Source of the DNA: an uncultured Anaerolineales bacterium
GTDB lineage: Bacteria > Chloroflexota > Anaerolineae > B4-G1 > SLSP01
Reading direction: 5' to 3'
Length of the DNA stretch: 64,000 nt
Assembly (NCBI GenBank): GCA_964612845.1
Contig: CAZTEO010000002.1
Coordinates: 1,690 to 65,689 of the forward strand
Part shown: one piece after another, positions 1 to 64,000 of the stretch
How positions within the stretch are numbered: the stretch's first letter is position 1
Layout: each line of letters opens with the position of its first letter
Notes under the pieces: model-generated
What the model was told of the DNA's origin: nothing
The model's input: only the letters and a program-made list of their open reading frames with translations
Databases searched by the model: none
Made by a program: the position numbers and the translations under genes

Positions 1-835
<835 letters not shown>

Positions 836-973
836 CTAAACCCTTGATCAGAAAAAACGCGGATATTGACGCCATGTGAGACAAACATTTCCTTTGAATT
901 ATAGCATTGCGATTATAATAAGCAAAAGAGCGGTCAGATAGGTGAAGACTCACCAGCAATCGTTCCTACTGCT

Positions 974-1016
974 GACTATCTGACGATTAGACTATCGGAC
1001 TAACAGACTATTTGAC
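974..1016 (+). promoter_or_regulatory. three direct repeats GACTAT[CT][TG]GAC with a 16-nt period just upstream of the moeA RBS (candidate operator or leader element)
   Basis: Read directly: GACTATCTGAC (974-984) gatta GACTATCGGAC (990-1000) taaca GACTATTTGAC (1006-1016) taccc AGGAGG. Lies in the divergent PFOR/moeA intergenic region. Confidence 0.4.
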
Positions 1017-1034
1017 TACCCAGGAGGTGCTATC

Positions 1035-2270
1035 GTGAAGAAGATGTGGACACTGACACCGAGGGAAGAAGCATTGGCGCGGCTGCTGGCTGCGCTTCCA
1101 GCTGGACCGTTGGGAATCGAGCGCCGCCCCACACCCGACGCGCTGAACCGCGTGCTGGCGGAGGATGTGACTGCACCGCACCCGCTGCCGCCTTTTGCGC
1201 GCTCCGTTGTTGATGGCTATGCTGTGCGTGCTGCTGACTTGGCGGGCGCCCGTGAGGACGTGCCGGTTCGGTTGCAACTGTTGGGGGAACTGCGGATGGG
1301 CCGTCCGCCGGATCTGAACGTGGGGGCAGGAGAGGCTGCGCTCATCCACACCGGCGGCGCACTGCCTGAGGGGGCGGACGCCGTTGTGATGGTGGAGTAC
1401 ACGCGCTTGGCCGGTTCTGATGACGTGGAAATAGAGCGTGCCGTTGCCGCTGGAGAGAATGTGATTCCGCCAGCCGCGGACGTGGAGACGGGCGATCTGG
1501 TGTTGCCGGCGGGCACGCGGCTGCGCGCGCAGGAGCTCGGCGGCCTGATGGCGTTGGGCGTGACGCAGGTGACTGTGGCCCGCCAGCCGCGCGTCGCCGT
1601 CATCTCCACCGGCGATGAGCTGGTCCCGCCGACGCAGGAGCCGGGCATGAACCAGGTGCGCGATATCAATACGACTTCTGTCGGCGCGCTGCTTCGCACG
1701 CATGGCGCGATCCCCTTGCCGCACGGTATCGTACAGGACGACGCGGACGCGCTCTACGAGGCCGCCGAACCGGCGTTGGCCGAGGCTGATGCGCTGATCA
1801 TCACGGCGGGCAGTTCCGTCAGCGAGCGCGATATCACGGTGGACATCGTCGAGCGCCTGGGCGAGCCGGGTGTGCTGGTGCATGGCGTCTCCGTCAAGCC
1901 GGGCAAACCTTCGATTCTGGCGCTCTGTGACGGCAAGCCGGTCTTCGGCCTGCCGGGCAACCCAGTCTCGGCCCTCAACACCATCCGGCTCTTCGTCAAA
2001 CCGGTGCTCTGGCGGATGCAGGGCGGCGTCGCGCCGCGTGCCGGTCACGTTGAAGCGCGGCTGACGGGGCCGATACCCGGCGCCGGTCCGCGTGAGTTCT
2101 TCGCGCCGGTGCGGTTGGAGGAGCGCGAGGATGGCCTCTGGGCCGCGCCCGTCTTCGGCGAATCGAACCTGATCTTCACGTTGGTGCGCGGCGATGGCAT
2201 TGTCCACGTCCCCATAGGCGTGGAGGCGCTGGAAGAAGGGTTCGAGGTGGACGTTGAACTCCTGGATTGA
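1035..2270 (+). CDS. moeA: molybdopterin molybdenumtransferase MoeA
   Basis: GTG start 7 nt after AGGAGG. MoeA-type pattern: PLPPFARSVVDGYAV, STGDELV, ITAGSSVSERD, SVKPGKP, GLPGNPVSA. The 411-aa length fits. Confidence 0.85.
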   Translation: MKKMWTLTPREEALARLLAALPAGPLGIERRPTPDALNRVLAEDVTAPHPLPPFARSVVDGYAVRAADLAGAREDVPVRLQLLGELRMGRPPDLNVGAGEAALIHTGGALPEGADAVVMVEYTRLAGSDDVEIERAVAAGENVIPPAADVETGDLVLPAGTRLRAQELGGLMALGVTQVTVARQPRVAVISTGDELVPPTQEPGMNQVRDINTTSVGALLRTHGAIPLPHGIVQDDADALYEAAEPALAEADALIITAGSSVSERDITVDIVERLGEPGVLVHGVSVKPGKPSILALCDGKPVFGLPGNPVSALNTIRLFVKPVLWRMQGGVAPRAGHVEARLTGPIPGAGPREFFAPVRLEEREDGLWAAPVFGESNLIFTLVRGDGIVHVPIGVEALEEGFEVDVELLD

Positions 2271-2301
2271 GTTGGGGACGCCAGTCTCTGGGAGGGATCA
2301 G

Positions 2302-3414
2302 ATGTTCATCCGTGAGCAGATGACGCTGCCCGACGGACCGCTGACGCTGGTGCGCGCGCCGGGTGTGCCGAAGGCCGAGGATGCAACCGAGGCCCTGCTG
2401 CGTGCCGCTCGGCGGCTCCACGGCGAGCGCGTCTTTGTGTTGGGGCCGGGCGCGACATCGACGGCGGCTTGGGCCACGCGGAACGGTGCGCGGGTCACCG
2501 TCTGGACATCGCACTTGGGCGAGGCCGAGACGCTGCGGGCGACCTTCGCCGAGAACGATTTGCAGACGCCTACGCTTCTGCTTCAGGACGACTTTGCTGG
2601 GTTGGAACCTGGGAGCCAGACGATGGCGCTGCTCCATCTGCCGCGCGGACGTGCTTTGCAGCAGGAATCTCTCCGTCTGGCAGCGGCGCTTCTGCGCCCC
2701 GGCGGACGCCTCTACTTCGTCGGCGCAACGCGCGAGGGTGTGAAGCGCGCCATCGAGGAGGCGCGGGCGATCTTTGGGCGCGTTGGGGTGCTGGTCAAGA
2801 AGGGCGGTTATCACGCGGCGGTCACCGAGCGCCCAGACGTTGATGTTGACTTGCCAGAGGTGACCTACGAGGCGACGGATGTCCTCGTCGCCGGGGAACC
2901 GGCGCAGCTGGTGAGCCGACCTGGCGTCTTCGCCCATGGTCGGTTGGACGACGGCGCAGCAGCGTTGATCGCGGGTATGCGCGTGGCGCCCGGTCAGCGC
3001 GTGCTCGACTTGGGCTGCGGCACCGGGATAGTGGGGCTGGCGGCGCTGCGACAGGGCGCCCAGGTCACGGCGGTGGATGTCTCGGCGCGGGCGGTGGCTG
3101 CGACCCGCCAGACGCTGGTTGCCAACGGCTATCCAGAGGCGACCGTTGTGCTCTCCATCGGGGCGTCAGCGGTGGCGCAGCAATATTTCGACGTTGTCGT
3201 CACCAATCCGCCGTTTCACAAAGGCGCGGGCGTCGATTTTGAGGTCGCGCAGCTCTTCGTCGCCGACGCCGCCCGTCTGCTGCGGGGCGGAGGCACGCTC
3301 TACCTTGTGGCAAACGCTTTCCTCAACTATCGGCCCTGGCTACAGGAACACTTCACCCAGATCGAAGTAGTATGGGAGAATACCCGCTATCACGTCTATA
3401 AAGCTGTCAGGTAG
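2302..3414 (+). CDS. two-domain class I SAM-dependent methyltransferase, RsmC/RsmD-like (N-methylase NPPF type)
   Basis: C-terminal half has VLDLGCGTGIVGLAA (motif I) and VVTNPPFHKG (motif IV). The N-terminal half is a degenerate copy, as in RsmC. Start set to ATG 2302 (GGAGGG 5 nt upstream) because the track start 2254 overlaps moeA. Confidence 0.65.
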   Translation: MFIREQMTLPDGPLTLVRAPGVPKAEDATEALLRAARRLHGERVFVLGPGATSTAAWATRNGARVTVWTSHLGEAETLRATFAENDLQTPTLLLQDDFAGLEPGSQTMALLHLPRGRALQQESLRLAAALLRPGGRLYFVGATREGVKRAIEEARAIFGRVGVLVKKGGYHAAVTERPDVDVDLPEVTYEATDVLVAGEPAQLVSRPGVFAHGRLDDGAAALIAGMRVAPGQRVLDLGCGTGIVGLAALRQGAQVTAVDVSARAVAATRQTLVANGYPEATVVLSIGASAVAQQYFDVVVTNPPFHKGAGVDFEVAQLFVADAARLLRGGGTLYLVANAFLNYRPWLQEHFTQIEVVWENTRYHVYKAVR

Positions 3415-3528
3415 TCGCGTGATCTGACTGAAACGTGTCGAGCCAAATGATGATGTTACTGAAGCCCAACTACTTCCAAAAGCAGGAGGAGATCCATCAG
3501 TTTGGTTTGCGTGACAGGATGCGAAAAG

Positions 3529-3557
3529 TTGCCGATTTTACTAAAACCCATTATAAT
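3529..3557 (+). promoter_or_regulatory. sigma-70-like promoter for the S1-domain gene (TTGCCG-17-TATAAT), implying a leader of about 190 nt
   Basis: TTGCCG at 3529-3534, 17-nt spacer, TATAAT at 3552-3557. An imperfect hairpin (TAATGAACA...TGTTATTCATTA) follows in the leader. Confidence 0.4.
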
Positions 3558-3756
3558 AGTAAGTGTGTTTGGGTTGTAATGAACAGACACCTTTGTGTTA
3601 TTCATTAGCGTAACCTTCTGCCCTGCGCGGGAGGTGACGTTGATAGATTCTGATCTGAAATGGCTTAAATCGCCGGCGTTAGGCTAAATTTGAGGATTGA
3701 GAATCATATTTGGGGCGGGATGCCGGTCGTTCAATTCAAGGAGGAAGTATATTTTG

Positions 3757-4743
3757 ATGATGGAGCAACAGGCAAACGAAGTACAAGAAACCGAACAGGA
3801 CCAATTTGCGGCTTTATTAGAGGACTCTTTTGAACGTGTGCAGCCTCGAAGAGGAGAAGTGCTGGAAGCAACAATTCTCTCTATCGGGGATAATGACATG
3901 TTAGTTGACCTGGACGGCAAACGTGATGGTGTGATCCCACCCAAAGATCTAGATCTTGTGGATGAGGGCTATTTAGTTGATCTCTCAGTTGGTGACACGA
4001 TCCCAGTTCTGGTGATGAAAGAATCCTCACGCCATGAAGGCGTGGTTGTCTCTTTGAAAAAGGGACTGGAGCAACAGGACTGGCTGCGAGCTGAGGAACT
4101 TTTGTCCAGCGAGGACGTTTTTGACGCTGAAGTCATTGACGTCAATCGGGGCGGGATCCTGGTCGAGTTTGGAAGGTTGCGCGGCTTTGTGCCGAATTCT
4201 CATCTGACTTCTGTGCCTTCTGGCATGCAGCGGGATCGTTTCCGCGAAGCCAAGGAAGAGCTGGTCGGTAAAGAGCTCTCCCTCACGGTGATTGAGGTCA
4301 ATCAGCGCCGTCGACGCTTGATTCTTTCTGAGCGCGCCGCCAGTCGACAGCGGCGTGAGCAGCTGCTCCAAGAGTTGGCAGAAGGCGATATTCGCATCGG
4401 TATCGTGCGCAATGTCGTGGACTTCGGCGCCTTCGTCGATCTTGGCGGTGTTGATGGTCTGATCCACATCTCAGAGCTGGATTGGGACTATGTGGAGCAT
4501 CCCAGCAAGGTGCTGAGTGTGGGCGATGAGGTCGAGGTCTATGTGTTGAGCGTGGACCGCGAGCGCCAGCGCATTGGCCTGAGCCGCAAGCGTGTGATCC
4601 CCGCATCGACTATCGAGGATACGGCTGAGCCTGAAGACGAGGTTGAAGCTGCACCTGAGCCTGAAGCGGAGCCCGTGGCTGAAGCGGAGCCAGCGGCTGA
4701 GCTTGAAACCGAGGGCGAGACAGAGCCAGAGGAAGAGGTTTAA
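3757..4743 (+). CDS. S1 RNA-binding domain protein (three S1 domains, acidic C-terminal tail); ribosomal protein S1-like
   Basis: AAGGAGG upstream of ATG 3757. S1 signatures such as VRNVVDFGAFVDLGGVDGLIHISEL. The tail is EPEAEPVAEAEPAAELETEGETEPEEEV. Confidence 0.7.
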   Translation: MMEQQANEVQETEQDQFAALLEDSFERVQPRRGEVLEATILSIGDNDMLVDLDGKRDGVIPPKDLDLVDEGYLVDLSVGDTIPVLVMKESSRHEGVVVSLKKGLEQQDWLRAEELLSSEDVFDAEVIDVNRGGILVEFGRLRGFVPNSHLTSVPSGMQRDRFREAKEELVGKELSLTVIEVNQRRRRLILSERAASRQRREQLLQELAEGDIRIGIVRNVVDFGAFVDLGGVDGLIHISELDWDYVEHPSKVLSVGDEVEVYVLSVDRERQRIGLSRKRVIPASTIEDTAEPEDEVEAAPEPEAEPVAEAEPAAELETEGETEPEEEV

Positions 4744-4810
4744 TCACTTCTTGTTAGATAATTGGTGACAGCCTCACTGATTATCTCTCTTTGCTTCTGC
4801 TGATTGCGTT

Positions 4811-4850
4811 CAAAGCCCCACGCTGTACCCAAAGGACGTGTGGGGCTTTG
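4811..4850 (+). terminator. hairpin downstream of the S1-domain gene
   Basis: CAAAGCCCCAC (4811-4821) pairs with GTGGGGCTTTG (4840-4850). 11-bp stem, 18-nt loop, weak T tail. Confidence 0.4.
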
Positions 4851-5174
4851 AGTCTTGGAGTCCATAAGAAACATAGATCCCCGTCGTCACAAGCCTCACT
4901 CATCTGTGTCATTGCAGCCTGTCGCATCGGTTGACGGCGACGTGAACTTATGTTTTGTAGGTCTCTTGCCCTGTCACATTACGTAGCAACTCATTTGACC
5001 TTTACCAGAGATAGGCTGAGTCTGAATCTCTGATTCATTCAGGGTGTCGTCTTTTATATCCTCGTTAGTTAGACCTTGTCTTCTTTACAAGTGTAGTGCA
5101 CCATGGTGGAACTCAGATAATAGCCCCTGCCGCATCCACAGCTGGAGCAGGGAGTAGGTTTGAGGAGGATTTGC

Positions 5175-6536
5175 ATGCTTTTTGAAAGGATTGAATCGAA
5201 AGGTCTGGCACACTACTCCTACCTTATTGGGGATCAGCACGAAGCGATTGTGATTGACCCTCGACGGGATTGTCAGGTCTATGTGGATAAGGCAGTACGA
5301 GCCGGTTTCCGCATTACACATATTTTGGAGACACATCGTAACGAGGACTATGTCATCGGTTCGGTGGAGTTGGCTGCCCGCACCGGCGCCAAAATTTGGC
5401 ATGCCGACGCGGAGTTGGATTATCAATATGGACACCCTGCGGAGGATAGACAGGAGTGGCCTGTGGGCCGGCTGCGATTGCGCGCTATTTCTACGCCGGG
5501 GCATACGCCGGGTTCCATGAGTTACCTTCTCCACGATCCCGACGGACATCCCTGGGTAGTCTTCACCGGCGACGCACTTTTTGCTGGAGATGTAGGGCGT
5601 GTGGATTTGCCCGGTGTGGATCGCAAAGAGGAGATGGCACACCTCCTTTACGACTCGTTGTTCAATAAACTGCTGCCGTTGGGTGATGAGGTCATCGTCT
5701 GTCCCGGGCACGGCGCCGGCTCAGTCTGCGGCAATACGATTGCCGAGCGCGTCTGGACGACCATTGGTTTGGAGCGCCGCACGAATCCAAAGTTGCAGTA
5801 CGCGGATGAAGCGACCTTTGTCAAAAATGCGGCTGTGGTGTTGGAACGTCCTCCGTACTTCCAGCGCATGGAGCGTCTGAATTTGGAAGGCGCCCCTCTG
5901 CTGGGCTCATTGCCGACCCCAACGCCCTTAAAACCCGGCGCTTTTGCGGAACGCATGGACGATGCGGTGGTGCTGGACGCTCGAATGGAGACAGGATTTG
6001 GCGCGGCACATGTCGCTAACGCCCTATCGATCTGGGCGGGTGGGCTGGCGAGTTTTGCTGGCTGGTTCCTGCCTTATGATCGCCCCCTACTGCTCGTCAC
6101 CGCAGGCGACGATCCTACATCGGTTGTCCGCACCTTGATTCGCCTGGGATACGACGACGTGAGCGGTTCATTGGCGGGCGGTATGTTGGCGTGGCACATG
6201 GCTGGACAGCCTAGCGAGGCCATTGAGCTGGTCACGGGGCAGACACTCTGTCAGCGGTTAGCGCGCGGAGATGCTGCCTGGTTCCTTGACGTACGAAGTG
6301 AGGAAGAACTTGAGAATGAGGGTGAGATCGGAGGTGGACAGCACATCCATATCACAGAATTGCCCGATCATCTCAGTGAGATCCCCCATGATCGTCCGAT
6401 CTACGTCTTTTGCGGAAGTGGGTTGCGCTCCATGTTGGGTGCCAGTATCTTGCGTCGTGCAGGTGTGAAAGACGTCCGCGTTGTACTGGGCGGTACGCTT
6501 GCCTGGGAATCCGTGGCGTGTCACGGGCAGCCGTAG
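5175..6536 (+). CDS. MBL-fold hydrolase fused to two rhodanese domains (persulfide-dioxygenase/sulfurtransferase-like architecture)
   Basis: GAGGAGG before ATG 5175. MBL motifs: ILETHRNEDY (variant of HxHxDH), STPGHTPGS, FTGDALFAGDVGR, VCPGHG. The C-terminal rhodanese has the active-site loop VFCGSGLRS; the middle rhodanese lacks the Cys. Confidence 0.75.
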   Translation: MLFERIESKGLAHYSYLIGDQHEAIVIDPRRDCQVYVDKAVRAGFRITHILETHRNEDYVIGSVELAARTGAKIWHADAELDYQYGHPAEDRQEWPVGRLRLRAISTPGHTPGSMSYLLHDPDGHPWVVFTGDALFAGDVGRVDLPGVDRKEEMAHLLYDSLFNKLLPLGDEVIVCPGHGAGSVCGNTIAERVWTTIGLERRTNPKLQYADEATFVKNAAVVLERPPYFQRMERLNLEGAPLLGSLPTPTPLKPGAFAERMDDAVVLDARMETGFGAAHVANALSIWAGGLASFAGWFLPYDRPLLLVTAGDDPTSVVRTLIRLGYDDVSGSLAGGMLAWHMAGQPSEAIELVTGQTLCQRLARGDAAWFLDVRSEEELENEGEIGGGQHIHITELPDHLSEIPHDRPIYVFCGSGLRSMLGASILRRAGVKDVRVVLGGTLAWESVACHGQP

Positions 6537-6564
6537 ACGTGCTGTTGGTTTGCATAACCATCTT

Positions 6565-6597
6565 ACACCGCCTCCCACGAGGCGGTGTCTTGTTTTT
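6565..6597 (+). terminator. rho-independent terminator after the MBL-rhodanese gene
   Basis: ACACCGCCTC (6565-6574), loop CCAC, GAGGCGGTGT (6579-6588), then CTTGTTTTT. Confidence 0.7.
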
Positions 6598-6630
6598 CCG
6601 AATGGATTTGCGACCATGTCCAATTCCTGC

Positions 6631-6659
6631 TTGTCATGGCTTTTGCTTTGTGGTAGGAT
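6631..6659 (+). promoter_or_regulatory. sigma-70-like promoter for the PilN-like/PilO-like pair (TTGTCA-17-TAGGAT with TGn)
   Basis: TTGTCA 6631-6636, 17-nt spacer ending in TGG, TAGGAT 6654-6659. RBS AGAGGGG, then ATG 6683. Confidence 0.5.
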
Positions 6660-6682
6660 GATTGCAGAAAGAGGGGTGACCG

Positions 6683-8323
6683 ATGAATTCTTTTGAGAAT
6701 TCGGATATCAGCGACTATGATGCAGCTGACATCCGGCAAGCAGATAAGCCCTCAACAGTAACCCTTACGCCTGGTCAGTTGCTGTTGTTGTGGGTGGTTG
6801 CCGGTAGCCTTCTCCTGGCACTTATCCCCTTTGGTTTGCTCTCCCGCTCCATTCGCAATGATATTCGGTTCGCTGAGGCGGAACTGGATATGGTAGCGTC
6901 CCAACTGGATGAGACACCGTCTCCGCCACCAGATGTGCAACCGTTGCTGGCGACCTTGGAGACGCTTCGGCGTCAGATTGAGGAGCTGGAACGTGCGACG
7001 CAGATGATTGCCGGGTCACAGATTTACTGGCCGGCATTAATGAACGCGGTCAGCCAGTATGATCCACAAGGGATTGAGTTCACCTCATTTATTCAAGAAG
7101 AACAGCGGATCATACTAGAGGGCAAGGCGGTCAATAATGACATTGTCGTTGATTACGTCCAATCTTTGGAATCTTCTGAGGCGTTCTCTCGTGTGTTGAT
7201 TCAATCCATCAATCTGATTAACCAGGATGGGCCGACGGTGACTGCCACGCCTGTGCTTACCGTGACGTCTACCTTGACGCCAGCTATTACACCGACGCTG
7301 ACGCCGACGCCCAGCTTACGTGACGCCTACGAAGTGGATGACTTCGACCCGGTTCCGATTTTCTTCGATCAACCGCAACTGCACAACTTCTACCCTGTCT
7401 ACGACATTGACAAGGTCACATTCCTGGCCAAGGCAGGCCGATATTATCGTATCTATACGACAGACCTGCGTCCGGGCGTTGACACGGTGCTGGAGGTGCG
7501 GGTAGGGGGTGTTTCCTATCGTAACGATGACCGCGATGCGGGACGTCTCAGTTCCGAGGTGGTTTTCCAGGGCGGAAGCTATGATACGGATGCGGTTGTA
7601 ACAATCTCGAATCGAGATGAGTATGGCCCAGAACAGCAATATCGTGTGGTGGTAGAGGAAGTCTTGCCGACCTCTACCCCGACCGTGAGTCCGCTTTCTC
7701 CAACGCCCTCGCCCTCTCCAACTCCGACATCGACGCCCACGCCGACGCCGCAACAGCCGCCGACGCCTGACCAGCGGGATGCTTTTGAGCCGGATCAGCC
7801 ACTCCCGCCCGACATTACGCTGGGGGAGACGCAGCGTCATAACTTCTACCCTGAGGATGACGTCGATCAACTCACGTTTCTTGCGAGAGCCGGGCGTATC
7901 TACCGTGTCTCTACGTCAAACTTAACGCCAGGCGTGGATACGGTGCTAACGGTGACCGTGGGTACGGAGACTTACACACATGATGATCGCTCACCTGGGG
8001 ATCTGGGCTCTGACGTGATTGTGACTGTTCCCGAAGACCGAGATTATCAGGCACTGGTTATCGTGGAAAATCGGGGGACCTATGGCCCTGAATTCTATTA
8101 CCAGATTTCGCTCAAGCAGGCCACGGTCACGCCGACGTCTACCCCCGTCCTCTCGCCGACAGCGACTCTGACGACAACCGAGTCTTCCCTAAATCTGGAG
8201 CGACCGCCGGGTCTCAGTCGCCCCCTTCTTCGCGTCCCACGTCTCCCGGCGAATCAGACGTTTTCCGGCCCTGATGCAGTGGAGTTTGTTATCATCCTGG
8301 ACTTAACGGCGGATATTCCATGA
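6683..8323 (+). CDS. PilN-like bitopic membrane protein fused to two tandem PPC (pre-peptidase C-terminal-like) domains
   Basis: N-terminus has a cytoplasmic stretch, TM LLLLWVVAGSLLLALIPFGLL and a coiled coil. The core QIYWPALMNAV...IEFTSFIQEEQRIILEGKAVNNDIVVDYVQSLESSEAFSRVLIQSIN is PilN-like. After PT-rich linkers come two paralogous ~115-aa domains, RDAYEVDDFD...YDIDKVTFLAKAGRYYRIYT...YRVVVE and RDAFEPDQP...DDVDQLTFLARAGRIYRVST...YYQISL. Confidence 0.5.
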   Translation: MNSFENSDISDYDAADIRQADKPSTVTLTPGQLLLLWVVAGSLLLALIPFGLLSRSIRNDIRFAEAELDMVASQLDETPSPPPDVQPLLATLETLRRQIEELERATQMIAGSQIYWPALMNAVSQYDPQGIEFTSFIQEEQRIILEGKAVNNDIVVDYVQSLESSEAFSRVLIQSINLINQDGPTVTATPVLTVTSTLTPAITPTLTPTPSLRDAYEVDDFDPVPIFFDQPQLHNFYPVYDIDKVTFLAKAGRYYRIYTTDLRPGVDTVLEVRVGGVSYRNDDRDAGRLSSEVVFQGGSYDTDAVVTISNRDEYGPEQQYRVVVEEVLPTSTPTVSPLSPTPSPSPTPTSTPTPTPQQPPTPDQRDAFEPDQPLPPDITLGETQRHNFYPEDDVDQLTFLARAGRIYRVSTSNLTPGVDTVLTVTVGTETYTHDDRSPGDLGSDVIVTVPEDRDYQALVIVENRGTYGPEFYYQISLKQATVTPTSTPVLSPTATLTTTESSLNLERPPGLSRPLLRVPRLPANQTFSGPDAVEFVIILDLTADIP

Positions 8324-8943
8324 GTGCGATGCCTGATCGCCAGAACAACATCTCGGAGCGCCAACGACGGCGCTTCAATTTAGCCGTTGGCTTGATTGTG
8401 GTGGCGCTGTTAGGGGATCTGATTCTATTGGGTGGATTTGTCTATCCTCGCTGGCGTCGGCGACAGGAAGTCAATGCGTTACTGTCCAGGGCCAGGGTGC
8501 AGCTGGAGACAATGCGTCTCGAATATGAGCATCAGACACCCGAAGAAGTACAAGACGATATCGAGGCGGCTAGGGCCGAGCTGGCTGAGCAGGCTGCGGT
8601 TCTGCTGAGCGAGGAGGAGGCTGCTGAAACCCTGAACCGTCTCTATCGCCACGCCGATGAGACGGGGGTCAATATTCTGAGCATTGAGTCCGATATTGAC
8701 CTGGGAGAAGATGCTTCCGTGCCAGCGGTGACATCGACTCTCTATACTGTGCGTTTCTTCCACCTGGAAGCACGTGCTCCGACTGACAGCTTGCTGGACT
8801 TCCTTGGTAAGATCGAGGAGACAGCGCGTGTGGGCTTTAGTGTTACCAATGTGACGCTGGACGCAACCTCTTCACCCGCCAGTCTGGCGCTGGACGTGAT
8901 CTTATACACGGCGTCCGATGAGCTTCGTAGTCCCTCAGAGTAA
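8320..8943 (+). CDS. PilO-like bitopic membrane protein
   Basis: ATGA overlap with the upstream gene. Short basic N-terminus, TM LAVGLIVVALLGDLILLGGFV, coiled coil, then a ferredoxin-like C-terminal region (FFHLEARAPTDSLLDFLGKIEE...ASLALDVILYT) typical of PilO. Confidence 0.45.
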   Translation: MSAMPDRQNNISERQRRRFNLAVGLIVVALLGDLILLGGFVYPRWRRRQEVNALLSRARVQLETMRLEYEHQTPEEVQDDIEAARAELAEQAAVLLSEEEAAETLNRLYRHADETGVNILSIESDIDLGEDASVPAVTSTLYTVRFFHLEARAPTDSLLDFLGKIEETARVGFSVTNVTLDATSSPASLALDVILYTASDELRSPSE

Positions 8944-8974
8944 CTGCCTGAGTTGATGTCGTTGAAGCAGACTA

Positions 8975-9006
8975 AGAGGCGCCTCTCTAAGAGGGCGCCT
9001 CTTTTA
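8975..9006. terminator. bidirectional hairpin between convergent genes
   Basis: AGAGGCGCCTCT / AGAGGGCGCCTCT inverted repeat (one bulge), followed by TTTT on the plus strand. Lies between the PilO-like (+) and DUF2207 (-) stops. Confidence 0.55.
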
Positions 9007-9028
9007 CATGCTCTGTACCCATCAAATG

Positions 9029-10879
9029 CTATCCAAAGCCGCCGCCACCTCCGCCGCTGCCACCACCTCCGCCACCTCCGCCACCGCTAAATCCACCGCT
9101 GCTGGAACTCGAGGGTGAACTCTTGAAGGTGCTTGCCGTGCTGTTCAGCATCGTCATCAGACCGTCGGACATGCTCTGCAGCCCACCGACCATGCTGTCG
9201 CTGGCGTCTTGGAGCGACGGCGTGGATGCGCGCCCCATCTCGGTTGGGGAGGCCATGCCCCGACGTGTTCTATTGCTGGGCGCATAGTACGGACGGTACC
9301 ACATGGGCATGGGGACTGGGGTAGATCGCGGCATCTGTTGGGTGAACTTCCGCACCCAGCTCTTTTCCAGGCCGAACGCGATAGCGTAGGGGAGGTACTT
9401 CTCAAAGAGGTCTGTGGCCTCCTGCAGATCCGTGTACCGTTCCAAATCCCGCACATAACGTTTGAAGGCCTCCCATTTGAGAGCTGCCTCTTTGCCCTCG
9501 CGTGTCTTTGCGGGCATGAACTGCGCGACAATGATACCCACGATGCCCACGATGCCCAACGCGATGCCCGGCAGCACGGGGACGTTGGTATATGTCGAAA
9601 GCACACAGCTCAAGCTGATCCAGGCGAGCGCGCCCATGACGATCAGGCCGATGCCCAGCGCCGTGTATCGCCCGCGCACCGCTTGGGGACCGGCACTGAA
9701 GTAGCCTCGTTCAACCACCTCTTTATACAGACCTTTGTGGATTTTGGGGAGGTACTTGTAGAACTTCTCCTTCAGATCTTCAAGATCTCGGCTGGAGCGT
9801 GTGCCAAACACGTAACGGATGAGATCTCGTTCGTAAGGGAGCAAATCGTTGGGCGCCTTGTCCGTGCGCTTGAAGGTGAACTCGCGATTTGTACTGCCCA
9901 GGAATCCTTTGAGTTGTTTTTCTTCAAAGATAAGATAGCCGCGCCGAGCCAGGTCGACCAATGTGGCGATGACGTCTTCCATGTCGGTTCTCTCGTCTAC
10001 CAACGTACCGGCGATACCCGGCGGGTCATCTGTGGGGGGCGTGGAGAGAATGTCTGCCGGAATTGCAATGTCGGGATCACGCCCCTTTAGATACCAGAGC
10101 AGGAGCAGCGCCCCGATCCCACCGATCATCAGCAGAAGGCTGACCACGACCATGAGGAGGTCTATAACGGGCTTGAGGTCTTCTCCCCGCTGCCAGGCAG
10201 CCGGCGATCCGGCAACGATGCCAGAGGGGAACTGAGCCCGCACCTCAAACTCCTGCCCACTGGGGATAGGCTCCAGGGCTTCGAAGGTCACCATTGACGT
10301 GCCTTCGCCCGTAATCCGCGCGTCGGTGAAGTAGGCTTCGACAGGTCTGGCTTCGGCTCCCTCCGGGAGGTTGACCGTGACCGTTGAATTCTCAACGCGC
10401 GCGATCAGGTCTTCAGGGATGGCTTTCCACCAGAGCTGGTCACCGTCATCGTAGTAGCGCAGAGCGCCGTGGACACGGTAGCGCACGATGAACGTGATGC
10501 GCCCTTCCGTTGGGGGGAAATACCAGCGTATGTAGAAATCGCCGTCTTCCATGTCGGTCTCAAAGGTCCTGGCATTCTCAAGTGAGGACTCTTCAAAAGC
10601 GTTTCTTGCTTCATCGTACACCTGGACGTCGGTAATCTCTTTGATCCGAGACATATCGATGTTGCGGTAAACGTAGGTGAAGGTTCCCCCAGAGAATGAG
10701 AGGGTCTGGGTCTCCTCAACCCAGAAAGTGCCATCCCGATTCACGGTAATATCAACGTTGAACGCTTCCCAGTAGCCGCTTCTGCCTTGTTGCTCAGGCT
10801 TGGCATAGGCCAGTCCGGTCGTGAGCAAACTCAGAATCAGCAGCATCACGGCGACTTTTAGATTTGACCAGCGTCGCAT
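9029..10879 (-). CDS. DUF2207-like membrane protein with a Gly/Ser-rich C-terminal tail
   Basis: Start moved to ATG 10879 (AAGGAG upstream). Signal peptide MRRWSNLKVAVMLLILSLLTTGLAYA, a large ectodomain, several TM helices, and the tail SSSSSGGFSGGGGGGGGGSGGGGGGFG. Confidence 0.65.
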   Translation of the reverse strand: MRRWSNLKVAVMLLILSLLTTGLAYAKPEQQGRSGYWEAFNVDITVNRDGTFWVEETQTLSFSGGTFTYVYRNIDMSRIKEITDVQVYDEARNAFEESSLENARTFETDMEDGDFYIRWYFPPTEGRITFIVRYRVHGALRYYDDGDQLWWKAIPEDLIARVENSTVTVNLPEGAEARPVEAYFTDARITGEGTSMVTFEALEPIPSGQEFEVRAQFPSGIVAGSPAAWQRGEDLKPVIDLLMVVVSLLLMIGGIGALLLLWYLKGRDPDIAIPADILSTPPTDDPPGIAGTLVDERTDMEDVIATLVDLARRGYLIFEEKQLKGFLGSTNREFTFKRTDKAPNDLLPYERDLIRYVFGTRSSRDLEDLKEKFYKYLPKIHKGLYKEVVERGYFSAGPQAVRGRYTALGIGLIVMGALAWISLSCVLSTYTNVPVLPGIALGIVGIVGIIVAQFMPAKTREGKEAALKWEAFKRYVRDLERYTDLQEATDLFEKYLPYAIAFGLEKSWVRKFTQQMPRSTPVPMPMWYRPYYAPSNRTRRGMASPTEMGRASTPSLQDASDSMVGGLQSMSDGLMTMLNSTASTFKSSPSSSSSGGFSGGGGGGGGGSGGGGGGFG

Positions 10880-11064
10880 AAAGTTGGCTCCTTTTTGTGA
10901 ACGGCTCTGTCTATTGGATAGCAACAGATTTATATGGTTGTACTTCCTACAATAGAACACACGTGTACGCCAAGTTAGCGTTATCTTTTCGCACCTTGAT
11001 TTTAATTGTAGCATAGTTCTTGGGGAACGCTTTTTCCAATTTCAATGCGACACAAAACATCTGA

Positions 11065-11092
11065 TTGCACGTTTTAAGATTCATGCTACACT
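11065..11092 (+). promoter_or_regulatory. promoter-like TTGCAC-16-TACACT placed 6 nt before ATG 11099 (possible leaderless mRNA)
   Basis: TTGCAC 11065-11070, TACACT 11087-11092. No Shine-Dalgarno sequence between the -10 element and the ATG. Confidence 0.35.
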
Positions 11093-11098
11093 GTTTGT

Positions 11099-12163
11099 AT
11101 GAATTTACTCTCATTACCCAGCCGGATGCAAGACTTAAATTCCTTATTGCGTGGTTTAGACTGGCACGCGGTGGAGCAGGAAGTCGATCAGGAACTTCAA
11201 ACTCGCCTCGCTATCGTTGGTCCGGTCAACAGTGGGAAGTCAACGCTTTTCAATTATCTTCAGGGACGCAAACTATCCGCGACCGGTGCGGTTCCCGGTA
11301 CGACCCAGGGAGTTGTTGAGCATCCGTTGGGTCCACTCTACCTCGTGGATACCCCCGGTTTTGGAGAGGTCTGGGGCGTTGACCGGGCGACTATCGCGCA
11401 GCAGGCGGCCCAAAAGGCTGACGTGATTGTCCTGTTGCTGGACGCGGTCGCCGGTGTGCGTCAGAGTGATCAGGAGCTCTGGGAGGACCTGCACGCGCTG
11501 CGCCGCCCGGTCATTGTCGCGCTCAATAAAATCGATCTGGTCAAGAAAGAGTTGCCCTGGGTGTTGGAAAATGCAGAACAGGTGCTGGGCTTGCGTCCTA
11601 TTCCCATCTCGGCGCGCAGCGGCAAAGGCGTGACGGACCAATTGCTGCCGGCCATTGTGAACGCGTACCCTGCTCTTGGCGTTGCGCTGGCGCGCGCGCT
11701 GCCAGCCGTGCGCACACAGATGACCAAGCGCATCATCCGGCGCACGTCCTGGTTCAATGCCCTGGTCGCGCTTCAGCCCGTGCCTGGGTTGGATATCCCT
11801 ATCTTGCTGGCTTCCCAGACGCGACTCGTGCTGCGCACCGCTGCTATCTATGGCGAGTCCATGTCTGCTTCCCACGCCCGTGAGCTGCTGACCACGATGG
11901 CTGGCAGTCTGCTCTCCCGTTATCTGGGCATTGAGCTGGCGAAACTTGTGCCTGGTCCCGGTTGGCTAGTCTCGGCTGCTATCTCAGGCATCTCGACGTG
12001 GGCTATTGGTGAGGCGGTACGGCGTTACTTTGAGACTGAGCGTACTATTCAGCCGCCGGACTTGCGTTCTCTCTACCAGAACATGCGCAAGCTCGCTCCC
12101 CATCGCCTCTTGAAACGCAGACAGGGACAGATGAAGAAAGAGGACGTGTCAACCGAGACATAA
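11099..12163 (+). CDS. GTP-binding protein with a C-terminal DUF697-like membrane-associated domain
   Basis: G1 GPVNSGKST, G3 DTPGFG, G4 NKIDL. The C-terminal half is hydrophobic and helical. Confidence 0.65.
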   Translation: MNLLSLPSRMQDLNSLLRGLDWHAVEQEVDQELQTRLAIVGPVNSGKSTLFNYLQGRKLSATGAVPGTTQGVVEHPLGPLYLVDTPGFGEVWGVDRATIAQQAAQKADVIVLLLDAVAGVRQSDQELWEDLHALRRPVIVALNKIDLVKKELPWVLENAEQVLGLRPIPISARSGKGVTDQLLPAIVNAYPALGVALARALPAVRTQMTKRIIRRTSWFNALVALQPVPGLDIPILLASQTRLVLRTAAIYGESMSASHARELLTTMAGSLLSRYLGIELAKLVPGPGWLVSAAISGISTWAIGEAVRRYFETERTIQPPDLRSLYQNMRKLAPHRLLKRRQGQMKKEDVSTET

Positions 12164-12187
12164 CGTAAGGCATTTGGAGGATTGGCA

Positions 12188-12895
12188 GTGAGCGCCGACA
12201 TCGAATCCTTCATCGAGAGAGCACCAGATGAGCGGGAGATTCTCGCTAAAGAGCGGGCGAGAACCTGGGTCTACGTGGCGCTCGCCGCGCTGGTCAGTCT
12301 TTTCGTTGGCGCCGCCATTGGATATTATGGACAGCAGCCCGCCGCCCGCACCGATGCTGTTCAACTAGGTCCGCCGCCTGGCTGGGCGCAGGCATGTGCA
12401 GCCCCTCCATCGGAAGATGTGTCAGGTCCAACGGGAACTCCCGCGCCGCTCAGCGTCTACGTCAGCGGTGCTGTACAGGAATCGCAGGTGGTCACCCTGC
12501 CGGTCGGCAGTCTCGTGGCGGATGCATTGGATGCTGCGGGCGGCCCTGCTCCTAACGCTGACTTGAGTGCTATCAACCTGGCGGCGCCCGTCGCCAATCA
12601 CCAACAGATTCTCATCCCCAGCCAGGCCCAATCTCCTGAGCCTGAAACGAAGGGACCCGAACCAGAGGACGTACCTTCAACCGAGACGCCGGATACCCTC
12701 GACCTCAATCGCGCAACCGCCGAGGAGTTGCAGACACTGCCCGGCATCGGCGCCTCTCGCGCTCAGGACATCATTGCGTATCGCGACTCCAACGGGCCTT
12801 TCCAGCGTATCGAGGAGATTCAGGAAGTCAGCGGTATTGGCGAAGGCATTTTTGCTCAGATTGAGCCGTATATTACCGTCGGTACCGGTGAGTAA
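12188..12895 (+). CDS. comEA: ComEA family DNA-binding protein (TM anchor, SLBB-like domain, helix-hairpin-helix pair)
   Basis: LDLNRATAEELQTLPGIGASRAQDIIAYRDSNGPFQRIEEIQEVSGIGEGIF is the ComEA HhH signature. GTG 12188 is preferred over TTG 12182 because of its spacing to GGAGGA. Confidence 0.8.
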   Translation: MSADIESFIERAPDEREILAKERARTWVYVALAALVSLFVGAAIGYYGQQPAARTDAVQLGPPPGWAQACAAPPSEDVSGPTGTPAPLSVYVSGAVQESQVVTLPVGSLVADALDAAGGPAPNADLSAINLAAPVANHQQILIPSQAQSPEPETKGPEPEDVPSTETPDTLDLNRATAEELQTLPGIGASRAQDIIAYRDSNGPFQRIEEIQEVSGIGEGIFAQIEPYITVGTGE

Positions 12896-13001
12896 CTGAC
12901 CAGCTGCACGGTACCTTGTGCTCTCCCAGCCCTCTCCCCTCCGTGGTTTCTGTCTGCCTCGGTATTTGCCTAAACCTCGATCTTGGGTCATACTAGACGC
13001 T

Positions 13002-15425
13002 ATGAATATCCTGACCTTGATAACATGGTATCTGACACTCCAACTCTTTGCTGTGGCGGGCGCGCCTTTGGCCTTTGCCTGGCTACGCGCGCTCCCTTCG
13101 CGGGGCTATGCGGCGGCTAAGGCTCTGGGGTTGCTGCTGAGCGGTGTGTTGTTCTGGTGGGGGGGCATCATCCATATCTGGCCAAATACAGCCAGTGGTG
13201 CCCTGTTCGCGGCCCTGCTTATCCTTGCCGTTGGACTCTGGCGTATGCGTCGATGTTGGGGAGAGGTTGCTGCCTGGTGGCGTGAGCACTGGAAATTTGT
13301 CGTCGTCGTTGAGGTGCTCTTTCTGATGGCGTTTGTGCTCTGGGCTGCTGTACGTGCGACTCAGCCGCAACTCGCCACAGCCGGCGGGGAAAAGTGGATG
13401 GAGATAGCTTTCCTCAATGCACTCCAGCGCTCGCCCTCTATGCCGCCCCACGATCCCTGGCTTTCCGGCTTTGCCATCTCTTATTACTATCTTGGTTACC
13501 ACCTCCTCTCCATGCTGACGAGTTTGGCGTCCGTCCCGGCGACCGTTGCGTTTACCCTGGGTAACGCTGCTTGGTTCGCGCTGGCTGCTGTTGTAGCCTA
13601 TGGTATTGTTTACGATCTGCTTGAGGGACGACAGCCCTTGGGCCCGCTGTTGGCGCCTCTGTTGTTGCTGGTCACCGGCAATGCGACCGGTTTCCTGCAG
13701 ATCCTTCACGCGCGTGGTCTGCTCTCCCCGGCATTCTGGCGCTGGCTGGATATCCGGGGCATCAACAGTGCGCCACCTTCACCCGGTAGATGGCTTATGC
13801 CAGATCAATTTGACTGGTGGCGTGCCTCGCGTACGCTGCACGACTACGCACCCATCAGCACTGCAACCAATCCCGTAAGTCAGGAAGTGATTGATGAGTT
13901 TCCCGCTTTCAGCTTTATCCTGGGGGATATGCATCCGCATTTACTGGCTCTGCCGTTTGTCCTGCTGGCTGTTGCACTGGCGCTCAATTTGTGGCGCCGC
14001 CGGGAGGACGTTTTCAGCACGTGGCGGGCGCAGGCATCGCCTGCCCGGCGTTGGCTTGCTCGACCGCGCCCCTGGTTCGCCTACGCGCTGATCCTGGGGG
14101 CTCTTGGTTTCCTCAATACCTGGGACTTTCCCATCTACTGGGCTCTGATCGTCGGCGTGTTGGTCCTTAAGCGACATCGCGCTGCAAAGCCGCTGGCTGA
14201 GACGGTCTGGGAGAGTCTGCCGGATGCTGTGGGGCTGGGACTACTCAGCATCCTGGTGTATTTTCCTTTCTGGGTCGGACTGCGCTCTCAGGCTGGGGGC
14301 CTGTTGCCTAATCTGTTCAATGCGACCCATCCTGCGCAGTTTGCCGTGATGTTTGCTCCCTTTGTCGTCCCGGTGACGGGAGTGGCTCTGGCTGCGGCAC
14401 GCAAGGCAGATCTGAAAGGGCTGACTATTCTGGGTTGGAGTGCGGGTATCATCGTGGGCGTTGCCTTGTTGGTACTGATTGCCGGCGCCATCGTCGGATC
14501 GCCCTACCTTCAGTCAATCCTCCGTGGTGAGCCGATCATGGGATATGATGTCGAGATGGACGTCGTTATCGATGCGCTGCTCCAACGGTTGTTCCGTCCG
14601 TGGACTGCGCTGGCGCTGATGGTCGGTGTTGTCGCGCTGCTGCTGGCGCTCCTTAACCACGTGGAGCGTTTTGAGGAGGCGTCCTTGACCTTTCCTGCGC
14701 TACTTGTGCTTCTGGGGTTAGGGCTTACGCTGGCCCCGGAATTTATTTTCCTCAAGGATATTTTCAATACGCGGATGAATACGATCTTCAAGTTCTACTT
14801 CCAAGCGTGGGTGCTCTGGAGTCTGGCGAGCGCGTGGTGGCTTCTGAAACCTTCTCCGGCTCATATGCCTGTGAAGATGGGGGCGCAGGTACTGACTGTT
14901 CTCCTCATCGCGGTGGGGCTTGTTTATCCGACCTACGCGATCCCTTCGCGGGCCGCACAGAATCGCGCGCTATACGGTGAGAGCGGTGCGGGGACGCTGG
15001 ACGGTGCGGCCTGGCTTGCGGAACGTCATGCAGAGGACTATCGTGCCATCCAGTGGCTCAACGCGCACGTTGCCGGCAGGCCTGTCATCGTTGAGACGCC
15101 CGGCGATCAGCATAAGGCCTATGTTTACGAGGGCCGTGTCTCCGCGCTCACAGGACTGCCGACAGTGCTCGGTTGGGCAGGCCATGAACGTCAATGGCGC
15201 GGCACCTACGCTGAACAGGCGCGTCGGGAACAGGACTTGGAGCGTCTCTTCACCACCACTGATCCCGTGGAAACCGAGATGCTGTTAGAGCGGTATGACG
15301 TTACTTACGTCTACATCGGGCCAACGGAGCGAACGCGTTATCCGGCAGCGGGATTGGAGAAATTTGGTGTTCTGTACCCGGTGGCTTATAAGAACGACGG
15401 GGTCGTTGTCTACCGGGTTCGATGA
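13002..15425 (+). CDS. Chlor_Arch_YYY / DUF2298 polytopic membrane protein
   Basis: About 800 aa and highly hydrophobic. Contains the family-defining YYYxG motif (AISYYYLGYHLL). Start set to ATG 13002 (MNILTLITWYL). Confidence 0.8.
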   Translation: MNILTLITWYLTLQLFAVAGAPLAFAWLRALPSRGYAAAKALGLLLSGVLFWWGGIIHIWPNTASGALFAALLILAVGLWRMRRCWGEVAAWWREHWKFVVVVEVLFLMAFVLWAAVRATQPQLATAGGEKWMEIAFLNALQRSPSMPPHDPWLSGFAISYYYLGYHLLSMLTSLASVPATVAFTLGNAAWFALAAVVAYGIVYDLLEGRQPLGPLLAPLLLLVTGNATGFLQILHARGLLSPAFWRWLDIRGINSAPPSPGRWLMPDQFDWWRASRTLHDYAPISTATNPVSQEVIDEFPAFSFILGDMHPHLLALPFVLLAVALALNLWRRREDVFSTWRAQASPARRWLARPRPWFAYALILGALGFLNTWDFPIYWALIVGVLVLKRHRAAKPLAETVWESLPDAVGLGLLSILVYFPFWVGLRSQAGGLLPNLFNATHPAQFAVMFAPFVVPVTGVALAAARKADLKGLTILGWSAGIIVGVALLVLIAGAIVGSPYLQSILRGEPIMGYDVEMDVVIDALLQRLFRPWTALALMVGVVALLLALLNHVERFEEASLTFPALLVLLGLGLTLAPEFIFLKDIFNTRMNTIFKFYFQAWVLWSLASAWWLLKPSPAHMPVKMGAQVLTVLLIAVGLVYPTYAIPSRAAQNRALYGESGAGTLDGAAWLAERHAEDYRAIQWLNAHVAGRPVIVETPGDQHKAYVYEGRVSALTGLPTVLGWAGHERQWRGTYAEQARREQDLERLFTTTDPVETEMLLERYDVTYVYIGPTERTRYPAAGLEKFGVLYPVAYKNDGVVVYRVR

Positions 15426-15453
15426 GCGGGGCCAGGAGTACGGAGGATAATGC

Positions 15454-17175
15454 ATGGGAAGTGAGTACGTGAGATCTGGACAGCGACCGTCAGGTTCAAA
15501 GCGAGAGTTGGCAGCGCTGTGGATCGCATTGATCATCATTGCGTTGGTGCTTCGCCTTACACAGTTGAATCTACAGCCGTTGAGCCCCGAAGAAGCCAGC
15601 ATCGCCCTGCCGTCTTTGGATGCTATTCGTGGGAGCGGTTGGCCCATAACCACTGAAAGTCCCTTCTTGCTTATGGGGAACGCGCTGCTCTTTCTCCTGC
15701 TTGGCTCAAGCCATACGATAGCCAGACTTCTGCCGGCTTTGTTCGGGGTGGTGTTGGTTTCGCTACCCTGGTTTTGGCGTCACCGCCTGGGTGAGAGAGA
15801 AGCACTTGTCGCCGCTGCGCTGCTGACGTTCTCACCGGTGGCGCTCTTTGCCGCTCGGCATTTGGATGCGTCGGTCATCGGGGCGTTGGGCGCTGTGCTG
15901 GTGATAACCGCGCTCTCCACAGCGCAGCGTCGCCCCGCGCTTGTACTTGGCGTGGGTCTGGCGTTGGGCTTGACCAGTGGTCCCGTTTTCTATGATACGC
16001 TGCTGCCAGGGCTGGCTGCCTGGGGGCTGACGCTGCGATTTTTCTCGGACCCACCACGGTTGGAGCGCAACCAACTCCTGCGCGGCACGCTGATGGGGCT
16101 TGGCGGCGCGGCGTTGATCTCTGTGGGCTTCGGCCTACGCTGGAGCGGTTGGGCCGGTCCGGCGGCGGGTTTCGCTGCCTGGCTTCAGGGCTGGTGGTCG
16201 GCGAATGGGACAGGCTCTCTCAATCTCAGCCACCTCTTACTCTACGAGCCGTTGACGCTGCTCTTGGCCGGCGTGGGGCTCTATCTTGGGGCGCGGAATC
16301 CTGACCGGCTTTCGCTGCACATGGGCACGTGGATAGTCCTGGGGGCCGCGCTGACCCTGCTCCGATCGGATACCGGGCCAGTCGCTCTCGTCGCTATCCT
16401 CTTCCCGCTGGTCTTGCTTGCCGGGAAGTCGGTGATTCTGCTGATTAGCTCTCTCAAACAGTCGTGGCACGGCTACCTTCATGCTTTTCTCGTGCTGCTT
16501 TTCTGGAGTTTTGCGGGCCTTGTACTTATTCGTCAGACTTCATACCTTCAGAGCGGTATGGAGTTCGTCTTGGTCCTCTTGGTCTTTCTAATCCAGGGCT
16601 TGTTGATTGCGGGATTTGCCACGTTGATCCGTCCGGCGTTAGCGTGGCGGAGTTTCCTGATCGGGACCAGTATCGTGCTGCTGATTCTGCAGTTTGGCTT
16701 TGCCTGGCGCGCTAACTTCAATGCTGAGGCTGCACCTCATGAGCCATTGGTGACGTCGTTGGCTTCGCGGGATTTGCATAATCTGCAGGAGACTGTCGAG
16801 ATGTTGCGTATCGCCGAGCAAATCAGCCCGGAGAATCTTGAGATCGTCTTGGTTGACGCTGATCCTGCGATCACAAACGTCGTCCGGTGGGCGCTGCGTG
16901 ATTGGCCGGGATTGCGTGTAAGCCCAACCTGGCCTGCTGCGTCGGCGAATCTCGTTATCACGCCGGCAGAGATTACACCGCCCACCGGCACGGCGACCAC
17001 GTTCCAGGGCATGGCTTTCACTGCTGCTCTTCAGGCCGACGATCTCGTCCCGAATTGCACACAGTTGCTGCCTCCGATCTGTCCAGGCGCTATCAATTGG
17101 TATCTTTACCGGAAGTCGCCGGTGCCAGTTCAGAAAGCCCGCGTTATTCTCTGGGCGACCGGTATTTCTAATTAA
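15454..17175 (+). CDS. polytopic membrane protein, probable partner of the YYY protein (TIGR03663-like / GT-C-like fold)
   Basis: GGAGG before ATG 15454 and more than 10 predicted TM helices. It sits immediately downstream of the YYY gene, as described for the TIGR03662/TIGR03663 pairing. Family membership was not verifiable here. Confidence 0.45.
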   Translation: MGSEYVRSGQRPSGSKRELAALWIALIIIALVLRLTQLNLQPLSPEEASIALPSLDAIRGSGWPITTESPFLLMGNALLFLLLGSSHTIARLLPALFGVVLVSLPWFWRHRLGEREALVAAALLTFSPVALFAARHLDASVIGALGAVLVITALSTAQRRPALVLGVGLALGLTSGPVFYDTLLPGLAAWGLTLRFFSDPPRLERNQLLRGTLMGLGGAALISVGFGLRWSGWAGPAAGFAAWLQGWWSANGTGSLNLSHLLLYEPLTLLLAGVGLYLGARNPDRLSLHMGTWIVLGAALTLLRSDTGPVALVAILFPLVLLAGKSVILLISSLKQSWHGYLHAFLVLLFWSFAGLVLIRQTSYLQSGMEFVLVLLVFLIQGLLIAGFATLIRPALAWRSFLIGTSIVLLILQFGFAWRANFNAEAAPHEPLVTSLASRDLHNLQETVEMLRIAEQISPENLEIVLVDADPAITNVVRWALRDWPGLRVSPTWPAASANLVITPAEITPPTGTATTFQGMAFTAALQADDLVPNCTQLLPPICPGAINWYLYRKSPVPVQKARVILWATGISN

Positions 17176-17259
17176 CCCTGAAACACCACTGCCCGCAGGT
17201 CTCCATCGCTTCTACGTGCGTTGTACCTAGCAAGCGATAAACTTTGCTTCTGTTTTACC

Positions 17260-17287
17260 TTGCTCTCCGGCTTAAACCCTTTATAAT
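17260..17287 (+). promoter_or_regulatory. promoter-like TTGCTC-16-TATAAT upstream of the small zinc-ribbon gene
   Basis: TTGCTC 17260-17265, TATAAT 17282-17287, GGAGG 17296-17300, ATG 17305. Confidence 0.35.
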
Positions 17288-17304
17288 GAGCCTTTGGAGG
17301 AACC

Positions 17305-17604
17305 ATGGGAGTCTATCGAAAGGCGAGCATTCGCCAATTAGTGTCAGATGCATATCAGCTAGAGGGGCGGGTTCTGCAGGGGCGCCTGCATCGCAACCCG
17401 GAGGATGGTCGGTGGATGGTAGATGACACGCCTCTCAACGAATGGTTGGCGCTTAATGCAGACGAGGATATCAGCCTGATCTTGGTACCGACTGAAAGCA
17501 AGCAAGCCATGGAGAAAAAGACGTGCCGCACCTGTGGACGTGAATACATTGGTTCGCACTGCCCCTACTGCCGTGAGGTCCGTTTCCGATTGCGAGGAAA
17601 GTGA
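17305..17604 (+). CDS. small hypothetical protein with a C-terminal CxxC...CxxC zinc ribbon
   Basis: GGAGG 5 nt upstream. Sequence CRTCGREYIGSHCPYCRE. No family recognised. Confidence 0.5.
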   Translation: MGVYRKASIRQLVSDAYQLEGRVLQGRLHRNPEDGRWMVDDTPLNEWLALNADEDISLILVPTESKQAMEKKTCRTCGREYIGSHCPYCREVRFRLRGK

Positions 17605-17610
17605 CGCTTC

Positions 17611-17917
17611 ATGGGCGTTTTGCACAAGACGAAAGTAAAGGTTTCCCCTTCAGAGATTCACGGTAAAGGGGTTTTTGCTGCGCATAGTCTGTCCCGTAGT
17701 GATCTCGTTCTAGCGCTGGATGAGTTGCGCTTTGTGGATGATCAGCCCCTACCACGCCTATGTCCCCAATGTTGTACTCCGCCAACCACAGATGTTTTCT
17801 GCTCACTCTACGGGCATTGAAGCGGGTGAGGAACTCATCTATGATCCGTGGTTCGCATCTGTCCACAGCGACAGATGGTTTGGTTTGTTGCAGGAATATC
17901 TCGACCATCGACTGTGA
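17611..17917 (+). pseudogene. SET-domain methyltransferase-like gene split by a +1 frame change (two overlapping ORFs, 17611-17820 and 17720-17917)
   Basis: Frame 1 starts VKVSPSEIHGKGVFAAHSL (SET N-terminal GxGVFA pattern). Frame 2 carries YHAYVPNV (position of NHSCxPN) and IEAGEELIYD (position of GEELxxDY). Both frames are open only between 17714 and 17820. Confidence 0.35.
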
Positions 17918-17945
17918 CCTGATAGTTAGCAGGAGGTAGATTATT

Positions 17946-18602
17946 GTGAACATTCAGGACTTTATTCAAGTCCTACGCCGCCGTGGCTGGATTGTCATTT
18001 TGGCGGTTGTGCTTACTGCGACCAGCGCATTTGTGTTCAGCAAGGCGCAGACGCCGGTTTACCGTTCCAGCATCCGTGTGGGGATTCAAGGCCGCACGGA
18101 TTGGGGCGCTGCTCAGACAGTCAAGATACTGTTGGATTCTTACGTTGCGTTTATGTATCGCCGACCCGTGGCCCAGGAAGTGATCGATCGGCTAGGCCTG
18201 ATACGGACCCCGGAGGATCTAAAAGGCGACGTGACGATCGCATCGGACACGCAGGATCTGACGATCCAGATTGATGTCGATGATTACGATGGTGAGCAGG
18301 CCAACCGCATTGCAAAAGCGTGGGCTGAGGAGCTCGTCCAGTGGCGTGATCAGGAGAACCGACTGCAGATGAAGACAGATCGGGTCTTTGCAACCATCCT
18401 TGAAGAGCCGCAATATCGGCTCCTACGCCCCAAGACGATGATTAACATGGCGGCGGGAGGGATTTTCGGCCTGCTGATTGGGGCTGCTGTCGTCATTGGG
18501 TTGGAATGGCTGGACGCCGGTCTGATTCGAGAAGCTGGTGAGATCGAGCACAAAGTTGGATTGACCGTCATCGGCGTCGTTCCGCCGGTGACAAGACACT
18601 AG
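17946..18602 (+). CDS. Wzz/CapA-type polysaccharide chain-length determinant (PCP-2b) membrane protein
   Basis: AGGAGG before GTG 17946. N-terminal TM WIVILAVVLTATSAFVF, PVYRSS motif region, periplasmic coiled segment, second TM GGIFGLLIGAAVVIGL. Followed by a BY-kinase-like gene. Confidence 0.7.
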   Translation: MNIQDFIQVLRRRGWIVILAVVLTATSAFVFSKAQTPVYRSSIRVGIQGRTDWGAAQTVKILLDSYVAFMYRRPVAQEVIDRLGLIRTPEDLKGDVTIASDTQDLTIQIDVDDYDGEQANRIAKAWAEELVQWRDQENRLQMKTDRVFATILEEPQYRLLRPKTMINMAAGGIFGLLIGAAVVIGLEWLDAGLIREAGEIEHKVGLTVIGVVPPVTRH

Positions 18603-18617
18603 CCGTAAGGAGCTTAT

Positions 18618-19286
18618 ATGCGACGAGAAAACATTGTTATGCTCTCTGACCCGCAAACACGGGCGGCTGAAGCGTACCGCTCTCTGCGTGTCAATCTTCA
18701 TTATGCCAGTCTCGACGATCCGTTGAAAACGCTCGTTATCGCACTGCCGGCGGTAGAAAAGGGCGCACTCAAAGCGACTGAGGTCTCTGTCAATCTGGCA
18801 GTGGCGATGGCTCAAGCCGGGCAGCGCGTCATTCTGGTTGACGCGGATCTGCGGCATCCTCAACTGCACGAAATCTTCAGCGTAAGTGGCACACCCGGTC
18901 TTGCACAGGCGATCCTAATGCTGGAGGCCGACGATTCTACTTTGCCTCTGGTCGAGACTGAGGTGGAAGGCTTGCGCTTCTTGCCCGGTGGCGATCCGCC
19001 CCCTAATCCGGCGGACATCTTGAGCTCGCAGAAGATGACCGCACTGCTGCAAAAGCTAGCGTCACAGGCAGACGTGACGATCCTAAAAGCGCCTCCGGTT
19101 CTGCTGGCAGCCGATGCGCCGGCTTTGGCGGCGCGCACAGATGGTCTGCTGCTGGTTGCGCGTTCTGGGCACACGCGCCGGGATCGCCTGGCGGCGGCAA
19201 AAGAAAAACTGGAGCAGTTTGAGGTGCATCTTCTGGGGGCCGTCTTGACCGATGCCTCAGAGGACGGATACCTGAGCACGTATTGA
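18618..19286 (+). CDS. CapB/CpsD-type tyrosine-kinase (BY-kinase) homologue with degenerate Walker A and Walker B
   Basis: AEAYRSLRVNL, NLAVAMAQAGQRVILVDADLRHP (Walker A' intact) and PPNPADIL are family patterns. The Walker A position reads EKGALKAT and the Walker B position reads VTILKAPP. C-terminus is DGYLSTY. Confidence 0.7.
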   Translation: MRRENIVMLSDPQTRAAEAYRSLRVNLHYASLDDPLKTLVIALPAVEKGALKATEVSVNLAVAMAQAGQRVILVDADLRHPQLHEIFSVSGTPGLAQAILMLEADDSTLPLVETEVEGLRFLPGGDPPPNPADILSSQKMTALLQKLASQADVTILKAPPVLLAADAPALAARTDGLLLVARSGHTRRDRLAAAKEKLEQFEVHLLGAVLTDASEDGYLSTY

Positions 19287-19318
19287 ACAAGAGTATCATG
19301 CTACGTTGAGGAGGATAC

Positions 19319-20386
19319 ATGAAGGGACTGATTCTCAGCGGTGGTAAAGGGACGCGGCTCTACCCGCTGACCTTCACCAGCGCCAAACAGTTGATTCCTG
19401 TGGCGAACAAGCCCATTTTGTTCCGCGTCATCGAGGCGATTCGAGATGCCGGTATTGAAGATATTGGCATCGTCGTCGGTGATACAGCCGACGAAATCAA
19501 AGCATCGGTACGGCGCGGTAACAAATGGGGCGTGAACGTTACCTACATCCACCAGGCGGAGCCGCTGGGATTGGCGCACGCTGTCAAGATCAGCCGTGAT
19601 TTCCTGGGTGATGAGCGTTTTGTGATGTTCTTGGGGGATAACGTTATCCAGGGCGGTATTTCGCCGCTGATTCGGCAGTTCGCAGAGTCTGATACCAACA
19701 GCCAGATTGTGTTGACTGAAGTCACTCATCCTGAATCTTACGGCGTTGCGGAGATTAACGACTCCGGTGAGATTATCCAGCTGATCGAGAAGCCCGAGGT
19801 TCCCCCGTCAAACTTGGCCCTTGTCGGCATTTACATGTTCGATCATCATATCTTTGAGGCTGTCAACGGCATCACCCCCTCCTGGCGAGGTGAGCTGGAG
19901 ATTACGGACGCTATCCAGTGGCTGGTGGATCACGACTATAGCGTATATCCGTACATCCATCGGGGCTGGTGGATCGACACGGGGCAGCCGGGAGATATGC
20001 TGGAAGCCAATAGCCTGGTCCTTGAAGAGTTGGAGCCAGAAAACCAGGGGTATGTGGATCGGGACTCTGACGTAGACAGTCGCGTCACCATCGAGAAGGG
20101 GGCTGAGATTATCAACAGCATTGTGCGAGGCCCCACGATTATCGGTGAGAATACGCGGATTGTTAATTCCTACATTGGCCCGTTCACTTCTATCTATTAC
20201 GATGTGGTCATTCAGGATAGTGAGATTGAACGGTCTATCGTTTTAGAGCATAGTCATCTGGAGGCGCTGCCTGCCCGGATTCAGGATAGTCTGATCGGTC
20301 GCCACGTGATACTTAAACGTTCACCGATGCGACCCAAAGCCCTGAAGCTGACGCTTGCGGATTACAGTCGGGTGGGGTTGCTCTAG
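19319..20386 (+). CDS. rmlA: glucose-1-phosphate thymidylyltransferase, long form (nucleotidyltransferase plus left-handed beta-helix)
   Basis: MKGLILSGGKGTRLYPLTFTSAKQLIPVANKP is the sugar-nucleotidyltransferase signature. The 355-aa length with a C-terminal hexapeptide-repeat region fits the long form. GGAGGA RBS. Confidence 0.85.
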   Translation: MKGLILSGGKGTRLYPLTFTSAKQLIPVANKPILFRVIEAIRDAGIEDIGIVVGDTADEIKASVRRGNKWGVNVTYIHQAEPLGLAHAVKISRDFLGDERFVMFLGDNVIQGGISPLIRQFAESDTNSQIVLTEVTHPESYGVAEINDSGEIIQLIEKPEVPPSNLALVGIYMFDHHIFEAVNGITPSWRGELEITDAIQWLVDHDYSVYPYIHRGWWIDTGQPGDMLEANSLVLEELEPENQGYVDRDSDVDSRVTIEKGAEIINSIVRGPTIIGENTRIVNSYIGPFTSIYYDVVIQDSEIERSIVLEHSHLEALPARIQDSLIGRHVILKRSPMRPKALKLTLADYSRVGLL

Positions 20387-20483
20387 GGACAATCGGCGGG
20401 GGATTTGTAGAGCTAAAGGCCCTCGTCACAAGCCCTGAGACGTTAGACGCCTTCTGGCTTCTGTACGTAGCATATGTGATATG

Positions 20484-20511
20484 AAAGAGCGGCGCTTGAG
20501 CGCCGCTCTTT
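20484..20511. terminator. bidirectional rho-independent terminator between convergent genes
   Basis: AAAGAGCGGCGC (20484-20495), loop TTGA, GCGCCGCTCTTT (20500-20511). The A-run/T-run arrangement works on both strands. Confidence 0.7.
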
Positions 20512-20523
20512 GCTGTCTGAGGC

Positions 20524-21648
20524 CTATTCTTCTGCCGGAACGTAAGGGATGACGCGAAAGTCGGTTTCTAGCAGGGTTGAGCCGCCCAGAGACAGCGTGG
20601 TCGTGTAAGTGCCCGCACGCAAGAAGGGGGCTTCTTCGGTGCCCGTGAGAGTATCCCATATCACGCCGCTCTCGTCGCCGGTCCACTGTCCCCGGTGGAC
20701 GCGCACTTCCTCTCCATTTCGATACCAGCGCGCGATCCATCTGAGACCGTCGGGAATGTTGCGGCAGTCGGTTACCACGTAGACGGCCTGCGTGTACCAT
20801 TCGAAGCGTTCCAGAGGTCGGTAAGGCTCGCCTCCAGGTGTCAGTCCCATCGCCGTCAAGGGTGTCTCACAGACGGGCATCTGGACGTCGGGGGTTTCGG
20901 TCTCTTCAGGCTCAGGCGTCTTTCCCAGCTCAAAGTCTAGGTGGCGCTCTTCGCCGCCTGCCAGCGTGAGGGTTGCTTCGTATCGACCCGGTTCAAATAT
21001 TCCACCGTCCTCAAGATAACAGGCTACGCTCCCTGCACCTTGACTGGCTTGTAACGTGAGATCGCGATTTAGGATCGTCTCTCCCTCGCGCGTGACCGTC
21101 ATCCAGAGGGGGGTGCCGGGGCAGACCGCATCGTAAGTGTAGCGCACGTAGAAAACACGCGGGCGCTCCTGCAGCGTCGTGATCTCTGGTCCAGACGGAG
21201 TGAGACCTAGAGAGATCGCTTCCAGTTGAGGGCTGGTGGCTTGAACCGTAAAGGCGTGTTCTGCGATTTCGGTGTCGTTCACATAGAAGGTGAACACATA
21301 ATCGCCTGGGATCATTGGCGTGCCGTCCGGCAGCGCGATGAAGAGGTCGCGCTCCTTTAGTGTCCAAGTTCCCTCGGCGATCACCGTTGTCTCAGCGGTG
21401 GGGCGCACGTCCCACGTGGCGACCGTATCCGCAGGCCAGGCGCCCTCGACGATAGGGCGTAGTCGGAGTTGCGTTGCATTCCGGCAAAGCAGGGTGGGTG
21501 GGTTCACGAACCGCAGACTGGGTAAGGGCGTTGCGGGAGTTAAGTCAGCTGCCGGCGTATTGGGGGCCGACGTTGCCTGCCCACAGGCTGACAGAAGTAG
21601 AGAGGCTAGCAGTATCCACAGCCACCACTTGCGCTTGATGCTCATCAT
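20524..21648 (-). CDS. secreted lipoprotein with three internally repeated beta-rich domains
   Basis: Lipobox LLLSAC after MMSIKRKWWLWILLAS. Three ~100-aa segments each end in a similar pattern: PGDYVFTFYVNDTEIAEHAFTV, PGRYEATLTLAGGEERHLDFEL and AGTYTTTLSLGGSTLLETDFRV. Confidence 0.6.
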   Translation of the reverse strand: MMSIKRKWWLWILLASLLLSACGQATSAPNTPAADLTPATPLPSLRFVNPPTLLCRNATQLRLRPIVEGAWPADTVATWDVRPTAETTVIAEGTWTLKERDLFIALPDGTPMIPGDYVFTFYVNDTEIAEHAFTVQATSPQLEAISLGLTPSGPEITTLQERPRVFYVRYTYDAVCPGTPLWMTVTREGETILNRDLTLQASQGAGSVACYLEDGGIFEPGRYEATLTLAGGEERHLDFELGKTPEPEETETPDVQMPVCETPLTAMGLTPGGEPYRPLERFEWYTQAVYVVTDCRNIPDGLRWIARWYRNGEEVRVHRGQWTGDESGVIWDTLTGTEEAPFLRAGTYTTTLSLGGSTLLETDFRVIPYVPAEE

Positions 21649-21705
21649 GGATTTTCCTCCCTCATATCATCACTGAATGCCTATCGCTCTGCGATAGGTT
21701 AGGTT

Positions 21706-22173
21706 TCATTCCTCGCGGCTTGCCGCGAAACAGGGGCCAGAGCTTGCCCTGGGGGGCATACCATTGAATTCCGCCACCATCTTCTCCGCATATTTCCGCC
21801 AGTGCGGATGGGTTCCAATGTTCAGGTATGCACGGAAATCGTCCAATGCGCGCGAGTAGTCGCGCAGTTGTTGATAGGCCAGGGCGCGGTTGAAGAGTGC
21901 CGCGTCAGGTTTGGTCTCGCGTGCCAGCAGATAGGAGAACTGTCTGATGGCGTCTTGGGGTCTATCCAACTCTCGCCAGTAAAGAACGCCTTGGTCGAGC
22001 CGTGTTTGCACGAGATTAGGGTTCAGATCGAGCGCACACTGATACCAGCGTACAGCTTGTTCATGCGACGTCTTATCGTCACGCGCATTACCCCAGTAAT
22101 GGTAGCTCATGCCCAGCCAGCGGCAGAGATGCGCGCGCAGATTCTGGAAGATCGCACCAAGGTTGAAGGTCAT
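21706..22173 (-). CDS. TPR-repeat protein
   Basis: Start set to ATG 22173, forming an ATGA overlap with the upstream GT4 stop. TPR-like helices include AVRWYQCALDLNPN and ALAYQQLRDYSRALDDFRAYL. Confidence 0.55.
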   Translation of the reverse strand: MTFNLGAIFQNLRAHLCRWLGMSYHYWGNARDDKTSHEQAVRWYQCALDLNPNLVQTRLDQGVLYWRELDRPQDAIRQFSYLLARETKPDAALFNRALAYQQLRDYSRALDDFRAYLNIGTHPHWRKYAEKMVAEFNGMPPRASSGPCFAASREE

Positions 22174-23261
22174 GTGGCAAGCTCCTGGTAAATATTGACG
22201 GTCGCTTCGGCGACCTGATGCTGGGTGAAATGTTCTAACACGCGAGCGCGGCCTCTCGCACCCAGCGTTCGCCGCAAAGCTGCATCCTGTACCAGCGTCT
22301 CCAGCGCGCGATGTAGGGCGCATACATCGTTTTCAGGAAACGTCAGACCGGCATCCCCGATCACGTGGGGGATCTCACCAGTCTCCGATCCGACGACCGC
22401 AACGCCGCAGGACATGGCTTCGATGAGCACGCGCCCAAACTGTTCTGTCCAATTGGGACGCGAGCGAGAAGGCAGGACCAATACGTCGACCTTTCGGTAG
22501 AAAGCCGGCATGCTTGTGGAGGGGATGGGCTCAAGCATGCGCACGCGCTCCGGGTTGTGGATGTGTGCCTGCAAGCGAGATGCTCCGGGTCCCTGGCCCA
22601 GGATTGTGGCCCGCCAATCCCCTTCCAGGTATTGCAGGGCGTTGAGCAGTAGATCGACCCCCTTTTCCGGCACAAGCCGGCCAACGTAGGCGATATGTAC
22701 TGGTGTATTGTCGTGACGTACGGATGGCGGAGAGAAAATATCCGGGTCAACGCCAAACTGTGGAATGACAGCCAGGGGGCCCTGGTAGCCTTTGGCACGC
22801 CACACACGCTTGGCTGTATGACTGCCGACGATGGCGTAGTCCGTATGGCGCAGGTTGTAGCGTTCGATCCGCGAGAATGGCCAGGGATAGGCGCGGTGTA
22901 GGTTTTGCCATGAGAACCAGAGCGTCTTTGCACCTAAACCTCGCGCCTTCCGATTGGCTAGCAGGGTCGCAAGATTGTAGGGTTCTTCATCGATGTGGAC
23001 GATGTCTGGCTTGATCTTGTCGAGCAGCTGCCCAAATCCTTGATAGAAGTGCAGATGGAATGAGCCATTCAGCGCCAGCGGCAGCGTTACAAGGCGATAG
23101 CCGTTGGTGTGAGCGCGCTCAAGTCGCATGACACCCCGCTCATCTTTCCACGCTGGGGGGACAGCGACGGTAAGCTCGATATCTGGAAAGGCTGCGATCT
23201 CCTCGAGTTTGCGTTGGTAAGCACCCACGACGCAGGCCTTGGAAAGCATCAAGACTCGCAA
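22170..23261 (-). CDS. glycosyltransferase family 4 (GT-B, retaining type)
   Basis: E-x7-E motif region TEQFGRVLIEAMSCGVAVVGSETGEIP. The N-terminus RVLMLSKACVVGAYQRKLEE is typical. Start is ambiguous: TTG 23261 directly after GAGGAGG, or ATG 23249. Confidence 0.8.
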   Translation of the reverse strand: MRVLMLSKACVVGAYQRKLEEIAAFPDIELTVAVPPAWKDERGVMRLERAHTNGYRLVTLPLALNGSFHLHFYQGFGQLLDKIKPDIVHIDEEPYNLATLLANRKARGLGAKTLWFSWQNLHRAYPWPFSRIERYNLRHTDYAIVGSHTAKRVWRAKGYQGPLAVIPQFGVDPDIFSPPSVRHDNTPVHIAYVGRLVPEKGVDLLLNALQYLEGDWRATILGQGPGASRLQAHIHNPERVRMLEPIPSTSMPAFYRKVDVLVLPSRSRPNWTEQFGRVLIEAMSCGVAVVGSETGEIPHVIGDAGLTFPENDVCALHRALETLVQDAALRRTLGARGRARVLEHFTQHQVAEATVNIYQELAT

Positions 23262-23503
23262 AACACCTCCTCTATGTCTTTGAGCTGTAGTATACCCCAA
23301 CGCGCGGGTAGAGGAAAGAGTGGGATAACGGCTTGGTGGTGTGCGAGAACAAAGCGCATGGCTTTCATAGAAGAGTGACTGGAATCAATTCTCTGTTGTT
23401 TTGCTCTCCATCAGTTCCGATGTATCATACGCAAGGATTAAGTATCAGTACACCTGTGTCAGTGGCGCTGGACTGCTTTTTCACCCTAGGAGCAAAATCG
23501 TAG

Positions 23504-24505
23504 ATGAAAATTGACGCCTTGGAACAACGGTTGTCTTGTTTGAAGCCTCTGGATCTGGGCCTTTTCCCGACTCCTCTGGCGCCGCTATCCCAACTCTCAG
23601 ATGCTCTCCATGGTCCAGATATATGGATCAAACGTGACGATGTGAGCGGGTTAGGCGGTGGAGGCAACAAGATTCGTAAATTGAAGTATCTTGCAGCCGA
23701 GGCCCTGCGTCGAGATGCCGACGTACTTATGACCACCGGGGCGCAACAGTCCAACCATGCCCGTCAGACAGCAGCTACGGCAGCGCGATTTGGTTTGTCT
23801 AGCGTGCTCGTTTTGGCTGGTGATGCGCCTTTTGCGGCGCAGGGCAACTATCTGCTCGATAGATTTTTTGGCGCGGAGGTGCGCTGGGCTGGCGACCATC
23901 CGTTGATGGATGCGCTCCAGGCAGAAGCCGACGCGCTTAGAAGTGCAGGGCGTCGACCGTATGTGATTCCCTATGGTGGGAGCAATGGTCTGGGAGCATG
24001 TGGTTTTGTCGAGGCTTATGCTGAGTTGACTAGACAAGCGCAAGCGCGAGATCTGCACTTTGACGCTGTCGTCGTGGCGTCCAGCAGCGGCGGTACTCAG
24101 GCTGGCTTGACCATCGGCGCGCAGGCACTGGATGCCACGACCCGCGTCATCGGTATTAGTATCGCGGATGAGGCTCCGGTCTTGCGTCAGCACCTGGTTG
24201 ATATTGCCGCCCAGATCCAGACGTGCTTAGATTTGCCCATTGCCTTGGAACCGGCGAAACTATCCATCATCGATGACTATCTTGGGGATGGGTACGGTAT
24301 CGTGGGCGCCTTGGAATGTGACGCTATCTACACCCTGGCCCAATGCGAGGGGCTTCTGGCTGACCCTGTCTACACGGGGCGTGCGCTGGGTGGATTGATG
24401 GATCTGGTACGTAAGGGCTTTTTTGCTCCTGAAGAGCGGGTGCTCTTCTGGCATACCGGGGGAACTCCAGGTCTATATGCCTACGCTGGAGAGTTGGTAG
24501 CATGA
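23504..24505 (+). CDS. PLP-dependent D-cysteine desulfhydrase / ACC deaminase family enzyme
   Basis: TPLAPL...IWIKRDDVSGLGGGGNKIRKLKYL...TTGAQQSNHARQTAA is the family signature, including the PLP-Lys region. Confidence 0.8.
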   Translation: MKIDALEQRLSCLKPLDLGLFPTPLAPLSQLSDALHGPDIWIKRDDVSGLGGGGNKIRKLKYLAAEALRRDADVLMTTGAQQSNHARQTAATAARFGLSSVLVLAGDAPFAAQGNYLLDRFFGAEVRWAGDHPLMDALQAEADALRSAGRRPYVIPYGGSNGLGACGFVEAYAELTRQAQARDLHFDAVVVASSSGGTQAGLTIGAQALDATTRVIGISIADEAPVLRQHLVDIAAQIQTCLDLPIALEPAKLSIIDDYLGDGYGIVGALECDAIYTLAQCEGLLADPVYTGRALGGLMDLVRKGFFAPEERVLFWHTGGTPGLYAYAGELVA

Positions 24506-24867
24506 GACGCTGGCTTTGGATCTTGCTCGGCTTAGCCGCCGGTGTGAGCCTGGGACTGCTTATCGGCTGGGTGGTCGCGCCGGTGCAATATTACGACACA
24601 GTACCGGATCAGCTGCATCCGGTCTACCAGAGAGAATACGTGCGGTTGGTCGCATCTACCTACGCAGTCACCGGTGATCTGGACGTCGCAGCTGCGCGTC
24701 TGGCGCGCCTAAATCCAACTGATCCCTCAGCCCCGCTGCAAACATTGACGGAGGATCTGATCTCGGAGAAGGCGTCGCCGGTTGTCATCGGACCGCTGGC
24801 GCGTCTGGCTGAGGACTTGGATGCTGCGACGCCGGTCATGGCGCCCTATCTCCAGGAGACGCCGTGA
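24502..24867 (+). CDS. small N-terminally anchored membrane protein (paralogue of the next gene)
   Basis: ATGA overlap with the upstream stop. WLWILLGLAAGVSLGLLIGWVVAPVQYYDTVPDQL aligns with the next protein. Confidence 0.55.
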   Translation: MRRWLWILLGLAAGVSLGLLIGWVVAPVQYYDTVPDQLHPVYQREYVRLVASTYAVTGDLDVAAARLARLNPTDPSAPLQTLTEDLISEKASPVVIGPLARLAEDLDAATPVMAPYLQETP

Positions 24868-25757
24868 AGATTCACTGGATTGTGCTCATTGGTTTTGTGC
24901 TGGGTTTGGCGGGTGGCTTATACTACGCCTGGACTATCAACCCGGTCCAGTATTATGATAGCATTCCTGTTCAGTTGGATGCTCGGTACCGTCGTGACTG
25001 GGTCAGGATGACGGCTTTTGCCTATGGATATACCGGTGATCTTCGGCGTGCAGAGGTTCAATTGCAGGGATTGCCTCAGGAAGAGGTACGTCCGCTGCTG
25101 GTCCAGGCGCTGGATACAGCTGTGGCGGACGGATACACCTCCATTGTGTTGACACGCATGGCGTCGTTAGCCAAGCGATACGGTGCTCAGAGTCCCGCTG
25201 TTAGCATCTACACAGATAGTGGCGAGGCGTCGCTCTCTTCAACGCCGGGCCTGATTTCGACGCCGACGGATGCGGGTCCGCCAACTCCCAGTCCGACGCC
25301 GATGCCACGTTCCCCTGAGCCTACATCAACTCCCACGCTTGATCCTGCGCAGCTTTCAATCCAGCCGACCCCCACACCTCCGAGTCCGTCTTACGTCATT
25401 ACCCAGGTTGTGCGTTCCTGTCTACCCGAACCACGGATTGCCGTTTCTCTCACTCAGCAGGTCAGCGTCACAGTTCGAGGGGAATCTCGTCTGGACACCC
25501 AGGGACTCGCTGGCAAGGAGGTATGGCTACTGTGGTCCGAGGGGGCGGACCGCGCGATCACAGGTCTACGTCCAATTCAAGGTGCAGGCTATGCTGATTT
25601 TCAGGTGGAGCCTTTGGAAACGTATAATCTATATATCGACTCTCCCACAGGCGCTCCACTTACCGACCTGGATGTAGGTCCCTGTGAGACGCAGGAAGAA
25701 ACAACCTGGATGTCGTGGCTACTTGTCATCCGAAGTACAGAGATCATCTCACCGTAA
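24864..25757 (+). CDS. N-terminally anchored membrane protein with a PT-rich linker and a C-terminal beta-rich domain
   Basis: GTGA overlap with the upstream stop. HWIVLIGFVLGLAGGLYYAWTINPVQYYDSIPVQL is paralogous to the previous gene. Confidence 0.55.
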   Translation: MKIHWIVLIGFVLGLAGGLYYAWTINPVQYYDSIPVQLDARYRRDWVRMTAFAYGYTGDLRRAEVQLQGLPQEEVRPLLVQALDTAVADGYTSIVLTRMASLAKRYGAQSPAVSIYTDSGEASLSSTPGLISTPTDAGPPTPSPTPMPRSPEPTSTPTLDPAQLSIQPTPTPPSPSYVITQVVRSCLPEPRIAVSLTQQVSVTVRGESRLDTQGLAGKEVWLLWSEGADRAITGLRPIQGAGYADFQVEPLETYNLYIDSPTGAPLTDLDVGPCETQEETTWMSWLLVIRSTEIISP

Positions 25758-25778
25758 GATGGTACGTGATTATTCGCA

Positions 25779-25806
25779 TTGTCGATAGCGAAATGCAGCT
25801 TATAAT
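25779..25806 (+). promoter_or_regulatory. promoter-like TTGTCG-16-TATAAT upstream of the YtxH-like gene
   Basis: TTGTCG 25779-25784, TATAAT 25801-25806. Leader of about 110 nt, then AGAGGAGGAG and ATG 25923. Confidence 0.4.
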
Positions 25807-25922
25807 AAAGTAGGTTGGTGATTGCGAACCATCTCTCTGATGAGAACCTCCCGGTTATTCGTTGTGAGATGTGGAATGTATACCCAATCTAGAATTTAGG
25901 ATACGTTAAGAGGAGGAGACTC

Positions 25923-26162
25923 ATGCGTAAGGCACTCTCATTCTTGGAAGGGCTTTTTCTAGGGGCTATGATAGGTGGAGGCGCGGCTCTGTTGTTTGCT
26001 CCTAAATCGGGATCTGAATTGCAAGAGGATATTCAGACCTATGTTGATCATCTTGTCGCAGAGGGCAAAAAAGCGGCAGATGTACGACGTCAAGATTTAG
26101 AGCAACAGTTGGAGGCTTTCAAGCAAGGTCATCCGCTCCCAACGGCAACTTCAGAGGACTAA
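25923..26162 (+). CDS. YtxH-domain protein (small membrane-anchored stress-type protein)
   Basis: GLFLGAMIGGGAALLFAPKSGSELQEDI is the YtxH signature. Strong RBS. Confidence 0.7.
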   Translation: MRKALSFLEGLFLGAMIGGGAALLFAPKSGSELQEDIQTYVDHLVAEGKKAADVRRQDLEQQLEAFKQGHPLPTATSED

Positions 26163-26177
26163 GACCTTCAATATGCG

Positions 26178-26215
26178 AACCCGGCAGAGTTACATCTGCC
26201 GGGTTTGATTTTGTA
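26178..26215 (+). terminator. rho-independent terminator after the YtxH-like gene
   Basis: AACCCGGCAGA (26178-26188) pairs with TCTGCCGGGTT (26195-26205), then TGATTTTGTATT. Confidence 0.75.
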
Positions 26216-26268
26216 TTGATTGTACCTAAGCGGGTTTCTGCTAGAATTTCTTCTGAGCCAGCCTTCTG

Positions 26269-27000
26269 TCAGTGAGCGGTTCGCGTTGCCTCTACAAAAG
26301 CCTTAAATAGAGGATACATGGTGGGATCAATCTTGACCATGGCTTCGGGATGCCACTGTACACCCACAACGAAGGGGTGATCTGGCATTTCTAAGCCCTC
26401 AATGATCCCATCCGGGGCTCGCGCTACTACGTGCAAACCATCTCCTGGTTTGCTGACGGCTTGGTGATGCGCGCTGTTGACGTCAAATTCCGTGCCAGCT
26501 AGAATCTCTGCCATCCTGCTCTTTGCTTCGATCGCTACTTTGTGGACGCTGTTTTCCATAGGACGCCCTGACACATAGGCGTGCTCGATGGTATCCGAAA
26601 CTTGCGCGGTTATATCCTGGTAGAGCTCGCCGCCCAAGGCCACGTTTAGCACCTGATGACCGCGACAGATCCCGAGAATGGGGAGTCCGCGTTCTAATGC
26701 GGCTTGGACCAAGCTTAGTTCAGAGCGATCCCGTTGATCATCCACGCCACCCATCCAAGCGGCAGGCGTTTGATGATAGTACGCAGGTGCAATATCCTCT
26801 CCACCGGAGAGCAGAATACCATCTACTCGCCCCAACACGCTCTGCCAATCTTGTGTCTCCAAAACAGGAGGCAATATGATAGGTGTGCCGCCTGCTTTCT
26901 GAATGGCGCGCACATAGGTCTGTCCTACGGAGAACATGGGGCTGTTAAGCAAACGGGCGGAAGTGTCCTTCCGCCCAGTGATTCCGATCAACGGTTGCAT
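26269..27000 (-). CDS. class I glutamine amidotransferase, peptidase C26 / gamma-glutamyl-GABA hydrolase-like
   Basis: PLIGITG...GGEDIAP...ILGICRGHQVLNVALGG...VGVQWHPE gives the catalytic Cys-His pattern. Confidence 0.8.
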   Translation of the reverse strand: MQPLIGITGRKDTSARLLNSPMFSVGQTYVRAIQKAGGTPIILPPVLETQDWQSVLGRVDGILLSGGEDIAPAYYHQTPAAWMGGVDDQRDRSELSLVQAALERGLPILGICRGHQVLNVALGGELYQDITAQVSDTIEHAYVSGRPMENSVHKVAIEAKSRMAEILAGTEFDVNSAHHQAVSKPGDGLHVVARAPDGIIEGLEMPDHPFVVGVQWHPEAMVKIDPTMYPLFKAFVEATRTAH

Positions 27001-27084
27001 ATCAAAAAGCGAGTTGCCTTAAGGGCCTGTAAAATATAAATTCCCGTTACTGTTAACCCAATGCGGCGAAGAATCAAGGAAACT

Positions 27085-27173
27085 GACGTTTGAGACTTTC
27101 CCCCGCGAATTCTCCTGATGACACGTGTAGAGTTGATTTAGGAGTCGGGAAGTTATGCTTTAACCAGCCTTTA
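27085..27173 (-). repeat. copy A of a roughly 90-nt dispersed repeat; its first three nt are the TAA stop of rplS
   Basis: Minus-strand reading: TAAAGGCTGGTTAAAGCATAACTTCCCGACTCCTAAATCAACTCTACACGTGTCATCAGGAGAATTCGCGGGGGAAAGTCTCAAAC. Aligns with copies B and C at roughly four-fifths identity by eye. Confidence 0.7.
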
Positions 27174-27521
27174 GCGCTTCTCCTTCAGACGCGCAGCCTT
27201 GCCTCGACGGTTACGCAGATAATACAGTTTGGCCCGGCGGACTTTTGCCCGACGGACGATGTCGATTTTCTCAATGCGCGGGGAGTGCAGCAGGAATGTA
27301 CGCTCTACGCCGATACCGTGAGCTGCAATGCGTCGCACGGTGAAACTCCTGTTCACGCTTCCCCCGCGAATACTGATGACGGTACCCTGAAAGACCTGGA
27401 CGCGTTCTCTTTCACCTTCCACAATTCGCAGGTGAACTTTGACGGTATCGCCAGGTCGAATATCTGGTAGTTCCGCCGCAGGCTTGACCATTTGGCGTTC
27501 TAAAGATTCAACCAAGTTCAT
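27171..27521 (-). CDS. rplS: 50S ribosomal protein L19
   Basis: [71 protein letters not shown] is unmistakably L19. Confidence 0.95.
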
Positions 27522-27568
27522 AACTCACCCCCACACAAATCTACCGTCCGAATTGACGGCAACCATGA

Positions 27569-27596
27569 ATTATAACATACACCAGCAGAAAGACAA
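27569..27596 (-). promoter_or_regulatory. promoter-like TTGTCT-16-TATAAT for rplS
   Basis: On the minus strand: TTGTCT (27596-27591), 16-nt spacer ending in TGT, TATAAT (27574-27569). A short CCGTC/GACGG hairpin lies in the leader. Confidence 0.4.
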
Positions 27597-27611
27597 CGCT
27601 TCCCAGTACAA

Positions 27612-27646
27612 AACATCGGACGTAGGGTTCTCCTACATCCGATGTT
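27612..27646 (-). terminator. hairpin terminator after the LysM-domain gene
   Basis: A 15-nt inverted repeat AACATCGGACGTAGG / CCTACATCCGATGTT. It is perfect with one G-U pair when read on the minus strand, and is followed there by TTTGT. Confidence 0.5.
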
Positions 27647-27704
27647 TATTGATCTTTTCTGACCTGCAGAGTGGTGAATGTCGTGTAACTGCATCATCCA
27701 GGCG

Positions 27705-28664
27705 TCATTTCACTCTTAGACGCCACCCTGCGCGGAGATAATCTCCATCCCGGGGGAGACCGCGACTGTCCCACAAGTGACCGTTCCACTTCCAGAACTG
27801 TTCCTTCGTCATGCTGTAGCGGTTGATCAACCCCCAGATGGTGTCATTTGCTGTGGCTGTCACGTATTCGGGTTGTGGAACGGTAGCTGTGGTCGTGGGT
27901 TGTCCTTCTGGTGACGAGGTGGCTTCTTCTTCACAGGGTATGCTGGCGGCTTGTAGGATAGGCCAGCACGCCTTCTCCGCCGTGACAGCGTGGTAGACAC
28001 TGAAAAAATCGACTCCATGCTCGATAATGGCTTCAACCCAGGGGATGAGATTTTCTGGTAGAAAGGGCTCGTTTGGACGCCCCCCGTAGGTGGGAGAGAG
28101 GACCGGATAGATGGCTGGAGTAGCGTTCCAGATCAAGCTCAAATCACTGAAGGATTTATAGATATCTCGATGGATCATCTGCTCTGCGTCAGGGTTCCAT
28201 TTCGGAAAGCAGAGCGGCATCCACCCACCCTGGCAGAGTGGGGCCAAAGCTTCCAGTGTCTGACGATCCGGCAGATGAAGTAAGGGCGGGGTTGCCAACA
28301 GCAGATTTGCTAAGGGTATTCCTGACGGTTCTAGTTCATCAACCAAAGGCTGGATTTGGGTCCGGGTTATCAGCGCACGTCCGAGGAAGAGCACAACATC
28401 GCTATAGCCCAGTTCGAACGCGCGTTGTATGGCATATAAAGTATCCTGTGGGCTACGATCAGTGACGTGAATCCAAGCTAAGGCACGGAATCCGAGTGTA
28501 TGCACCCGATCTAACAGTTCGGGTGCACTCTCTGGGAAGTAGAGCGGCCCATGTCCTACTTTGACAAGCAAGTAACGGGCTTCGGTCTGGGTTGCCATTT
28601 CTACGGCTCGCTGCAGATCGTAGGAATGTGCAAGCCATATCCCCTTGCCACAAAGTTCAGTCAT
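27705..28664 (-). CDS. LysM-domain protein with an N-terminal alpha/beta (TIM-barrel-like) domain of unknown family
   Basis: The C-terminal 50 aa, YVTATANDTIWGLINRYSMTKEQFWKWNGHL...GDYLRAGWRLRV, match the LysM pattern. No signal peptide or TM helix at the N-terminus. Confidence 0.6.
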   Translation of the reverse strand: MTELCGKGIWLAHSYDLQRAVEMATQTEARYLLVKVGHGPLYFPESAPELLDRVHTLGFRALAWIHVTDRSPQDTLYAIQRAFELGYSDVVLFLGRALITRTQIQPLVDELEPSGIPLANLLLATPPLLHLPDRQTLEALAPLCQGGWMPLCFPKWNPDAEQMIHRDIYKSFSDLSLIWNATPAIYPVLSPTYGGRPNEPFLPENLIPWVEAIIEHGVDFFSVYHAVTAEKACWPILQAASIPCEEEATSSPEGQPTTTATVPQPEYVTATANDTIWGLINRYSMTKEQFWKWNGHLWDSRGLPRDGDYLRAGWRLRVK

Positions 28665-28700
28665 CCAGCCCCCTTGTACAACCTAGAAAATCTCTCATGC

Positions 28701-28737
28701 AAAAGGCGGGACTCAAGGGGTTCCCTCGCGTCCCGCC
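28701..28737 (-). terminator. rho-independent terminator after the acidic PETG-tail gene
   Basis: Minus strand: GGCGGGAC ... GTCCCGCC followed by TTTTG (plus-strand arms at 28705-28712 and 28730-28737). Confidence 0.6.
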
Positions 28738-28754
28738 GCTAACAGCAGGTTAAA

Positions 28755-28781
28755 CGTCGTTTACGCAGCGCGTAAACGACG
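28755..28781 (-). other. perfect 12-bp inverted repeat with a 3-nt loop spanning the stop codon of the acidic gene
   Basis: CGTCGTTTACGC (28755-28766), loop AGC, GCGTAAACGACG (28770-28781). The stop codon at 28761-28763 lies inside the stem. Confidence 0.5.
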
Positions 28782-29483
28782 CGCCAGAACAATCAGACCG
28801 ATCAGTAATCCTCCGGCGATGACCAATATCAGTTCCCCCAGGCCCGTCTCAGGCGTTTCATCTGCGGTCTCCTGCGCGGTCTCTTGCGAGGAGGTGGCGG
28901 TTGCTCGAGGGGTTCGTGTCGGTGTTGGTGAGCGTCGAGGCCGGGAGGTGGCGGTCGCTGTCGTCATGGCGGTCTCTTCGTCTTCAGCGCCTTCAGCCTC
29001 TTCTTCCTCATCACCGTCTATATCAGCTTCTTCCTCGACTTCTTCTGACGTGGCTGAAGGCTCGGGGGTCGGTGTATTTGTCGCTGCGATCACCGGCGTG
29101 TTTGTCGCTGTGGGTTCAGGTGTCTCCGTTGCGGTAGGTTCCTCGGTTTCCTCCGGCTCCCCTTCCTCTCCTGCGTCTACCTCCGCTTCAGATGGTGTTT
29201 CTTCTGAGGCAGGGGTGTTCCCGTTGACTACCATCTCCGCGATCGCGGTGTTTGTCGCCTGGATCACGGCATTGCGCGCTGATTGCTGTGCCTGCATCCG
29301 GGGATTTAATACGAGGACCCAGAGAATAAATACCCCAATGGCTAATAAGAGCAAGCCACCGAGAGCTGCCACTGCTATGAGGAAGGTCTTATTCTGAGAT
29401 TCCGCTTCTTGATCTTCAAATTCTTCTTCCTCGGGCTCCATGAAGATATCTTCGCCAAAGGCATCGCGCAGATCATCAGACAT
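28761..29483 (-). CDS. highly acidic, low-complexity bitopic protein with an LPXTG-like C-terminal sorting-signal architecture
   Basis: Acidic N-terminus, TM FLIAVAALGGLLLLAIGVFILWVLVL, and a long E/T/P-rich region. The C-terminus is ETPETG-LGELILVIAGGLLIGLIVLA-RRLRAA (motif, hydrophobic helix, basic tail). Confidence 0.55.
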   Translation of the reverse strand: MSDDLRDAFGEDIFMEPEEEEFEDQEAESQNKTFLIAVAALGGLLLLAIGVFILWVLVLNPRMQAQQSARNAVIQATNTAIAEMVVNGNTPASEETPSEAEVDAGEEGEPEETEEPTATETPEPTATNTPVIAATNTPTPEPSATSEEVEEEADIDGDEEEEAEGAEDEETAMTTATATSRPRRSPTPTRTPRATATSSQETAQETADETPETGLGELILVIAGGLLIGLIVLARRLRAA

Positions 29484-29536
29484 ATCTTGCTCCTTATTCC
29501 ATGAGATATATTATCTATGCTCAAACCATTTTTAAA

Positions 29537-29565
29537 ACTATACCATAAAAGAAAGGGGATAGCAA
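29537..29565 (-). promoter_or_regulatory. promoter TTGCTA-17-TATAGT for the acidic gene, bracketed by an 8-bp inverted repeat
   Basis: Minus strand: ATACCATAtttcTTGCTAtcccctttcttttATGGTATAGT. The repeat ATACCATA / TATGGTAT (plus-strand 29540-29547 and 29570-29577) flanks the -35 and overlaps the -10. Confidence 0.5.
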
Positions 29566-29616
29566 GAAATATGGTATCTTAATAGCAACTTTACCGAAAA
29601 AGCCAGTTGATAATGG

Positions 29617-30669
29617 TCACAGAACGCGCTCTAGATTGGCAAACGGAATGAAAACGCGCTCCTCTTCGTCAAAGTCTATGTAAGCGCCGCGAAGTCTTGC
29701 TCCAGTCTCTACTCTAACCAACCTTGAGGGTAATTCCGATATTGTGCCTGTCATGCCCAGATAAGGGGCTCTGAGTGCGCGTACACGGTCGCCGACGTCC
29801 ACAGGCTCCTGGGGTGCAATCGGCAGGCCATTTTGCGCGGGCATAGGAATGGCGATGTAGGGTCGTTGTTTAGCACGTCTGCAGGTCATACATGCGCTTA
29901 TGGCGGCTTCGCGCCCGTCCAATGACTGCAGCAGGTCGAAGGCCGTTGCGGACATGGGAACGTCTCCAATGCCTTCAGTGGCGATAACGGGTAGCTCAAT
30001 CTCCTGGAGGCGCGGAATTAAGTCCGCCGGTATACCGCCGACGATGATGCCACGGACTTGCATCTCGATGGCTTGTTCCAGGGCTTCTTCATCTAGCGAG
30101 ACTCCCCCGACGACAATCGATCCCTGCGCCGAGGCATCTATACGGCGCGCTCGCAGCGGATGATGTGGAGCTCGAACCACCAAACGGAGCACACCGTAAG
30201 TTTCCTGATTATTACCCCATGCGGCTTGAATGAGGCCCCCGTGAGTTTGAATGATCACACCTTTTCCGGGCAGGACGTGTGTGATTCTACCGGGTACAAG
30301 GGCCGATAGCTGATAAGTCACCGGGTTGGCCTCAAGGAGAAGCCGTCCTCGCCCGTATCCTGTGACGAAGCCGGAGAAGGGGGCGCGGCAAACCCGCCCG
30401 CCCAATCCACCACGCGAGGCCAGGATCTCATTTTCTTCTATGGCGTCACCGACATCGACTTGTAGTGTACTGCGCACGCGTTTTGGGGGGAGGCTGAGAG
30501 CCCGACTCAAGTTTATGATCTGGAAATCGGGCAATTGCGTTGCTTCTGCCACGATCTGATGAGGCTCTACGGTTGCATTTGCTTCCACCAGAACGTCACC
30601 GGCTCTTGGCAGGGTGCGCTTTATCTCGATAAGGGTCAGGGGATTGATGATGCTGAACGGCAAAAGCAT
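29617..30669 (-). CDS. soluble hypothetical protein (N-terminal barrel-sandwich/lipoyl-like hybrid motif, central alpha/beta region, C-terminal KOW/SH3-like barrel); last gene of the seven-gene operon
   Basis: GGAGGA 7 nt upstream of ATG 30669, inside the end of the preceding gene. VDVGDAIEENEILASR...RVCRAPFSGFVTGYGRGRLLLE resembles barrel-sandwich hybrid motifs. No family assigned. Confidence 0.6.
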   Translation of the reverse strand: MLLPFSIINPLTLIEIKRTLPRAGDVLVEANATVEPHQIVAEATQLPDFQIINLSRALSLPPKRVRSTLQVDVGDAIEENEILASRGGLGGRVCRAPFSGFVTGYGRGRLLLEANPVTYQLSALVPGRITHVLPGKGVIIQTHGGLIQAAWGNNQETYGVLRLVVRAPHHPLRARRIDASAQGSIVVGGVSLDEEALEQAIEMQVRGIIVGGIPADLIPRLQEIELPVIATEGIGDVPMSATAFDLLQSLDGREAAISACMTCRRAKQRPYIAIPMPAQNGLPIAPQEPVDVGDRVRALRAPYLGMTGTISELPSRLVRVETGARLRGAYIDFDEEERVFIPFANLERVL

Positions 30670-30672
30670 ACG

Positions 30673-32430
30673 TTATCCTCCCACATCCCAGACCCACCGG
30701 CGTAATAGCCGGCGGCGCTCTTCAACGGCTTCTGGAAGTTCTAAGGGACGTCCTCGCCCGTCGACCACCAAGCCAACCAGTCCACCCAGAGCCTGGATTT
30801 TTCCGCCCTTTCCGGGGCCTCCTAGGCCTACGTCTATCTGTCGAGAGGGTTTGAGCTCCAACGTGGCTCGCTGACCGGGGAGAAGCGGCCAGACTTCCAA
30901 CTCGCCCTCGTGCGCTTCAACGGAGAGCTCACTGCCGTCATCGTAGTGAATCGTCATGGCTAGAATCACATCCCCTGAGCGGCCTCGCCCTACCGGAGAG
31001 ATGACCGTGCCCAGAGAGACTAGCGTGCCAGCATCCAATGCTGAGGCTGCGGCCAACGGTTTGATGGCTGCAATGGCTCCTAACGCAGGTGCTGCACGTC
31101 TGATGTCCAGTAAGATGGTAGAGATTCCTACCGGTTGGACACCATCTAGCACGGTCAACAGGGCGTGACCAGGCCGGGGCATATTCACGATGCCCCCGCC
31201 AGAGATAAGGATCGGGTCCAGTTTGGGCATCAGTTCTGGCTCGCGTGAGGCTGCCTGGCCCATCTTCCAGGTCGATTTTGCGACCTTTAGAGCCATTTGC
31301 AGCATCTCGCGCGCGATAGCTTGTTCAATCCAGAGGTCGTTTAGCGTCTGCGGTACAGTGAGCGGCTGCAAAGTTCGATTATGCAACAGCGCTTGGACTT
31401 TTGCGATTTCGATCTCTTCTGGCATCCAGTAGGCGATACGAGCCACGTTCTCCATCTCTACCCAATCTACGGAATTGTGGATAAACCCTTCTCCACCGCG
31501 AACCGTTGGGTAGAGATGGCCTTCAAAGCAGGCCATCACGGTTGTGCTCGCTGCTCCTAAGTCAATGCCCAAGGCGCCTCGATCTGGATTGTTCTCTCGG
31601 TGCCAGAGAAATTCCACCACTTGACCAAACGTGGCTGCTGTGGGTTGAAGCGCAAGATTGCTCCATGCTGCAAGCGTGTCTGTGCCTGGGGTGCGGAACA
31701 GGCTCTGCTCGATAAATTCCTGTTCTAACAATGTTTGGGCGGGTCTCAGGTATTCAACGTCCGCTGAGGGGCGGACGTTGTCGACCACATCGACCTCGGT
31801 CAGCTCTCCCAGCAATTTGGTGATTCGGCTGCGGAGCTGACTGTTGCCCGCATAGAATAGGTGGGGACGTTGGTCGCTCTCCAACATCGAAGCGCCCAGG
31901 GCAATGGCATCGGCCAACTCCATGACGGGACGGCTGGCCCCACCATCGACGCCTCCAACCAAGAGAATGGCATCAGGCGCAATATCTCGCACTGACTGCG
32001 CCCAGGCCTCCTCTGGCGAGCGGAGGCTGCCTTCACGCGAAAGCATGGTCTCGATGGTGGTGTAGGTGCCCATCGCCACGCGGTGGGCGCTTTCCAAGCT
32101 CATCTCGCGGACGAGTCCCGCCAGCACAAGCCGAAGCGGATCGGCTGCGCTGAGGATGGCTACAAACGCATCAACGCCGACGAGCCCTTCTCGTGGGGTA
32201 ACCAAGTGTCCTTCCAGGAAGAACTCTCGGCCTATGATGGCTTCGATTTCTTCTATGGCTTCGATGACGCCTGCACTGATATCTTCCCAAGGAGCCTCAA
32301 GGGTTGTCGGCGTCTCTGCTTGTGCAATGAAACGGTACTGATCCTCAACACGTTCCAGGAGCAGAACCTTGGTGGTCACTGCCCCGCAATCAGCAACGAG
32401 TATGGATTCGATGGACGTCTCTTCAGGCAT
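30673..32430 (-). CDS. GlmL/MutL-family ASKHA (actin-fold) ATPase-like protein
   Basis: ILVADCGAVTTKVLLLE (phosphate-1 pattern, as in DIGSTTTK of GlmL) and AILLVGGVDGG (as in GGTDGG of GlmL). 585 aa. Confidence 0.6.
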   Translation of the reverse strand: MPEETSIESILVADCGAVTTKVLLLERVEDQYRFIAQAETPTTLEAPWEDISAGVIEAIEEIEAIIGREFFLEGHLVTPREGLVGVDAFVAILSAADPLRLVLAGLVREMSLESAHRVAMGTYTTIETMLSREGSLRSPEEAWAQSVRDIAPDAILLVGGVDGGASRPVMELADAIALGASMLESDQRPHLFYAGNSQLRSRITKLLGELTEVDVVDNVRPSADVEYLRPAQTLLEQEFIEQSLFRTPGTDTLAAWSNLALQPTAATFGQVVEFLWHRENNPDRGALGIDLGAASTTVMACFEGHLYPTVRGGEGFIHNSVDWVEMENVARIAYWMPEEIEIAKVQALLHNRTLQPLTVPQTLNDLWIEQAIAREMLQMALKVAKSTWKMGQAASREPELMPKLDPILISGGGIVNMPRPGHALLTVLDGVQPVGISTILLDIRRAAPALGAIAAIKPLAAASALDAGTLVSLGTVISPVGRGRSGDVILAMTIHYDDGSELSVEAHEGELEVWPLLPGQRATLELKPSRQIDVGLGGPGKGGKIQALGGLVGLVVDGRGRPLELPEAVEERRRLLRRWVWDVGG

Positions 32431-32433
32431 GCA

Positions 32434-33081
32434 TCAGGCTCCGAGTGTTGGGAATAAAAGATCGATTATGAATGTCCACCAACGTTCCACTAGGATGGTG
32501 AGGGCAGATGTCAGCGCGCCAGCAAAAGCGACCCCCAGTGCTATCGCCACTATGGATTGCCCCGCCCAGCGTACACCCTTCTCAAATTTGGAAGGCTCAT
32601 GGGTTAACAGGTGGGCGTGGGGTGAAAAGGCAAAAAGTGCCAACAGGACGCCTACTATCATGAGAACGCCCTCCAAAAGAAGGCTCAAGCCTTGATCCAA
32701 CACCAGTGCTTGCCCAGTATTTACCATCTGGGGAAGCAGCGTGCCTAAAAGGGCACCGGAGATGGCAACAGCGCCTCCGACACCCAGGAGCAAGCCCATG
32801 GATATGTTACCTACGGGAGAGAGCCTTGGAAATCCCTTGAGAAGCAGGAAAAAGCCGAATATAAGTGGAGGGATGATAAACAGTGGATGTTGTTCGCCTG
32901 TTACACCGTCCATGATCCATTGAACCAGAAAGTGGGTGGTGATTGCGAAGGCATAGCCTGTGCCAACGCCTACCAACACTGCCACAGCCCAACGATAGAG
33001 TGGATTGTCTCCTAGCAGGTATCCCAAAAAGATCGTGAAGGTAAAGGCTATCCCGATCCAGCCGACAATATCCAGATTCAT
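32434..33081 (-). CDS. polytopic membrane protein (about 6 TM), unknown family
   Basis: ATG 33081 is preferred (AAGAGGAG 8 nt upstream; junction TAG-C-ATG with the upstream gene). The track start GTG 33090 is also possible. Hydrophobic throughout. Confidence 0.55.
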   Translation of the reverse strand: MNLDIVGWIGIAFTFTIFLGYLLGDNPLYRWAVAVLVGVGTGYAFAITTHFLVQWIMDGVTGEQHPLFIIPPLIFGFFLLLKGFPRLSPVGNISMGLLLGVGGAVAISGALLGTLLPQMVNTGQALVLDQGLSLLLEGVLMIVGVLLALFAFSPHAHLLTHEPSKFEKGVRWAGQSIVAIALGVAFAGALTSALTILVERWWTFIIDLLFPTLGA

Positions 33082-33082
33082 G

Positions 33083-36000
33083 CTAAGCACTCCTCTTGCG
33101 CTTGCGGAATATTAGGGAGGCTCCTGCGCCTATTAAGATCAACCCTGCAGCTACCCACTGCGTAAATGTGACGGCGTTCGCCTGTCGTGTCACATTGATA
33201 TTAGGTATGTCGCGTGCTTGCCAGTACGCCGCAGCTCCTTGAATTCCAACGAGCCAGCCATCAACTTCTGTGCTTTGCAGATACGGACGGGCCATTGGAC
33301 CGGCGGCCGCGCTGACTGCAACCCCAAGGGGGTGTGCAGCATCGCCTAAAGCTGTGTTCTGCTCTATCCACCACCGCAATCGCTCGGGACGCGCCGCGAC
33401 GACTAGTAGCAGCTCACTCTTTTCATCATTGGATGTGCTAGCCAGAAAACTCGCGACTCCGCTGCTGCCGCCCGCCCAGTAACCCAGGCTCTCAACGGTC
33501 GATGGCTCGTCCGCCAGGATAGTTTCTTCAGCCCAAGCCAGGCGCTCTTGTATCAGCGCTTCGCCAACCGGAACTGTGGTCAGAATTTGTACCTGCGCCT
33601 CACGTGCCAGGAGGTGGTCGAGTGTGGCCTCGACGAGAGATTGCATTTCGCCCGCTTCGGCCGGCCCGTATTCCAGTACCAGGGCGACGGTATCGCCAGC
33701 CTGGAGGGTGTCTACTACGGATACCAGCGACGTGACGTTGGGTTGGGTGGGCTGCGAGAAGAGGGCGTCGGGCAAAAATCCCCAAATCACAACGACCACA
33801 GCCGCACAGAGTACCAGAAGTAGTCCGGCGCGTAGCAGGCTTTCCGGCCAACGTGTCTTGGTAGGCTTTTGTCGAACGATGTGCTCTTCGCTGGGTGGGC
33901 GCTCCAGTAGCTCTTGCCAGAGTTGTGCTTCTTCAACAAGGTGGTCTGGAGGCTCGAGGCGTAGTGCCAGCTGGAAGTCCGCAGGCATATCTACCAATGG
34001 GCGCGAAGCCAGTGCGTTCTGCATCCCGCTCAAAGGGCCTTCAACCTCGGGTTCGATGATGGCTTCTGGCTCAACATCCACCGTGCGGGTAATTTCTGTC
34101 GCCTCGCCGGTCGGTCGGAGGGTCTCTACCCATTCAGGGATCTCCGCCCGGACGAGTCCCTTCTCAGTCAATTCCTCAATTTCTTCTTCTGATAGGCCAT
34201 GTTCAGGAAGGGGACCGGTCCCGGGAGGTTGAAGATTGCTTAGCCAGCTTGGCAGATCTGCCTGTTCGAGTCCCTCAGGGAGGGGCGCTTTTGAAACATC
34301 TTCGCTTTTGACAGGCGCCGGTCCCAGATCTCGCAGCCATTCTGGAATCTCGCTTTCCCCCACATCTTCAGACTCTTCCGCCATAGAAATGGGCGCTTGT
34401 TCTCTCTCTGGACGTTCCGGAGGCTCTTCTTGGATCGAGCCGGGGACTTCTCTTGCCTCAGGCTGTGTTCCTATCTCGTCTATTGCCTTTCCCTGGTCTG
34501 GGAAGGGGCTAGGTTCTGCCCGTTTTTCCTCCGCTATTTCCGTTGGTTTGAGATCTCCTAGCCAATTTGGTAGGTCCTCTGCTTGTTCTTCCAGAGATTC
34601 CGGCAGCTCGGTAGAGACTGCTACCGGTTCGGTGTCTGGACCTTCTGCTTGCATGCCAGATAGCCAGTCAGGCAGAGCTTCTGCTTCTTCCGGCTGTGCT
34701 CCTGAAGCCATTCCTTCGTCTTCGCCGGACTCTGTGATGTCGAACGGCGTAGGTTCTGCTTCATCCAGGGGCGTTTCCGATTGGGTAGTCGCTGACTCAG
34801 GTGCGCCTTGGATACTGGCGAGCCAGTCAGGGAGATCATCTTCTGTGTCCATCTCCAGCTCTTCACCGGACCCTGACATAGCAAAGGGAGCAGAAGGTTT
34901 TTCGTCCAGACCTGTTTCTGCTTCAGTCACCCCTGGCGATTCGCCTTGCACACTGGCTAACCAATCAGGGAGCTCCTCTTCCGGCTCTGCGTCTGCGGCT
35001 GGCTCCATCTCTAACTCTGGTGCTTGTGATTCGCTCTGCAGACCGGCAAGCCAATCAGGGATTTTATCTTCCGGCTCTGTCGCCGCAGCCGGCTCTATCT
35101 CTGGCTGTGTTTCTGGTGCAGGGGATTCGGCTTGCACGTCGGCAAGCCAATCAGGAAGTTCCTCTTCCGGCTCTGTGTCTGTGGCGGACTCTATTGTTGG
35201 CTGTGCCTCTGGCGCGGGCGATTCGGCCTGCAGGCCAGCGAGCCAGTTAGGGAGCTCGTCCTCTGTTTTGTCTTCTGATTCTTCTTCCGCCCTCTCCATC
35301 TCTGGGCGTGCCTCAGGTTCAGGCGCCGCTGGCGCTTGTGATTCGGTTTGTGCGTCGGCAAGCCAATCAGGGAGTTCCTCTTCTGCATCCTCTTTGGGTT
35401 GAGCGTCAGAAAGGGTCGCAGGTGCCTGCGCTTGAGCAGCAGGTTTTGGCTCAGGTGTTGTGTCTTGATCCTCTGTGAGCCAATCGGGGATTTTTCCCTG
35501 TGCGGCTTTTTCTACGGAGGGGGCCGCATGACTATCTGCGGCCATAGCCGCCAGCCAGTCTGGTGTCTCTGAAGGCGCATCTTCTATCTCGGAAGTCTCA
35601 CTATCGTCCGCAGCTAAGTCGCGTAACCAATCTGGAAACTCTCCCGTGGGTGTATCTAGCGCAGGGGCGTCCGTTTCCTCTATATGACCAGTTAACCAAT
35701 CCGGTGTTTCATCCCTTTCAGACTCTATTGGACCTCCAGGGGAGTTGTGTACTGGAACGGCAGGAGACGCTTCTTCGCTTGTTCCTACTTCGTCTGAGAC
35801 AAAAAATTCTTGTTCTGCCGAGGGGCCTCCCTCCGCATTATCTTGGTCGACGCCAGACAGCCAATCCGGCAATTCGCCTGGCGCAACCTCATCCTCGTTC
35901 TCGTCCTCCTCAACAAACGGGGGAGGGGAGGCTTTACGTTCGGCTGGCGAGGTCTGAGATGGCGTCTCATCCAGAAGTCCTTGTAGCCAATCTGGGAAGG

Positions 36001-36289
36001 TTTCATCATGAGGCCTTGGTTCACTCTCTTCGTCCGGAGATGAACGGGTTGGTAGAGAAAGTGCTTTCATTCCTACCCCGGTATCCATCACAGGATCTTT
36101 TTTCGGGGGCACCATGCCCTCTGCCGAAACCAGGCGAGCGTGACATTTGTCGCAGAAGACGCTGCCTACCGGGTTGACGGCGCCACACATGGGACACCGA
36201 ATGCGTGCGGCTTGTAATTCGCCTCCGCACTCATTGCAAAAGCGGCTACCATCTCTATTAAGCGCTCCACACTTTGAACAACGAATCAT
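33083..36289 (-). CDS. 1068-aa double zinc-ribbon protein with about 630 aa of acidic PDWL-motif repeats, then TM, outside domain, TM and a basic tail
   Basis: N-terminus has CSKCGALNRDGSRFCNECG and CPMCGAVNPVGSVFCDKCH. There are 17 P-[DNES]-W-[LV] motifs. TM helices are LLLVLCAAVVVVIWGFL and WVAAGLILIGAGASLIF, followed by RKRKRSA. Confidence 0.7.
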   Translation of the reverse strand: MIRCSKCGALNRDGSRFCNECGGELQAARIRCPMCGAVNPVGSVFCDKCHARLVSAEGMVPPKKDPVMDTGVGMKALSLPTRSSPDEESEPRPHDETFPDWLQGLLDETPSQTSPAERKASPPPFVEEDENEDEVAPGELPDWLSGVDQDNAEGGPSAEQEFFVSDEVGTSEEASPAVPVHNSPGGPIESERDETPDWLTGHIEETDAPALDTPTGEFPDWLRDLAADDSETSEIEDAPSETPDWLAAMAADSHAAPSVEKAAQGKIPDWLTEDQDTTPEPKPAAQAQAPATLSDAQPKEDAEEELPDWLADAQTESQAPAAPEPEARPEMERAEEESEDKTEDELPNWLAGLQAESPAPEAQPTIESATDTEPEEELPDWLADVQAESPAPETQPEIEPAAATEPEDKIPDWLAGLQSESQAPELEMEPAADAEPEEELPDWLASVQGESPGVTEAETGLDEKPSAPFAMSGSGEELEMDTEDDLPDWLASIQGAPESATTQSETPLDEAEPTPFDITESGEDEGMASGAQPEEAEALPDWLSGMQAEGPDTEPVAVSTELPESLEEQAEDLPNWLGDLKPTEIAEEKRAEPSPFPDQGKAIDEIGTQPEAREVPGSIQEEPPERPEREQAPISMAEESEDVGESEIPEWLRDLGPAPVKSEDVSKAPLPEGLEQADLPSWLSNLQPPGTGPLPEHGLSEEEIEELTEKGLVRAEIPEWVETLRPTGEATEITRTVDVEPEAIIEPEVEGPLSGMQNALASRPLVDMPADFQLALRLEPPDHLVEEAQLWQELLERPPSEEHIVRQKPTKTRWPESLLRAGLLLVLCAAVVVVIWGFLPDALFSQPTQPNVTSLVSVVDTLQAGDTVALVLEYGPAEAGEMQSLVEATLDHLLAREAQVQILTTVPVGEALIQERLAWAEETILADEPSTVESLGYWAGGSSGVASFLASTSNDEKSELLLVVAARPERLRWWIEQNTALGDAAHPLGVAVSAAAGPMARPYLQSTEVDGWLVGIQGAAAYWQARDIPNINVTRQANAVTFTQWVAAGLILIGAGASLIFRKRKRSA
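34976..35257 (-). repeat. three near-identical in-frame tandem units (32, 32 and 30 aa) inside the PDWL-repeat gene
   Basis: ELPNWLAGLQAESPAPEAQPTIESATDTEPEE / ELPDWLADVQAESPAPETQPEIEPAAATEPED / KIPDWLAGLQSESQAPELEMEPAADAEPEE. The DNA-level repeat is visible (ggcaagccaatcagg...tcttccggctctgt recurs). Confidence 0.8.
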
Positions 36290-36300
36290 CTGTTCACTCT

Positions 36301-36915
36301 TTACTCATCAACATACGGTCGGGTCACAAAAATCGCGCGGAGGCCGGCGATGACGCTTCCTAGCGCGACTCCCAGAAGAAGGCCACGCATACCTGCTGTA
36401 GCAAGGACGCGTTCAATCCAATTGGAGATGTCCCCCACGATGGGCAAGGGCGCTGCTCTGATCAACATGAGTACAACGACGAGCATGAATAGCAAGCTGC
36501 TGACCGTTCGCCGATTTCTTACGGCTCGGACACCTGCCGCTAGCAACGTCACGGCAGTCAGAGCCAAAAGTGCCGATTCACCTGGAACCAGCACGGCACG
36601 CATGACATTTTGTCCCCAAATCCCAATTTGACCTACTGTAAATAATTCCCACAAGATTAAGCCGGCTGTGCCCAAGGCAAAGAGAACAATGATCAGGCTG
36701 GGTATGCGCCCCCGCCCTTTGCGTTGGAGACGTTTCAGATTGGCGCGCAGTAGATTTAGGAATGCGAGTGTAAAGGCAAAACATCCCAATATCATGGCCC
36801 ACTGCAGAAGGATTATGCGGATCTCCCGTAAGGGCGAAATGGGCCAGAATGTGCCCGCCAATACAGTAAGTGCTGCTAAGACGGCAATAGCTGTTGCGAT
36901 TACACGAAGTATCAT
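36301..36915 (-). CDS. polytopic membrane protein (about 6 TM), unknown family
   Basis: ATG 36915 lies 1 nt after the upstream TAA. Hydrophobic, with the basic loop KRLQRKGRGR. Confidence 0.55.
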   Translation of the reverse strand: MILRVIATAIAVLAALTVLAGTFWPISPLREIRIILLQWAMILGCFAFTLAFLNLLRANLKRLQRKGRGRIPSLIIVLFALGTAGLILWELFTVGQIGIWGQNVMRAVLVPGESALLALTAVTLLAAGVRAVRNRRTVSSLLFMLVVVLMLIRAAPLPIVGDISNWIERVLATAGMRGLLLGVALGSVIAGLRAIFVTRPYVDE

Positions 36916-36916
36916 C

Positions 36917-37681
36917 TTACCCGATTCCTATACCTAGCGCTGCAAGCACTGCGAGCACCACAATGCCTCCTGCCACAACCCAGTGTAGGATATATTGAGC
37001 TTGTAGAGCTGCCCGATATGTGGGGTGCTGATTTGCGACCGCGCTTCCCAGAAAGTGCTCTTCTCCAATCATCAGATTTTCTTGGGAGAGGGCCGGGAAC
37101 AGAGCCGCCAGTCCTATTGGCGAGGTCGTACTTGCTTTTGTCGGTGTTTTCCGTCGAGCAGCCGTGTCGCTGATAAAGGTAGCTTCTACATCGAAGAGTC
37201 CTAACATCAGGTTGGACCCGACGCCTTTTTCGTAAAGATAAATCGAAGCCATTGCGGCGTAGATTGTGGGTGAGGGGGCAAGGAACTGGACGAGCGTCGG
37301 ACGATAGCGATCTACGTTGCCCAACCGGGCGTATGCCCGGCGCATCCAGTCATCCGCCAAGAGATAGAGTGTGGGATCACCCGTCGTGATGATAGGTGGT
37401 GTATCGTATGCAGCAGAAAGATCGGCTAAGCCAGTGATGCTCTCCAGCGCTGCAATTGACGTTATGGCGTGTTCTTGCCACAGTGACCCGCTTCCCAGCG
37501 TGGCGTGAATCAGTGTGCCCTCTTCAGCCGCGCGACCCACTTCATCGGCGAGATCAGAGAAAACGGGGATTTTCTGCGCTTCCGGCGCGTCTCCTTGATT
37601 CTGGTTGCGAAGTCCTTGGGCGAAAATAGCAATCGCAGCCAACAACAGTATCAGCAGGCCAAAAGTTGCACTTATCGTCAT
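36917..37681 (-). CDS. bitopic/hairpin membrane protein: N-terminal TM, ~200-aa domain, C-terminal TM
   Basis: ATGA overlap with the upstream gene (37678-37681). TM helices are FGLLILLLAAIAIFA and ILHWVVAGGIVVLAVLAALGIGIG. Confidence 0.55.
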   Translation of the reverse strand: MTISATFGLLILLLAAIAIFAQGLRNQNQGDAPEAQKIPVFSDLADEVGRAAEEGTLIHATLGSGSLWQEHAITSIAALESITGLADLSAAYDTPPIITTGDPTLYLLADDWMRRAYARLGNVDRYRPTLVQFLAPSPTIYAAMASIYLYEKGVGSNLMLGLFDVEATFISDTAARRKTPTKASTTSPIGLAALFPALSQENLMIGEEHFLGSAVANQHPTYRAALQAQYILHWVVAGGIVVLAVLAALGIGIG

Positions 37682-37935
37682 GGGGTGGACACCTCTTTTT
37701 CGACCAACTGATCTTGCAGACGCAGAAGTATATCGGGATTAGCGAGAGCTCGCTCTAAAGGTGCTAGGTCCTGCGTGGACATAAACGGCTCAAGTATCCA
37801 GATTGCTGGGAGTATTAGACCCTGCATCACGTAGAGAAAATCTAGCAGCGGCAAAGCCCAATCCACCAGATGGTATGTCTCTAACCATGCTTCCCACTTC
37901 CGGTAAACTTCGTCGAGAGGTAGATTTGCCTTCAC
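37678..37935 (-). CDS. 85-aa hypothetical protein, first gene of the seven-gene operon
   Basis: GTG 37935 with GGAG 8 nt upstream. One hydrophobic segment, LDFLYVMQGLILPAIWIL. Confidence 0.45.
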   Translation of the reverse strand: MKANLPLDEVYRKWEAWLETYHLVDWALPLLDFLYVMQGLILPAIWILEPFMSTQDLAPLERALANPDILLRLQDQLVEKEVSTP

Positions 37936-37985
37936 AATCTCGTCTCCGGTCGGTCTCTCTATTAAGGTCGAGATTCCCCCGTGTC

Positions 37986-38082
37986 TAAGGGCTTGTTAAA
38001 AAATAACGTCCCGACTCTTGACTCAACTCTACACGTTTTATCAAGAGATTTCGCGTTTAAAGTCCAGAAAACAAGCCTTAAC
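37986..38082 (+). repeat. copy C of the roughly 90-nt dispersed repeat, plus-strand orientation, 50 nt upstream of (and antisense to) the seven-gene operon start
   Basis: TAAGGGCTTGTTAAAAAATAACGTCCCGACTCTTGACTCAACTCTACACGTTTTATCAAGAGATTTCGCGTTTAAAGTCCAGAAAACAAGCCTTAAC. Perfect 7-bp central hairpin CTCTTGA (38015-38021) / TCAAGAG (38041-38047). Termini AAGGGCTTGTT / AACAAGCCTT are complementary. Confidence 0.7.
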
Positions 38083-38407
38083 TATCAAATTTTGCGTATT
38101 TGTCACATAGATTGCCATCAACAGGTAACTCTATGTTTACGCGCCCTGATCTTTGCCTAAGATGTTCTCTTTTGACCAGCGGTTGCCTTCACACTGCGTC
38201 CTGAATGCATCACAGATGCTGAGGAAGTTTTCAATACTTCTTTGACGCTTCCAGTATAGCACGATTCAAAAAGGGTGTAAAGCCATTGTGAGACCACGGT
38301 TAGAAGTTCGCTGGTTCCTGGCTCTGATTTCAATACGGTGTGTCTCGTTGTTTGATAAAACCAAGACGGCGTCACTAATTGGGGCGCCAATTCGCTAAAA
38401 TTCACCC

Positions 38408-38435
38408 TTGTCAAAAACTGGGGATGTGGTATATT
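38408..38435 (+). promoter_or_regulatory. promoter TTGTCA-16-(TGG)TATATT for tRNA-Gly
   Basis: TTGTCA 38408-38413, extended -10 TGGTATATT ending at 38435. The tRNA starts at 38447. Confidence 0.5.
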
Positions 38436-38446
38436 GTTGAGAAGAT

Positions 38447-38519
38447 GCGGGCGTAGTTCAGTTGGTAGAACACCTCCTTGCCAAGGAGAAGGTCAAGGGT
38501 TCGAGTCCCTTCGCCCGCT
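38447..38519 (+). tRNA. tRNA-Gly (anticodon GCC)
   Basis: Manual cloverleaf: acceptor GCGGGCG/CGCCCGC, D arm GTTC..GAAC, anticodon loop TTGCCAA, T arm AAGGG-TTCGAGT-CCCTT. 73 nt, CCA not encoded. Confidence 0.9.
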
Positions 38520-38540
38520 CAAGAAGTTTCATATTGCGTG

Positions 38541-38595
38541 CCCACGTTTGAGCTGGCGTTAAGTGTGGTTTAGTTCAGAAACGTGGGTGTTTTTC
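38541..38595 (+). terminator. possible terminator after tRNA-Gly (9-bp stem, large loop, T-run)
   Basis: CCCACGTTT (38541-38549) pairs with AAACGTGGG (38579-38587), followed by TGTTTTT. The 29-nt loop makes it weak. Confidence 0.35.
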
Positions 38596-38614
38596 TACAA
38601 TATGGCTTCGGCTT

Positions 38615-38686
38615 GGCGACGTAGCCAAGAGGTAAGGCAGGGCTCTGCAAAAGCCTTATTCGTCGGTTCGAATCCGACCGTCGCCT
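38615..38686 (+). tRNA. tRNA-Cys (anticodon GCA)
   Basis: Acceptor GGCGACG/CGTCGCC, anticodon stem-loop GGGCT-CTGCAAA-AGCCT, T arm GTCGG-TTCGAAT-CCGAC. 72 nt. Confidence 0.9.
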
Positions 38687-38699
38687 TTACGCAACGTTA

Positions 38700-38729
38700 G
38701 GGCATCTATTGGAGATGCCCATTTCTTTG
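38700..38729 (+). terminator. rho-independent terminator after tRNA-Cys
   Basis: GGGCATCT (38700-38707), loop ATTGG, AGATGCCC (38713-38720), then ATTTCTTTG. Confidence 0.6.
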
Positions 38730-38733
38730 TCAA

Positions 38734-38817
38734 GGGGCGGTGGCGGAATCGGAAGACGCCGGGGACTTAAAATCCTCTACTCGAGAGAGTGTGTGGGTTC
38801 GACTCCCACCCGCCCTA
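38734..38817 (+). tRNA. tRNA-Leu (anticodon TAA), class II with a long variable arm
   Basis: Acceptor GGGGCGG/CCGCCCT (G1-U72), D arm GCG-GAATCGGAAGA-CGC, anticodon stem-loop GGGGA-CTTAAAA-TCCTC, variable arm TACTCGAGAGAGTGT, T arm GTGGG-TTCGACT-CCCAC. 84 nt. Confidence 0.85.
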
Positions 38818-38920
38818 TTTTGCATTATTCATCCTCAGATCAGACATACCTCTACCTTTGAGGTAGTTCTTCAGTCATGAGAGGGATCAAGCACACTCGA
38901 AAATTCTCAGCCAAACGCCA

Positions 38921-41900
38921 ATGACGAAACTTGCGGGTTCTATCCTCATTGTAGAAACCTCTCCAGAACGTCAATTGGATTCTCATGATGTGTTGTCCCA
39001 AGCCGGCTACGATGTCCACGTGGCTAGGCTGGAGCAAAAGCCACTGGACACCGCGTTAGATCTGCAGCCCAACCTGATCTTGGTTGACGTGGGGGCGGCT
39101 AATCCAGCTATTGAGGACCTCTTTCGGCACTTAAAAGCCTGCCCGGAGTTAGATACATCCCTCATCGTCTGCTGTTGTGACCATTCCTTGGTTCAGGACG
39201 TGGCTATGTTCTCTCAGGAAGCTGATGATGTCCTTATCTGTCCTACCTCTGATGTTGCGTTGGAGTCTCGCGTTGCTACACTTCTCCATCTTCAGCAAGC
39301 GGAACAGCGTCTCCGGCGTGTGGATAGGTTTCTGCAAGCCATGGATCGGATTGCTGAGCTGATCGATTCTGTCGAAAAGCCGCAGCTCTTACTTCAGACG
39401 ACCTGCGATGCTCTGGGTGAGAGCGGTCTTTACACCCACGCTTGGATCGCTTTGCTGGATGAGGGGCAGCCTCTGACTGTTGCGTCAAACCGAGGCGAGC
39501 TGTCGGTTGAATGCTGTGAACAACTTGTGATCCGCGTGCTGGATGCGATGGACGGCGCATCTTCTCCGTCCGTCATGACGGTCGTGGTTCCACGACTTCA
39601 TTGTCTCCAGAACAAGTTGACCGCTGGGAAGGAGCTGTGGGCAGCCCCGTTGGCTAACGAGGGACAGGTATACGGTCTCCTGGCTGTGACCATTCCTGAA
39701 TTGTGGATACCCAGAGAAGAGCCTCGGCTTTTTCAGCATCTTGCGGCAGATTTGGGCGCAGCTCTCCATCGACTCCATCGGGAACGCCAGCGACGAGAGA
39801 CCAGTGTGGCCTTGCATGAGAGTGAAATGCGCTTTCGTAAGATCTACGAACATGCATCTTTCGGCATTGCCATAGTCGATCAAGCGGGGCATATCCTGCG
39901 TGCTAATCCCTTCTTCTGTGATCTGCTGGGCTATACCGAAGATGCGTTGATGAAATTGACCACAGTAGATATCACGCATCCCGATGATTGGGAGCGGGAA
40001 ACGGCTGAGGTCCAAAAACTTATGGCGGGTCAACGCTCGGTGGTGCGGTTGGAGAAGCGTTATTTGACCAAGGACGGGGCTGTCGTCTGGGTCAATTTGA
40101 CCGCTAACCTGATTTGGGATGAAGCCGGTGCGTTCAAGTTTGGACTGGGTATGGTGGAAGATATAACCGAACGCAAGGAAGCTGAAGCTCAGTTGCAGCG
40201 CCTCCTTGACCGGCAAATGGCTGTTAATCGGTTGGCGTTGGCTATCGGTGACACACAGAATCTAGAAAGAATCTATCATATCATTTATGAACATGTCGTT
40301 GAGCTGATGGATAGCCACGCTTTTATTGTCTCCACCTATGATGATGTTAAGCGTGAAATCCGGGCGGGCTATGTGATTTCCCATCACCAAGAGATTGTGG
40401 ATGTCTCAGAGTTTCCACCGTTGCCTTTGGGAGAACCAGGAAGCGGTACGCAGAGCCAAGTCATTCACAGCGGGGAGCCGCTCTATGTACCGGATTGGCG
40501 AGCAGCCATGCAAAAAGCCAACGTGGAGTACAGGGTTGCAGAAAATGGCTCAGTCCATGAAGGCCCGCCGCCGCAGGAGGATAAGGAGATTACCCAATCC
40601 GGCATTCTCGTTCCCATGAAGGTCGAAGGAAAGACCATCGGGGTATTGCAAGTCCAAAGCCATAAGAAGGATGCGTATTCCCAGGAAGATGTGGACCTGC
40701 TGGCGTCTTTGGGCAATGTTGCGGCTGTGGCTATCCAGAACTCTCGTCTGTACAACCGACTCCAGCAGGAACTCGTGGAACGCCGCCGGATAGAGAGCGC
40801 CTTACGTGAGAGCGAGGCCCGTTATCGACTACTGTTCAATAGTGCTTCCGACTCCATATTCATCCATGACCTGAACGGAAAAATCCTGGAGGTCAACCAG
40901 CGGGCCTGCGAGCGTCTTGGATACAGTCGCGAGGAGCTCCTGAACATGTCGCCGGCAGATATCGACGCGCCGGAGTATGTGGAGGAGATAGAGAAGTATC
41001 TTGAGCAAATAGGGCAACACGATCACCGGTTGATCGAGAGTGTGCATGTTCGCAAAGACGGTACACGCTTCCCCGTAGAGCTGAGCACGCGCTTCATTTA
41101 CTACAATGACCAGCCCGCTCTCTTCACAGTGGCCCGTGATATCACGGAGCGCAAGGAAATTCAGCGCCGGCTACGTCAGCAAGAACGTTTGGCTGCGGTC
41201 GGTCAACTGGCTGGGGGCATTGCGCACGATTTCAACAATCTACTGACGACTATTATCCTCTATGCGCAGATGCCACTTAGTCAGCCGGATCTCTCCCCAC
41301 GGGTGCGTCAATCTCTGGACGTTATCCAGGGCGAATCGCAGAAAGCTGCCGAACTGATCCAACAGATTTTGGATTTCAGTCGTCGCGGCATGATGAAAAG
41401 CAAGCCGGTGGATCTCAAGCCATTTATCCAGGAATCCCTGTATATGTTGAGGCGGACGCTGCCGGCAACTATCGATCTGCAGTTGAGCCTGGAGTATGAA
41501 GCGCATTACGTTGTCAACGCTGACCCCACGCGGATTCAGCAGGCCCTGATGAATCTGGTGCTCAATGCTAGAGATGCCATGCCCGCTGGTGGAAAAATAG
41601 AGATCCGCATACGGCGTCATACGTTTAGTGCGGAAACTATGCCTGTGGCTGAGATGGCGCCCGGTCGATGGGTCTCTCTGACCGTAGCTGATGAGGGAAC
41701 GGGTATCTCGGATGAGGTGTTTTCGCATCTCTTTGAGCCCTTCTACACTACAAAAGAACCGGGCGAGGGTACAGGTTTAGGGCTAGCTCAGGTCTACGGC
41801 ATCGTCAAGCTGCATCACGGCTACATCGACGTTCAGACGCGTGTCGGTGAAGGGAGCGCTTTTCACCTCTACCTGCCTGAACACGAGGGCGTTCATGCGG

Positions 41901-42313
41901 AGAGAACGGCGCCGAAGCAAGAGGCGCTGCCGCGTGGACGGGGAGAACGGTTGCTTATCGCGGAAGACGAAGTAGGTGTGCGGCAGGCCATTGAAGAGAT
42001 TTTGGAACCGTTAGGTTACCATATCTGCGCTACCGCCGACGGTCGAGCAGCCTTGACCGCTTACCACGAGCATGAGGGCAATTTTGATCTGGTCATTACT
42101 GACTTGGTGATGCCCGAAATGGATGGCATGCTTCTGGCTCGAAATCTTCGCGATATAGATCCTGCGTTGAAAATCATCGGGATCACCGGATATGCGGTTG
42201 TGGATGATCTGGAGGATGTGCGCGATGGGCACGTCTGGGATGCAATCATCCAGAAACCCTTTGAAGTTCGTCTGCTGGCAGAAAAGGTCCGTGCCATTCT
42301 AGACGAGGATTAA
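38921..42313 (+). CDS. hybrid sensor histidine kinase (REC-like, GAF, PAS, GAF, PAS, HisKA, HATPase, REC)
   Basis: H box GGIAHDFNNLLTTI, N box NLVLNARDAM, G1 DEGTGI, G2 GTGLGLA. C-terminal receiver LLIAEDE...DLVITDLVMPEMDG...KPF. Two PAS segments each end in DITERK. Confidence 0.85.
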   Translation: MTKLAGSILIVETSPERQLDSHDVLSQAGYDVHVARLEQKPLDTALDLQPNLILVDVGAANPAIEDLFRHLKACPELDTSLIVCCCDHSLVQDVAMFSQEADDVLICPTSDVALESRVATLLHLQQAEQRLRRVDRFLQAMDRIAELIDSVEKPQLLLQTTCDALGESGLYTHAWIALLDEGQPLTVASNRGELSVECCEQLVIRVLDAMDGASSPSVMTVVVPRLHCLQNKLTAGKELWAAPLANEGQVYGLLAVTIPELWIPREEPRLFQHLAADLGAALHRLHRERQRRETSVALHESEMRFRKIYEHASFGIAIVDQAGHILRANPFFCDLLGYTEDALMKLTTVDITHPDDWERETAEVQKLMAGQRSVVRLEKRYLTKDGAVVWVNLTANLIWDEAGAFKFGLGMVEDITERKEAEAQLQRLLDRQMAVNRLALAIGDTQNLERIYHIIYEHVVELMDSHAFIVSTYDDVKREIRAGYVISHHQEIVDVSEFPPLPLGEPGSGTQSQVIHSGEPLYVPDWRAAMQKANVEYRVAENGSVHEGPPPQEDKEITQSGILVPMKVEGKTIGVLQVQSHKKDAYSQEDVDLLASLGNVAAVAIQNSRLYNRLQQELVERRRIESALRESEARYRLLFNSASDSIFIHDLNGKILEVNQRACERLGYSREELLNMSPADIDAPEYVEEIEKYLEQIGQHDHRLIESVHVRKDGTRFPVELSTRFIYYNDQPALFTVARDITERKEIQRRLRQQERLAAVGQLAGGIAHDFNNLLTTIILYAQMPLSQPDLSPRVRQSLDVIQGESQKAAELIQQILDFSRRGMMKSKPVDLKPFIQESLYMLRRTLPATIDLQLSLEYEAHYVVNADPTRIQQALMNLVLNARDAMPAGGKIEIRIRRHTFSAETMPVAEMAPGRWVSLTVADEGTGISDEVFSHLFEPFYTTKEPGEGTGLGLAQVYGIVKLHHGYIDVQTRVGEGSAFHLYLPEHEGVHAERTAPKQEALPRGRGERLLIAEDEVGVRQAIEEILEPLGYHICATADGRAALTAYHEHEGNFDLVITDLVMPEMDGMLLARNLRDIDPALKIIGITGYAVVDDLEDVRDGHVWDAIIQKPFEVRLLAEKVRAILDED

Positions 42314-42411
42314 CTTCCGAACGGGACGTCCAGGCGAATCACCTTCTGATCTTCCCGGAGGTCTACTCCGCTCCCGCCTGTACACATCCTGTCAAAACCC
42401 AGGCGGGGCAG

Positions 42412-44922
42412 TTAGGATGATCTGGGGACGATATGGATGCGTGCGTCGCGCTCTCGGCCCCGCGCGCCAAAGGACCGCAGGTAACCTAGTAAATCGAACT
42501 TGGGACCGATCTCCAACTGTCCCACAAACTGCTCCCCCGCTACGTGGTACTGTCCGCTAAAGAGCCAGCGCTTCTTCAGCGCCTTCTCCGGCAGGACGAA
42601 GTGGTAGGTTTCTCCCTCGCGTCGCACGTTGTTTGCCACGTACTGCTCCTGCAGATAGCGGCGCAAGCGCGGACCGGCGTTGGGAAAGTGTGCCACCGGC
42701 AGTGTCAGCCGCAGGTCTGCCCGCGCAAACTCGCCAGGCACGAAATTCTCCTCGATCTCCAGAAGGCGGGTGCCGTGCGCGTCGGCGTCCGGTGGCGCGG
42801 CGAGCTCCCAGAGCAACTCGTCGACGTCCCAGGCTTCCAGCGCGAAGATCAGTTCGCCAGATGGTACGGGGAACTGATCCCGCAGCGTGTGGTGGGTGAA
42901 GAGCGCTTCCCGCACGCTGAGCAGGTTCGGCGCCAGCGCCGGGTACGCTTGCAGCAGGTAGCGGAAGACCCAGGCGTTGAGCCACGCCGGATCGGTGTGA
43001 GCGGCGACGGCGGGCACGCGCACGCGCGCGTAGACCGGGCTTAGGCGCCATTTGGTCCGCATCAGAGTGGGGAGTTGCTGTGTGTAGCTGGCTTGCTGCG
43101 GCGCGCGCATGGTGTGCGTGACGATGGCCTTCCGCTGCTCCGGCGAAAAGCAGGCATCGCAGCCCAGGCATGTGCCGGTCGCACCGTCGCGTCCCAGGCA
43201 GTAGCCGCGATCTACCCCGGCTTTGGCCTGCTGGTACGCCTCGTAGAGAAAGCCCTCGCGCACGCCGCCCCTGATGAAATCCAGTGGAAAGGCGTAGTCC
43301 GGGCCTTTTTCGCCCAGGAACACCGCGCTCCAGTGCCCGTGCGTCTGCATCCACGCCCGCAGCGCGTCCCAGTAGGTCGGATCGAGCCGGGTGTCGTAGC
43401 AGTAGCCCTGCTCCGCCAACGCGATGAGCGGTTGGTGCAGCCAGTGCCCACCCAGCGCCAGCACCTGTGACACAGCGTAGTCGGCCCAGGGCGTCGCGAG
43501 GCGGAACTCGACGCCCTGCGTCTCGCAGGCTGCTTTGACCGGGCCGACGATGGACGCCCACTCGTCCTCTTCAAGACAGAGCCGGTCGTGGCGCAGCGGC
43601 GTGAAGGGCATGCGTACCAGCCGCCCGGCGCTGACCACGATGCGCACGCCGGGATTGAGGCGGCTTCGCAGGTCGCGCAGCGCACTGATGAAGGCGTGGA
43701 ACTCGGTGAGGTCGGCCCCGGTCTCGTGCCCGGTGAGGATGTAGAAGAGTTTGAGCTCGCGGATCTTCTGGCGGAGCAGACGCTCCAGCACGCCCATGAT
43801 GGTCTTAGTCTCCAGGCTCTTCTGGAGGAAGGCGCGGAGGCGCGTGCTGATACCCTCGATGCCCAGGGTGAAGCTGCGCTTATCGGCGGCGACCTCGGCC
43901 TTGATCAGCCCCGGCGTGGTGTAGAGAAAGTCGATGCGCTGGCTCTTGACGCTGACACGGTCGAAGAGCCGGTTCAGGTCAAAGAGCAGGGTCAGAATGT
44001 CGGCGTGCGTGTTGAAGTTGAAGCTGTAGAGTTCCAGCACCTCGGGGCCGTGCGCGCGCTTGAGCCGCTGCGCCGTCGCTAGCACGTCTTCTAGCGGGAG
44101 TTCGCGGTAGGGCTTGCGGTCGTAGCCCTCGAAGCAGAAGGAGCAGAAGGCTGGACAGCCGTAGTTGATCTGCAGGCGCGCCGTGCCGGCCTGCTCGCCG
44201 TTAAGCAGCGGATAGTCGGTGAGCAGGTCGTTGGCGCGAGGCGCGGGGCAGATGGCTTTGGTGACGCGCTGCTCGGTGTCACGGTTCGCGAGCCAAAGAC
44301 CAGTCACGCTCGCGGCAGCTTGGTCGAGTCGATCCGCTTTTCTTTGTGAACCATGGTCGAGTAGCGTGCGGATCAGCGCCCCAACTTCACCCTCGCCCTC
44401 ACCAAAAAATAAAGCATCCACAAAACTATCACCCGTCGGCGTGACCAAAGCCTGGCTTGCCAGAGCGTTGGAGCCGCCCAGCACGATGATGGGCCACGTC
44501 TCGTCGCGCTGGCTCGCCATCAGCGGGATGTCGGAGTGCAGGAAGAGGTACGGTAGGTTGATGAGTTCTAGGGTGTAGGCGTTGGAGATAAGGACGAGGT
44601 CAAAGTCGCGGGCAGCGTGCAGCGACTGAACACCTACGAGGAAGGGCACGCCGGCCTCGGCGAAGCGGGCGCGGTCGTGCTCCGGCGGGAAGAAGGCGAA
44701 ATCGACGTAGGCCTCAGGCAGCGCGCGACGGGCGGCCTGGTAGAGGAAGAGGTGCGGCGTAGAACGATCCACGTCGCGGTAGGGCGAGAGACGCACGATG
44801 AGGACGCGCGCGGTCGCGGCGTCGAAATCCGGGTTGCGGAACGTCGGATTCTCGCGCGGCACGTAGGCTTCGGCGCTCTGGAACTGGGACCAGCTCTTTT
44901 CAAAGAAATCTCGGTAGGACAT
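42412..44922 (-). CDS. B12-binding-domain radical SAM protein fused to a DUF2344-like C-terminal domain (TIGR03960/TIGR03936-type)
   Basis: Radical SAM cluster motif NYGCPAFCSFCFEGY (CxxxCxxC). N-terminal Rossmann-like region. 836 aa with a long C-terminal extension. Confidence 0.8.
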   Translation of the reverse strand: MSYRDFFEKSWSQFQSAEAYVPRENPTFRNPDFDAATARVLIVRLSPYRDVDRSTPHLFLYQAARRALPEAYVDFAFFPPEHDRARFAEAGVPFLVGVQSLHAARDFDLVLISNAYTLELINLPYLFLHSDIPLMASQRDETWPIIVLGGSNALASQALVTPTGDSFVDALFFGEGEGEVGALIRTLLDHGSQRKADRLDQAAASVTGLWLANRDTEQRVTKAICPAPRANDLLTDYPLLNGEQAGTARLQINYGCPAFCSFCFEGYDRKPYRELPLEDVLATAQRLKRAHGPEVLELYSFNFNTHADILTLLFDLNRLFDRVSVKSQRIDFLYTTPGLIKAEVAADKRSFTLGIEGISTRLRAFLQKSLETKTIMGVLERLLRQKIRELKLFYILTGHETGADLTEFHAFISALRDLRSRLNPGVRIVVSAGRLVRMPFTPLRHDRLCLEEDEWASIVGPVKAACETQGVEFRLATPWADYAVSQVLALGGHWLHQPLIALAEQGYCYDTRLDPTYWDALRAWMQTHGHWSAVFLGEKGPDYAFPLDFIRGGVREGFLYEAYQQAKAGVDRGYCLGRDGATGTCLGCDACFSPEQRKAIVTHTMRAPQQASYTQQLPTLMRTKWRLSPVYARVRVPAVAAHTDPAWLNAWVFRYLLQAYPALAPNLLSVREALFTHHTLRDQFPVPSGELIFALEAWDVDELLWELAAPPDADAHGTRLLEIEENFVPGEFARADLRLTLPVAHFPNAGPRLRRYLQEQYVANNVRREGETYHFVLPEKALKKRWLFSGQYHVAGEQFVGQLEIGPKFDLLGYLRSFGARGRERDARIHIVPRSS

Positions 44923-45063
44923 GAGGCAATGATAAAGGGCAAATGGGAAATGACAAATGGGAGACGTGAAGGGGTTAATGCGTCACGTTTCACGTTTTAC
45001 GTTTCGGCCTGTCTTGGACTATAATAGAGCGGATGGATGACAGCGCTATCATAGGAGGACCAC

Positions 45064-45768
45064 GTGACACAAGGCGATATTATCGGGTTGGTGCTTTCGT
45101 ACGTCTACGCCTTCGGACTGCTTTTTGGCGTGGAAGCCATCGGCAAGGGGCTGAAGTGGCGGCAGGAGGTGACGCGCAAGATCGTGCACATCGGCGCGGG
45201 CATGTGGATCTGGGGCATTCTCTATTTCTTCGATCAGAAGATCTACGGGGTGATTCCCTTCGCCACGTTTATCGTGCTGAACTACGTCTTCTACCGCGTT
45301 CAGGCCTTCAAGGCCATGGATACGACGGAGTCGACGCTGGGCACGGTTTACTTTGCGATTTCGATTACGGTGCTCTTCGTCTGGCTCTGGCGGACGGATG
45401 GCTCGCTGGATCAGGTGCCGCTGGCGGCGGCGGGTGTCATGGCGATGACCTGGGGCGACGCGCTGGCGAGTCTGATCGGGCTGCGCTGGGGCAATCACCA
45501 GCACACCAGTTTTGGGCATCACCGCTCGTGGGAAGGCACGGCAGCCATGGCCGTTGTCTCGCTGCTCGCCATCGGCCTGACGTTGACGCTGCTGCCGAAC
45601 TCGGCGCTTAGCCCCAACAGCGTCCCGGCGTCGCCCTTCTGGGCAGTGACGTTGGCGGGCGCGCTGGTGGCAACGGTTGCGGAAGCGGTCTCCCCGGCGG
45701 GCACAGACAACCTCTCGGTGCCGCTGCTCTCGACGCTGGCGATGTGGCTGGTCGACAGTGTGCTCTAG
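45064..45768 (+). CDS. phytol/dolichol kinase family (CTP-dependent polyprenol kinase, VTE5-like) membrane protein
   Basis: GTG start after AGGAGG. RKIVHIGAGMW and GDALASLIGLRWG...RSWEGTAAMAVVS are the cytidylyltransferase-family kinase patterns. About 6 TM helices. Confidence 0.7.
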   Translation: MTQGDIIGLVLSYVYAFGLLFGVEAIGKGLKWRQEVTRKIVHIGAGMWIWGILYFFDQKIYGVIPFATFIVLNYVFYRVQAFKAMDTTESTLGTVYFAISITVLFVWLWRTDGSLDQVPLAAAGVMAMTWGDALASLIGLRWGNHQHTSFGHHRSWEGTAAMAVVSLLAIGLTLTLLPNSALSPNSVPASPFWAVTLAGALVATVAEAVSPAGTDNLSVPLLSTLAMWLVDSVL

Positions 45769-45777
45769 GGGGACCGC

Positions 45778-46635
45778 ATGAGCTTGGGCATCCAACTGGG
45801 CATCGGACTGGTCGTTAGCGCCGTCATCGGCGCGGGCGGGTACGCCAAGGACGCGCTGACGCGCAGCGGCGTGGTCGGCGCGATGCTGGTCGGCACAGCC
45901 ATCTTCGGCTTCGGTGGCTGGGTCTGGGGCATGGTGCTGATCACGTTCTTCGTGCTCTCCAGCGCGCTCTCGTATTACAAAGCCTCGCTCAAGGAGACGC
46001 TCTCGGAGAAGTTTGCCAAAGGCTCGCGGCGGGATTTGGGCCAGACGTTGGCCAACGGCGGGCTGGGCGCGCTTATCGCGCTGCTGGCCTGGGGCGCACA
46101 AGATGCGACATTGTTAGCTGCTTTCGTGGGTGCTATGGCGACAGTCAACGCCGATACGTGGGCCACGGAGTTGGGCGTACTGAGCCAGCGTCCTCCGCGC
46201 CTGATCACCTCAGGCAAGGTGGTCGAGCCGGGCACGTCGGGCGGCGTCTCGCGGCTGGGCACGCTGGCGACGCTGGCAGGCGGCGCGAGCATCGGCTTGG
46301 CGACGGCGCTCTTCCTGGGGATCGATGGGGCGTTGGGCGGCGCGGGCTTTGCGCGCATCGCAGCAACGGCCTGGAACGGCGCGTTGGGGTTGTCCCTCGC
46401 GGCGACCGTCGGTGGGCTGGCAGGCTCGCTACTCGACAGCCTGTTGGGCGCAACAGTGCAGGCCATCTATTATTCCCACGGTCGCACCAAGGAGACGGAG
46501 AAGCCCATCGACCCGGACGGCACGCCCAACGAGCACGTGCGCGGCTGGGCCTGGCTGACCAACGACTGGGTGAATTTCATCAGCTCGGGGCTTGGTGCGC
46601 TGGTCGCGATGGGGGTGAGTCGGATAGCCGGATAG
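45778..46635 (+). CDS. DUF92 / TMEM19 family membrane protein (VTE6-like, candidate polyprenyl-phosphate kinase)
   Basis: Polytopic. GTSGGVSRLGTLATLAGGASIG and GSLLDSLLGATVQ resemble conserved DUF92 blocks. Starts 10 nt after the VTE5-like gene. Confidence 0.7.
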   Translation: MSLGIQLGIGLVVSAVIGAGGYAKDALTRSGVVGAMLVGTAIFGFGGWVWGMVLITFFVLSSALSYYKASLKETLSEKFAKGSRRDLGQTLANGGLGALIALLAWGAQDATLLAAFVGAMATVNADTWATELGVLSQRPPRLITSGKVVEPGTSGGVSRLGTLATLAGGASIGLATALFLGIDGALGGAGFARIAATAWNGALGLSLAATVGGLAGSLLDSLLGATVQAIYYSHGRTKETEKPIDPDGTPNEHVRGWAWLTNDWVNFISSGLGALVAMGVSRIAG

Positions 46636-46684
46636 TCAGACGTTTCAGCTTTTTCGGCAGTTTAATCCATCGAGTAGCATTGTG

Positions 46685-47137
46685 ATGAAAAATCTTGTTC
46701 GCCTTTTGATTGTTCCCTGGTACCTGGTGGGATGGGTGTTGCACGTCTATTTGGGATTGATCAACCCCGAGATCTACCGCCCTTTTGGACAAACCGCCCT
46801 CATTCCCGGATTCACGCCATTCTGGAATACCGTCCTTATGCCCAGAATCACGATGCTCGCCCTGGCGTTGGCAGTTTTTGAAATCACTGTCGGCGTGTTG
46901 TTAATCAACAAGGGGAGATGGGTCAAGGTCGGCCTTGGATTGAGCATCGCCTTCAACGGATTCCTGGTGCAATTGGGGCTTTCCTATCCAGCATCGGATG
47001 GTGTATCGAGTTTTCTGATCAATCGCGCGCCCAATCTGCTCTTCATTGCTCTGCAAATCCCCTTGTTCTGGAGCACGTTCAACCGTTCGCTGCCCGAAGT
47101 CGTTCGCAACTGGCTACGTCGTTCCGCCGGCGGTTGA
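46685..47137 (+). CDS. small polytopic membrane protein, unknown family
   Basis: Four hydrophobic helices. ATG 46685 (track start GTG 46682). No motif recognised. Confidence 0.4.
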   Translation: MKNLVRLLIVPWYLVGWVLHVYLGLINPEIYRPFGQTALIPGFTPFWNTVLMPRITMLALALAVFEITVGVLLINKGRWVKVGLGLSIAFNGFLVQLGLSYPASDGVSSFLINRAPNLLFIALQIPLFWSTFNRSLPEVVRNWLRRSAGG

Positions 47138-47207
47138 CGACGGTCATTCATCCGGTACATCCGTTCAATCTGTTGATACGAACCCGGTCCCCCGTCAGTT
47201 TCGCCGA

Positions 47208-48365
47208 TTAATCCGAGACCGCAATCAGCGGCAGGTAGAGCTGTGTGAAATTGGTAGGGCGCGGGCGCTTCTCCAGCGCCGCCAGTGCGTCGTAGGCCTC
47301 CGTCGGCTCGCCATCGGCTGATGTCGCGTCGTAACGGCGCAGCGCGAAGAACTGACTGGCTTCACAGAGCACGGGATAGTAGAAGTCATGCCAGTCCAGG
47401 TTCCAGACGAACATGCCTTCCAGCCAGGGCCAGTGCCGGTCGGCATAGTCGAAGGCGCGCACTAGATAGTCGGCCTGCGTCGTCTCGGAGACGGCGTGCC
47501 AGCCAAAGGCCGACCAGAACGCTTCATCCTCGGTACAGGTCGCGCGTCCGTCCTCCGCCGGGTGGCGCAGCCAGTTGAACTCCGTAGCCCAGATGGGCAG
47601 GTGGCTCAGGCCATGGTCGACCAAAATCTCTCGCACCAGCTCGACGCCGCGAAAGGCGAAGCCATTGGAGACCGCAGTGGGGTCCTGCTCCGGCGCATAG
47701 GCGAAGCCGTAGGGATGATAGCCGAAGGCGTCCATGCAGCCAGCAGCGCCTTCCGCCAACATCGCCTGGAGGAAAAGCTGCTCGTCCATGGCGTCGCAGT
47801 TGTTGCCTGCCCAATCCTCACAGGTACCGGGGATCCGTCCCGTCGGAGCGAGCCCTCCGCTGACCACCAGCGCGTCGGGATTGTGGGCCTTGATCGCTTC
47901 GTGGGCTGCGCAGAGCATTTCTGTGAAGCGCGCCGGATCGGGTGTCTGGCCCCAGCCGTAGGCGCGCAGATTCGGCTCGTTGCAGATCTCGAAAGCTTCC
48001 ACGGTGCCGACGCTGGTGGTCACCATCTCGGTGACGTGGGCGCGCCAGGCGTCGAGGTCGTCAACGTAAGGGCCGCAGTGCAGGCCAAAGAGCACCGCTT
48101 GCGGCAGCCGTCGCTCGGGCAGTCCGCTGTACGTCTCCCAGAGTTTGACCCACTCCAGGCCCAGCGGCTCGATCAGCGGCAACCGGTCGAGATCGCGGAC
48201 GTTGATGCCGTACCGTAGATGCGGTGTGGGATAGGTCGGCGTGACGAGCGAGGCGTCCAGCGGGGCCGCCTGGACGAAGCGGGAGGTGGGCGCGCCAAAG
48301 AGACCTACTTGGAGCAGCGCGGTCAGCGCAACAGTGAGCAGCGCCACCCAGGGGAGACGCTGCAT
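47208..48365 (-). CDS. secreted glycoside hydrolase, clan GH-A (TIM barrel) type
   Basis: Start set to ATG 48365. Signal peptide MQRLPWVALLTVALTALLQVGLFGAPTSRFVQA. Acid/base-like FEICNEPN and nucleophile-like IWATEFNW. Confidence 0.6.
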   Translation of the reverse strand: MQRLPWVALLTVALTALLQVGLFGAPTSRFVQAAPLDASLVTPTYPTPHLRYGINVRDLDRLPLIEPLGLEWVKLWETYSGLPERRLPQAVLFGLHCGPYVDDLDAWRAHVTEMVTTSVGTVEAFEICNEPNLRAYGWGQTPDPARFTEMLCAAHEAIKAHNPDALVVSGGLAPTGRIPGTCEDWAGNNCDAMDEQLFLQAMLAEGAAGCMDAFGYHPYGFAYAPEQDPTAVSNGFAFRGVELVREILVDHGLSHLPIWATEFNWLRHPAEDGRATCTEDEAFWSAFGWHAVSETTQADYLVRAFDYADRHWPWLEGMFVWNLDWHDFYYPVLCEASQFFALRRYDATSADGEPTEAYDALAALEKRPRPTNFTQLYLPLIAVSD

Positions 48366-48408
48366 GGGAACCTTCGACGTGCCGTTCAAGCGATGGGCGA
48401 CTCTTCGT

Positions 48409-49272
48409 CTACGGAATCTTGGGGTACTCCGCCAAGGGCGCATAGGCCGCGCCCACCAAGCCGGGGCCAGTATGCGCGCCTAGCACCGGCGCGATGGAGC
48501 CCACCGGCAGCCAGGTGCAATCGAAGCGCGCGTCGATCAGGTTGTGGAGCGTCGTCGCGTCTTTTGGATTGTTGGCGTGCATCACTTGGACTCTCAGCTC
48601 TACACCCTCTCCAACGTCTTCAGCCATGATGTCAACGAGCTTGCGAATGGCCCGTTTGAGCGTGCGTTGCTGTCCGCGTTGATAATAACGCCCGTCCTCT
48701 TTGCTTACTCCGATGATGGGCTTGATGTTCAGGACGGACGCGAGCAGGCCTTTGATGTGACTGATCCGTCCGCCATGGATGAGATATTTGAGGTCCGGTA
48801 ACGTGTAAAGGGTTTCTGTCTGCTCTCGCACCTTTTCCAGCGTGGAGAGGATCCGTTCCAGAGGCCAACCGGCTTGGGTCGCGTGAGCGGCGGCTTCTAC
48901 CTGCCAACCTTCGGCGCCAGAGAGGGTCATGGTATCAAAGAATGCAATGTTCGCTTCTGAAACCATGCGCGCGCCCTGCTGGGCTGAGTTCAACGTGCTG
49001 CTCAGGCCGGAGGAGATATGGACGGATAGAATGTCTGGGTCGTTCTTTGCCAGATCACGATAGAGGTTGGCGAAGTCGCCTGGGGATGGTAGGGAGGTCG
49101 TCGGCATACCCTTGGCTTCGCGCAATAGCTGGTAAAACTCATTAGGCTGGATGTCCACTCCGCTTACGTACGTCACACCATCCAATTGAATTGTCAACGG
49201 CGCCAGGTGAATATCTAATCCTGCCATCTGCTCTGCTGAAAGATCCATCCCGCGATCGCTTACTACTTGCAT
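48409..49272 (-). CDS. DegV family fatty-acid-binding protein
   Basis: Start at ATG 49272 (AAGGAGGGGG upstream). MQVVSDRGMDL...TTSLPSPGDF...ILSVHISSGLSSTLNSA is the DegV pattern. Confidence 0.85.
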   Translation of the reverse strand: MQVVSDRGMDLSAEQMAGLDIHLAPLTIQLDGVTYVSGVDIQPNEFYQLLREAKGMPTTSLPSPGDFANLYRDLAKNDPDILSVHISSGLSSTLNSAQQGARMVSEANIAFFDTMTLSGAEGWQVEAAAHATQAGWPLERILSTLEKVREQTETLYTLPDLKYLIHGGRISHIKGLLASVLNIKPIIGVSKEDGRYYQRGQQRTLKRAIRKLVDIMAEDVGEGVELRVQVMHANNPKDATTLHNLIDARFDCTWLPVGSIAPVLGAHTGPGLVGAAYAPLAEYPKIP

Positions 49273-49349
49273 ATCCCCCTCCTTACAAACAAAAACTGTA
49301 GCGTTGCGCTTTCGGCGACATCTGTCCACTGGTGTTTCGGTCTATAAAA

Positions 49350-50405
49350 TCAGTCATCCATCCCTTGTGATTTTTCGCTGACCTCCTCCGTATCTGCGAT
49401 TTTTGCTGGCAGAGACACCTCAATAGCGACTTTGCCTGGGGAGATGAGGTTGGTGCTCATGGTGCCCCCTAACTCGCTGCAGAGTTGTGGGGCAGCGGCG
49501 AATTGCGGCGCTTTCTTCACGGTCTCCATATCGATTTCAGATGGCAGGCCAGCGCCGCTTATATGGAACACAACTTGGTCGTTAGACTCCGTGCGCTGTC
49601 GTTCGACTGCCAATTTTATCTGCCCGTTCTCGGCGAAGTCTCCTAAGGTCAACAGGATCGCAAGCAATAGCCACCGTAGTTGAGAAAACGGGGCGGCTAG
49701 CTGTCCCAAGTCTCCGTTGAAAGTTATGTCTAGCTGATGGCCCTCTGCTGCTAACGGGGGTTGGGCGGCTTTGGTGACCGCATCCATCAGCGCGCTGACG
49801 TTTGTGATATCGGAAGTGGGAGGTTGGTTTATAGCGTCCTGCTCCAATGTGCCTATCACATTGTCAATCATCTCCAATAGATGTTGGCTGCTTTCAAAAA
49901 TGGTGGTCAGATCTTCCCGTTGAAGATCGTTGATTTGACCGTCAATACCATTTAAGATGACCTTGGAAAATCCCGTGATGGAGTTGAGAGGGGTTTTGAG
50001 ATCATGTCGTATGCGGCGCAGTGTCGGCTGATCCCACATAAACTCGACCGTAGATCTTGCGGTGTAGAGTCCTAAGGCTAATTCTCCAACCAACCGGCTT
50101 AGTTTTTGTAGCGTTACGGGACGGTCTACCTTTGGAAGCAGATGATCGGTCTCTGCCAGCCATGCCGCCTGAAGGTCCGCAATGGAGTCCAGAGGACAGT
50201 CGGTCGTCTGGAAGAGTTGCTCGCCCAGTTGCCGTGCGGCCTCGTAATTTTCCCTGTCCGACGTGGCAAGGTGCATGGCTTTTTCTGCAATAGCATGTAC
50301 TTTGTCCTTTGTGGCGTCAGTCAAGGTTTGCGGGCTGGTTTCTGACACTATTTGCCACCAGCGCTCGGTCAGTTCCTTCGATCTTGAAATGTCTTCTACT
50401 TCCAC
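49350..50405 (-). CDS. cytoplasmic histidine-kinase-like protein with an intact H box but a degenerate ATP-binding domain
   Basis: H box RRIRHDLKTPLNSITGF. In the C-terminal domain the N-box position reads LLAILLTLGDFAENG and the G1 position reads FHISGAGLP. No GxGLGL box was seen. Confidence 0.55.
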   Translation of the reverse strand: MEVEDISRSKELTERWWQIVSETSPQTLTDATKDKVHAIAEKAMHLATSDRENYEAARQLGEQLFQTTDCPLDSIADLQAAWLAETDHLLPKVDRPVTLQKLSRLVGELALGLYTARSTVEFMWDQPTLRRIRHDLKTPLNSITGFSKVILNGIDGQINDLQREDLTTIFESSQHLLEMIDNVIGTLEQDAINQPPTSDITNVSALMDAVTKAAQPPLAAEGHQLDITFNGDLGQLAAPFSQLRWLLLAILLTLGDFAENGQIKLAVERQRTESNDQVVFHISGAGLPSEIDMETVKKAPQFAAAPQLCSELGGTMSTNLISPGKVAIEVSLPAKIADTEEVSEKSQGMDD

Positions 50406-50714
50406 GGGTTCCTCTCTATTTATGTTTGGTATCCTTGAGTGTACGTGCCTTAGTCCAACGTGTGGGAGATGACTGTGTTCACGTTGTCTGGTATTTCAAG
50501 GTGCAGACTGGCTTGTTAATAGTGTGCTTACCAGATGTCTATTCCATTATCTACTAGATTTGGAAAGTGCCAACTCAAAAATCAGTCACAAGTTAATCTG
50601 AAGCTACTCTGCGTTGCTTTCTGGGATAATACGTGCTCTGAGATAAAAGAGGTTTGCTATGTGAAGGCTTGCTGCAAACTAGGGTTCAGGGCTTGAACAG
50701 GCCCTTGAGCGTCA

Positions 50715-50747
50715 CAAAAAAGAGCCGCTCAATAACTGAGCGGCTCT
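50715..50747 (-). terminator. rho-independent terminator of the cold-shock gene
   Basis: Minus strand: AGAGCCGCTCA gttatt TGAGCGGCTCT followed by TTTTTTG (plus-strand stem 50721-50747, A-run 50715-50720). Confidence 0.8.
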
Positions 50748-50767
50748 TACTATAAAGGTTTGCCGGT

Positions 50768-51022
50768 TTACCAGAAGCTTGTGCGTGTATCACTCGCTTG
50801 TGAGGTACCGCCACCAACGATTGTCACGTCTGCGGCCTGGAGGCCCTTGGGCGTTTCCTCAATGCTGAATTCTACGCGCTGACCCTCTTCCAAGGTTCGG
50901 AAACCATCCGCTTTAATCGCGGAGTAGTGGACGAAGACATCTTCGCCCTCTTCGCGAGAGATGAAGCCGTAACCCTTAGAAGCATTAAACCATTTGACTG
51001 TACCAGTTTCTCGTTCGCTCAT
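50768..51022 (-). CDS. csp: cold-shock protein (CspA family) with a short C-terminal extension
   Basis: Start at ATG 51022. [15 protein letters not shown] (RNP1) and VFVHYSAI (RNP2). Extra tail [16 protein letters not shown]. Confidence 0.9.
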
Positions 51023-51161
51023 GTGTTTCTTCACTTCCTTTTCGCACTTCTGTGCAAATAAAACTAACACGTGGGTCCGAAGGCAAAACAAAAGCACCTG
51101 CGAGTGGAAAGCCAGGTGCTAATGCCCAGACTTCATATCCCACCTCATCCAACACATACTT

Positions 51162-51190
51162 ATTTTAACGCATTCATGAAAAAGTGTCAA
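51162..51190 (-). promoter_or_regulatory. strong sigma-70-type promoter TTGACA-17-TAAAAT for the cold-shock gene, giving a 5' UTR of about 130 nt
   Basis: Minus strand: TTGACA (51190-51185), 17-nt spacer, TAAAAT (51167-51162). Long csp leaders are typical. Confidence 0.6.
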
Positions 51191-51306
51191 GTTTTTTCTA
51201 TGAGTTGCTTTGGTAACGAACTGTAATTTTAAGGTAACGTGTAGAACGGCGTTTTATAGCCTGCAGAGGGCAGAGCTGGTTTCTTGATGAGCAGCCATGC
51301 CACTTC

Positions 51307-53568
51307 CTAGCCGGTATCTTCCAACACATCATCTTCGCCCAAGAGTACCCGGCGTTTTCGACCCGCGGCACGTTGGGGGCCGACGATGCCCATAGCTTCC
51401 ATCTCTTCCATGAGACGTGCTGCCCGTGGATAACTAATGCGCAGTCTGCGTTGGATGCCCGACGTTGTGATTTTGCCCTGATCGCGTGCCAGTGCGATGG
51501 CTTGTTCTAGCAACTCGGCGTCTTCAGGTTCTCCCTCAATACGTAGTTTCTCCGGCCCTTCCTGCTCGGCGGCGACTTCCCAGGGTGCCTTGGCAGGCGT
51601 GGCGCCCCCCTGCTGTTGCCAGAAGTCAATGAGCGCCGTGATTTCTTCCTCTGAGACGAAGCAGCCCTGGATACGGCGCGGCGCGGCGGCGTCGGGCGGG
51701 AGGAAGAGCATGTCGCCACGACCCAATAGCGTCTCTGCCCCTGGCTTGTCCAGGATCACGCGTGAGTCAACGCTGCTAGCGGTTCCAAAGCTGATCCGCG
51801 CGGGGAAGTTGGCCTTGATTAGCCCCGTGACCACGTCAGTGCTGGGGCGTTGGGTAGCTACGACTAAGTGGATGCCGGTTGCGCGGGCCATTTGTGCGAT
51901 GCGGGTCAGCGTGCGTTCTGTGTCTTCCGGGGCTGCCATCATAAGATCCGCCAGCTCGTCGATCAGGACCACGATGCGTGGTTTGGTCGCCTCGCCCTTG
52001 CGTTGGGCTTTCTGGTTGAAGTGATCCAGATTGCGCGCCCCGACTTCGGCAAACTCCTTGTAGCGGTTGTCCATTTCCACTGCCGTCCAACGCAGCACCC
52101 GTAGTACTCGGTCTAAATCTGTTTCGGCCACGCCCAGTAGATGTGGTAGACCGTTGAGGTGGCTGAGTTCGACCATTTTGGGATCGATGGCGATGAGCCT
52201 TAGTTCCTGTGGCGTGTTGTGCATGAGCAGGCTGACCGCCAGGGATTTAACAAAGACCGACTTACCACTGCCTGTGGTCCCGGCGATGAGAAGGTGCGGC
52301 ATCTTGGCAAGATCTGCTACGATCACGCTGCCTGCTACATTTAGCCCAACGGCAAAGCAGAGGGGGGCGGTGCAGTTCTGGAAGGCTTCGCTTTGCAATA
52401 CCCGTCGAAGCGTGATGAGCTCGATACTGTCATTTGGAACCTCAATGCCGACGATGGCACGACCGGGCACCGGCGCCTCCATACGGAGCGAGCGTGCGGC
52501 TAGTGCCAGCGCCAGATCGTCTGAAAGTGACGTAATCTGGCTGACACGTACTTTGCGCTCACGTTTGCCGTCTTCGCCCCGGCTGAGGTATCCAGGCGTG
52601 ATCCCGAATTGGGTCACAGTCGGACCCAACCGTACTTCGGTTACCTCTGCGGGAATTCCAAACTGGGCCAACGTCTCCTCAATGATGCGGCTCTTGCGCC
52701 GTGTCTCCTGGTCGTTCATGCTGCTGCCCTCTCCGGGTTTCAGCAGTGTGTGGGGGGGCAGTGTGACCTTTGAGGCTGACGGAGACGGCCGCGATACGCG
52801 TTTGCGTTTTGATGATTTGGACCGCTGCTCTTTTTTGGGCGGAGTCGATGTTTTATCTGGTGGAGGCGACGGTGTTTCAGTTTTCTCAATGGGGGAGCTG
52901 GCAATGCCATTTCCCAAGATCGCAACTTCAGGCTCTGTTGCCGAAGCTGCCGTGGACTGTCTGGCTGCTCGTTGGTCTTGATATGTTCGCCAGATCTCTC
53001 CCAGCCGCTTGCCCACGTTTTGAATCTCTTGTCCGGTGACGTCGTAGGCCAGCCCCGTACCTATGAACGTGAGCAGGGCCATCAAGACGCCCGTGCTCAA
53101 CGGACCGAGGTAGTTGATGAGAAAGACACAGAGCGCCCAGCCGACGACGCCCCCGCCTCGACCTGATTCGACCAGCCGCCAGCCTTCCTGGCGGAGCAGC
53201 GTGTGGGTTAACCCCAGCAGGCCGAAGAGCGCCATCTCCAGGCCGAGAAAAGGACGCCAACGCCAGATGGTCGGCTTGTGTACCAGATGTCGGAGCCAGA
53301 GCAGACCCAGAGCGGTGATTAGTACCGCGGTGGGATAAGCCCCCCAACCGAAAAGCAGCACCAGCAGGCGCGCCCAGCTGTTAATGATCGCGCCGGAGTT
53401 CAATCCGGCTACGGTTGAAAGGGTCAATATGCCCAACGAGATAACGGCCAGGGAGAGCAGCTGCTGTCCAGTCGGCCCCCCCAAGATTTTGGAGAGTCGT
53501 CGGACGACGCGGTCGCTGGCCGATTCCGCCGGAGCCTTTTTGGCCTGGCCCTTTCTAGGGCGGGCCAT
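51307..53568 (-). CDS. ftsK: DNA translocase FtsK/SpoIIIE
   Basis: N-terminal TM helices, PT/S-rich linker, Walker A AGTTGSGKS, Walker B VVLIDELADL, C-terminal gamma winged helix (GKITTSGIQRRLRISYPRAARLMEEME). Start uncertain: ATG 53568 chosen, ATG 53592 also possible. Confidence 0.85.
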   Translation of the reverse strand: MARPRKGQAKKAPAESASDRVVRRLSKILGGPTGQQLLSLAVISLGILTLSTVAGLNSGAIINSWARLLVLLFGWGAYPTAVLITALGLLWLRHLVHKPTIWRWRPFLGLEMALFGLLGLTHTLLRQEGWRLVESGRGGGVVGWALCVFLINYLGPLSTGVLMALLTFIGTGLAYDVTGQEIQNVGKRLGEIWRTYQDQRAARQSTAASATEPEVAILGNGIASSPIEKTETPSPPPDKTSTPPKKEQRSKSSKRKRVSRPSPSASKVTLPPHTLLKPGEGSSMNDQETRRKSRIIEETLAQFGIPAEVTEVRLGPTVTQFGITPGYLSRGEDGKRERKVRVSQITSLSDDLALALAARSLRMEAPVPGRAIVGIEVPNDSIELITLRRVLQSEAFQNCTAPLCFAVGLNVAGSVIVADLAKMPHLLIAGTTGSGKSVFVKSLAVSLLMHNTPQELRLIAIDPKMVELSHLNGLPHLLGVAETDLDRVLRVLRWTAVEMDNRYKEFAEVGARNLDHFNQKAQRKGEATKPRIVVLIDELADLMMAAPEDTERTLTRIAQMARATGIHLVVATQRPSTDVVTGLIKANFPARISFGTASSVDSRVILDKPGAETLLGRGDMLFLPPDAAAPRRIQGCFVSEEEITALIDFWQQQGGATPAKAPWEVAAEQEGPEKLRIEGEPEDAELLEQAIALARDQGKITTSGIQRRLRISYPRAARLMEEMEAMGIVGPQRAAGRKRRVLLGEDDVLEDTG

Positions 53569-53584
53569 CGGATAGTTTTTGCGT

Positions 53585-54535
53585 CTAGGCATAGGCTTGG
53601 TGATGTGAGTTGGGCAGGCCGAGAGCGATGCGGTGTTCTTGAGGGGTGATATCGAGAACGCGGACATCAATGGGGTCGCCGATACGATAGCTGCGGGTCA
53701 GCGTATCTGCAGCGTTTTGATCGTGTTTGCAGATTTCAGAGATATGTAACAGGCCCTCTAATCCGTCCACGAGCTCCACGAAAACGCCAAAATTCTCCAC
53801 GCCGGCGATCTTCCCGGTCATCTTGTCTCCGCAGGTGATGTGGTCTTCAACGGTATCCCAGGGGTTAGATTTCAGGCGTTTCACGCTGAGTCCCACCCGT
53901 TGCTGGTCTTGATCTACGTCCAATATCAGGACCTGGATGACCTCCTTGGGTTTTAAGAAGTCGGCGGGATGGCGTACGCGCCCCCAGGAGATCTCGGAGA
54001 TGTGCACCATGCCCTCCATCGGGCCGATGTCCACAAAGGCGCCGAAGGGGCGGACGCTGGTGACTTCTCCTTCGCAAATAGTGCCTGGCTCAAGCCATGT
54101 GGGCCAGCTGACCTGTTCGCGTTCGCAGTCTTCAACTTGGCGTTCGGAAAACAGAATACGGTTGCGTGAAGGATCGACCTCGATGATACAGAGCCGTATT
54201 TCCTGACCGATGTATTCCTGGAAACGCGCTTTTCGTGCAACAGGATCGGCGGGAAACGGGTAGGCAACGAGGTGGGAAGCAGGAATAAAACATTCCACCT
54301 CTTCCCAAAAGGCGATCAGGCCGCCTTTGTTATAGCCGACAATCTCAAGGGACATGATCTTGTGAGCCTCTTGTGCTGCTCTCGCCTTATCCCAAATCTC
54401 AGCAGAAATCGGCGGAGTCTCTGTCCACTCCCATAGGCCAGGCGCGATGCCGGTGCTGAGTGTGCCTTCTTCCAAAAGAGCTGTCCAATAAGGTTCACAA
54501 GGGGGATGCTTTGGGGGAATATAGACCGCTTCCAT
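53585..54535 (-). CDS. S1 RNA-binding domain protein (three S1 domains) with a unique N-terminal ~55-aa region
   Basis: VTSVRPFGAFVDIGPMEGMVHISEIS and IAGVENFGVFVELVDGLEGLLHISEI are S1 signatures. Confidence 0.7.
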   Translation of the reverse strand: MEAVYIPPKHPPCEPYWTALLEEGTLSTGIAPGLWEWTETPPISAEIWDKARAAQEAHKIMSLEIVGYNKGGLIAFWEEVECFIPASHLVAYPFPADPVARKARFQEYIGQEIRLCIIEVDPSRNRILFSERQVEDCEREQVSWPTWLEPGTICEGEVTSVRPFGAFVDIGPMEGMVHISEISWGRVRHPADFLKPKEVIQVLILDVDQDQQRVGLSVKRLKSNPWDTVEDHITCGDKMTGKIAGVENFGVFVELVDGLEGLLHISEICKHDQNAADTLTRSYRIGDPIDVRVLDITPQEHRIALGLPNSHHQAYA

Positions 54536-54631
54536 GATAAATCCTTCTCCTTACCACCGATATTGCAGTAATAAACCTATAAATATGTTGACTAGATGAT
54601 AACGGGTCCTGACCGCAAATCTGATGTGGGG

Positions 54632-56536
54632 TCAAGGGTGCTTCTGTACGCTGTTCTCTTCCGATGCTGAACGACCTTCTCTGGCGTGAGTTTCCATATC
54701 AGCGATGATCCGTGCCAGATTCTCAATGGCTACACGTTGCTTCCGATAAAGGTCTGACTCGCTCACAGCCAGTTGCATGGCGACCTCGCGCACTTTCTGC
54801 CCCCGTAGGAACTTCATCTCTAGGATATTGTATAACAACCATTCAGGTGCTGTCAACTTCCGTTCACCCGCAGGGCGTAATCGCTCAATCCCTTCCGACA
54901 GTATGGCGCGCAGGGCCTTGATAGAGTTATGATCGTGCTCTGGAATGGCCTGCTGGACGATCTGTAGTTCCAGTAGCGGGTTCTCTGTAAGACGCGGTCC
55001 ACCCCAGTAGTGAGCGAGGGCGTCGTGAATCTCGTCGGCGATCTCTTCTGGATCTACCTTTGATAGCTCCGCGACCGGCTGCCCTTCATGGCGTAGGGTC
55101 CCTCGCAAGCGCTGAATCTCTCCCAACTCGTCAAGTAGGGGCGTCAGGGCCATGAAGACGAACTGCTGGAGTCGCCGGTCATCCAGGGCGGTGCTGGCTT
55201 GATCGAGTAGTTGTCCCAGCTGCTCTTCCTTCGTGGGAGGGAGGGGAAGCGAGGCCTCGGGCGAGCGCAGCCCTAGCAGCCCCAGGAGATTCTTTCCCGA
55301 CTTATCTCGGATAGGGGCGATCCAATAGTCGTTCCAGATAAGAAACCCGTCTTGCTGGAGTGTTTTGGCGGCTTCGGGGATGGGAAAGCTGGCGACTTCC
55401 TCCCGTGAGATGTGATGACCACACCAGATCTCGCGGTGTAGGTGATCCTCTTGCAGGGTAGCGATAAAGCCGCCCTGACTGCTGACCAGCTCGCACATGG
55501 CGGCGAGTAGGTTCTCCAGGAACTGGCGCAAGTCTGCTGTGGTCAATAGGCGCTGGCTGAGCTCCTGAATTTGCGCTACTTCTTCTTGACCCTCACGGTA
55601 GAGGGCCAGGTCGAGCAGCGGCTTGCCCAATTCCACGGCGAGCTGGGCCAGAATAATCACCACCGCGGCCGCGACCAGCGAGAAGCTGTATTGACCAAGC
55701 CCCCATCTTCGCTCCAATGTGAGGCCGACGCCAAAAGCGCTCAACGCGAGCAGGGCGGTCGCAGGGCCTCGCAAGAGAAAGCGAACGAGCCGATGTTTGA
55801 TCACCCGCTCCGGTGTCAGCGTGCCGATAAAGGCTACACTGTAGGCCATAAGTGCCAGCATGATCGCAATAGCAATATTGCCGATGATCAACAGTCCCCA
55901 GAGTAAGGCGCTTGGCAGTACTGCAGGCCAGCCAATAATCAGTAAGTAAGGGAAGACACCCAGGGCCGGCGCCAGGAAGCCGAGAGAGAGGTAAGCCATG
56001 CGACGTTGGGCGGCGCTGGTCTGACAGTGCCGGCGCGCGATGTTGGTCTCTCGCCATCCCCATAAGGTGACGATGGCAAAGAACAGCGAGAAAGGATAAA
56101 AGAGCGGACCAGGTCGTAAGTGGAGGGCGCTGGCGATGGTGATGCCGTTATGGACGATCCAATCGGTGAAAAGCGCCAGAAACATTACACTCGTGCTGAG
56201 GGTCAGGCTGCTCAAACGTAACCAGCGGGGTAGGTTATCCTCTTGCACAGAGCGCCGGATCGAACGTGAAAACTCGAGATAGAGTGTCGGGGTGAACGCA
56301 ATACCGATCCACTGCATGCGCAGGAGCAAATCGCTCACGTCGTGATCGTAGCTGTCGGTTAGCAGAATATCGACTGCGTATACGATGATAACGCAGATAA
56401 GCAATCCGTTGAGGCTCCTGGCTACACGGCTTTCTCGATTGTAGAAAAAGAGGTAGAGCATTAGGGCAAACGCGGTCGCGGCCACGCTTGCTGTCAATAC
56501 GTCATTGACACTGATAAGGAAGTTCAACCAATCCAT
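54632..56536 (-). CDS. membrane-bound one-component regulator: N-terminal ~7-TM sensor module, GAF-like domain, C-terminal sigma-70 region-4-like HTH
   Basis: Hydrophobic for the first ~270 aa. The C-terminus LRGQKVREVAMQLAVSESDLYRKQRVAIENLARII reads as a helix-turn-helix. No kinase motifs. Confidence 0.55.
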   Translation of the reverse strand: MDWLNFLISVNDVLTASVAATAFALMLYLFFYNRESRVARSLNGLLICVIIVYAVDILLTDSYDHDVSDLLLRMQWIGIAFTPTLYLEFSRSIRRSVQEDNLPRWLRLSSLTLSTSVMFLALFTDWIVHNGITIASALHLRPGPLFYPFSLFFAIVTLWGWRETNIARRHCQTSAAQRRMAYLSLGFLAPALGVFPYLLIIGWPAVLPSALLWGLLIIGNIAIAIMLALMAYSVAFIGTLTPERVIKHRLVRFLLRGPATALLALSAFGVGLTLERRWGLGQYSFSLVAAAVVIILAQLAVELGKPLLDLALYREGQEEVAQIQELSQRLLTTADLRQFLENLLAAMCELVSSQGGFIATLQEDHLHREIWCGHHISREEVASFPIPEAAKTLQQDGFLIWNDYWIAPIRDKSGKNLLGLLGLRSPEASLPLPPTKEEQLGQLLDQASTALDDRRLQQFVFMALTPLLDELGEIQRLRGTLRHEGQPVAELSKVDPEEIADEIHDALAHYWGGPRLTENPLLELQIVQQAIPEHDHNSIKALRAILSEGIERLRPAGERKLTAPEWLLYNILEMKFLRGQKVREVAMQLAVSESDLYRKQRVAIENLARIIADMETHAREGRSASEENSVQKHP

Positions 56537-56601
56537 ATAACCTGATAGCCAAAAAGTATGGGAAGCTTGTCCATAAAGGCAGTGCGTCTTAGAACTATCA
56601 T

Positions 56602-56695
56602 CTGAGGCTTGTTTTGGGCTTCAAACGCGCATTCTCTTGATGACACGGGTAGAGTGTATTCAGGAATTGGGAAGTTATGCCTTAACAAGCCCTTA
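56602..56695 (-). repeat. copy B of the roughly 90-nt dispersed repeat; its first three nt are the TAA stop of the GNAT gene
   Basis: Minus-strand reading: TAAGGGCTTGTTAAGGCATAACTTCCCAATTCCTGAATACACTCTACCCGTGTCATCAAGAGAATGCGCGTTTGAAGCCCAAAACAAGCCTCAG. Terminal GGCTTGTT / AACAAGCC are complementary. Confidence 0.7.
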
Positions 56696-57223
56696 ATGAA
56701 GGCGCTTGCGGAAAAAGAGCCCTACTTCCTGGTCGGGCCAATAACTGTCTTGGAAACCGCACATAGAGAAGCCGCGTTTCTGCGCGAATGCGATGGCGGG
56801 TTCCGCCTTAAGCTGGCATTCAAGCACAAGCTGTTCTACGCTCTTGCGTCCGCACCAGTAGGTGACCTGATCCAGTAATTGCCCTCCAATGCCACGGCGG
56901 CGTTGGTCCGCAGCCACGACCAGATCGAGGATACGCGCCTGCCGATTTTGTGGCTCTAAACGCACGCCGATGTAGCCAAAGAGCTGCATGTGCTCAACTG
57001 CGACCCAGAATCCATCACAGCGCTCCCACGCAAGTAGACGGTCTTCATCTCTTATGACGGATTGGACTTTTTGCTTGCGAGGCAGACGGACTTCGCGGAA
57101 ACGCACGCTCCAGGTGGCGTTTCGCCAGATCTCCTCCATCTGCCAGGCGAGCTCAGTTTTATAAGATGTATCAAGTGCCAGACAGCGCTCCCAATCATCG
57201 CTGCGGACAGATCGGATACGCAA
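56693..57223 (-). CDS. GNAT family N-acetyltransferase
   Basis: Acetyl-CoA motif A LVVAADQRRRGIGGQLL, then AFAQKRGF. Confidence 0.8.
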   Translation of the reverse strand: MRIRSVRSDDWERCLALDTSYKTELAWQMEEIWRNATWSVRFREVRLPRKQKVQSVIRDEDRLLAWERCDGFWVAVEHMQLFGYIGVRLEPQNRQARILDLVVAADQRRRGIGGQLLDQVTYWCGRKSVEQLVLECQLKAEPAIAFAQKRGFSMCGFQDSYWPDQEVGLFFRKRLH

Positions 57224-57258
57224 GATGTCACCTCCCTAACTTATATTTTTACGGCCCT

Positions 57259-58041
57259 TTATGGTGCCACAATATAGACTGGAATGATGCAGCCTGTCGT
57301 GTTCCCGTAGATGTCTACCGCAACCAGGCGGAAGCGATAGGGCCCGCCTGCAGGATAGCGCAACGGATCGGAAATATCCCAGTACCCCAGGATGCCGTTT
57401 TCTACCGGCGAGTCAAACTGGCTGATGAAGTTTGGCGCCTCTGAGTCGGGGAACTCCACCTCGAATTTATAATAGGCGAAGGCGTTGAGTGTGGCAGTCC
57501 CTCTGACTTCTACGACGCCGGAGAGCTGACTGCCAGCAGCGGGTGCGATGATCTGGACATTGGGTGAAGGACAGAGCGGAGGTTCGGCGGTGGGTAGGGG
57601 AGTGGAAGTGGGGGTGGGAGATGGCTGGTCCGTAGGCTGCGCCCCGGCCTCTGGCGTCTGATCCGGCGCGCCTGGCTCGGCTCCAGGCGTGGTCAGCGGG
57701 GGCAGCGTGGGTGTCATGGTAGGCGTCAGAGTAGTGGTAGGCGTGGGCTGGGGGGTGAGACCCGCTTCCAGTGGCGGCGTCGGAGTCTCCACCGCCGGAA
57801 TTTCTGGAATGACAAAGCGGTTGATTAGAAAGATAAGGATGCCCAAAAGCAGGAAGAGACCCGCCGTGATCCAGGCGCGGGTCACTTTCTGTTGAACAAC
57901 CCTCTTTTCCAGGGAAAACTGTGCTGCCTGTAGTCGCCGCCGGGCCGTCAGTGCGGTGACGATATACGTGACCATGCCGATCAGGCAGGCCAGGTAGAAA
58001 AGTAACGCCTGGCGTGACAGCCATTGTAAGAGTACGCTCAT
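57259..58041 (-). CDS. membrane-anchored secreted protein with a PT-rich linker and a C-terminal Ig-like beta domain
   Basis: Two N-terminal TM helices, TPTPP/TPTLP linker. C-terminal domain VQIIAPAAGSQLSGVVEVRGTA...YYKFEV...YRFRLVAVD. Confidence 0.5.
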   Translation of the reverse strand: MSVLLQWLSRQALLFYLACLIGMVTYIVTALTARRRLQAAQFSLEKRVVQQKVTRAWITAGLFLLLGILIFLINRFVIPEIPAVETPTPPLEAGLTPQPTPTTTLTPTMTPTLPPLTTPGAEPGAPDQTPEAGAQPTDQPSPTPTSTPLPTAEPPLCPSPNVQIIAPAAGSQLSGVVEVRGTATLNAFAYYKFEVEFPDSEAPNFISQFDSPVENGILGYWDISDPLRYPAGGPYRFRLVAVDIYGNTTGCIIPVYIVAP

Positions 58042-58200
58042 CGAAGGACCAAGGGGGCGTGGCGATATCCCCCGCTATGCACGCTGTGCCACTGCATGGT
58101 GTTGGCAGCCGGGGATGAGCTCCGCGGCTCTCTATGAGATGTGATCGGCACCTCAACGCGCATGCTGGTTGCCATGTTAGACTTCTGTTCCTGATACAGT

Positions 58201-59043
58201 TTAGACAAGGGAGGTATTGAGTATGCCGCGGATGATGGTTTCCATATATGGGACCAGCTGCTTACCGGCTTCCAGGACCTCTTCGTGGTTGGGAGGCGGC
58301 GCGCCCTCTTCGCCGACCAGTTTGTTGGTGATACCGGAGAGTCCCAGGACCTGAGTCCCACCATGACGGGCGACGGTGACTTCCGGCACCGTGGACATGC
58401 CAACGGCATCGGCGCCGATGGTGCGCAGGAAACGTACGTCTGCCGGTGTCTCGAAACTCGGTCCAGCCAGGCAAATGTAGACACCCTGATGGTGCGGAAT
58501 GCCCGCGTCCAGGGCGATCTCATGGGCCGCTTGCCGCAGATCGGGATCGTATGCGCCGTTCATGCTGGGGAAACGCGGGCCAAGCTCCTCGATGTTTGGG
58601 CCGTAGAGTGGATTCTGACCCGCCATGCCCAACAAGTTGATATGGTCCCGGATGATCATCACGTCGCCGGGATGGTAGCTGAGGTTCAGACCGCCGGCTG
58701 CGTTAGTCACGATAAGCGTCTGGATGCCCAATACTTGCATCACACGCACAGGGAATCCTACCTGGGTGATGGGGTAGCCTTCGTAGAAGTGTGCGCGCCC
58801 CTGCATGACCATGACCGGTTGTCCTTCCAGGTGTCCGATCACCAGGCGTCCCTCGTGCCCCTCTACGGTGGATACGGGATAGTTCGGCAGCCCCTGGTAG
58901 GGAATGATCGTAGCGTCTTCAATAGATTCCGCCAGGGCGTTGAGCCCCGATCCCAAGATCATGCCCACTCTGGGCGTCAGGTCGGTGTGCTCTCTGATGA
59001 TATTGACTGCGTTCTCAAAGTCTTGCATAGTGAAGTGTTTCAT
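58201..59043 (-). CDS. punA: purine nucleoside phosphorylase (trimeric PNP-I / PunA type)
   Basis: GMILGSGLN...STVEGHEGRLVIG...VMQGRAHFYEGY...LIVTNAAGGLN...GPRFP...EVTVAR is the PunA/PNP pattern. Confidence 0.85.
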   Translation of the reverse strand: MKHFTMQDFENAVNIIREHTDLTPRVGMILGSGLNALAESIEDATIIPYQGLPNYPVSTVEGHEGRLVIGHLEGQPVMVMQGRAHFYEGYPITQVGFPVRVMQVLGIQTLIVTNAAGGLNLSYHPGDVMIIRDHINLLGMAGQNPLYGPNIEELGPRFPSMNGAYDPDLRQAAHEIALDAGIPHHQGVYICLAGPSFETPADVRFLRTIGADAVGMSTVPEVTVARHGGTQVLGLSGITNKLVGEEGAPPPNHEEVLEAGKQLVPYMETIIRGILNTSLV

Positions 59044-59103
59044 ATAGCAGCTCCTTATTGAACTATGGACCGTCTCTGGCTATCTTTATCAAAAGTGCGT
59101 GTT

Positions 59104-60012
59104 TCAAGTCTGATCTTTGGTCTCAAATGCGCGTGGATGAGCTTGATCGTATGCTTCACGCTTGCGGCGGCTGGTTACTTTCGTATAAATCTGCGTGGTT
59201 GAGATGCTGGCGTGTCCTAGGAATTGCTGGAGTTCCCGCAGATCGGCGCCGCCTTCCAAGAGGTGCGTGGCAAAGGTATGGCGGAGGGTGTGTGGAGTAA
59301 CTTTGTCTTCAAGTCCAGCAACTTCTGCACATTGCTGAACAATAAACCATAGGCCCTGGCGCGTCAACGGTTGGCCGATGTGGTTCAGAAATAGGATGGT
59401 CTCTTTTGCCTTACGCAGAATAAAAGGTCGTCCTTTGGTAATATACGTTTTGGTGGCTTTCAGGGCTTTGTTATGCAGCGGAATGATGCGCTCCTTGCTG
59501 CCCTTGCCCATGCACCGCAGGGTCCCTTGCTCGAAGTCGATGTCGTGTGTGGCTAGCGCGACCGCTTCGGTCGCTCGCAGTCCGCTGGCGTAAAGAACCT
59601 CGATCAGGGCGTGATCCCGGAGTCCCAAGGGGGTTTCATCTTGCGCAGCCGCCTCTAAGAGTGTCTCAATCTCCTCGTGGGTCAGCGCTTTGGGCAGACG
59701 GCGTCCGACCTTGGGCTGCTGCAGCCATTCCGTCATGTCGCTCTCCAGTACGCCTTCGGCGAATAGGAACTTCAGGAATGAACGGCTGGCAGCTACTTTG
59801 CGGGCGACACTGGAGGAGCTATACCGCTCGTGCAACCACCCGACAAAATCTTGGAGCATCTCCGGCGTGAGCTCTTGCCATGATTTTAACCCTTCCTCAT
59901 CGACAAATGCCAGGAGCTGCTTGAGATCGCCACGGTACGCCGCAAGTGTATTGTCGGCGTATCCGCGCTCGTACTCAATATATTTCAGAAATTGCTCTGT
60001 ATGAAAGTTCAT
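59104..60012 (-). CDS. site-specific tyrosine recombinase, XerC/XerD family
   Basis: N-terminal SAM-like domain FLKYIEYERGYADNTLAAYRGDL. Catalytic residues sit in ASGLRATE, HTLRHTFATHLLEGGADLRELQQFLGH and TQIYTKV. Confidence 0.8.
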   Translation of the reverse strand: MNFHTEQFLKYIEYERGYADNTLAAYRGDLKQLLAFVDEEGLKSWQELTPEMLQDFVGWLHERYSSSSVARKVAASRSFLKFLFAEGVLESDMTEWLQQPKVGRRLPKALTHEEIETLLEAAAQDETPLGLRDHALIEVLYASGLRATEAVALATHDIDFEQGTLRCMGKGSKERIIPLHNKALKATKTYITKGRPFILRKAKETILFLNHIGQPLTRQGLWFIVQQCAEVAGLEDKVTPHTLRHTFATHLLEGGADLRELQQFLGHASISTTQIYTKVTSRRKREAYDQAHPRAFETKDQT

Positions 60013-60137
60013 GTCTGGTTGAGATTACTATACCAAGATGAGATTTATCAATCGGATTATAGCATAACCGGTCTGAAACCCAAAAGAGAGTGGGCATCCG
60101 CCATAACGCTTGGGGTGCGGTGTGCGGACGACGCGCG

Positions 60138-61262
60138 TTACTGGGATAGCGACTGTATGATATCGGCGATCTGCGCTGCCGCATGGGGACGAGCGAGGTC
60201 TCGGGCATGTGCAGCCATCGCGCGACGGCGCGCGGGTGCGTTGAGCAGCAGTTGGATGCTTTCTGCTGCACGGGCGGGACGGGGCGCCCACAGCCCAGCG
60301 CCGCCGTCCACGACGTAGCGCACGTTTCCGGTTTCTTGTCCAGGGATAGCGTCATAGAGCACCAGCGGGCAGCCGGCGATGAACGCTTCAGCGAGCGTAT
60401 TAGGTCCCGCCTTTGTGACCAGGAGATCAGCGGCGCGCATCCATAAAGCCATGTTCTGAGCGTATCCTACGACGTGAAGACGATGTGTGTGCTCTAACGC
60501 TTTGAGTTGGCGATAAAGGGGATCGTTGCGTCCAGTGATGGCGATAAGAAGAGGTGGGGTTTGATCAGACGGGTGTTGTGTAAACGCCCGGATTGCGCGC
60601 ACGAACGGGCCGATGCCATCGCTGCCGCCTGCGAAGAGTACGATGTCTCCCATCAATGGAAGGTTGAGACGGGCGCGCGCTTCTCTCTGCGGTAACTTCA
60701 TCAGTTCCACAAAATGGGAACGGGTGGGTACGCCGACCACCTTTACCTGGGAAGGGGTCACATTCCAGTGCAAGGCCCGCGCTCGCGCTGCGTCCGTCGG
60801 CACGACGTGCTGAGCGAAGTTCGGTGCGAACGTTGCGGCATGAACGTTGACCAGATCCTGGGAGACGCTGATCAGGGGCGGTGCAGTGTCGAGCTCGCGT
60901 TTGGCTATGCTCAACACGTCGTTGATCACGGGGTGAAAGGAGACGATGACGTCAGCGGTGTGCCTTGCCAGCAGGGCGCGTAATGCCGGGGCGATGTAGG
61001 GCCAGACGAGGCGAGCTAGGAAGCCAGCGACCGAACGGTGGTCCGTCAGTCGGTAGAAGAGCCCCCACGGGATGCCTCCCAGACCGATCATGGTCGGCCA
61101 GAGGATGGGGAAATGTAGAAAGGGCCAGGGCAGAGCTTTGAAGAAGTCGATCAGGACGATGTCGGGCTGATCGCTCTCCCGACGTTGTAGGGCGTCTCGA
61201 ACTGCGTCAGCCGCCGCGCGATGGCCTCCGCCCGTATCAGAGAAGAAGAAAAGCAACCGCAT
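60138..61262 (-). CDS. MGDG-synthase-like glycosyltransferase (GT28 family, diacylglycerol glycosyltransferase type)
   Basis: Start set to ATG 61262. MRLLFFFSDTGGGHRAAADAV is the family N-terminal signature. GT-B C-terminal half ADLLVTKAGPNTLAEA. Confidence 0.75.
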   Translation of the reverse strand: MRLLFFFSDTGGGHRAAADAVRDALQRRESDQPDIVLIDFFKALPWPFLHFPILWPTMIGLGGIPWGLFYRLTDHRSVAGFLARLVWPYIAPALRALLARHTADVIVSFHPVINDVLSIAKRELDTAPPLISVSQDLVNVHAATFAPNFAQHVVPTDAARARALHWNVTPSQVKVVGVPTRSHFVELMKLPQREARARLNLPLMGDIVLFAGGSDGIGPFVRAIRAFTQHPSDQTPPLLIAITGRNDPLYRQLKALEHTHRLHVVGYAQNMALWMRAADLLVTKAGPNTLAEAFIAGCPLVLYDAIPGQETGNVRYVVDGGAGLWAPRPARAAESIQLLLNAPARRRAMAAHARDLARPHAAAQIADIIQSLSQ

Positions 61263-61276
61263 GTTGTGCGGTGCCG

Positions 61277-61486
61277 CTAGACCTCGTCTGCAGGGCCGCG
61301 TTCCAGAAAGCGCTTGATGCTCAATTCGAAGCGCCGGCGCGGCATCATGACGTAGTGACCGCAGGTGAGGCACTCAGCGCCGATATCGGCGCCGACGCGC
61401 TCCACGCGCCAGGTCGTGCCGCCGCATGGATGCGCCTTGCGAAGTTCGACCACATCGCCGATACGTAAATCCAAGGGGCCTTTCAT
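61277..61486 (-). CDS. DUF951 family small protein
   Basis: [45 protein letters not shown] matches the DUF951 (YyzM-like) pattern. Confidence 0.7.
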
Positions 61487-61514
61487 GCGCTCTCTTCCTC
61501 CCTCCCGGTCTCTA

Positions 61515-62258
61515 TCAGCGCAGCCAAAATGCCGCGATCACGATGAGGACGCAGCCCAACAGCCCCATCGCTGCATGGGTCCATTCTTGGCTGCGACGTT
61601 CAACGATCTCCATGCGCGGCGTGAGGCCATAGAGTGGTTTGTACTGAGGCAGGAGCAGCAAACCCATGGCTAGGCCTGCCAAGGTGCCGCCCAGATGTCC
61701 CCAGAGGCTGACTTGCGGCAGAAGGCCCAGTCCTAGATTGATGGCGGCGGTGGTCACCAGATTGCTGAGTCGAGCCCGGGCGCCGAGCATCATCTCTTGG
61801 TAGCGCCAGAAATAAGCCACCAGCGCCCCCAGCAGCCCGAGAATCGCGCCGGACGCGCCGACTGTTAGCGAATTCATGGCGCCGAACAGCACGACCACCG
61901 CACTGCCTCCGATCAGGGCCAGTCCGTAGATCAGCGCGAATCGCCGAGTACCAAAGAGGCGTTCGACTTGCCGTCCGAAGATGTAGAGCGCATACATATT
62001 GAAGCCGATGTGCATAATGTTGCCGTGAATGAAGCCTGCGGTCAGCAGTCGCCAGGCCTGACCGCGTTCTATCACAAATCCCGGCACTAGCCCACCAAGA
62101 TAGTAGATGATAGGGTTGAAGATTAGCGTAGCTACAAAGGCCAGGACGTTCGCGGCGATAAGGATGTAGGTTAACTGCACCGGATACGTGGGGATCTTCA
62201 GGCGGACGCCAGAAGAAGGCGGTGCATCGGGTTGAGGCTGAGGGGAATAAGGGCTCAT
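61515..62258 (-). CDS. rhomboid family intramembrane serine protease
   Basis: [16 protein letters not shown] (HxxxN) and [12 protein letters not shown] (GxSG). Six or more TM helices. Confidence 0.85.
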
Positions 62259-62267
62259 CGCGGCTGC

Positions 62268-62897
62268 CTAAAGCGTTACCTGGCGAGGGTGGACACGGCA
62301 GTGTTCGCTGTGGATAATGGCCATTACCCGGTCCACGGTCGCTTCCAGTTGCTGGTGCCGGTTCAACACCAGGTAGTCGAATTTATCCAGGTAGGCGATC
62401 TCCTTCTCGGTTGTTTCGAGACGGGCCTGGATCTCGGCCTCGGACTCGGTGCCGCGTTTGCGTAGGCGTTGGCGCAGCTCGGCCTCGGCTCCGGCGCTCA
62501 AGAAGATGAGGATCGCGTCATCTACCAGACCTTTGACCGTCATCGCGCCCTGGACATCCAACCGCATGACGACGTCCTTGCCGCTGTTCAACGCCTCGCG
62601 GATCTGCTTCTTGTGCACGCCTTTGTGTTGACCGTAGACGATAGCGTGTTCCAGTAGCTCATCGTTGGCAATCATCTCCTCGAACCGTGCCTCGGAGACG
62701 AAGTAGTAATCAACGCCATGAACTTCCTCCGGGCGTCGTGAGCGGGAGGTGGTGGTTACGACGAAATGAAAGGGGTGCTGGCGTTCTTCCAGGCCATGGA
62801 CGACACTATCCTTGCCAACACCGGACGGCCCAGAAATCACAATGAGCAACGGATAATCGCGCGGTTCATAGGGATCGCGAGTCAGTTTATTATCCAT
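62268..62897 (-). CDS. gmk: guanylate kinase
   Basis: P-loop ISGPSGVGKDS, then TTTSRSRRPEEVHGVDYYFVS. Confidence 0.9.
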   Translation of the reverse strand: MDNKLTRDPYEPRDYPLLIVISGPSGVGKDSVVHGLEERQHPFHFVVTTTSRSRRPEEVHGVDYYFVSEARFEEMIANDELLEHAIVYGQHKGVHKKQIREALNSGKDVVMRLDVQGAMTVKGLVDDAILIFLSAGAEAELRQRLRKRGTESEAEIQARLETTEKEIAYLDKFDYLVLNRHQQLEATVDRVMAIIHSEHCRVHPRQVTL

Positions 62898-63021
62898 GTG
62901 GTTGCACCTCGGTCTGCTTTGTGTATAATTTCTGCTGAAGATGCGTTCGCTTATCGTCTCTCAGAGCGCATTTTCTTTCAAACGGTCATTACTATACCAT
63001 AGTTATACGGGAGGGGAAAAG

Positions 63022-63453
63022 ATGCCTATTTATGAGTATCGCTGCCTGGATTGTCGGCGTCGCTTCTCCGTGTTCTGGCGTACATACTCTGACGCCAGAG
63101 AGCACCCAGAGACGGCTTGCTCACATTGCGGCTCAACGCAGGTGAAACGGCTGGTCTCACGTGTGCGGGCGGTGCGTTCGGAGGAGAGCCGTATGGAAGA
63201 TTTAGCCGATCCCAGCGCCTGGGGCGACCTCGACGAGGATGATCCCAAGAGCATGGGGCGCTTCATGCGTAAGATGATGAACGAGATGGGGGATGAGGCT
63301 GGTGAACTGGGGCCAGAATTTGAGGAGGTTGTCGACCGTCTCGAGTCCGGTCAGGATCCAGAAGCCATCGAGCGAGACATGCCGGATTTGATGGACGATA
63401 TGGGCGGCGGCATGCCCGGCGGCGGGGGAATGGGTCCTGATTTGGATGTTTAG
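63022..63453 (+). CDS. FmdB-family zinc-ribbon protein with an acidic/Gly-Met-rich tail
   Basis: Start at ATG 63022 (GGGAGGGG upstream). MPIYEYRCLDCRRRF...CSHCGSTQVKRLVS is the CxxC_CxxC_SSSS signature. Confidence 0.75.
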   Translation: MPIYEYRCLDCRRRFSVFWRTYSDAREHPETACSHCGSTQVKRLVSRVRAVRSEESRMEDLADPSAWGDLDEDDPKSMGRFMRKMMNEMGDEAGELGPEFEEVVDRLESGQDPEAIERDMPDLMDDMGGGMPGGGGMGPDLDV

Positions 63454-63471
63454 GACGCTGAAAGTCGCAGG

Positions 63472-63503
63472 CAACCCCGAAGATTTCACGATCTTCGGGG
63501 TTG
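63472..63503 (+). terminator. 13-bp hairpin after the FmdB-like gene
   Basis: CAACCCCGAAGAT (63472-63484), loop TTCACG, ATCTTCGGGGTTG (63491-63503). No clear T-run. Confidence 0.55.
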
Positions 63504-63635
63504 TTAGAATGTAGCGATGTAAGCCCTGCAACCTTTTTGAGGGTATGACGTAGTGCATGACAGTGTGTGGCGGTTGGCTCCCATACGCTCAGTCTGATCG
63601 CCGACAGCGATTGCAACATCAGTGGGGTAACAAAG

Positions 63636-64000
63636 ATGATTCAACGCGCAAACGCTCAGGGAAACATTCTCATTGTGGACGACAAGCCCGCTAACTTGCG
63701 GTTGCTCTCCAGTATGCTCACCGAGGAAGGATATAAGGTCCGCTCGGTGATTAATGGTGATATGGCGCTGACGGCTGCACACGCGGCTCCCCCCGATTTG
63801 ATTCTATTGGACATCAGCATGCCCGGTATGAACGGCTACGAGGTCTGTGAGGCCTTGAAGGGCGAAGCGTCGCTGCGAGATATTCCCGTCATCTTTATCA
63901 GCGCGCTGGACGCAACACAGGGCAAAGTCAAGGCCTTTACGGCTGGCGGCGTCGATTATATCACCAAGCCCTTCCAGATTGAGGAAGTGTTGGCGCGCGT
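63636..64000 (+). CDS. response regulator receiver domain (3' end beyond the window)
   Basis: Manual translation: MIQRANAQGNILIVDDKPANLRLL...DLILLDISMPGMNGYEV...PVIFISA...GGVDYITKPF. Absent from the ORF track because there is no stop in the window. Confidence 0.8.
   Translation, partial: MIQRANAQGNILIVDDKPANLRLLSSMLTEEGYKVRSVINGDMALTAAHAAPPDLILLDISMPGMNGYEVCEALKGEASLRDIPVIFISALDATQGKVKAFTAGGVDYITKPFQIEEVLAR

Follow-up and report, generated by a model that had tools for sequence, protein, structure and literature searches.

Correia elements of Neisseria are about 100-155 bp long, have inverted termini of ~26 bp, lie between genes at a TA-containing target, which they duplicate as TA, and are co-transcribed; their functional sites comprise promoters, IHF-binding sites and RNase III sites. 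The element family described here is similar to them in size, inverted termini and intergenic location. It differs from them in sequence, to which theirs is unrelated, and in its duplication, which is TWA and not TA, and no functional signals or selection of the Correia type were detected in it.

Another likeness is found in Nezha, a family of Anabaena/Nostoc (Zhou et al. 2008, as summarized in PMC3184786). In that summary Nezha, like the present element, is 130-170 bp long, non-coding and intergenic, with terminal inverted repeats (TIRs), flanking direct repeats, a stable predicted fold and a mobility deduced from filled and empty sites, which are treated there as the accepted criterion for bacterial MITEs. 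The two are, however, unrelated in sequence, and their hosts belong to different phyla (Chloroflexota, class Anaerolineae, for the present element). A partner of Nezha has been identified, according to the same summary: the IS ISNpu3, whose termini are the same. For the present element we found no such partner. The 3-bp TWA duplication of our element is shared with IS1237, a member of the IS5 family (IS427/IS1031 groups, with 3-bp duplications) whose direct repeat is TTA/TAA (PMC2516522), and with PIF/Harbinger elements and their Tourist-type MITEs, whose target-site duplication is TWA (PMC4482050).

The repeat was first noticed in a 64-kb stretch of DNA from an uncultured bacterium (below, the window, meaning the whole stretch). 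The original prediction listed three copies, A, B and C, and named as candidates a MITE/REP-like mobile element and a family of structured 3′-UTR or intergenic RNAs. The evidence set out below makes it highly probable that the repeat is a MITE, namely a decaying, non-coding family of ~166 nt in uncultured Anaerolineae. As an element this is of an ordinary kind, and the family seems to be undescribed so far; in the literature searched we found no descriptions of MITEs for Anaerolineae.

Results

The three copies had been placed correctly, both in position and in strand: an nhmmer profile built from them recovered all three from the 64-kb window, at E 6e-34, 9e-31 and 2e-28, and the next match followed at only E 0.07. 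They can be aligned over ~95 nt, and the sequence blocks that they had been said to share are present. The element is, however, considerably longer than the ~90 nt assumed at first, measuring ~150-166 nt, with ~166 nt for a full copy. When one genome per species was scanned with a 23-nt core motif, only two matches were obtained, both in MAG F17_49 (DAOTUH01; Anaerolineae), and in these two copies, L001 and L002, as well as in copy A, similarity runs on for ~70 nt beyond the 3′ boundary drawn originally. The similarity ends in ...CGGGAACTTATATTTTTACAGGCCC, and this is GGGCTTGTTAAAGAATAACTTCCCG, the sequence of the 5′ end, in inverted, complementary form. A long-form profile could be aligned over the full length of copies A (27176-27011) and C (37984-38149), but only over the first ~105 nt of copy B. 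The distance between the element and the next start codon, previously given as 60-85 nt, is ~20 nt for copy A and ~4 nt for copy B.

Complementary ends had been noted in copies B and C (GGCTTGTT/AACAAGCC). The complementarity is real, but AACAAGCC, which had been taken for the 3′ end, lies inside the element and repeats its first 8 nt in inverted form; the block is found in every long copy and is the best conserved of the 3′ half. The true 3′ end, ...ACAGGCCC, is itself an inverted copy of the 5′ end. We rejected the reading of a short element of ~95 nt, ending at AACAAGCC and flanked by TAA...TAA in copy C, because the 166-nt profile matches copy C over its entire length and because all long copies share an internal ACAAGCC-TCA block.

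In addition to the three copies the window holds a fourth, the relic copy D, which brings it to 4 copies in 64 kb; the related loci L018/L020 (L018 is GCA_964457985.1) carry 3 in 20 kb, and MAG F17_49 carries 2. The element has a consensus of ~166 nt and is non-coding, and the window copies measure 148-158 nt, apart from the truncated ones. All copies of the family are situated between called genes. Copy A follows rplS (27171-27521, minus strand) and precedes a Peptidase_C26/GATase gene (26269-27000); copy B lies between a GNAT acetyltransferase gene (56693-57223, minus strand) and the gene for a 634-aa membrane protein; copy D has an S1-domain gene on one side and a metallo-beta-lactamase/rhodanese gene on the other. 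Copy C is flanked by a tRNA-Gly/Cys/Leu cluster and by the start of a conserved operon on the minus strand, a GTG at 37935, from which it stands 50 nt away, as had been reported. Copy A has lost ~11-13 nt relative to its orthologue in the relative L014. Beyond ACAAGCCTCA, local alignment of the 3′ part of copy B to the family consensus was no better than that of shuffled sequences on either strand. As far as the scans show, the family is restricted to a narrow clade of Anaerolineae.

Two sets of further candidates were discarded. At either end of the interval 50506-50707 stands a TIR-like 14-mer with 3 mismatches, but the sequence in between is unrelated to the element, and we attribute the pair to chance. 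Metagenome matches to the core motif (L003-L005) were all 23-nt coincidences within coding sequence. Separately, we noted at 50688-50705 of the window, shortly beyond a cold-shock gene's terminator, the sequence GGGCTTGAACAGGCCC, which resembles the element's two termini joined directly to each other; TWA is lacking on its flanks, and the palindrome is probably due to chance.

Table 1. Positions of the element copies and their parts in the window, and trinucleotides flanking individual copies
Feature	Position	Strand	Sequence or basis
Copy A, element body, 148 nt	27023..27170	-	nhmmer long-form profile, E 8e-52; alignment to L014, L001 and L002
TAA, rplS stop codon and 5′ target-site duplication of copy A	27171..27173	-	rplS ORF 27171-27521, Pfam Ribosomal_L19; rplS of empty-site relatives also ends in TAA
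3′ target-site duplication of copy A, TTA (one substitution)	27020..27022	-	exact TAA in the L014 orthologue; alignments
5′ TIR of copy A, AGGCTGGTTAAAGCATAACTTCCCG	27146..27170	-	arms 27146-27162 and 27030-27046, 82% complementary (repeat search)
3′ TIR of copy A, CGGGAATTTATATTTTACAGGCCC	27023..27046	-	repeat search and TIR helix count
Central hairpin of copy A, CTCCT ... AGGAG	27112..27144	-	internal inverted repeat of one subfamily
Copy C, body, full-length but diverged, 158 nt	37989..38146	+	nhmmer profile positions 2-169, E 1.4e-25; E 1.6e-39 with the 10-copy profile
Copy C, flanks TAA and TGA	37986..37988 and 38147..38149	+	
Copy B, recognisable 5′ part, ~101 nt	56592..56692	-	nhmmer profile positions 1-106, E 3e-26
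TAA, GNAT stop codon, adjoining copy B	56693..56695	-	ORF call and Pfam GNAT
Remainder of the site B insertion	56541..56591	-	absent from the 14-15 nt spacers of relatives; no longer alignable to the family
Copy D, relic, 3′ half only	4884..4966	+	nhmmer profile positions 81-163, E 1.5e-08; E 3.7e-09 with the 10-copy profile
Target-site flanks, L014 orthologue of copy A			5′ TAA, 3′ TAA
Target-site flanks, L002			5′ TAA, 3′ TAA
Target-site flanks, L018b			5′ TTA, 3′ TTA
Target-site flanks, window copy A			5′ TAA, 3′ TTA (one substitution)
Target-site flanks, window copy C			5′ TAA, 3′ TGA (one substitution)

The TIRs are imperfect and ~25 nt long (GGGCTTGTTAAAGAATAACTTCCCG against the reverse complement of CGGGAACTTATATTTTTACAGGCCC). 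A repeat search returned arms of 17-18 nt that are 82-83% complementary in copy A and in L002, and a 14-mer at 27020-27033 on the plus strand, TAAGGGCCTGTAAA, has 2 mismatches to the 5′ end of the element. Across 10 copies, 74-75% of the cells of the 25-pair TIR helix were paired, compared with 36-48% when the partners were slid against each other. The termini of L002, the best-preserved copy, are paired in its predicted fold (-51 kcal/mol, z -4.3).

The best-preserved copies have the identical trinucleotide on both sides, that is, a 3-bp direct repeat (Table 1), which is degraded in B, L001 and L018c. We take the duplication to be the 3-bp TAA/TTA (TWA), which falls within the range of IS5-family and PIF/Harbinger elements, 2-4 bp at a TNA/TWA/YTAR target. 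Possibly it is the 4-bp CTWA instead, which is the duplication of IS5 proper; a C precedes the 5′ TWA in 5 of 7 copies of the present element.

Because relatives have retained the order of the genes surrounding rplS, sites could be compared directly, and empty orthologous sites at the 3′ ends of rplS and of the GNAT gene, for which a search had been proposed at the outset, were indeed found. Site A is filled in the window, where the spacer between rplS and the GATase gene is 170 nt, and in the closest relative (L014-16; rplS 97% identical), where it is 181 nt. The same spacer is only 20-30 nt long in L017, L018-20, L021, L022 and L026; the rplS identities of the first four to that of the window are 89%, 87/86%, 85% and 82%. 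Several Logan assemblies and one contig of GCA_054919955.1 contain an rplS identical to that of the window. At site B, the spacer downstream of the GNAT gene is 156 nt in the window, as opposed to 14-15 nt in two relatives (L027/L028 and L029/L030). For copy C, no exact empty site could be defined in the distant relatives L025 and L026, whose upstream synteny differs.

The lineage of L018-20, which is empty at site A, has three copies elsewhere within 20 kb and none at the sites occupied in the window: one copy lies upstream of rplS, another, in reverse, between two operon genes, and the last upstream of a glycosyltransferase gene. L026 is empty where L018 has copies a and c. Since the filled sites differ from lineage to lineage, the element must have inserted independently in at least three lineages. 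The family is thus short and non-coding, has TIRs and a target-site duplication, occupies multiple non-homologous sites and shows filled and empty orthologous sites, which are the characters expected of a MITE. One half of the mobile-element candidate, the MITE, is borne out by the TIRs, the TWA duplications, the filled and empty sites and the lineage-specific positions. The other half, a REP-like repeat, is not, because the element has TIRs and duplications instead of being a palindrome of 20-40 nt.

In copies A and B, as originally stated, the leading TAA is also the stop of the upstream gene, rplS for A and the GNAT gene for B. It had been proposed that the element donates this codon. For rplS this is contradicted by L017 and L018, whose rplS genes already have a TAA stop although the site is empty. 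Hence the element was inserted into an existing TAA, which the duplication has preserved as the stop codon. Nor does the element target the 3′ ends of genes as such: it targets TAA/TTA, and the excess at stop codons (2 of 8-9 insertions) is not significant (p about 0.26-0.31). TAA is the stop codon of 23 of the 55 genes of the window, whose intergenic regions contain 162 TWA sites. On the assumption that insertion is tolerated at these two kinds of site alone, stop codons make up ~12% of the tolerated targets, and two such insertions are unremarkable. We propose that TAA stops would make good targets in a genome of 57% G+C: insertion into one would regenerate it through the duplication and leave the upstream protein unchanged, and selection would remove insertions at the numerous intragenic TWA sites.

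The situation at site B is different, for the GNAT genes of the two relatives stop with TGA and TAG, not TAA, and their last codon is CGC, compared with CAT in the window. The protein consequently ends RLH-TAA in the window (56693-56701) and RLR-TGA or RLR-TAG in the relatives (L027:2579-2587, L029:8269-8277). The insertion may have altered both the last codon and the stop codon of the GNAT gene.

The copies are decaying. Between the window and its 96-97% relatives, orthologous A copies differ at 15.9% of aligned positions, with 15 gap columns, and the first 80 nt of copy C differ by 21%. In the same comparisons, six flanking genes show differences of 10-21%, mostly 18-21%, at third codon positions, and other spacers differ by 3-15%. 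The orthologous copies thus diverge as fast as third codon positions and showed no purifying selection, indicating that nothing constrains them. In the relative L023, copy C has lost its 3′ half (a deletion of >80 nt) together with 16 nt of flank. The copies in the window look like old, inactive relics.

Discussion

One property of the family is not predicted by pure neutrality: with respect to the adjacent gene, 8 of 9 independent insertions are oriented alike (p about 0.04, two-sided binomial), in a small sample in which several insertions (B, L001, L018c) have no clean 3′ end or no clean duplication. The bias would be explained if the MITE had been secondarily exapted, its co-transcribed inverted termini of ~25 bp forming a duplex that acts on mRNA; for the Correia elements of Neisseria, RNase III cleavage, effects on mRNA stability or operon uncoupling have been reported. 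Copies A, B and D do lie within co-directional gene pairs, where read-through would transcribe them, and the predicted fold of a full copy has a long stem formed by the termini. We nevertheless consider exaptation very unlikely. The copies evolve neutrally, with termini and hairpins eroding; neither a sigma-70-like promoter nor an intrinsic terminator was found inside the element, outward-directed ones included; the insertions sampled are few; and the terminal duplex would form in either orientation, so that the duplex alone leaves the bias unexplained. For the more specific proposal, that the transcribed MITE, with its terminal duplex and a conserved hairpin loop of 20 nt, is a processing or stability module, the chances are slim. 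It starts from the sense orientation of nearly all copies and from their location in co-transcribed spacers; were it true, the module would uncouple or tune the expression of adjacent genes in this clade of Anaerolineae, rplS and the amidotransferase gene that follows it being examples. The orientation bias, or the conservation of the internal terminus copy, could also reflect the architecture of transposase binding or orientation-dependent selection.

The same bias, with 8 of 9 insertions sense to the neighbouring gene, would suit a structured RNA family, derived from 3′ UTRs or intergenic, whose hairpin and closing stem function as a processing site, a stabiliser or a regulatory RNA. This was the second candidate of the original prediction, and in our view it is highly improbable. 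The central hairpin on which it leaned is indeed present in A (CTCCT/AGGAG), B and C (CTCTTGA/TCAAGAG), with one C-G to U-A double change between copies. It does not, however, hold across the family: it is broken in the L014 orthologue of copy A, and L018b and L018c have a different central segment. Across 10 copies, 73% of its cells are paired. RNAalifold predicted 0 pairs for the consensus of these 10 copies, and neither of two further measures rose above column shuffles. The covariation score was 0.115, against 0.107 for shuffles, and was reached by 121 of 500 of them; the percentage paired in the specified structure (TIR helix plus hairpin) was reached by 45 of 500. Copies B and C fold better than shuffled sequences (z -2.3 and -3.1), but copy A does not (z +0.4), and both strands fold about equally well. 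The folding data therefore match inverted repeats in DNA rather than an RNA under selection. Rfam returned nothing in the window at gathering score but the three tRNAs of the cluster next to copy C and nothing credible for copies B, C and L002 even at E up to 10, in line with the first impression that the repeat is no known riboswitch or RNA family. Moreover, orthologues diverge at the synonymous rate and have lost the hairpin (L014) or half of the element (L023), and close relatives lack the element altogether at the same sites. For RNA-motif screens this is a caution, as a decaying transposon can mimic inverted repeats and compensatory changes when few paralogues are compared.

It is scarcely conceivable that the repeat is a palindromic element of the REP/BIME or IS200/IS605 type, which a Y1 (HUH) transposase would have moved in single-stranded form. 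Although it has hairpins, an intergenic location and the same short sequence (TAA) always at its 5′ side, it also has long TIRs and a target duplicated on both sides, which are absent from IS200/IS605 and REP elements, it measures 166 nt and lacks the GTAG/CGTC head in contrast to the 20-40 nt palindromic REP unit (PMC3733652), and the 50 window ORFs scanned include no HUH transposase.

On the evidence above, the MITE is most probably a DNA transposon of ~166 bp with imperfect inverted repeats of ~25 bp, inserted by cut-and-paste into TAA/TTA (possibly CTWA) with duplication of the target on both sides. It would have been mobilised in trans by a DDE transposase of the IS5-family type (IS427/IS1031/ISL2-like, bacterial relatives of PIF/Harbinger). 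The ends of IS5-family elements commonly start with GGC or GAG, and Tourist termini are GGCCTTGTT-like. The termini of the present element begin with GG(G)C and fit the IS5 family, to which the element would belong on the evidence of its ends. Judging by these termini and the TWA duplication, the chances that an IS5-type partner moved the element in trans are about even.

No transposase domain, HUH included, was found in the 50 window ORFs scanned (of 55), and no autonomous IS with matching termini was found in the scanned ORFs or in about 300 kb of related loci. Searches for a parent IS or further copies, with the terminus against viral contigs and with the consensus by BLASTN against plasmids, gave no match, and the scan of the genome collection with the core motif yielded the two MITE copies only and no autonomous partner. 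The window's single Phage_integrase protein (59104-60012) resembles XerC/D and has syntenic counterparts in relatives.

For annotation, the MITE family is apparently a new one, and the association with stop codons is explained by the choice of TAA/TTA as target. The repeat can break metagenomic assemblies and inflate intergenic spacers, and its filled and empty sites are possible lineage markers within the clade.

Several observations were made at the related loci and elsewhere in the window. In L018 (9224-9626; also in L019 and L020), the copy upstream of rplS is split at about nt 20 by the insertion of another, unlike non-coding element of ~235 nt, which has inverted termini of its own (GGTTCTTTGGGATTTCGCCGG ... 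CCGGCGAACTCCGAAAGAGCC) and an apparent duplication of ~8 nt (AGAATAAC). It looks like a second, nested MITE-like family, of which the window holds no copy. Downstream of the same rplS-upstream copy, ~270 nt (L018:9630-9900) with repeated GTTCACT...GAAAAA motifs are absent from L026, L017 and the window and may be a third inserted repeat. Four independent Logan assemblies of the window's strain (L007, L008, L010 and L011) stop 224-232 nt past the rplS stop codon, ~60-70 nt beyond the element; the repeat or strain variation may break them there.

Near copy C, a promoter-like site at 38408-38437 on the plus strand (TTGTCA, a 16-nt spacer and TATATT with an upstream TG) lies directly 5′ of tRNA-Gly (38447). 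As it is ~260 nt past the end of copy C, the copy need not belong to the tRNA transcript. On the minus strand, a gene string (36301-37935 and 27705-36289) is conserved in order across all the Anaerolineae relatives fetched, running 85 aa, DUF6754, 204 aa, zinc-ribbon protein, 215 aa, PF13941 'MutL', 350 aa, 240 aa, LysM protein and rplS. Its large acidic zinc-ribbon protein has PDWL repeats and is 1068 aa long in the window and 852-946 aa in relatives. Four ORFs, encoding MoeA, an MTS methyltransferase, a radical-SAM protein and an unassigned 411-aa product (within 1035-3414, 42412-44922 and 47208-48443), have a third-position G+C of 0.77-0.82, compared with 0.5-0.7 elsewhere in the window.

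What the first reader, a model, noticed from the sequence alone, without database searches (positions are those of the whole stretch)
29617..37935. Seven translationally coupled genes with no assignable pathway: candidate novel membrane-associated machine built around an actin-fold ATPase and a giant zinc-ribbon repeat protein
All seven ORFs are on the minus strand. Their junctions are -4 nt (ATGA at 37678-37681), +1, +11, +1 (TAG-C-ATG, or -8 if the GTG start is used), +3 and +3 nt, and the Shine-Dalgarno sites sit inside the preceding genes. This argues for a single operon with co-ordinated stoichiometry. Only one product is recognisable, the GlmL-family ASKHA ATPase at 30673-32430. The others are: an 85-aa protein with one hydrophobic helix; a 254-aa protein with a TM, ~200-aa domain, TM layout; two ~6-TM proteins of 204 and 215 aa; a 1068-aa protein; and a soluble 350-aa protein. 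The 1068-aa protein has two cytoplasmic zinc ribbons, ~630 aa of acidic repeats with 17 PDWL-type motifs, and then the same TM-domain-TM layout plus a KRKR tail. The 350-aa protein has a barrel-sandwich-like N-terminus and a KOW/SH3-like C-terminus. There are no transporter, secretion-ATPase, peptidoglycan-synthesis or known cytoskeletal signatures. The parts list is a nucleotide-driven actin-fold protein, a multivalent cytoplasmic scaffold anchored in the membrane, and four dedicated membrane subunits. This suggests an envelope-associated assembly with a morphogenetic, trafficking or membrane-remodelling role. That functional reading is inference only. Genes for a surface-type acidic protein and a LysM protein follow on the same strand.
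Basis: partly seen in the sequence, partly recalled or inferred. Interest (0 to 1): 0.85.

Follow-up and report, generated by a model that had tools for sequence, protein, structure and literature searches.

The report
Conserved membrane complex with ASKHA ATPase
These seven tightly packed genes are a real, strongly conserved gene set found in at least four bacterial phyla; they pair an actin/Hsp70-superfamily ATPase, mislabelled "glutamate mutase L", with membrane proteins that match nothing characterised, so they probably encode an undescribed membrane machine.

Summary
Seven minus-strand ORFs (29617-37935) have junctions of -4, +1, +11, +1/-8, +3 and +3 nt, and the described domains and 17 PDWL motifs are present.

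The set is conserved. The order g2-g3-g4-g5-g6-g7 recurs in every sufficiently long locus of 58 Chloroflexota (Anaerolineae-type) genomes, down to 31% identity. Profile HMMs find all seven families, rearranged as g1-g6-g7-g2-g3-g4C-g5, in metagenomic contigs. Close relatives of those proteins are named Planctomycetota (including cultured Rubinisphaera margarita), Zixibacteria and Fidelibacterota.

In those lineages g4 is only about 290 aa. The zinc ribbons and PDWL repeats are therefore an Anaerolineae add-on, not the core. The membrane block g2-g3-g4C-g5 is often duplicated or triplicated beside a single g6-g7 pair.

Only g6 (PF13941, GlmL branch of ASKHA), g2 (DUF6754) and the zinc ribbons match Pfam. 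Nothing matches PDB sequences, PADLOC or the literature searched. No B12 mutase gene was seen in the loci whose genes were annotated.

Best reading (inferred): g6-g7 is a soluble ATP-driven engine serving one or more membrane modules, for transport or force transmission at the envelope. I rate novelty as categorically new and interest at 0.7.

The parts
37678..37935 (-). g1: 85-aa small hydrophobic protein, GTG start
   Evidence: ORF. Hydrophobic helix at residues 27-45. An ORF family containing it was found in 37 Anaerolineae-type loci (alignment of 22 orthologues). Profile-HMM homologues lie upstream of g6 in L063 and L064 (E = 6e-5 and 2.5e-5) and in other distant loci.
36917..37681 (-). 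g2: 254-aa DUF6754 protein, laid out as TM, ~210-aa alpha/beta-type domain (predicted cytoplasmic), TM
   Evidence: Pfam PF20539, E = 8e-20; all 26 orthologues tested hit it. The Fidelibacterota-type homologue scores 403 bits and carries an N-terminal fn3-like region before the first TM, which places the DUF6754 domain in the cytoplasm. E53, G55, G63, G161, E166, G206 and E207 are invariant across phyla. No PDB relative.
36301..36915 (-). g3: 204-aa protein with about 6 TM helices; no known family
   Evidence: Hydropathy. No consistent Pfam hit among 28 orthologues and no PDB relative. Homologues in distant loci: E = 3.6e-37 in L063. R177, G182 and G186 are invariant across phyla.
33083..36289 (-). 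g4: 1068-aa protein (whole gene)
   Evidence: ORF. Orthologues of about 390-1200 aa occur in 55 loci; the shortest are cut by contig ends.
36134..36289 (-). g4 residues 1-52: two zinc ribbons (C4/C7/C18/C21 and C32/C35/C46/C49); lineage-specific
   Evidence: Pfam Zn_Ribbon_1 at 8e-11 and DZR at 2e-9. Present in most full-length Anaerolineae-type orthologues. Absent from the 293-aa L063 homologue.
34121..35995 (-). g4 residues 99-723: acidic, proline-rich region with 17 PDWL-type motifs; lineage-specific
   Evidence: Motif list and composition. Orthologues carry 0-21 motifs. The stretch 34938-35254 is a 90-96 nt tandem array. The motif does not occur in any real ORF elsewhere in the window.
33086..33829 (-). 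g4 residues 821-1068 (g4C): TM, ~200-aa predicted external alpha/beta domain, TM, basic tail. This is the conserved core of g4
   Evidence: Hydropathy. Y116, E123, G151, W216-x-E218-Q219, Y245, Y264 and G296 are invariant (numbering of the 310-aa fragment). Stand-alone homologue in L063 at E = 3.5e-28. The structure model is poor (pLDDT 52) and shows only a beta-alpha-beta pattern with weak vWA/Rossmann-like matches.
32434..33081 (-). g5: 215-aa protein with about 6 TM helices (ATG 33081 preferred; alternative GTG 33090); no known family
   Evidence: No Pfam hit and no PDB relative. The DNPxY motif, Q118 and R200 are conserved across phyla. L063 homologue at E = 1.5e-35.
30673..32430 (-). g6: 585-aa ASKHA ATPase of the GlmL/MutL (PF13941) branch, with an extra ~120-aa C-terminal beta-rich domain and a conserved tail
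   Evidence: PF13941 at E = 5e-66 over residues 10-465. NCBIfam GlmL models score far below cut-off: 90 against 475 bits. Nucleotide-site residues D14, G16, T20, G159-G160, G164, D290, G292 and G411, and the C-terminal D557-x-R559-G560-R561, are at least 95% conserved in 96 sequences from both lineages. The tail RRxxLxxW[ILV]WDVGG is near-invariant in most Anaerolineae-type loci.
29617..30669 (-). g7: 350-aa soluble partner with a barrel-sandwich-hybrid beta region (~1-165), a small alpha/beta domain (~184-258) and a KOW/SH3-like domain (~271-350)
   Evidence: AlphaFold model, pLDDT 87.7. Foldseek gives no whole-chain match; there are domain-level matches to KOW proteins and to AF_0055/Rv3853 swivelling-type domains, and weak ones to NqrA/RnfC. 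RnfC_N, KOW and NQRA_N hits occur in 12-14 of 26 orthologues. The family has 2780 clusters at 50% identity with E <= 1e-3 and 813 with E <= 1e-30.
28761..29483 (-). g8: 240-aa associated surface protein with an acidic N-terminal tail, TM, Pro/Thr/Glu-rich stretch and an LPXTG-like signal (TPETG + TM + RRLRAA). Probably a separate transcript
   Evidence: Follows g7 in 46 of 59 Anaerolineae-type loci, with gaps of 37-570 nt. N-terminal tail and sorting signal are conserved. TIGR01167 scores 13.8 against a 15.9-bit cut-off. A promoter-like site lies at 29565-29537. Not found in the distant lineages.
38253..38281 (-). Promoter-like site (TTTACA-17-TATACT, with TG) about 320 nt upstream of g1
   Evidence: Consensus scan only. 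No Rfam element in the leader.

Best explanation
The seven genes encode one conserved, multi-subunit system at the cytoplasmic membrane.

Shown:
- The same seven protein families travel together in Chloroflexota (Anaerolineae-type) genomes and, in a different order, in contigs whose proteins have close relatives named Planctomycetota, Zixibacteria and Fidelibacterota.
- g6 is a GlmL-branch ASKHA protein with an intact nucleotide site.
- g7 is its near-constant neighbour.
- g2, g3, the C-terminal part of g4, and g5 form a four-gene membrane block. That block can be present in two or three diverged tandem copies beside a single g6-g7 pair.

Inferred mechanism:
- g6 and g7 form a soluble ATP-driven engine. 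It docks on the cytoplasmic DUF6754 domain of g2, which has three invariant glutamates.
- The engine drives a step through the g3/g5 transmembrane core. That step could be transport or translocation of a substrate, or transmission of force or conformation.
- The external alpha/beta domain of g4, with invariant Tyr, Glu and Trp-x-Glu-Gln residues, handles the step on the outside. The process most likely concerns the cell envelope.

In the Anaerolineae-type lineage, g4 gained a cytoplasmic arm of zinc ribbons plus 4-21 acidic PDWL motifs. I infer that this arm recruits or concentrates the soluble parts. Candidate binding partners are the basic/aromatic C-terminal tail of g6 and the KOW domain of g7.
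For: - Synteny and tight junctions are conserved in 58 genomes, down to 31% identity of g7.
- All seven families are recovered by profile HMMs in L063, in the order g1-g6-g7-g2-g3-g4C-g5. The same order is the commonest in 80 metagenomic loci.
- In those loci g6 lies directly upstream of g7 in 34 of 43 informative cases. A full membrane block lies downstream in 14 of 28 informative cases.
- Tandem membrane blocks are 40-58% identical to each other and share one g6-g7 pair.
- The nucleotide-site residues of g6 are at least 95% conserved across both lineages.
- g6 is about as conserved as ribosomal protein L19 in the same loci, for example 64% against 69% in L001.
- Polar residues are invariant in g5, g3, g2 and g4C.
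- Topology follows from charge distribution and from the fn3-like N-terminal region on distant g2 homologues.
- Envelope context: an LPXTG-like surface protein and a LysM protein lie downstream in Anaerolineae-type loci. TolQ and TolR-like genes lie directly downstream of g7 in eight Zixibacteria-type loci.
- There is no match to any known transporter, secretion, defence or cytoskeletal family.
Against: - No physical interaction, substrate or ATPase activity has been shown. The mechanism rests on gene content, topology prediction and analogy.
- No ASKHA ATPase is known to energise a bacterial membrane transporter.
- g3 and g5 match no transporter fold or family.
- The g4C model is unreliable (pLDDT 52).
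- In about half of the informative distant loci the membrane block is not next to g6-g7, and some g7 homologues stand alone. The parts may therefore also work separately.
- The envelope link is only neighbourhood evidence within single lineages.
Confidence: 0.45

Rival explanations
1. Cytoskeletal or morphogenetic scaffold. g6 polymerises like an actin homologue on the membrane. The PDWL repeats of g4 act as a multivalent tether or nucleator. The complex positions cell-wall or division machinery.
For: g6 belongs to the ASKHA superfamily. g4 carries 17 evenly spaced short motifs in a disordered acidic arm. LysM and surface-protein genes lie downstream. Tol genes are adjacent in Zixibacteria-type loci. 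The only PDB sequence hit of the g6 profile, though insignificant, is PilM (E = 0.17).
Against: g6 sits in the GlmL/hydantoinase branch, which from my own knowledge includes no known filament former. The repeat arm is absent outside the Anaerolineae-type lineage, so it cannot be the core mechanism. Several diverged membrane blocks per g6-g7 pair fit an engine with modules better than a scaffold. No similarity to MreB, FtsA, ParM or their partners was found.
Confidence: 0.15
2. Membrane-bound enzyme or cofactor-maintenance complex. g6 acts as its named relatives do, either as a GlmL-type chaperone or reactivase or as a hydantoinase-type ATP-dependent enzyme. Its target is an enzyme or a lipid-soluble substrate held by the membrane proteins. 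The DUF6754 domain, with its three invariant glutamates, is the catalytic partner.
For: PF13941 membership. GlmL/MutL is described as a chaperone that reactivates glutamate mutase (PMC4682846). Acidic residues are invariant in g2 and g4C. The barrel-sandwich and swivelling-type domains of g7 are typical of multi-enzyme complexes.
Against: No B12 mutase or other recognisable enzyme gene appears in the window or in the loci whose genes carry Pfam annotation, and no further gene family recurs beside the module in the other loci. g6 scores far below the GlmL equivalog cut-offs. g7 has no invariant Lys, His or Cys that could carry a cofactor or phosphoryl group. Two 6-TM proteins and an external domain are not explained by this reading.
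Confidence: 0.2
3. Transmembrane signalling device. The external g4 domain senses an envelope cue, and g6-g7 act as a nucleotide-dependent cytoplasmic output or switch.
For: The architecture has an external domain linked by TM helices to cytoplasmic partners. Zinc ribbons and repeat arms are common in membrane-anchored regulators (my own knowledge). The g7 KOW domain resembles those of NusG/Spt5.
Against: No DNA-binding, kinase, cyclase or sigma/anti-sigma domain was found. Very high conservation and two dedicated 6-TM proteins are unusual for a sensor. The zinc ribbons are lineage-specific.
Confidence: 0.1
4. The genes are unrelated neighbours, or some ORFs are not real genes, and the tight packing is coincidence.
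For: None beyond the absence of functional data.
Against: The same families are kept together across at least four phyla in two different orders. Orthologue lengths are constant and junctions are tight.
Confidence: 0.02

Closest known systems
GlmL/MutL, accessory protein of coenzyme-B12 glutamate mutase (Pfam PF13941; NCBIfam NF040745, TIGR01319)
   Same: g6 residues 10-465 match PF13941 at E = 5e-66. They carry the ASKHA phosphate-1, GGxDGG, phosphate-2 and adenosine-site residues. Public annotation already calls a homologue 'glutamate mutase L'.
   Different: g6 scores 90 bits against a 475-bit equivalog cut-off. No glmS/glmE or other B12 mutase gene was seen in the window or in the annotated related loci. 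g6 has an extra conserved C-terminal domain of about 120 aa. It is always encoded with g7, and usually with membrane proteins.
Membrane-tethered ASKHA proteins with bitopic partners (PilM-PilN-PilO; FtsA with FtsN/FtsZ peptides)
   Same: The logic may be shared: an ASKHA protein is held at the membrane by short cytoplasmic peptides of membrane proteins. Here the candidates are the PDWL motifs of g4 and the acidic tail of g8 (inference).
   Different: Sequence similarity is at superfamily level only (PilM E = 0.17). There are no PilN/O, secretin, pilin or FtsZ-linked genes. The tether arm is absent in most lineages.
NqrA/RnfC, peripheral subunits of the Na+-NQR and Rnf complexes
   Same: g7 begins with a barrel-sandwich-hybrid domain that weakly hits RnfC_N and NQRA_N in 12-14 of 26 orthologues, followed by an alpha/beta domain. 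It is encoded with ~200-aa 6-TM proteins, as NqrA is with NqrD/E.
   Different: Foldseek probability for NqrA/RnfC is only 0.08-0.12. g7 has no flavin, NADH or Fe-S motifs. g3 and g5 do not match the Rnf-Nqr family. g7 ends in a KOW domain.
Systems with one energiser and several membrane modules (ECF transporters; Mce transporters sharing the MceG ATPase; TonB-ExbBD)
   Same: One g6-g7 pair sits beside two or three diverged copies of the g2-g3-g4C-g5 block.
   Different: The energiser is an ASKHA protein, not an ABC ATPase or a proton-driven motor. No component is homologous. This is an analogy from my own knowledge, not a test.

Membership tests
GlmL/MutL (glutamate mutase accessory protein) | PF13941 domain with ASKHA nucleotide-binding motifs | tested here: met
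   E = 5e-66 over residues 10-465. Motif residues are conserved.
GlmL/MutL (glutamate mutase accessory protein) | Score above the NCBIfam equivalog or subfamily cut-offs (NF040745 475 bits; NF040744 600; TIGR01319 204) | tested here: not met
   Scores of 90, 93 and 57 bits, covering only the N-terminal half.
GlmL/MutL (glutamate mutase accessory protein) | Encoded next to a B12-dependent mutase (glmS/glmE or an aminomutase) | tested here: not met
   No such gene in the window or in the loci with Pfam-annotated genes. In the remaining loci, ORF clustering shows no further recurrent neighbour family, but individual neighbours were not annotated.
Actin-like cytoskeletal proteins (MreB, FtsA, ParM, MamK) | Sequence membership in one of those families | tested here: not met
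   No Pfam or NCBIfam hit other than MutL/GlmL. The profile search against PDB gives only PilM at E = 0.17.
Actin-like cytoskeletal proteins (MreB, FtsA, ParM, MamK) | ATP-dependent polymerisation into filaments | not testable with these tools
   Needs biochemistry or imaging.
PilM-PilN-PilO type inner-membrane platform | PilN/PilO-family bitopic partners and neighbouring pilus genes | tested here: not met
   No such families among the seven products or their neighbours.
Rnf / Na+-NQR complexes | Rnf-Nqr family membrane subunits and flavin or Fe-S binding motifs | tested here: not met
   g3 and g5 have no Pfam hit in 28 orthologues each. g7 has only weak N-terminal-domain hits and no invariant Cys.
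Known transporters (ABC, MFS, RND and others) and secretion ATPases | A recognisable permease or P-loop/AAA+ ATPase family | tested here: not met
   None found in Pfam, NCBIfam or PDB sequence searches.
Anti-phage defence systems | Match to a PADLOC model | tested here: not met
   Zero hits for all seven proteins.
DUF6754 (Pfam PF20539) | Score above the gathering threshold (27 bits) | tested here: met
   g2 scores 71.5 bits, and 26 of 26 orthologues hit. The L063 homologue scores 403 bits. The family itself has no known function, and no paper mentions it.
Sortase substrates (LPXTG proteins), for the neighbouring g8 only | C-terminal LPXTG-like motif, hydrophobic helix and basic tail | tested here: inconclusive
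   The pattern [TL][PS][EDQ]TG + TM + ARRLR is conserved in most orthologues. TIGR01167 scores 13.8 against a 15.9-bit cut-off. No sortase gene was sought genome-wide.

The most novel reading that the evidence does not exclude
This is a previously unrecognised class of bacterial membrane machine. Its energiser is a GlmL-branch ASKHA ATPase with a barrel-sandwich/KOW partner, rather than an ABC, AAA+ or P-type ATPase. The engine serves one to several interchangeable four-protein membrane modules made of families with no known relatives. The system is present in at least Chloroflexota, Planctomycetota, Zixibacteria and Fidelibacterota. It is currently hidden behind the annotations 'glutamate mutase L' and 'hypothetical protein'.
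Probability: 0.4. Interest if true: 0.85.

Novelty: categorically new. Interest (0 to 1): 0.7.

Why it matters
If the reading is right, a widespread and strongly conserved membrane system has been overlooked. The g7 family alone has 813 clusters at 50% identity with E <= 1e-30.

The system would add a new way of coupling ATP to a membrane process. It would also give a role to four or five protein families that currently have no annotation, and it would correct the systematic 'glutamate mutase L' mislabel.

A g7 homologue exists in a cultured planctomycete, Rubinisphaera margarita (WP_238753883.1). The question may therefore be open to experiment, rather than confined to uncultured Anaerolineae-type bacteria.

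Tried and rejected
- Paralogy of g2 with g4C and of g3 with g5 was tested by hhalign. Probabilities were 6% and 0.5%, so it was rejected.
- g6's C-terminal domain shows no homology to g7, g2 or g4C.
- Sequence and profile searches of PDB for g2, g3, g5, g6 and g7 gave nothing significant, even with cross-phylum alignments.
- The whole-chain Foldseek search for g7 gave domain-level matches only.
- The structure of the g4 external domain could not be trusted. The homologue search returned just 2 proteins, so the model is poor (pLDDT 52). Its vWA/Rossmann-like matches are not reliable.
- No riboswitch or other Rfam element lies in the leader. In particular there is no cobalamin riboswitch that would have tied g6 to B12.
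- No PADLOC hit was found.
- Literature searches for DUF6754, PF13941, PF20539, 'glutamate mutase L' with Planctomycetes, and Anaerolineae with actin-like found nothing relevant.
- The first genome scan with a 26-sequence alignment failed because it had no conserved stretch. It was repeated with 10 sequences.
- A link between the number of PDWL motifs and the g6 WDVGG tail looks suggestive. It is confounded by phylogeny and has exceptions (L047, L048), so I do not rely on it.

Full report
**1. Observation**

The window carries seven minus-strand ORFs at exactly the stated coordinates. Their junctions are -4 (ATGA), +1, +11, -8 or +1, +3 and +3 nt. Shine-Dalgarno-like motifs lie inside the upstream gene for g2, g5, g6 and g7, and they are weaker for g3 and g4. 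The spacing favours ATG 33081 as the g5 start, giving 215 aa.

g4 has two zinc ribbons and 17 PDWL-type motifs in an acidic, proline-rich region. Part of that region is a 90-96 nt tandem array. It is followed by a TM helix, a ~200-aa domain, a second TM helix and a KRKRSA tail. Hydropathy agrees with one helix in g1, two in g2 and about six each in g3 and g5.

**2. What each product is**

- **g6.** It is PF13941 (MutL/GlmL) at E = 5e-66 over residues 10-465. It falls far below the NCBIfam GlmL cut-offs, at 90 against 475 bits. It carries an extra C-terminal domain of about 120 aa.
- **g2.** It is Pfam DUF6754 (26 of 26 orthologues).
- **g7.** It has no family. A confident AlphaFold model (pLDDT 87.7) shows a beta-rich N-terminal region, a small alpha/beta domain and a C-terminal beta domain. 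Foldseek finds no whole-chain match. It does find KOW proteins, swivelling-type alpha/beta domains (AF_0055, Rv3853) and, weakly, NqrA/RnfC. Orthologues repeatedly give weak RnfC_N, NQRA_N, Biotin_lipoyl and KOW hits.
- **g1, g3, g5 and the g4 C-terminal part (g4C).** None has a Pfam, NCBIfam, PADLOC or PDB-sequence relative, even with family profiles.
- **Internal relationships.** g2 is not detectably related to g4C, nor g3 to g5.

**3. Conservation within Chloroflexota**

g7 has hundreds of homologues of constant length, all named Anaerolineae or Chloroflexota where a name exists. A scan of species-representative genomes returned 58 loci, all from Chloroflexota MAGs. Their record names include Anaerolineae, Thermoflexia, Ardenticatenales and, for two, Chloroflexia.

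Every locus long enough has g2-g3-g4-g5-g6-g7 in the same order and strand, down to 31% g7 identity. The junctions are similarly tight. g6 is about as conserved as ribosomal protein L19 in the same loci.

An acidic surface protein, g8, follows in 46 of 59 loci after a 37-570 nt gap. It has a conserved acidic N-terminal tail and an LPXTG-like sorting signal.

**4. The system is much wider**

Distant g7 homologues led to loci L063 and L064. Profile HMMs built from the Anaerolineae-type families recover all seven families in L063, in the order g1-g6-g7-g2-g3-g4C-g5. E-values run from 7e-157 for g6 to 6e-5 for g1. The L063 g6 protein shares a 90%-identity cluster with an NCBI protein named 'glutamate mutase L [Fidelibacterota bacterium]'.

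Among the 80 loci kept:
- The commonest arrangement is the L063 order.
- g6 lies directly upstream of g7 in 34 of 43 informative loci.
- A full membrane block lies downstream in 14 of 28 informative loci.

Exact-sequence look-ups place the g7 homologues in clusters that include Rubinisphaera margarita (WP_238753883.1), Planctomycetaceae, Phycisphaerales and candidate division Zixibacteria.

Two facts from these loci change the picture:
- The g4 homologue there is much shorter. It is 293 aa in L063, with no zinc ribbon and no PDWL arm, and its ORFs are mostly about 280-345 aa elsewhere. The 'giant zinc-ribbon repeat' is therefore a lineage-specific addition to a conserved TM-domain-TM core.
- The block g2-g3-g4C-g5 occurs as two or three tandem copies, 40-58% identical to each other, next to a single g6-g7 pair. 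In other loci g6-g7, or g7 alone, stands apart.

**5. Topology and conserved residues**

In L063, g2 has an N-terminal hydrophobic stretch and a weak fn3 match before its first TM helix, and basic residues follow that helix. This places the DUF6754 domain in the cytoplasm.

In g4, the residues before TM1 and after TM2 are basic, so its ~200-aa domain is external.

Residues conserved across phyla:
- g2: E53, E166 and E207.
- g5: a DNPxY motif, Q118 and R200.
- g3: R177, G182 and G186.
- g4C: Y116, E123, W216-x-E218-Q219, Y245 and Y264, invariant among the Anaerolineae-type orthologues aligned.
- g6: nucleotide-site residues and a C-terminal DxRGR motif.

Anaerolineae-type g6 also ends in a near-invariant RRxxLxxWxWDVGG tail.

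**6. Mechanism**

*Shown.* This is one conserved gene set. It combines a soluble pair with an intact ASKHA nucleotide site and a four-protein membrane block that has domains on both faces of the membrane.

*Inferred.* g6-g7 is an ATP-driven engine that serves one or several membrane modules, for transport, translocation or force transmission at the envelope. The pattern of one engine with several diverged modules recalls ECF, Mce/MceG and TonB logic. That comparison comes from my own knowledge and is an analogy only.

*Envelope context.* It is suggested by the g8 and LysM genes in Anaerolineae-type loci. In eight Zixibacteria-type loci, TolQ (E = 2e-29 to solved TolQ) and a TolR-like gene lie directly after g7.

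*The PDWL arm.* It most plausibly recruits the soluble parts. This is untested.

*Rivals.* A cytoskeletal scaffold, a membrane-bound enzyme or reactivase complex, and a signalling device are all less well supported but not excluded.

**7. Comparison with what is known**

g6 is a member of the PF13941 family. It fails the equivalog score and the gene-context features that define GlmL. GlmL itself is described as a chaperone that reactivates glutamate mutase (PMC4682846). No membership test for actin-like cytoskeletal proteins, PilMNO, Rnf/Nqr, known transporters or defence systems is met.

No paper in the library mentions DUF6754, PF13941 or PF20539.

**8. Verdict**

I rate it categorically new as a system, with its function still inferred. 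Interest is 0.7.

Noticed in passing
window 28761-29483 (-); orthologues in 46 of 59 Anaerolineae-type loci: The g8 surface protein has a conserved acidic cytoplasmic tail (MSDDLRDAFGEDIF), a TM helix and a Pro/Thr/Glu-rich stretch. It ends in an LPXTG-like signal, [TL][PS][EDQ]TG + TM + ARRLR. If processed by a sortase, it would be anchored in the membrane at one end and to the wall at the other.
   Followed up: partly
window 27705-28664 (-): A 319-aa protein with a C-terminal LysM domain follows g8. It is kept there in 16 related loci, followed by rplS (L19) and a class-I glutamine amidotransferase or peptidase C26 gene.
   Followed up: partly
L091, L094, L097, L109, L118, L122, L130, L138 (Zixibacteria-type loci): g6 and g7 are separated by an extra ~270-aa gene with hydrophobic N- and C-terminal segments. 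They are followed directly by TolQ (E = 2e-29 to solved TolQ) and TolR-like genes, and in L097 by a TolA/TonB-like gene.
   Followed up: partly
L096, L098, L107, L109, L111, L112, L127: The four-gene membrane block g2-g3-g4C-g5 is present as two or three tandem copies beside a single g6-g7 pair. Copies compared in six of these loci are 40-58% identical.
   Followed up: yes
L061 10001-11119; L062 7468-8580; also L110, L114, L133, L140: Full-length g7 homologues stand alone. No g6 or membrane block lies within 10 kb.
   Followed up: partly
L063 2249-2716 and 14 other non-Anaerolineae loci: A ~155-aa membrane protein with a weak bacterial PH-domain hit lies just upstream of g1 in the rearranged version of the module.
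   Followed up: no
window 34938-35254: A 90-96 nt (30-32 aa) tandem array at 74% identity lies inside the PDWL region of g4. This shows that the repeat arm grows by recent tandem duplication. Orthologues carry 0-21 motifs.
   Followed up: yes
window 38447-38817 (+): Three tRNA genes (Gly-GCC, Cys-GCA, Leu-TAA) lie divergent from the operon. A promoter-like site for the operon lies at 38281-38253, which would leave a leader of about 320 nt with no Rfam match.
   Followed up: partly
window 38921-42313 (+): A 1130-aa hybrid histidine kinase with PAS, GAF, HisKA, HATPase and receiver domains. It is not conserved next to the operon in related loci.
   Followed up: no
window 12918-23300: A DUF2298 membrane protein (835 aa) is followed by polysaccharide-type genes (Wzz-like, AAA_31 tyrosine-kinase-like, nucleotidyl transferase, GT4 glycosyltransferase). 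FtsK (51307-53670) and a large radical SAM protein (42412-44922) lie elsewhere in the window.
   Followed up: no
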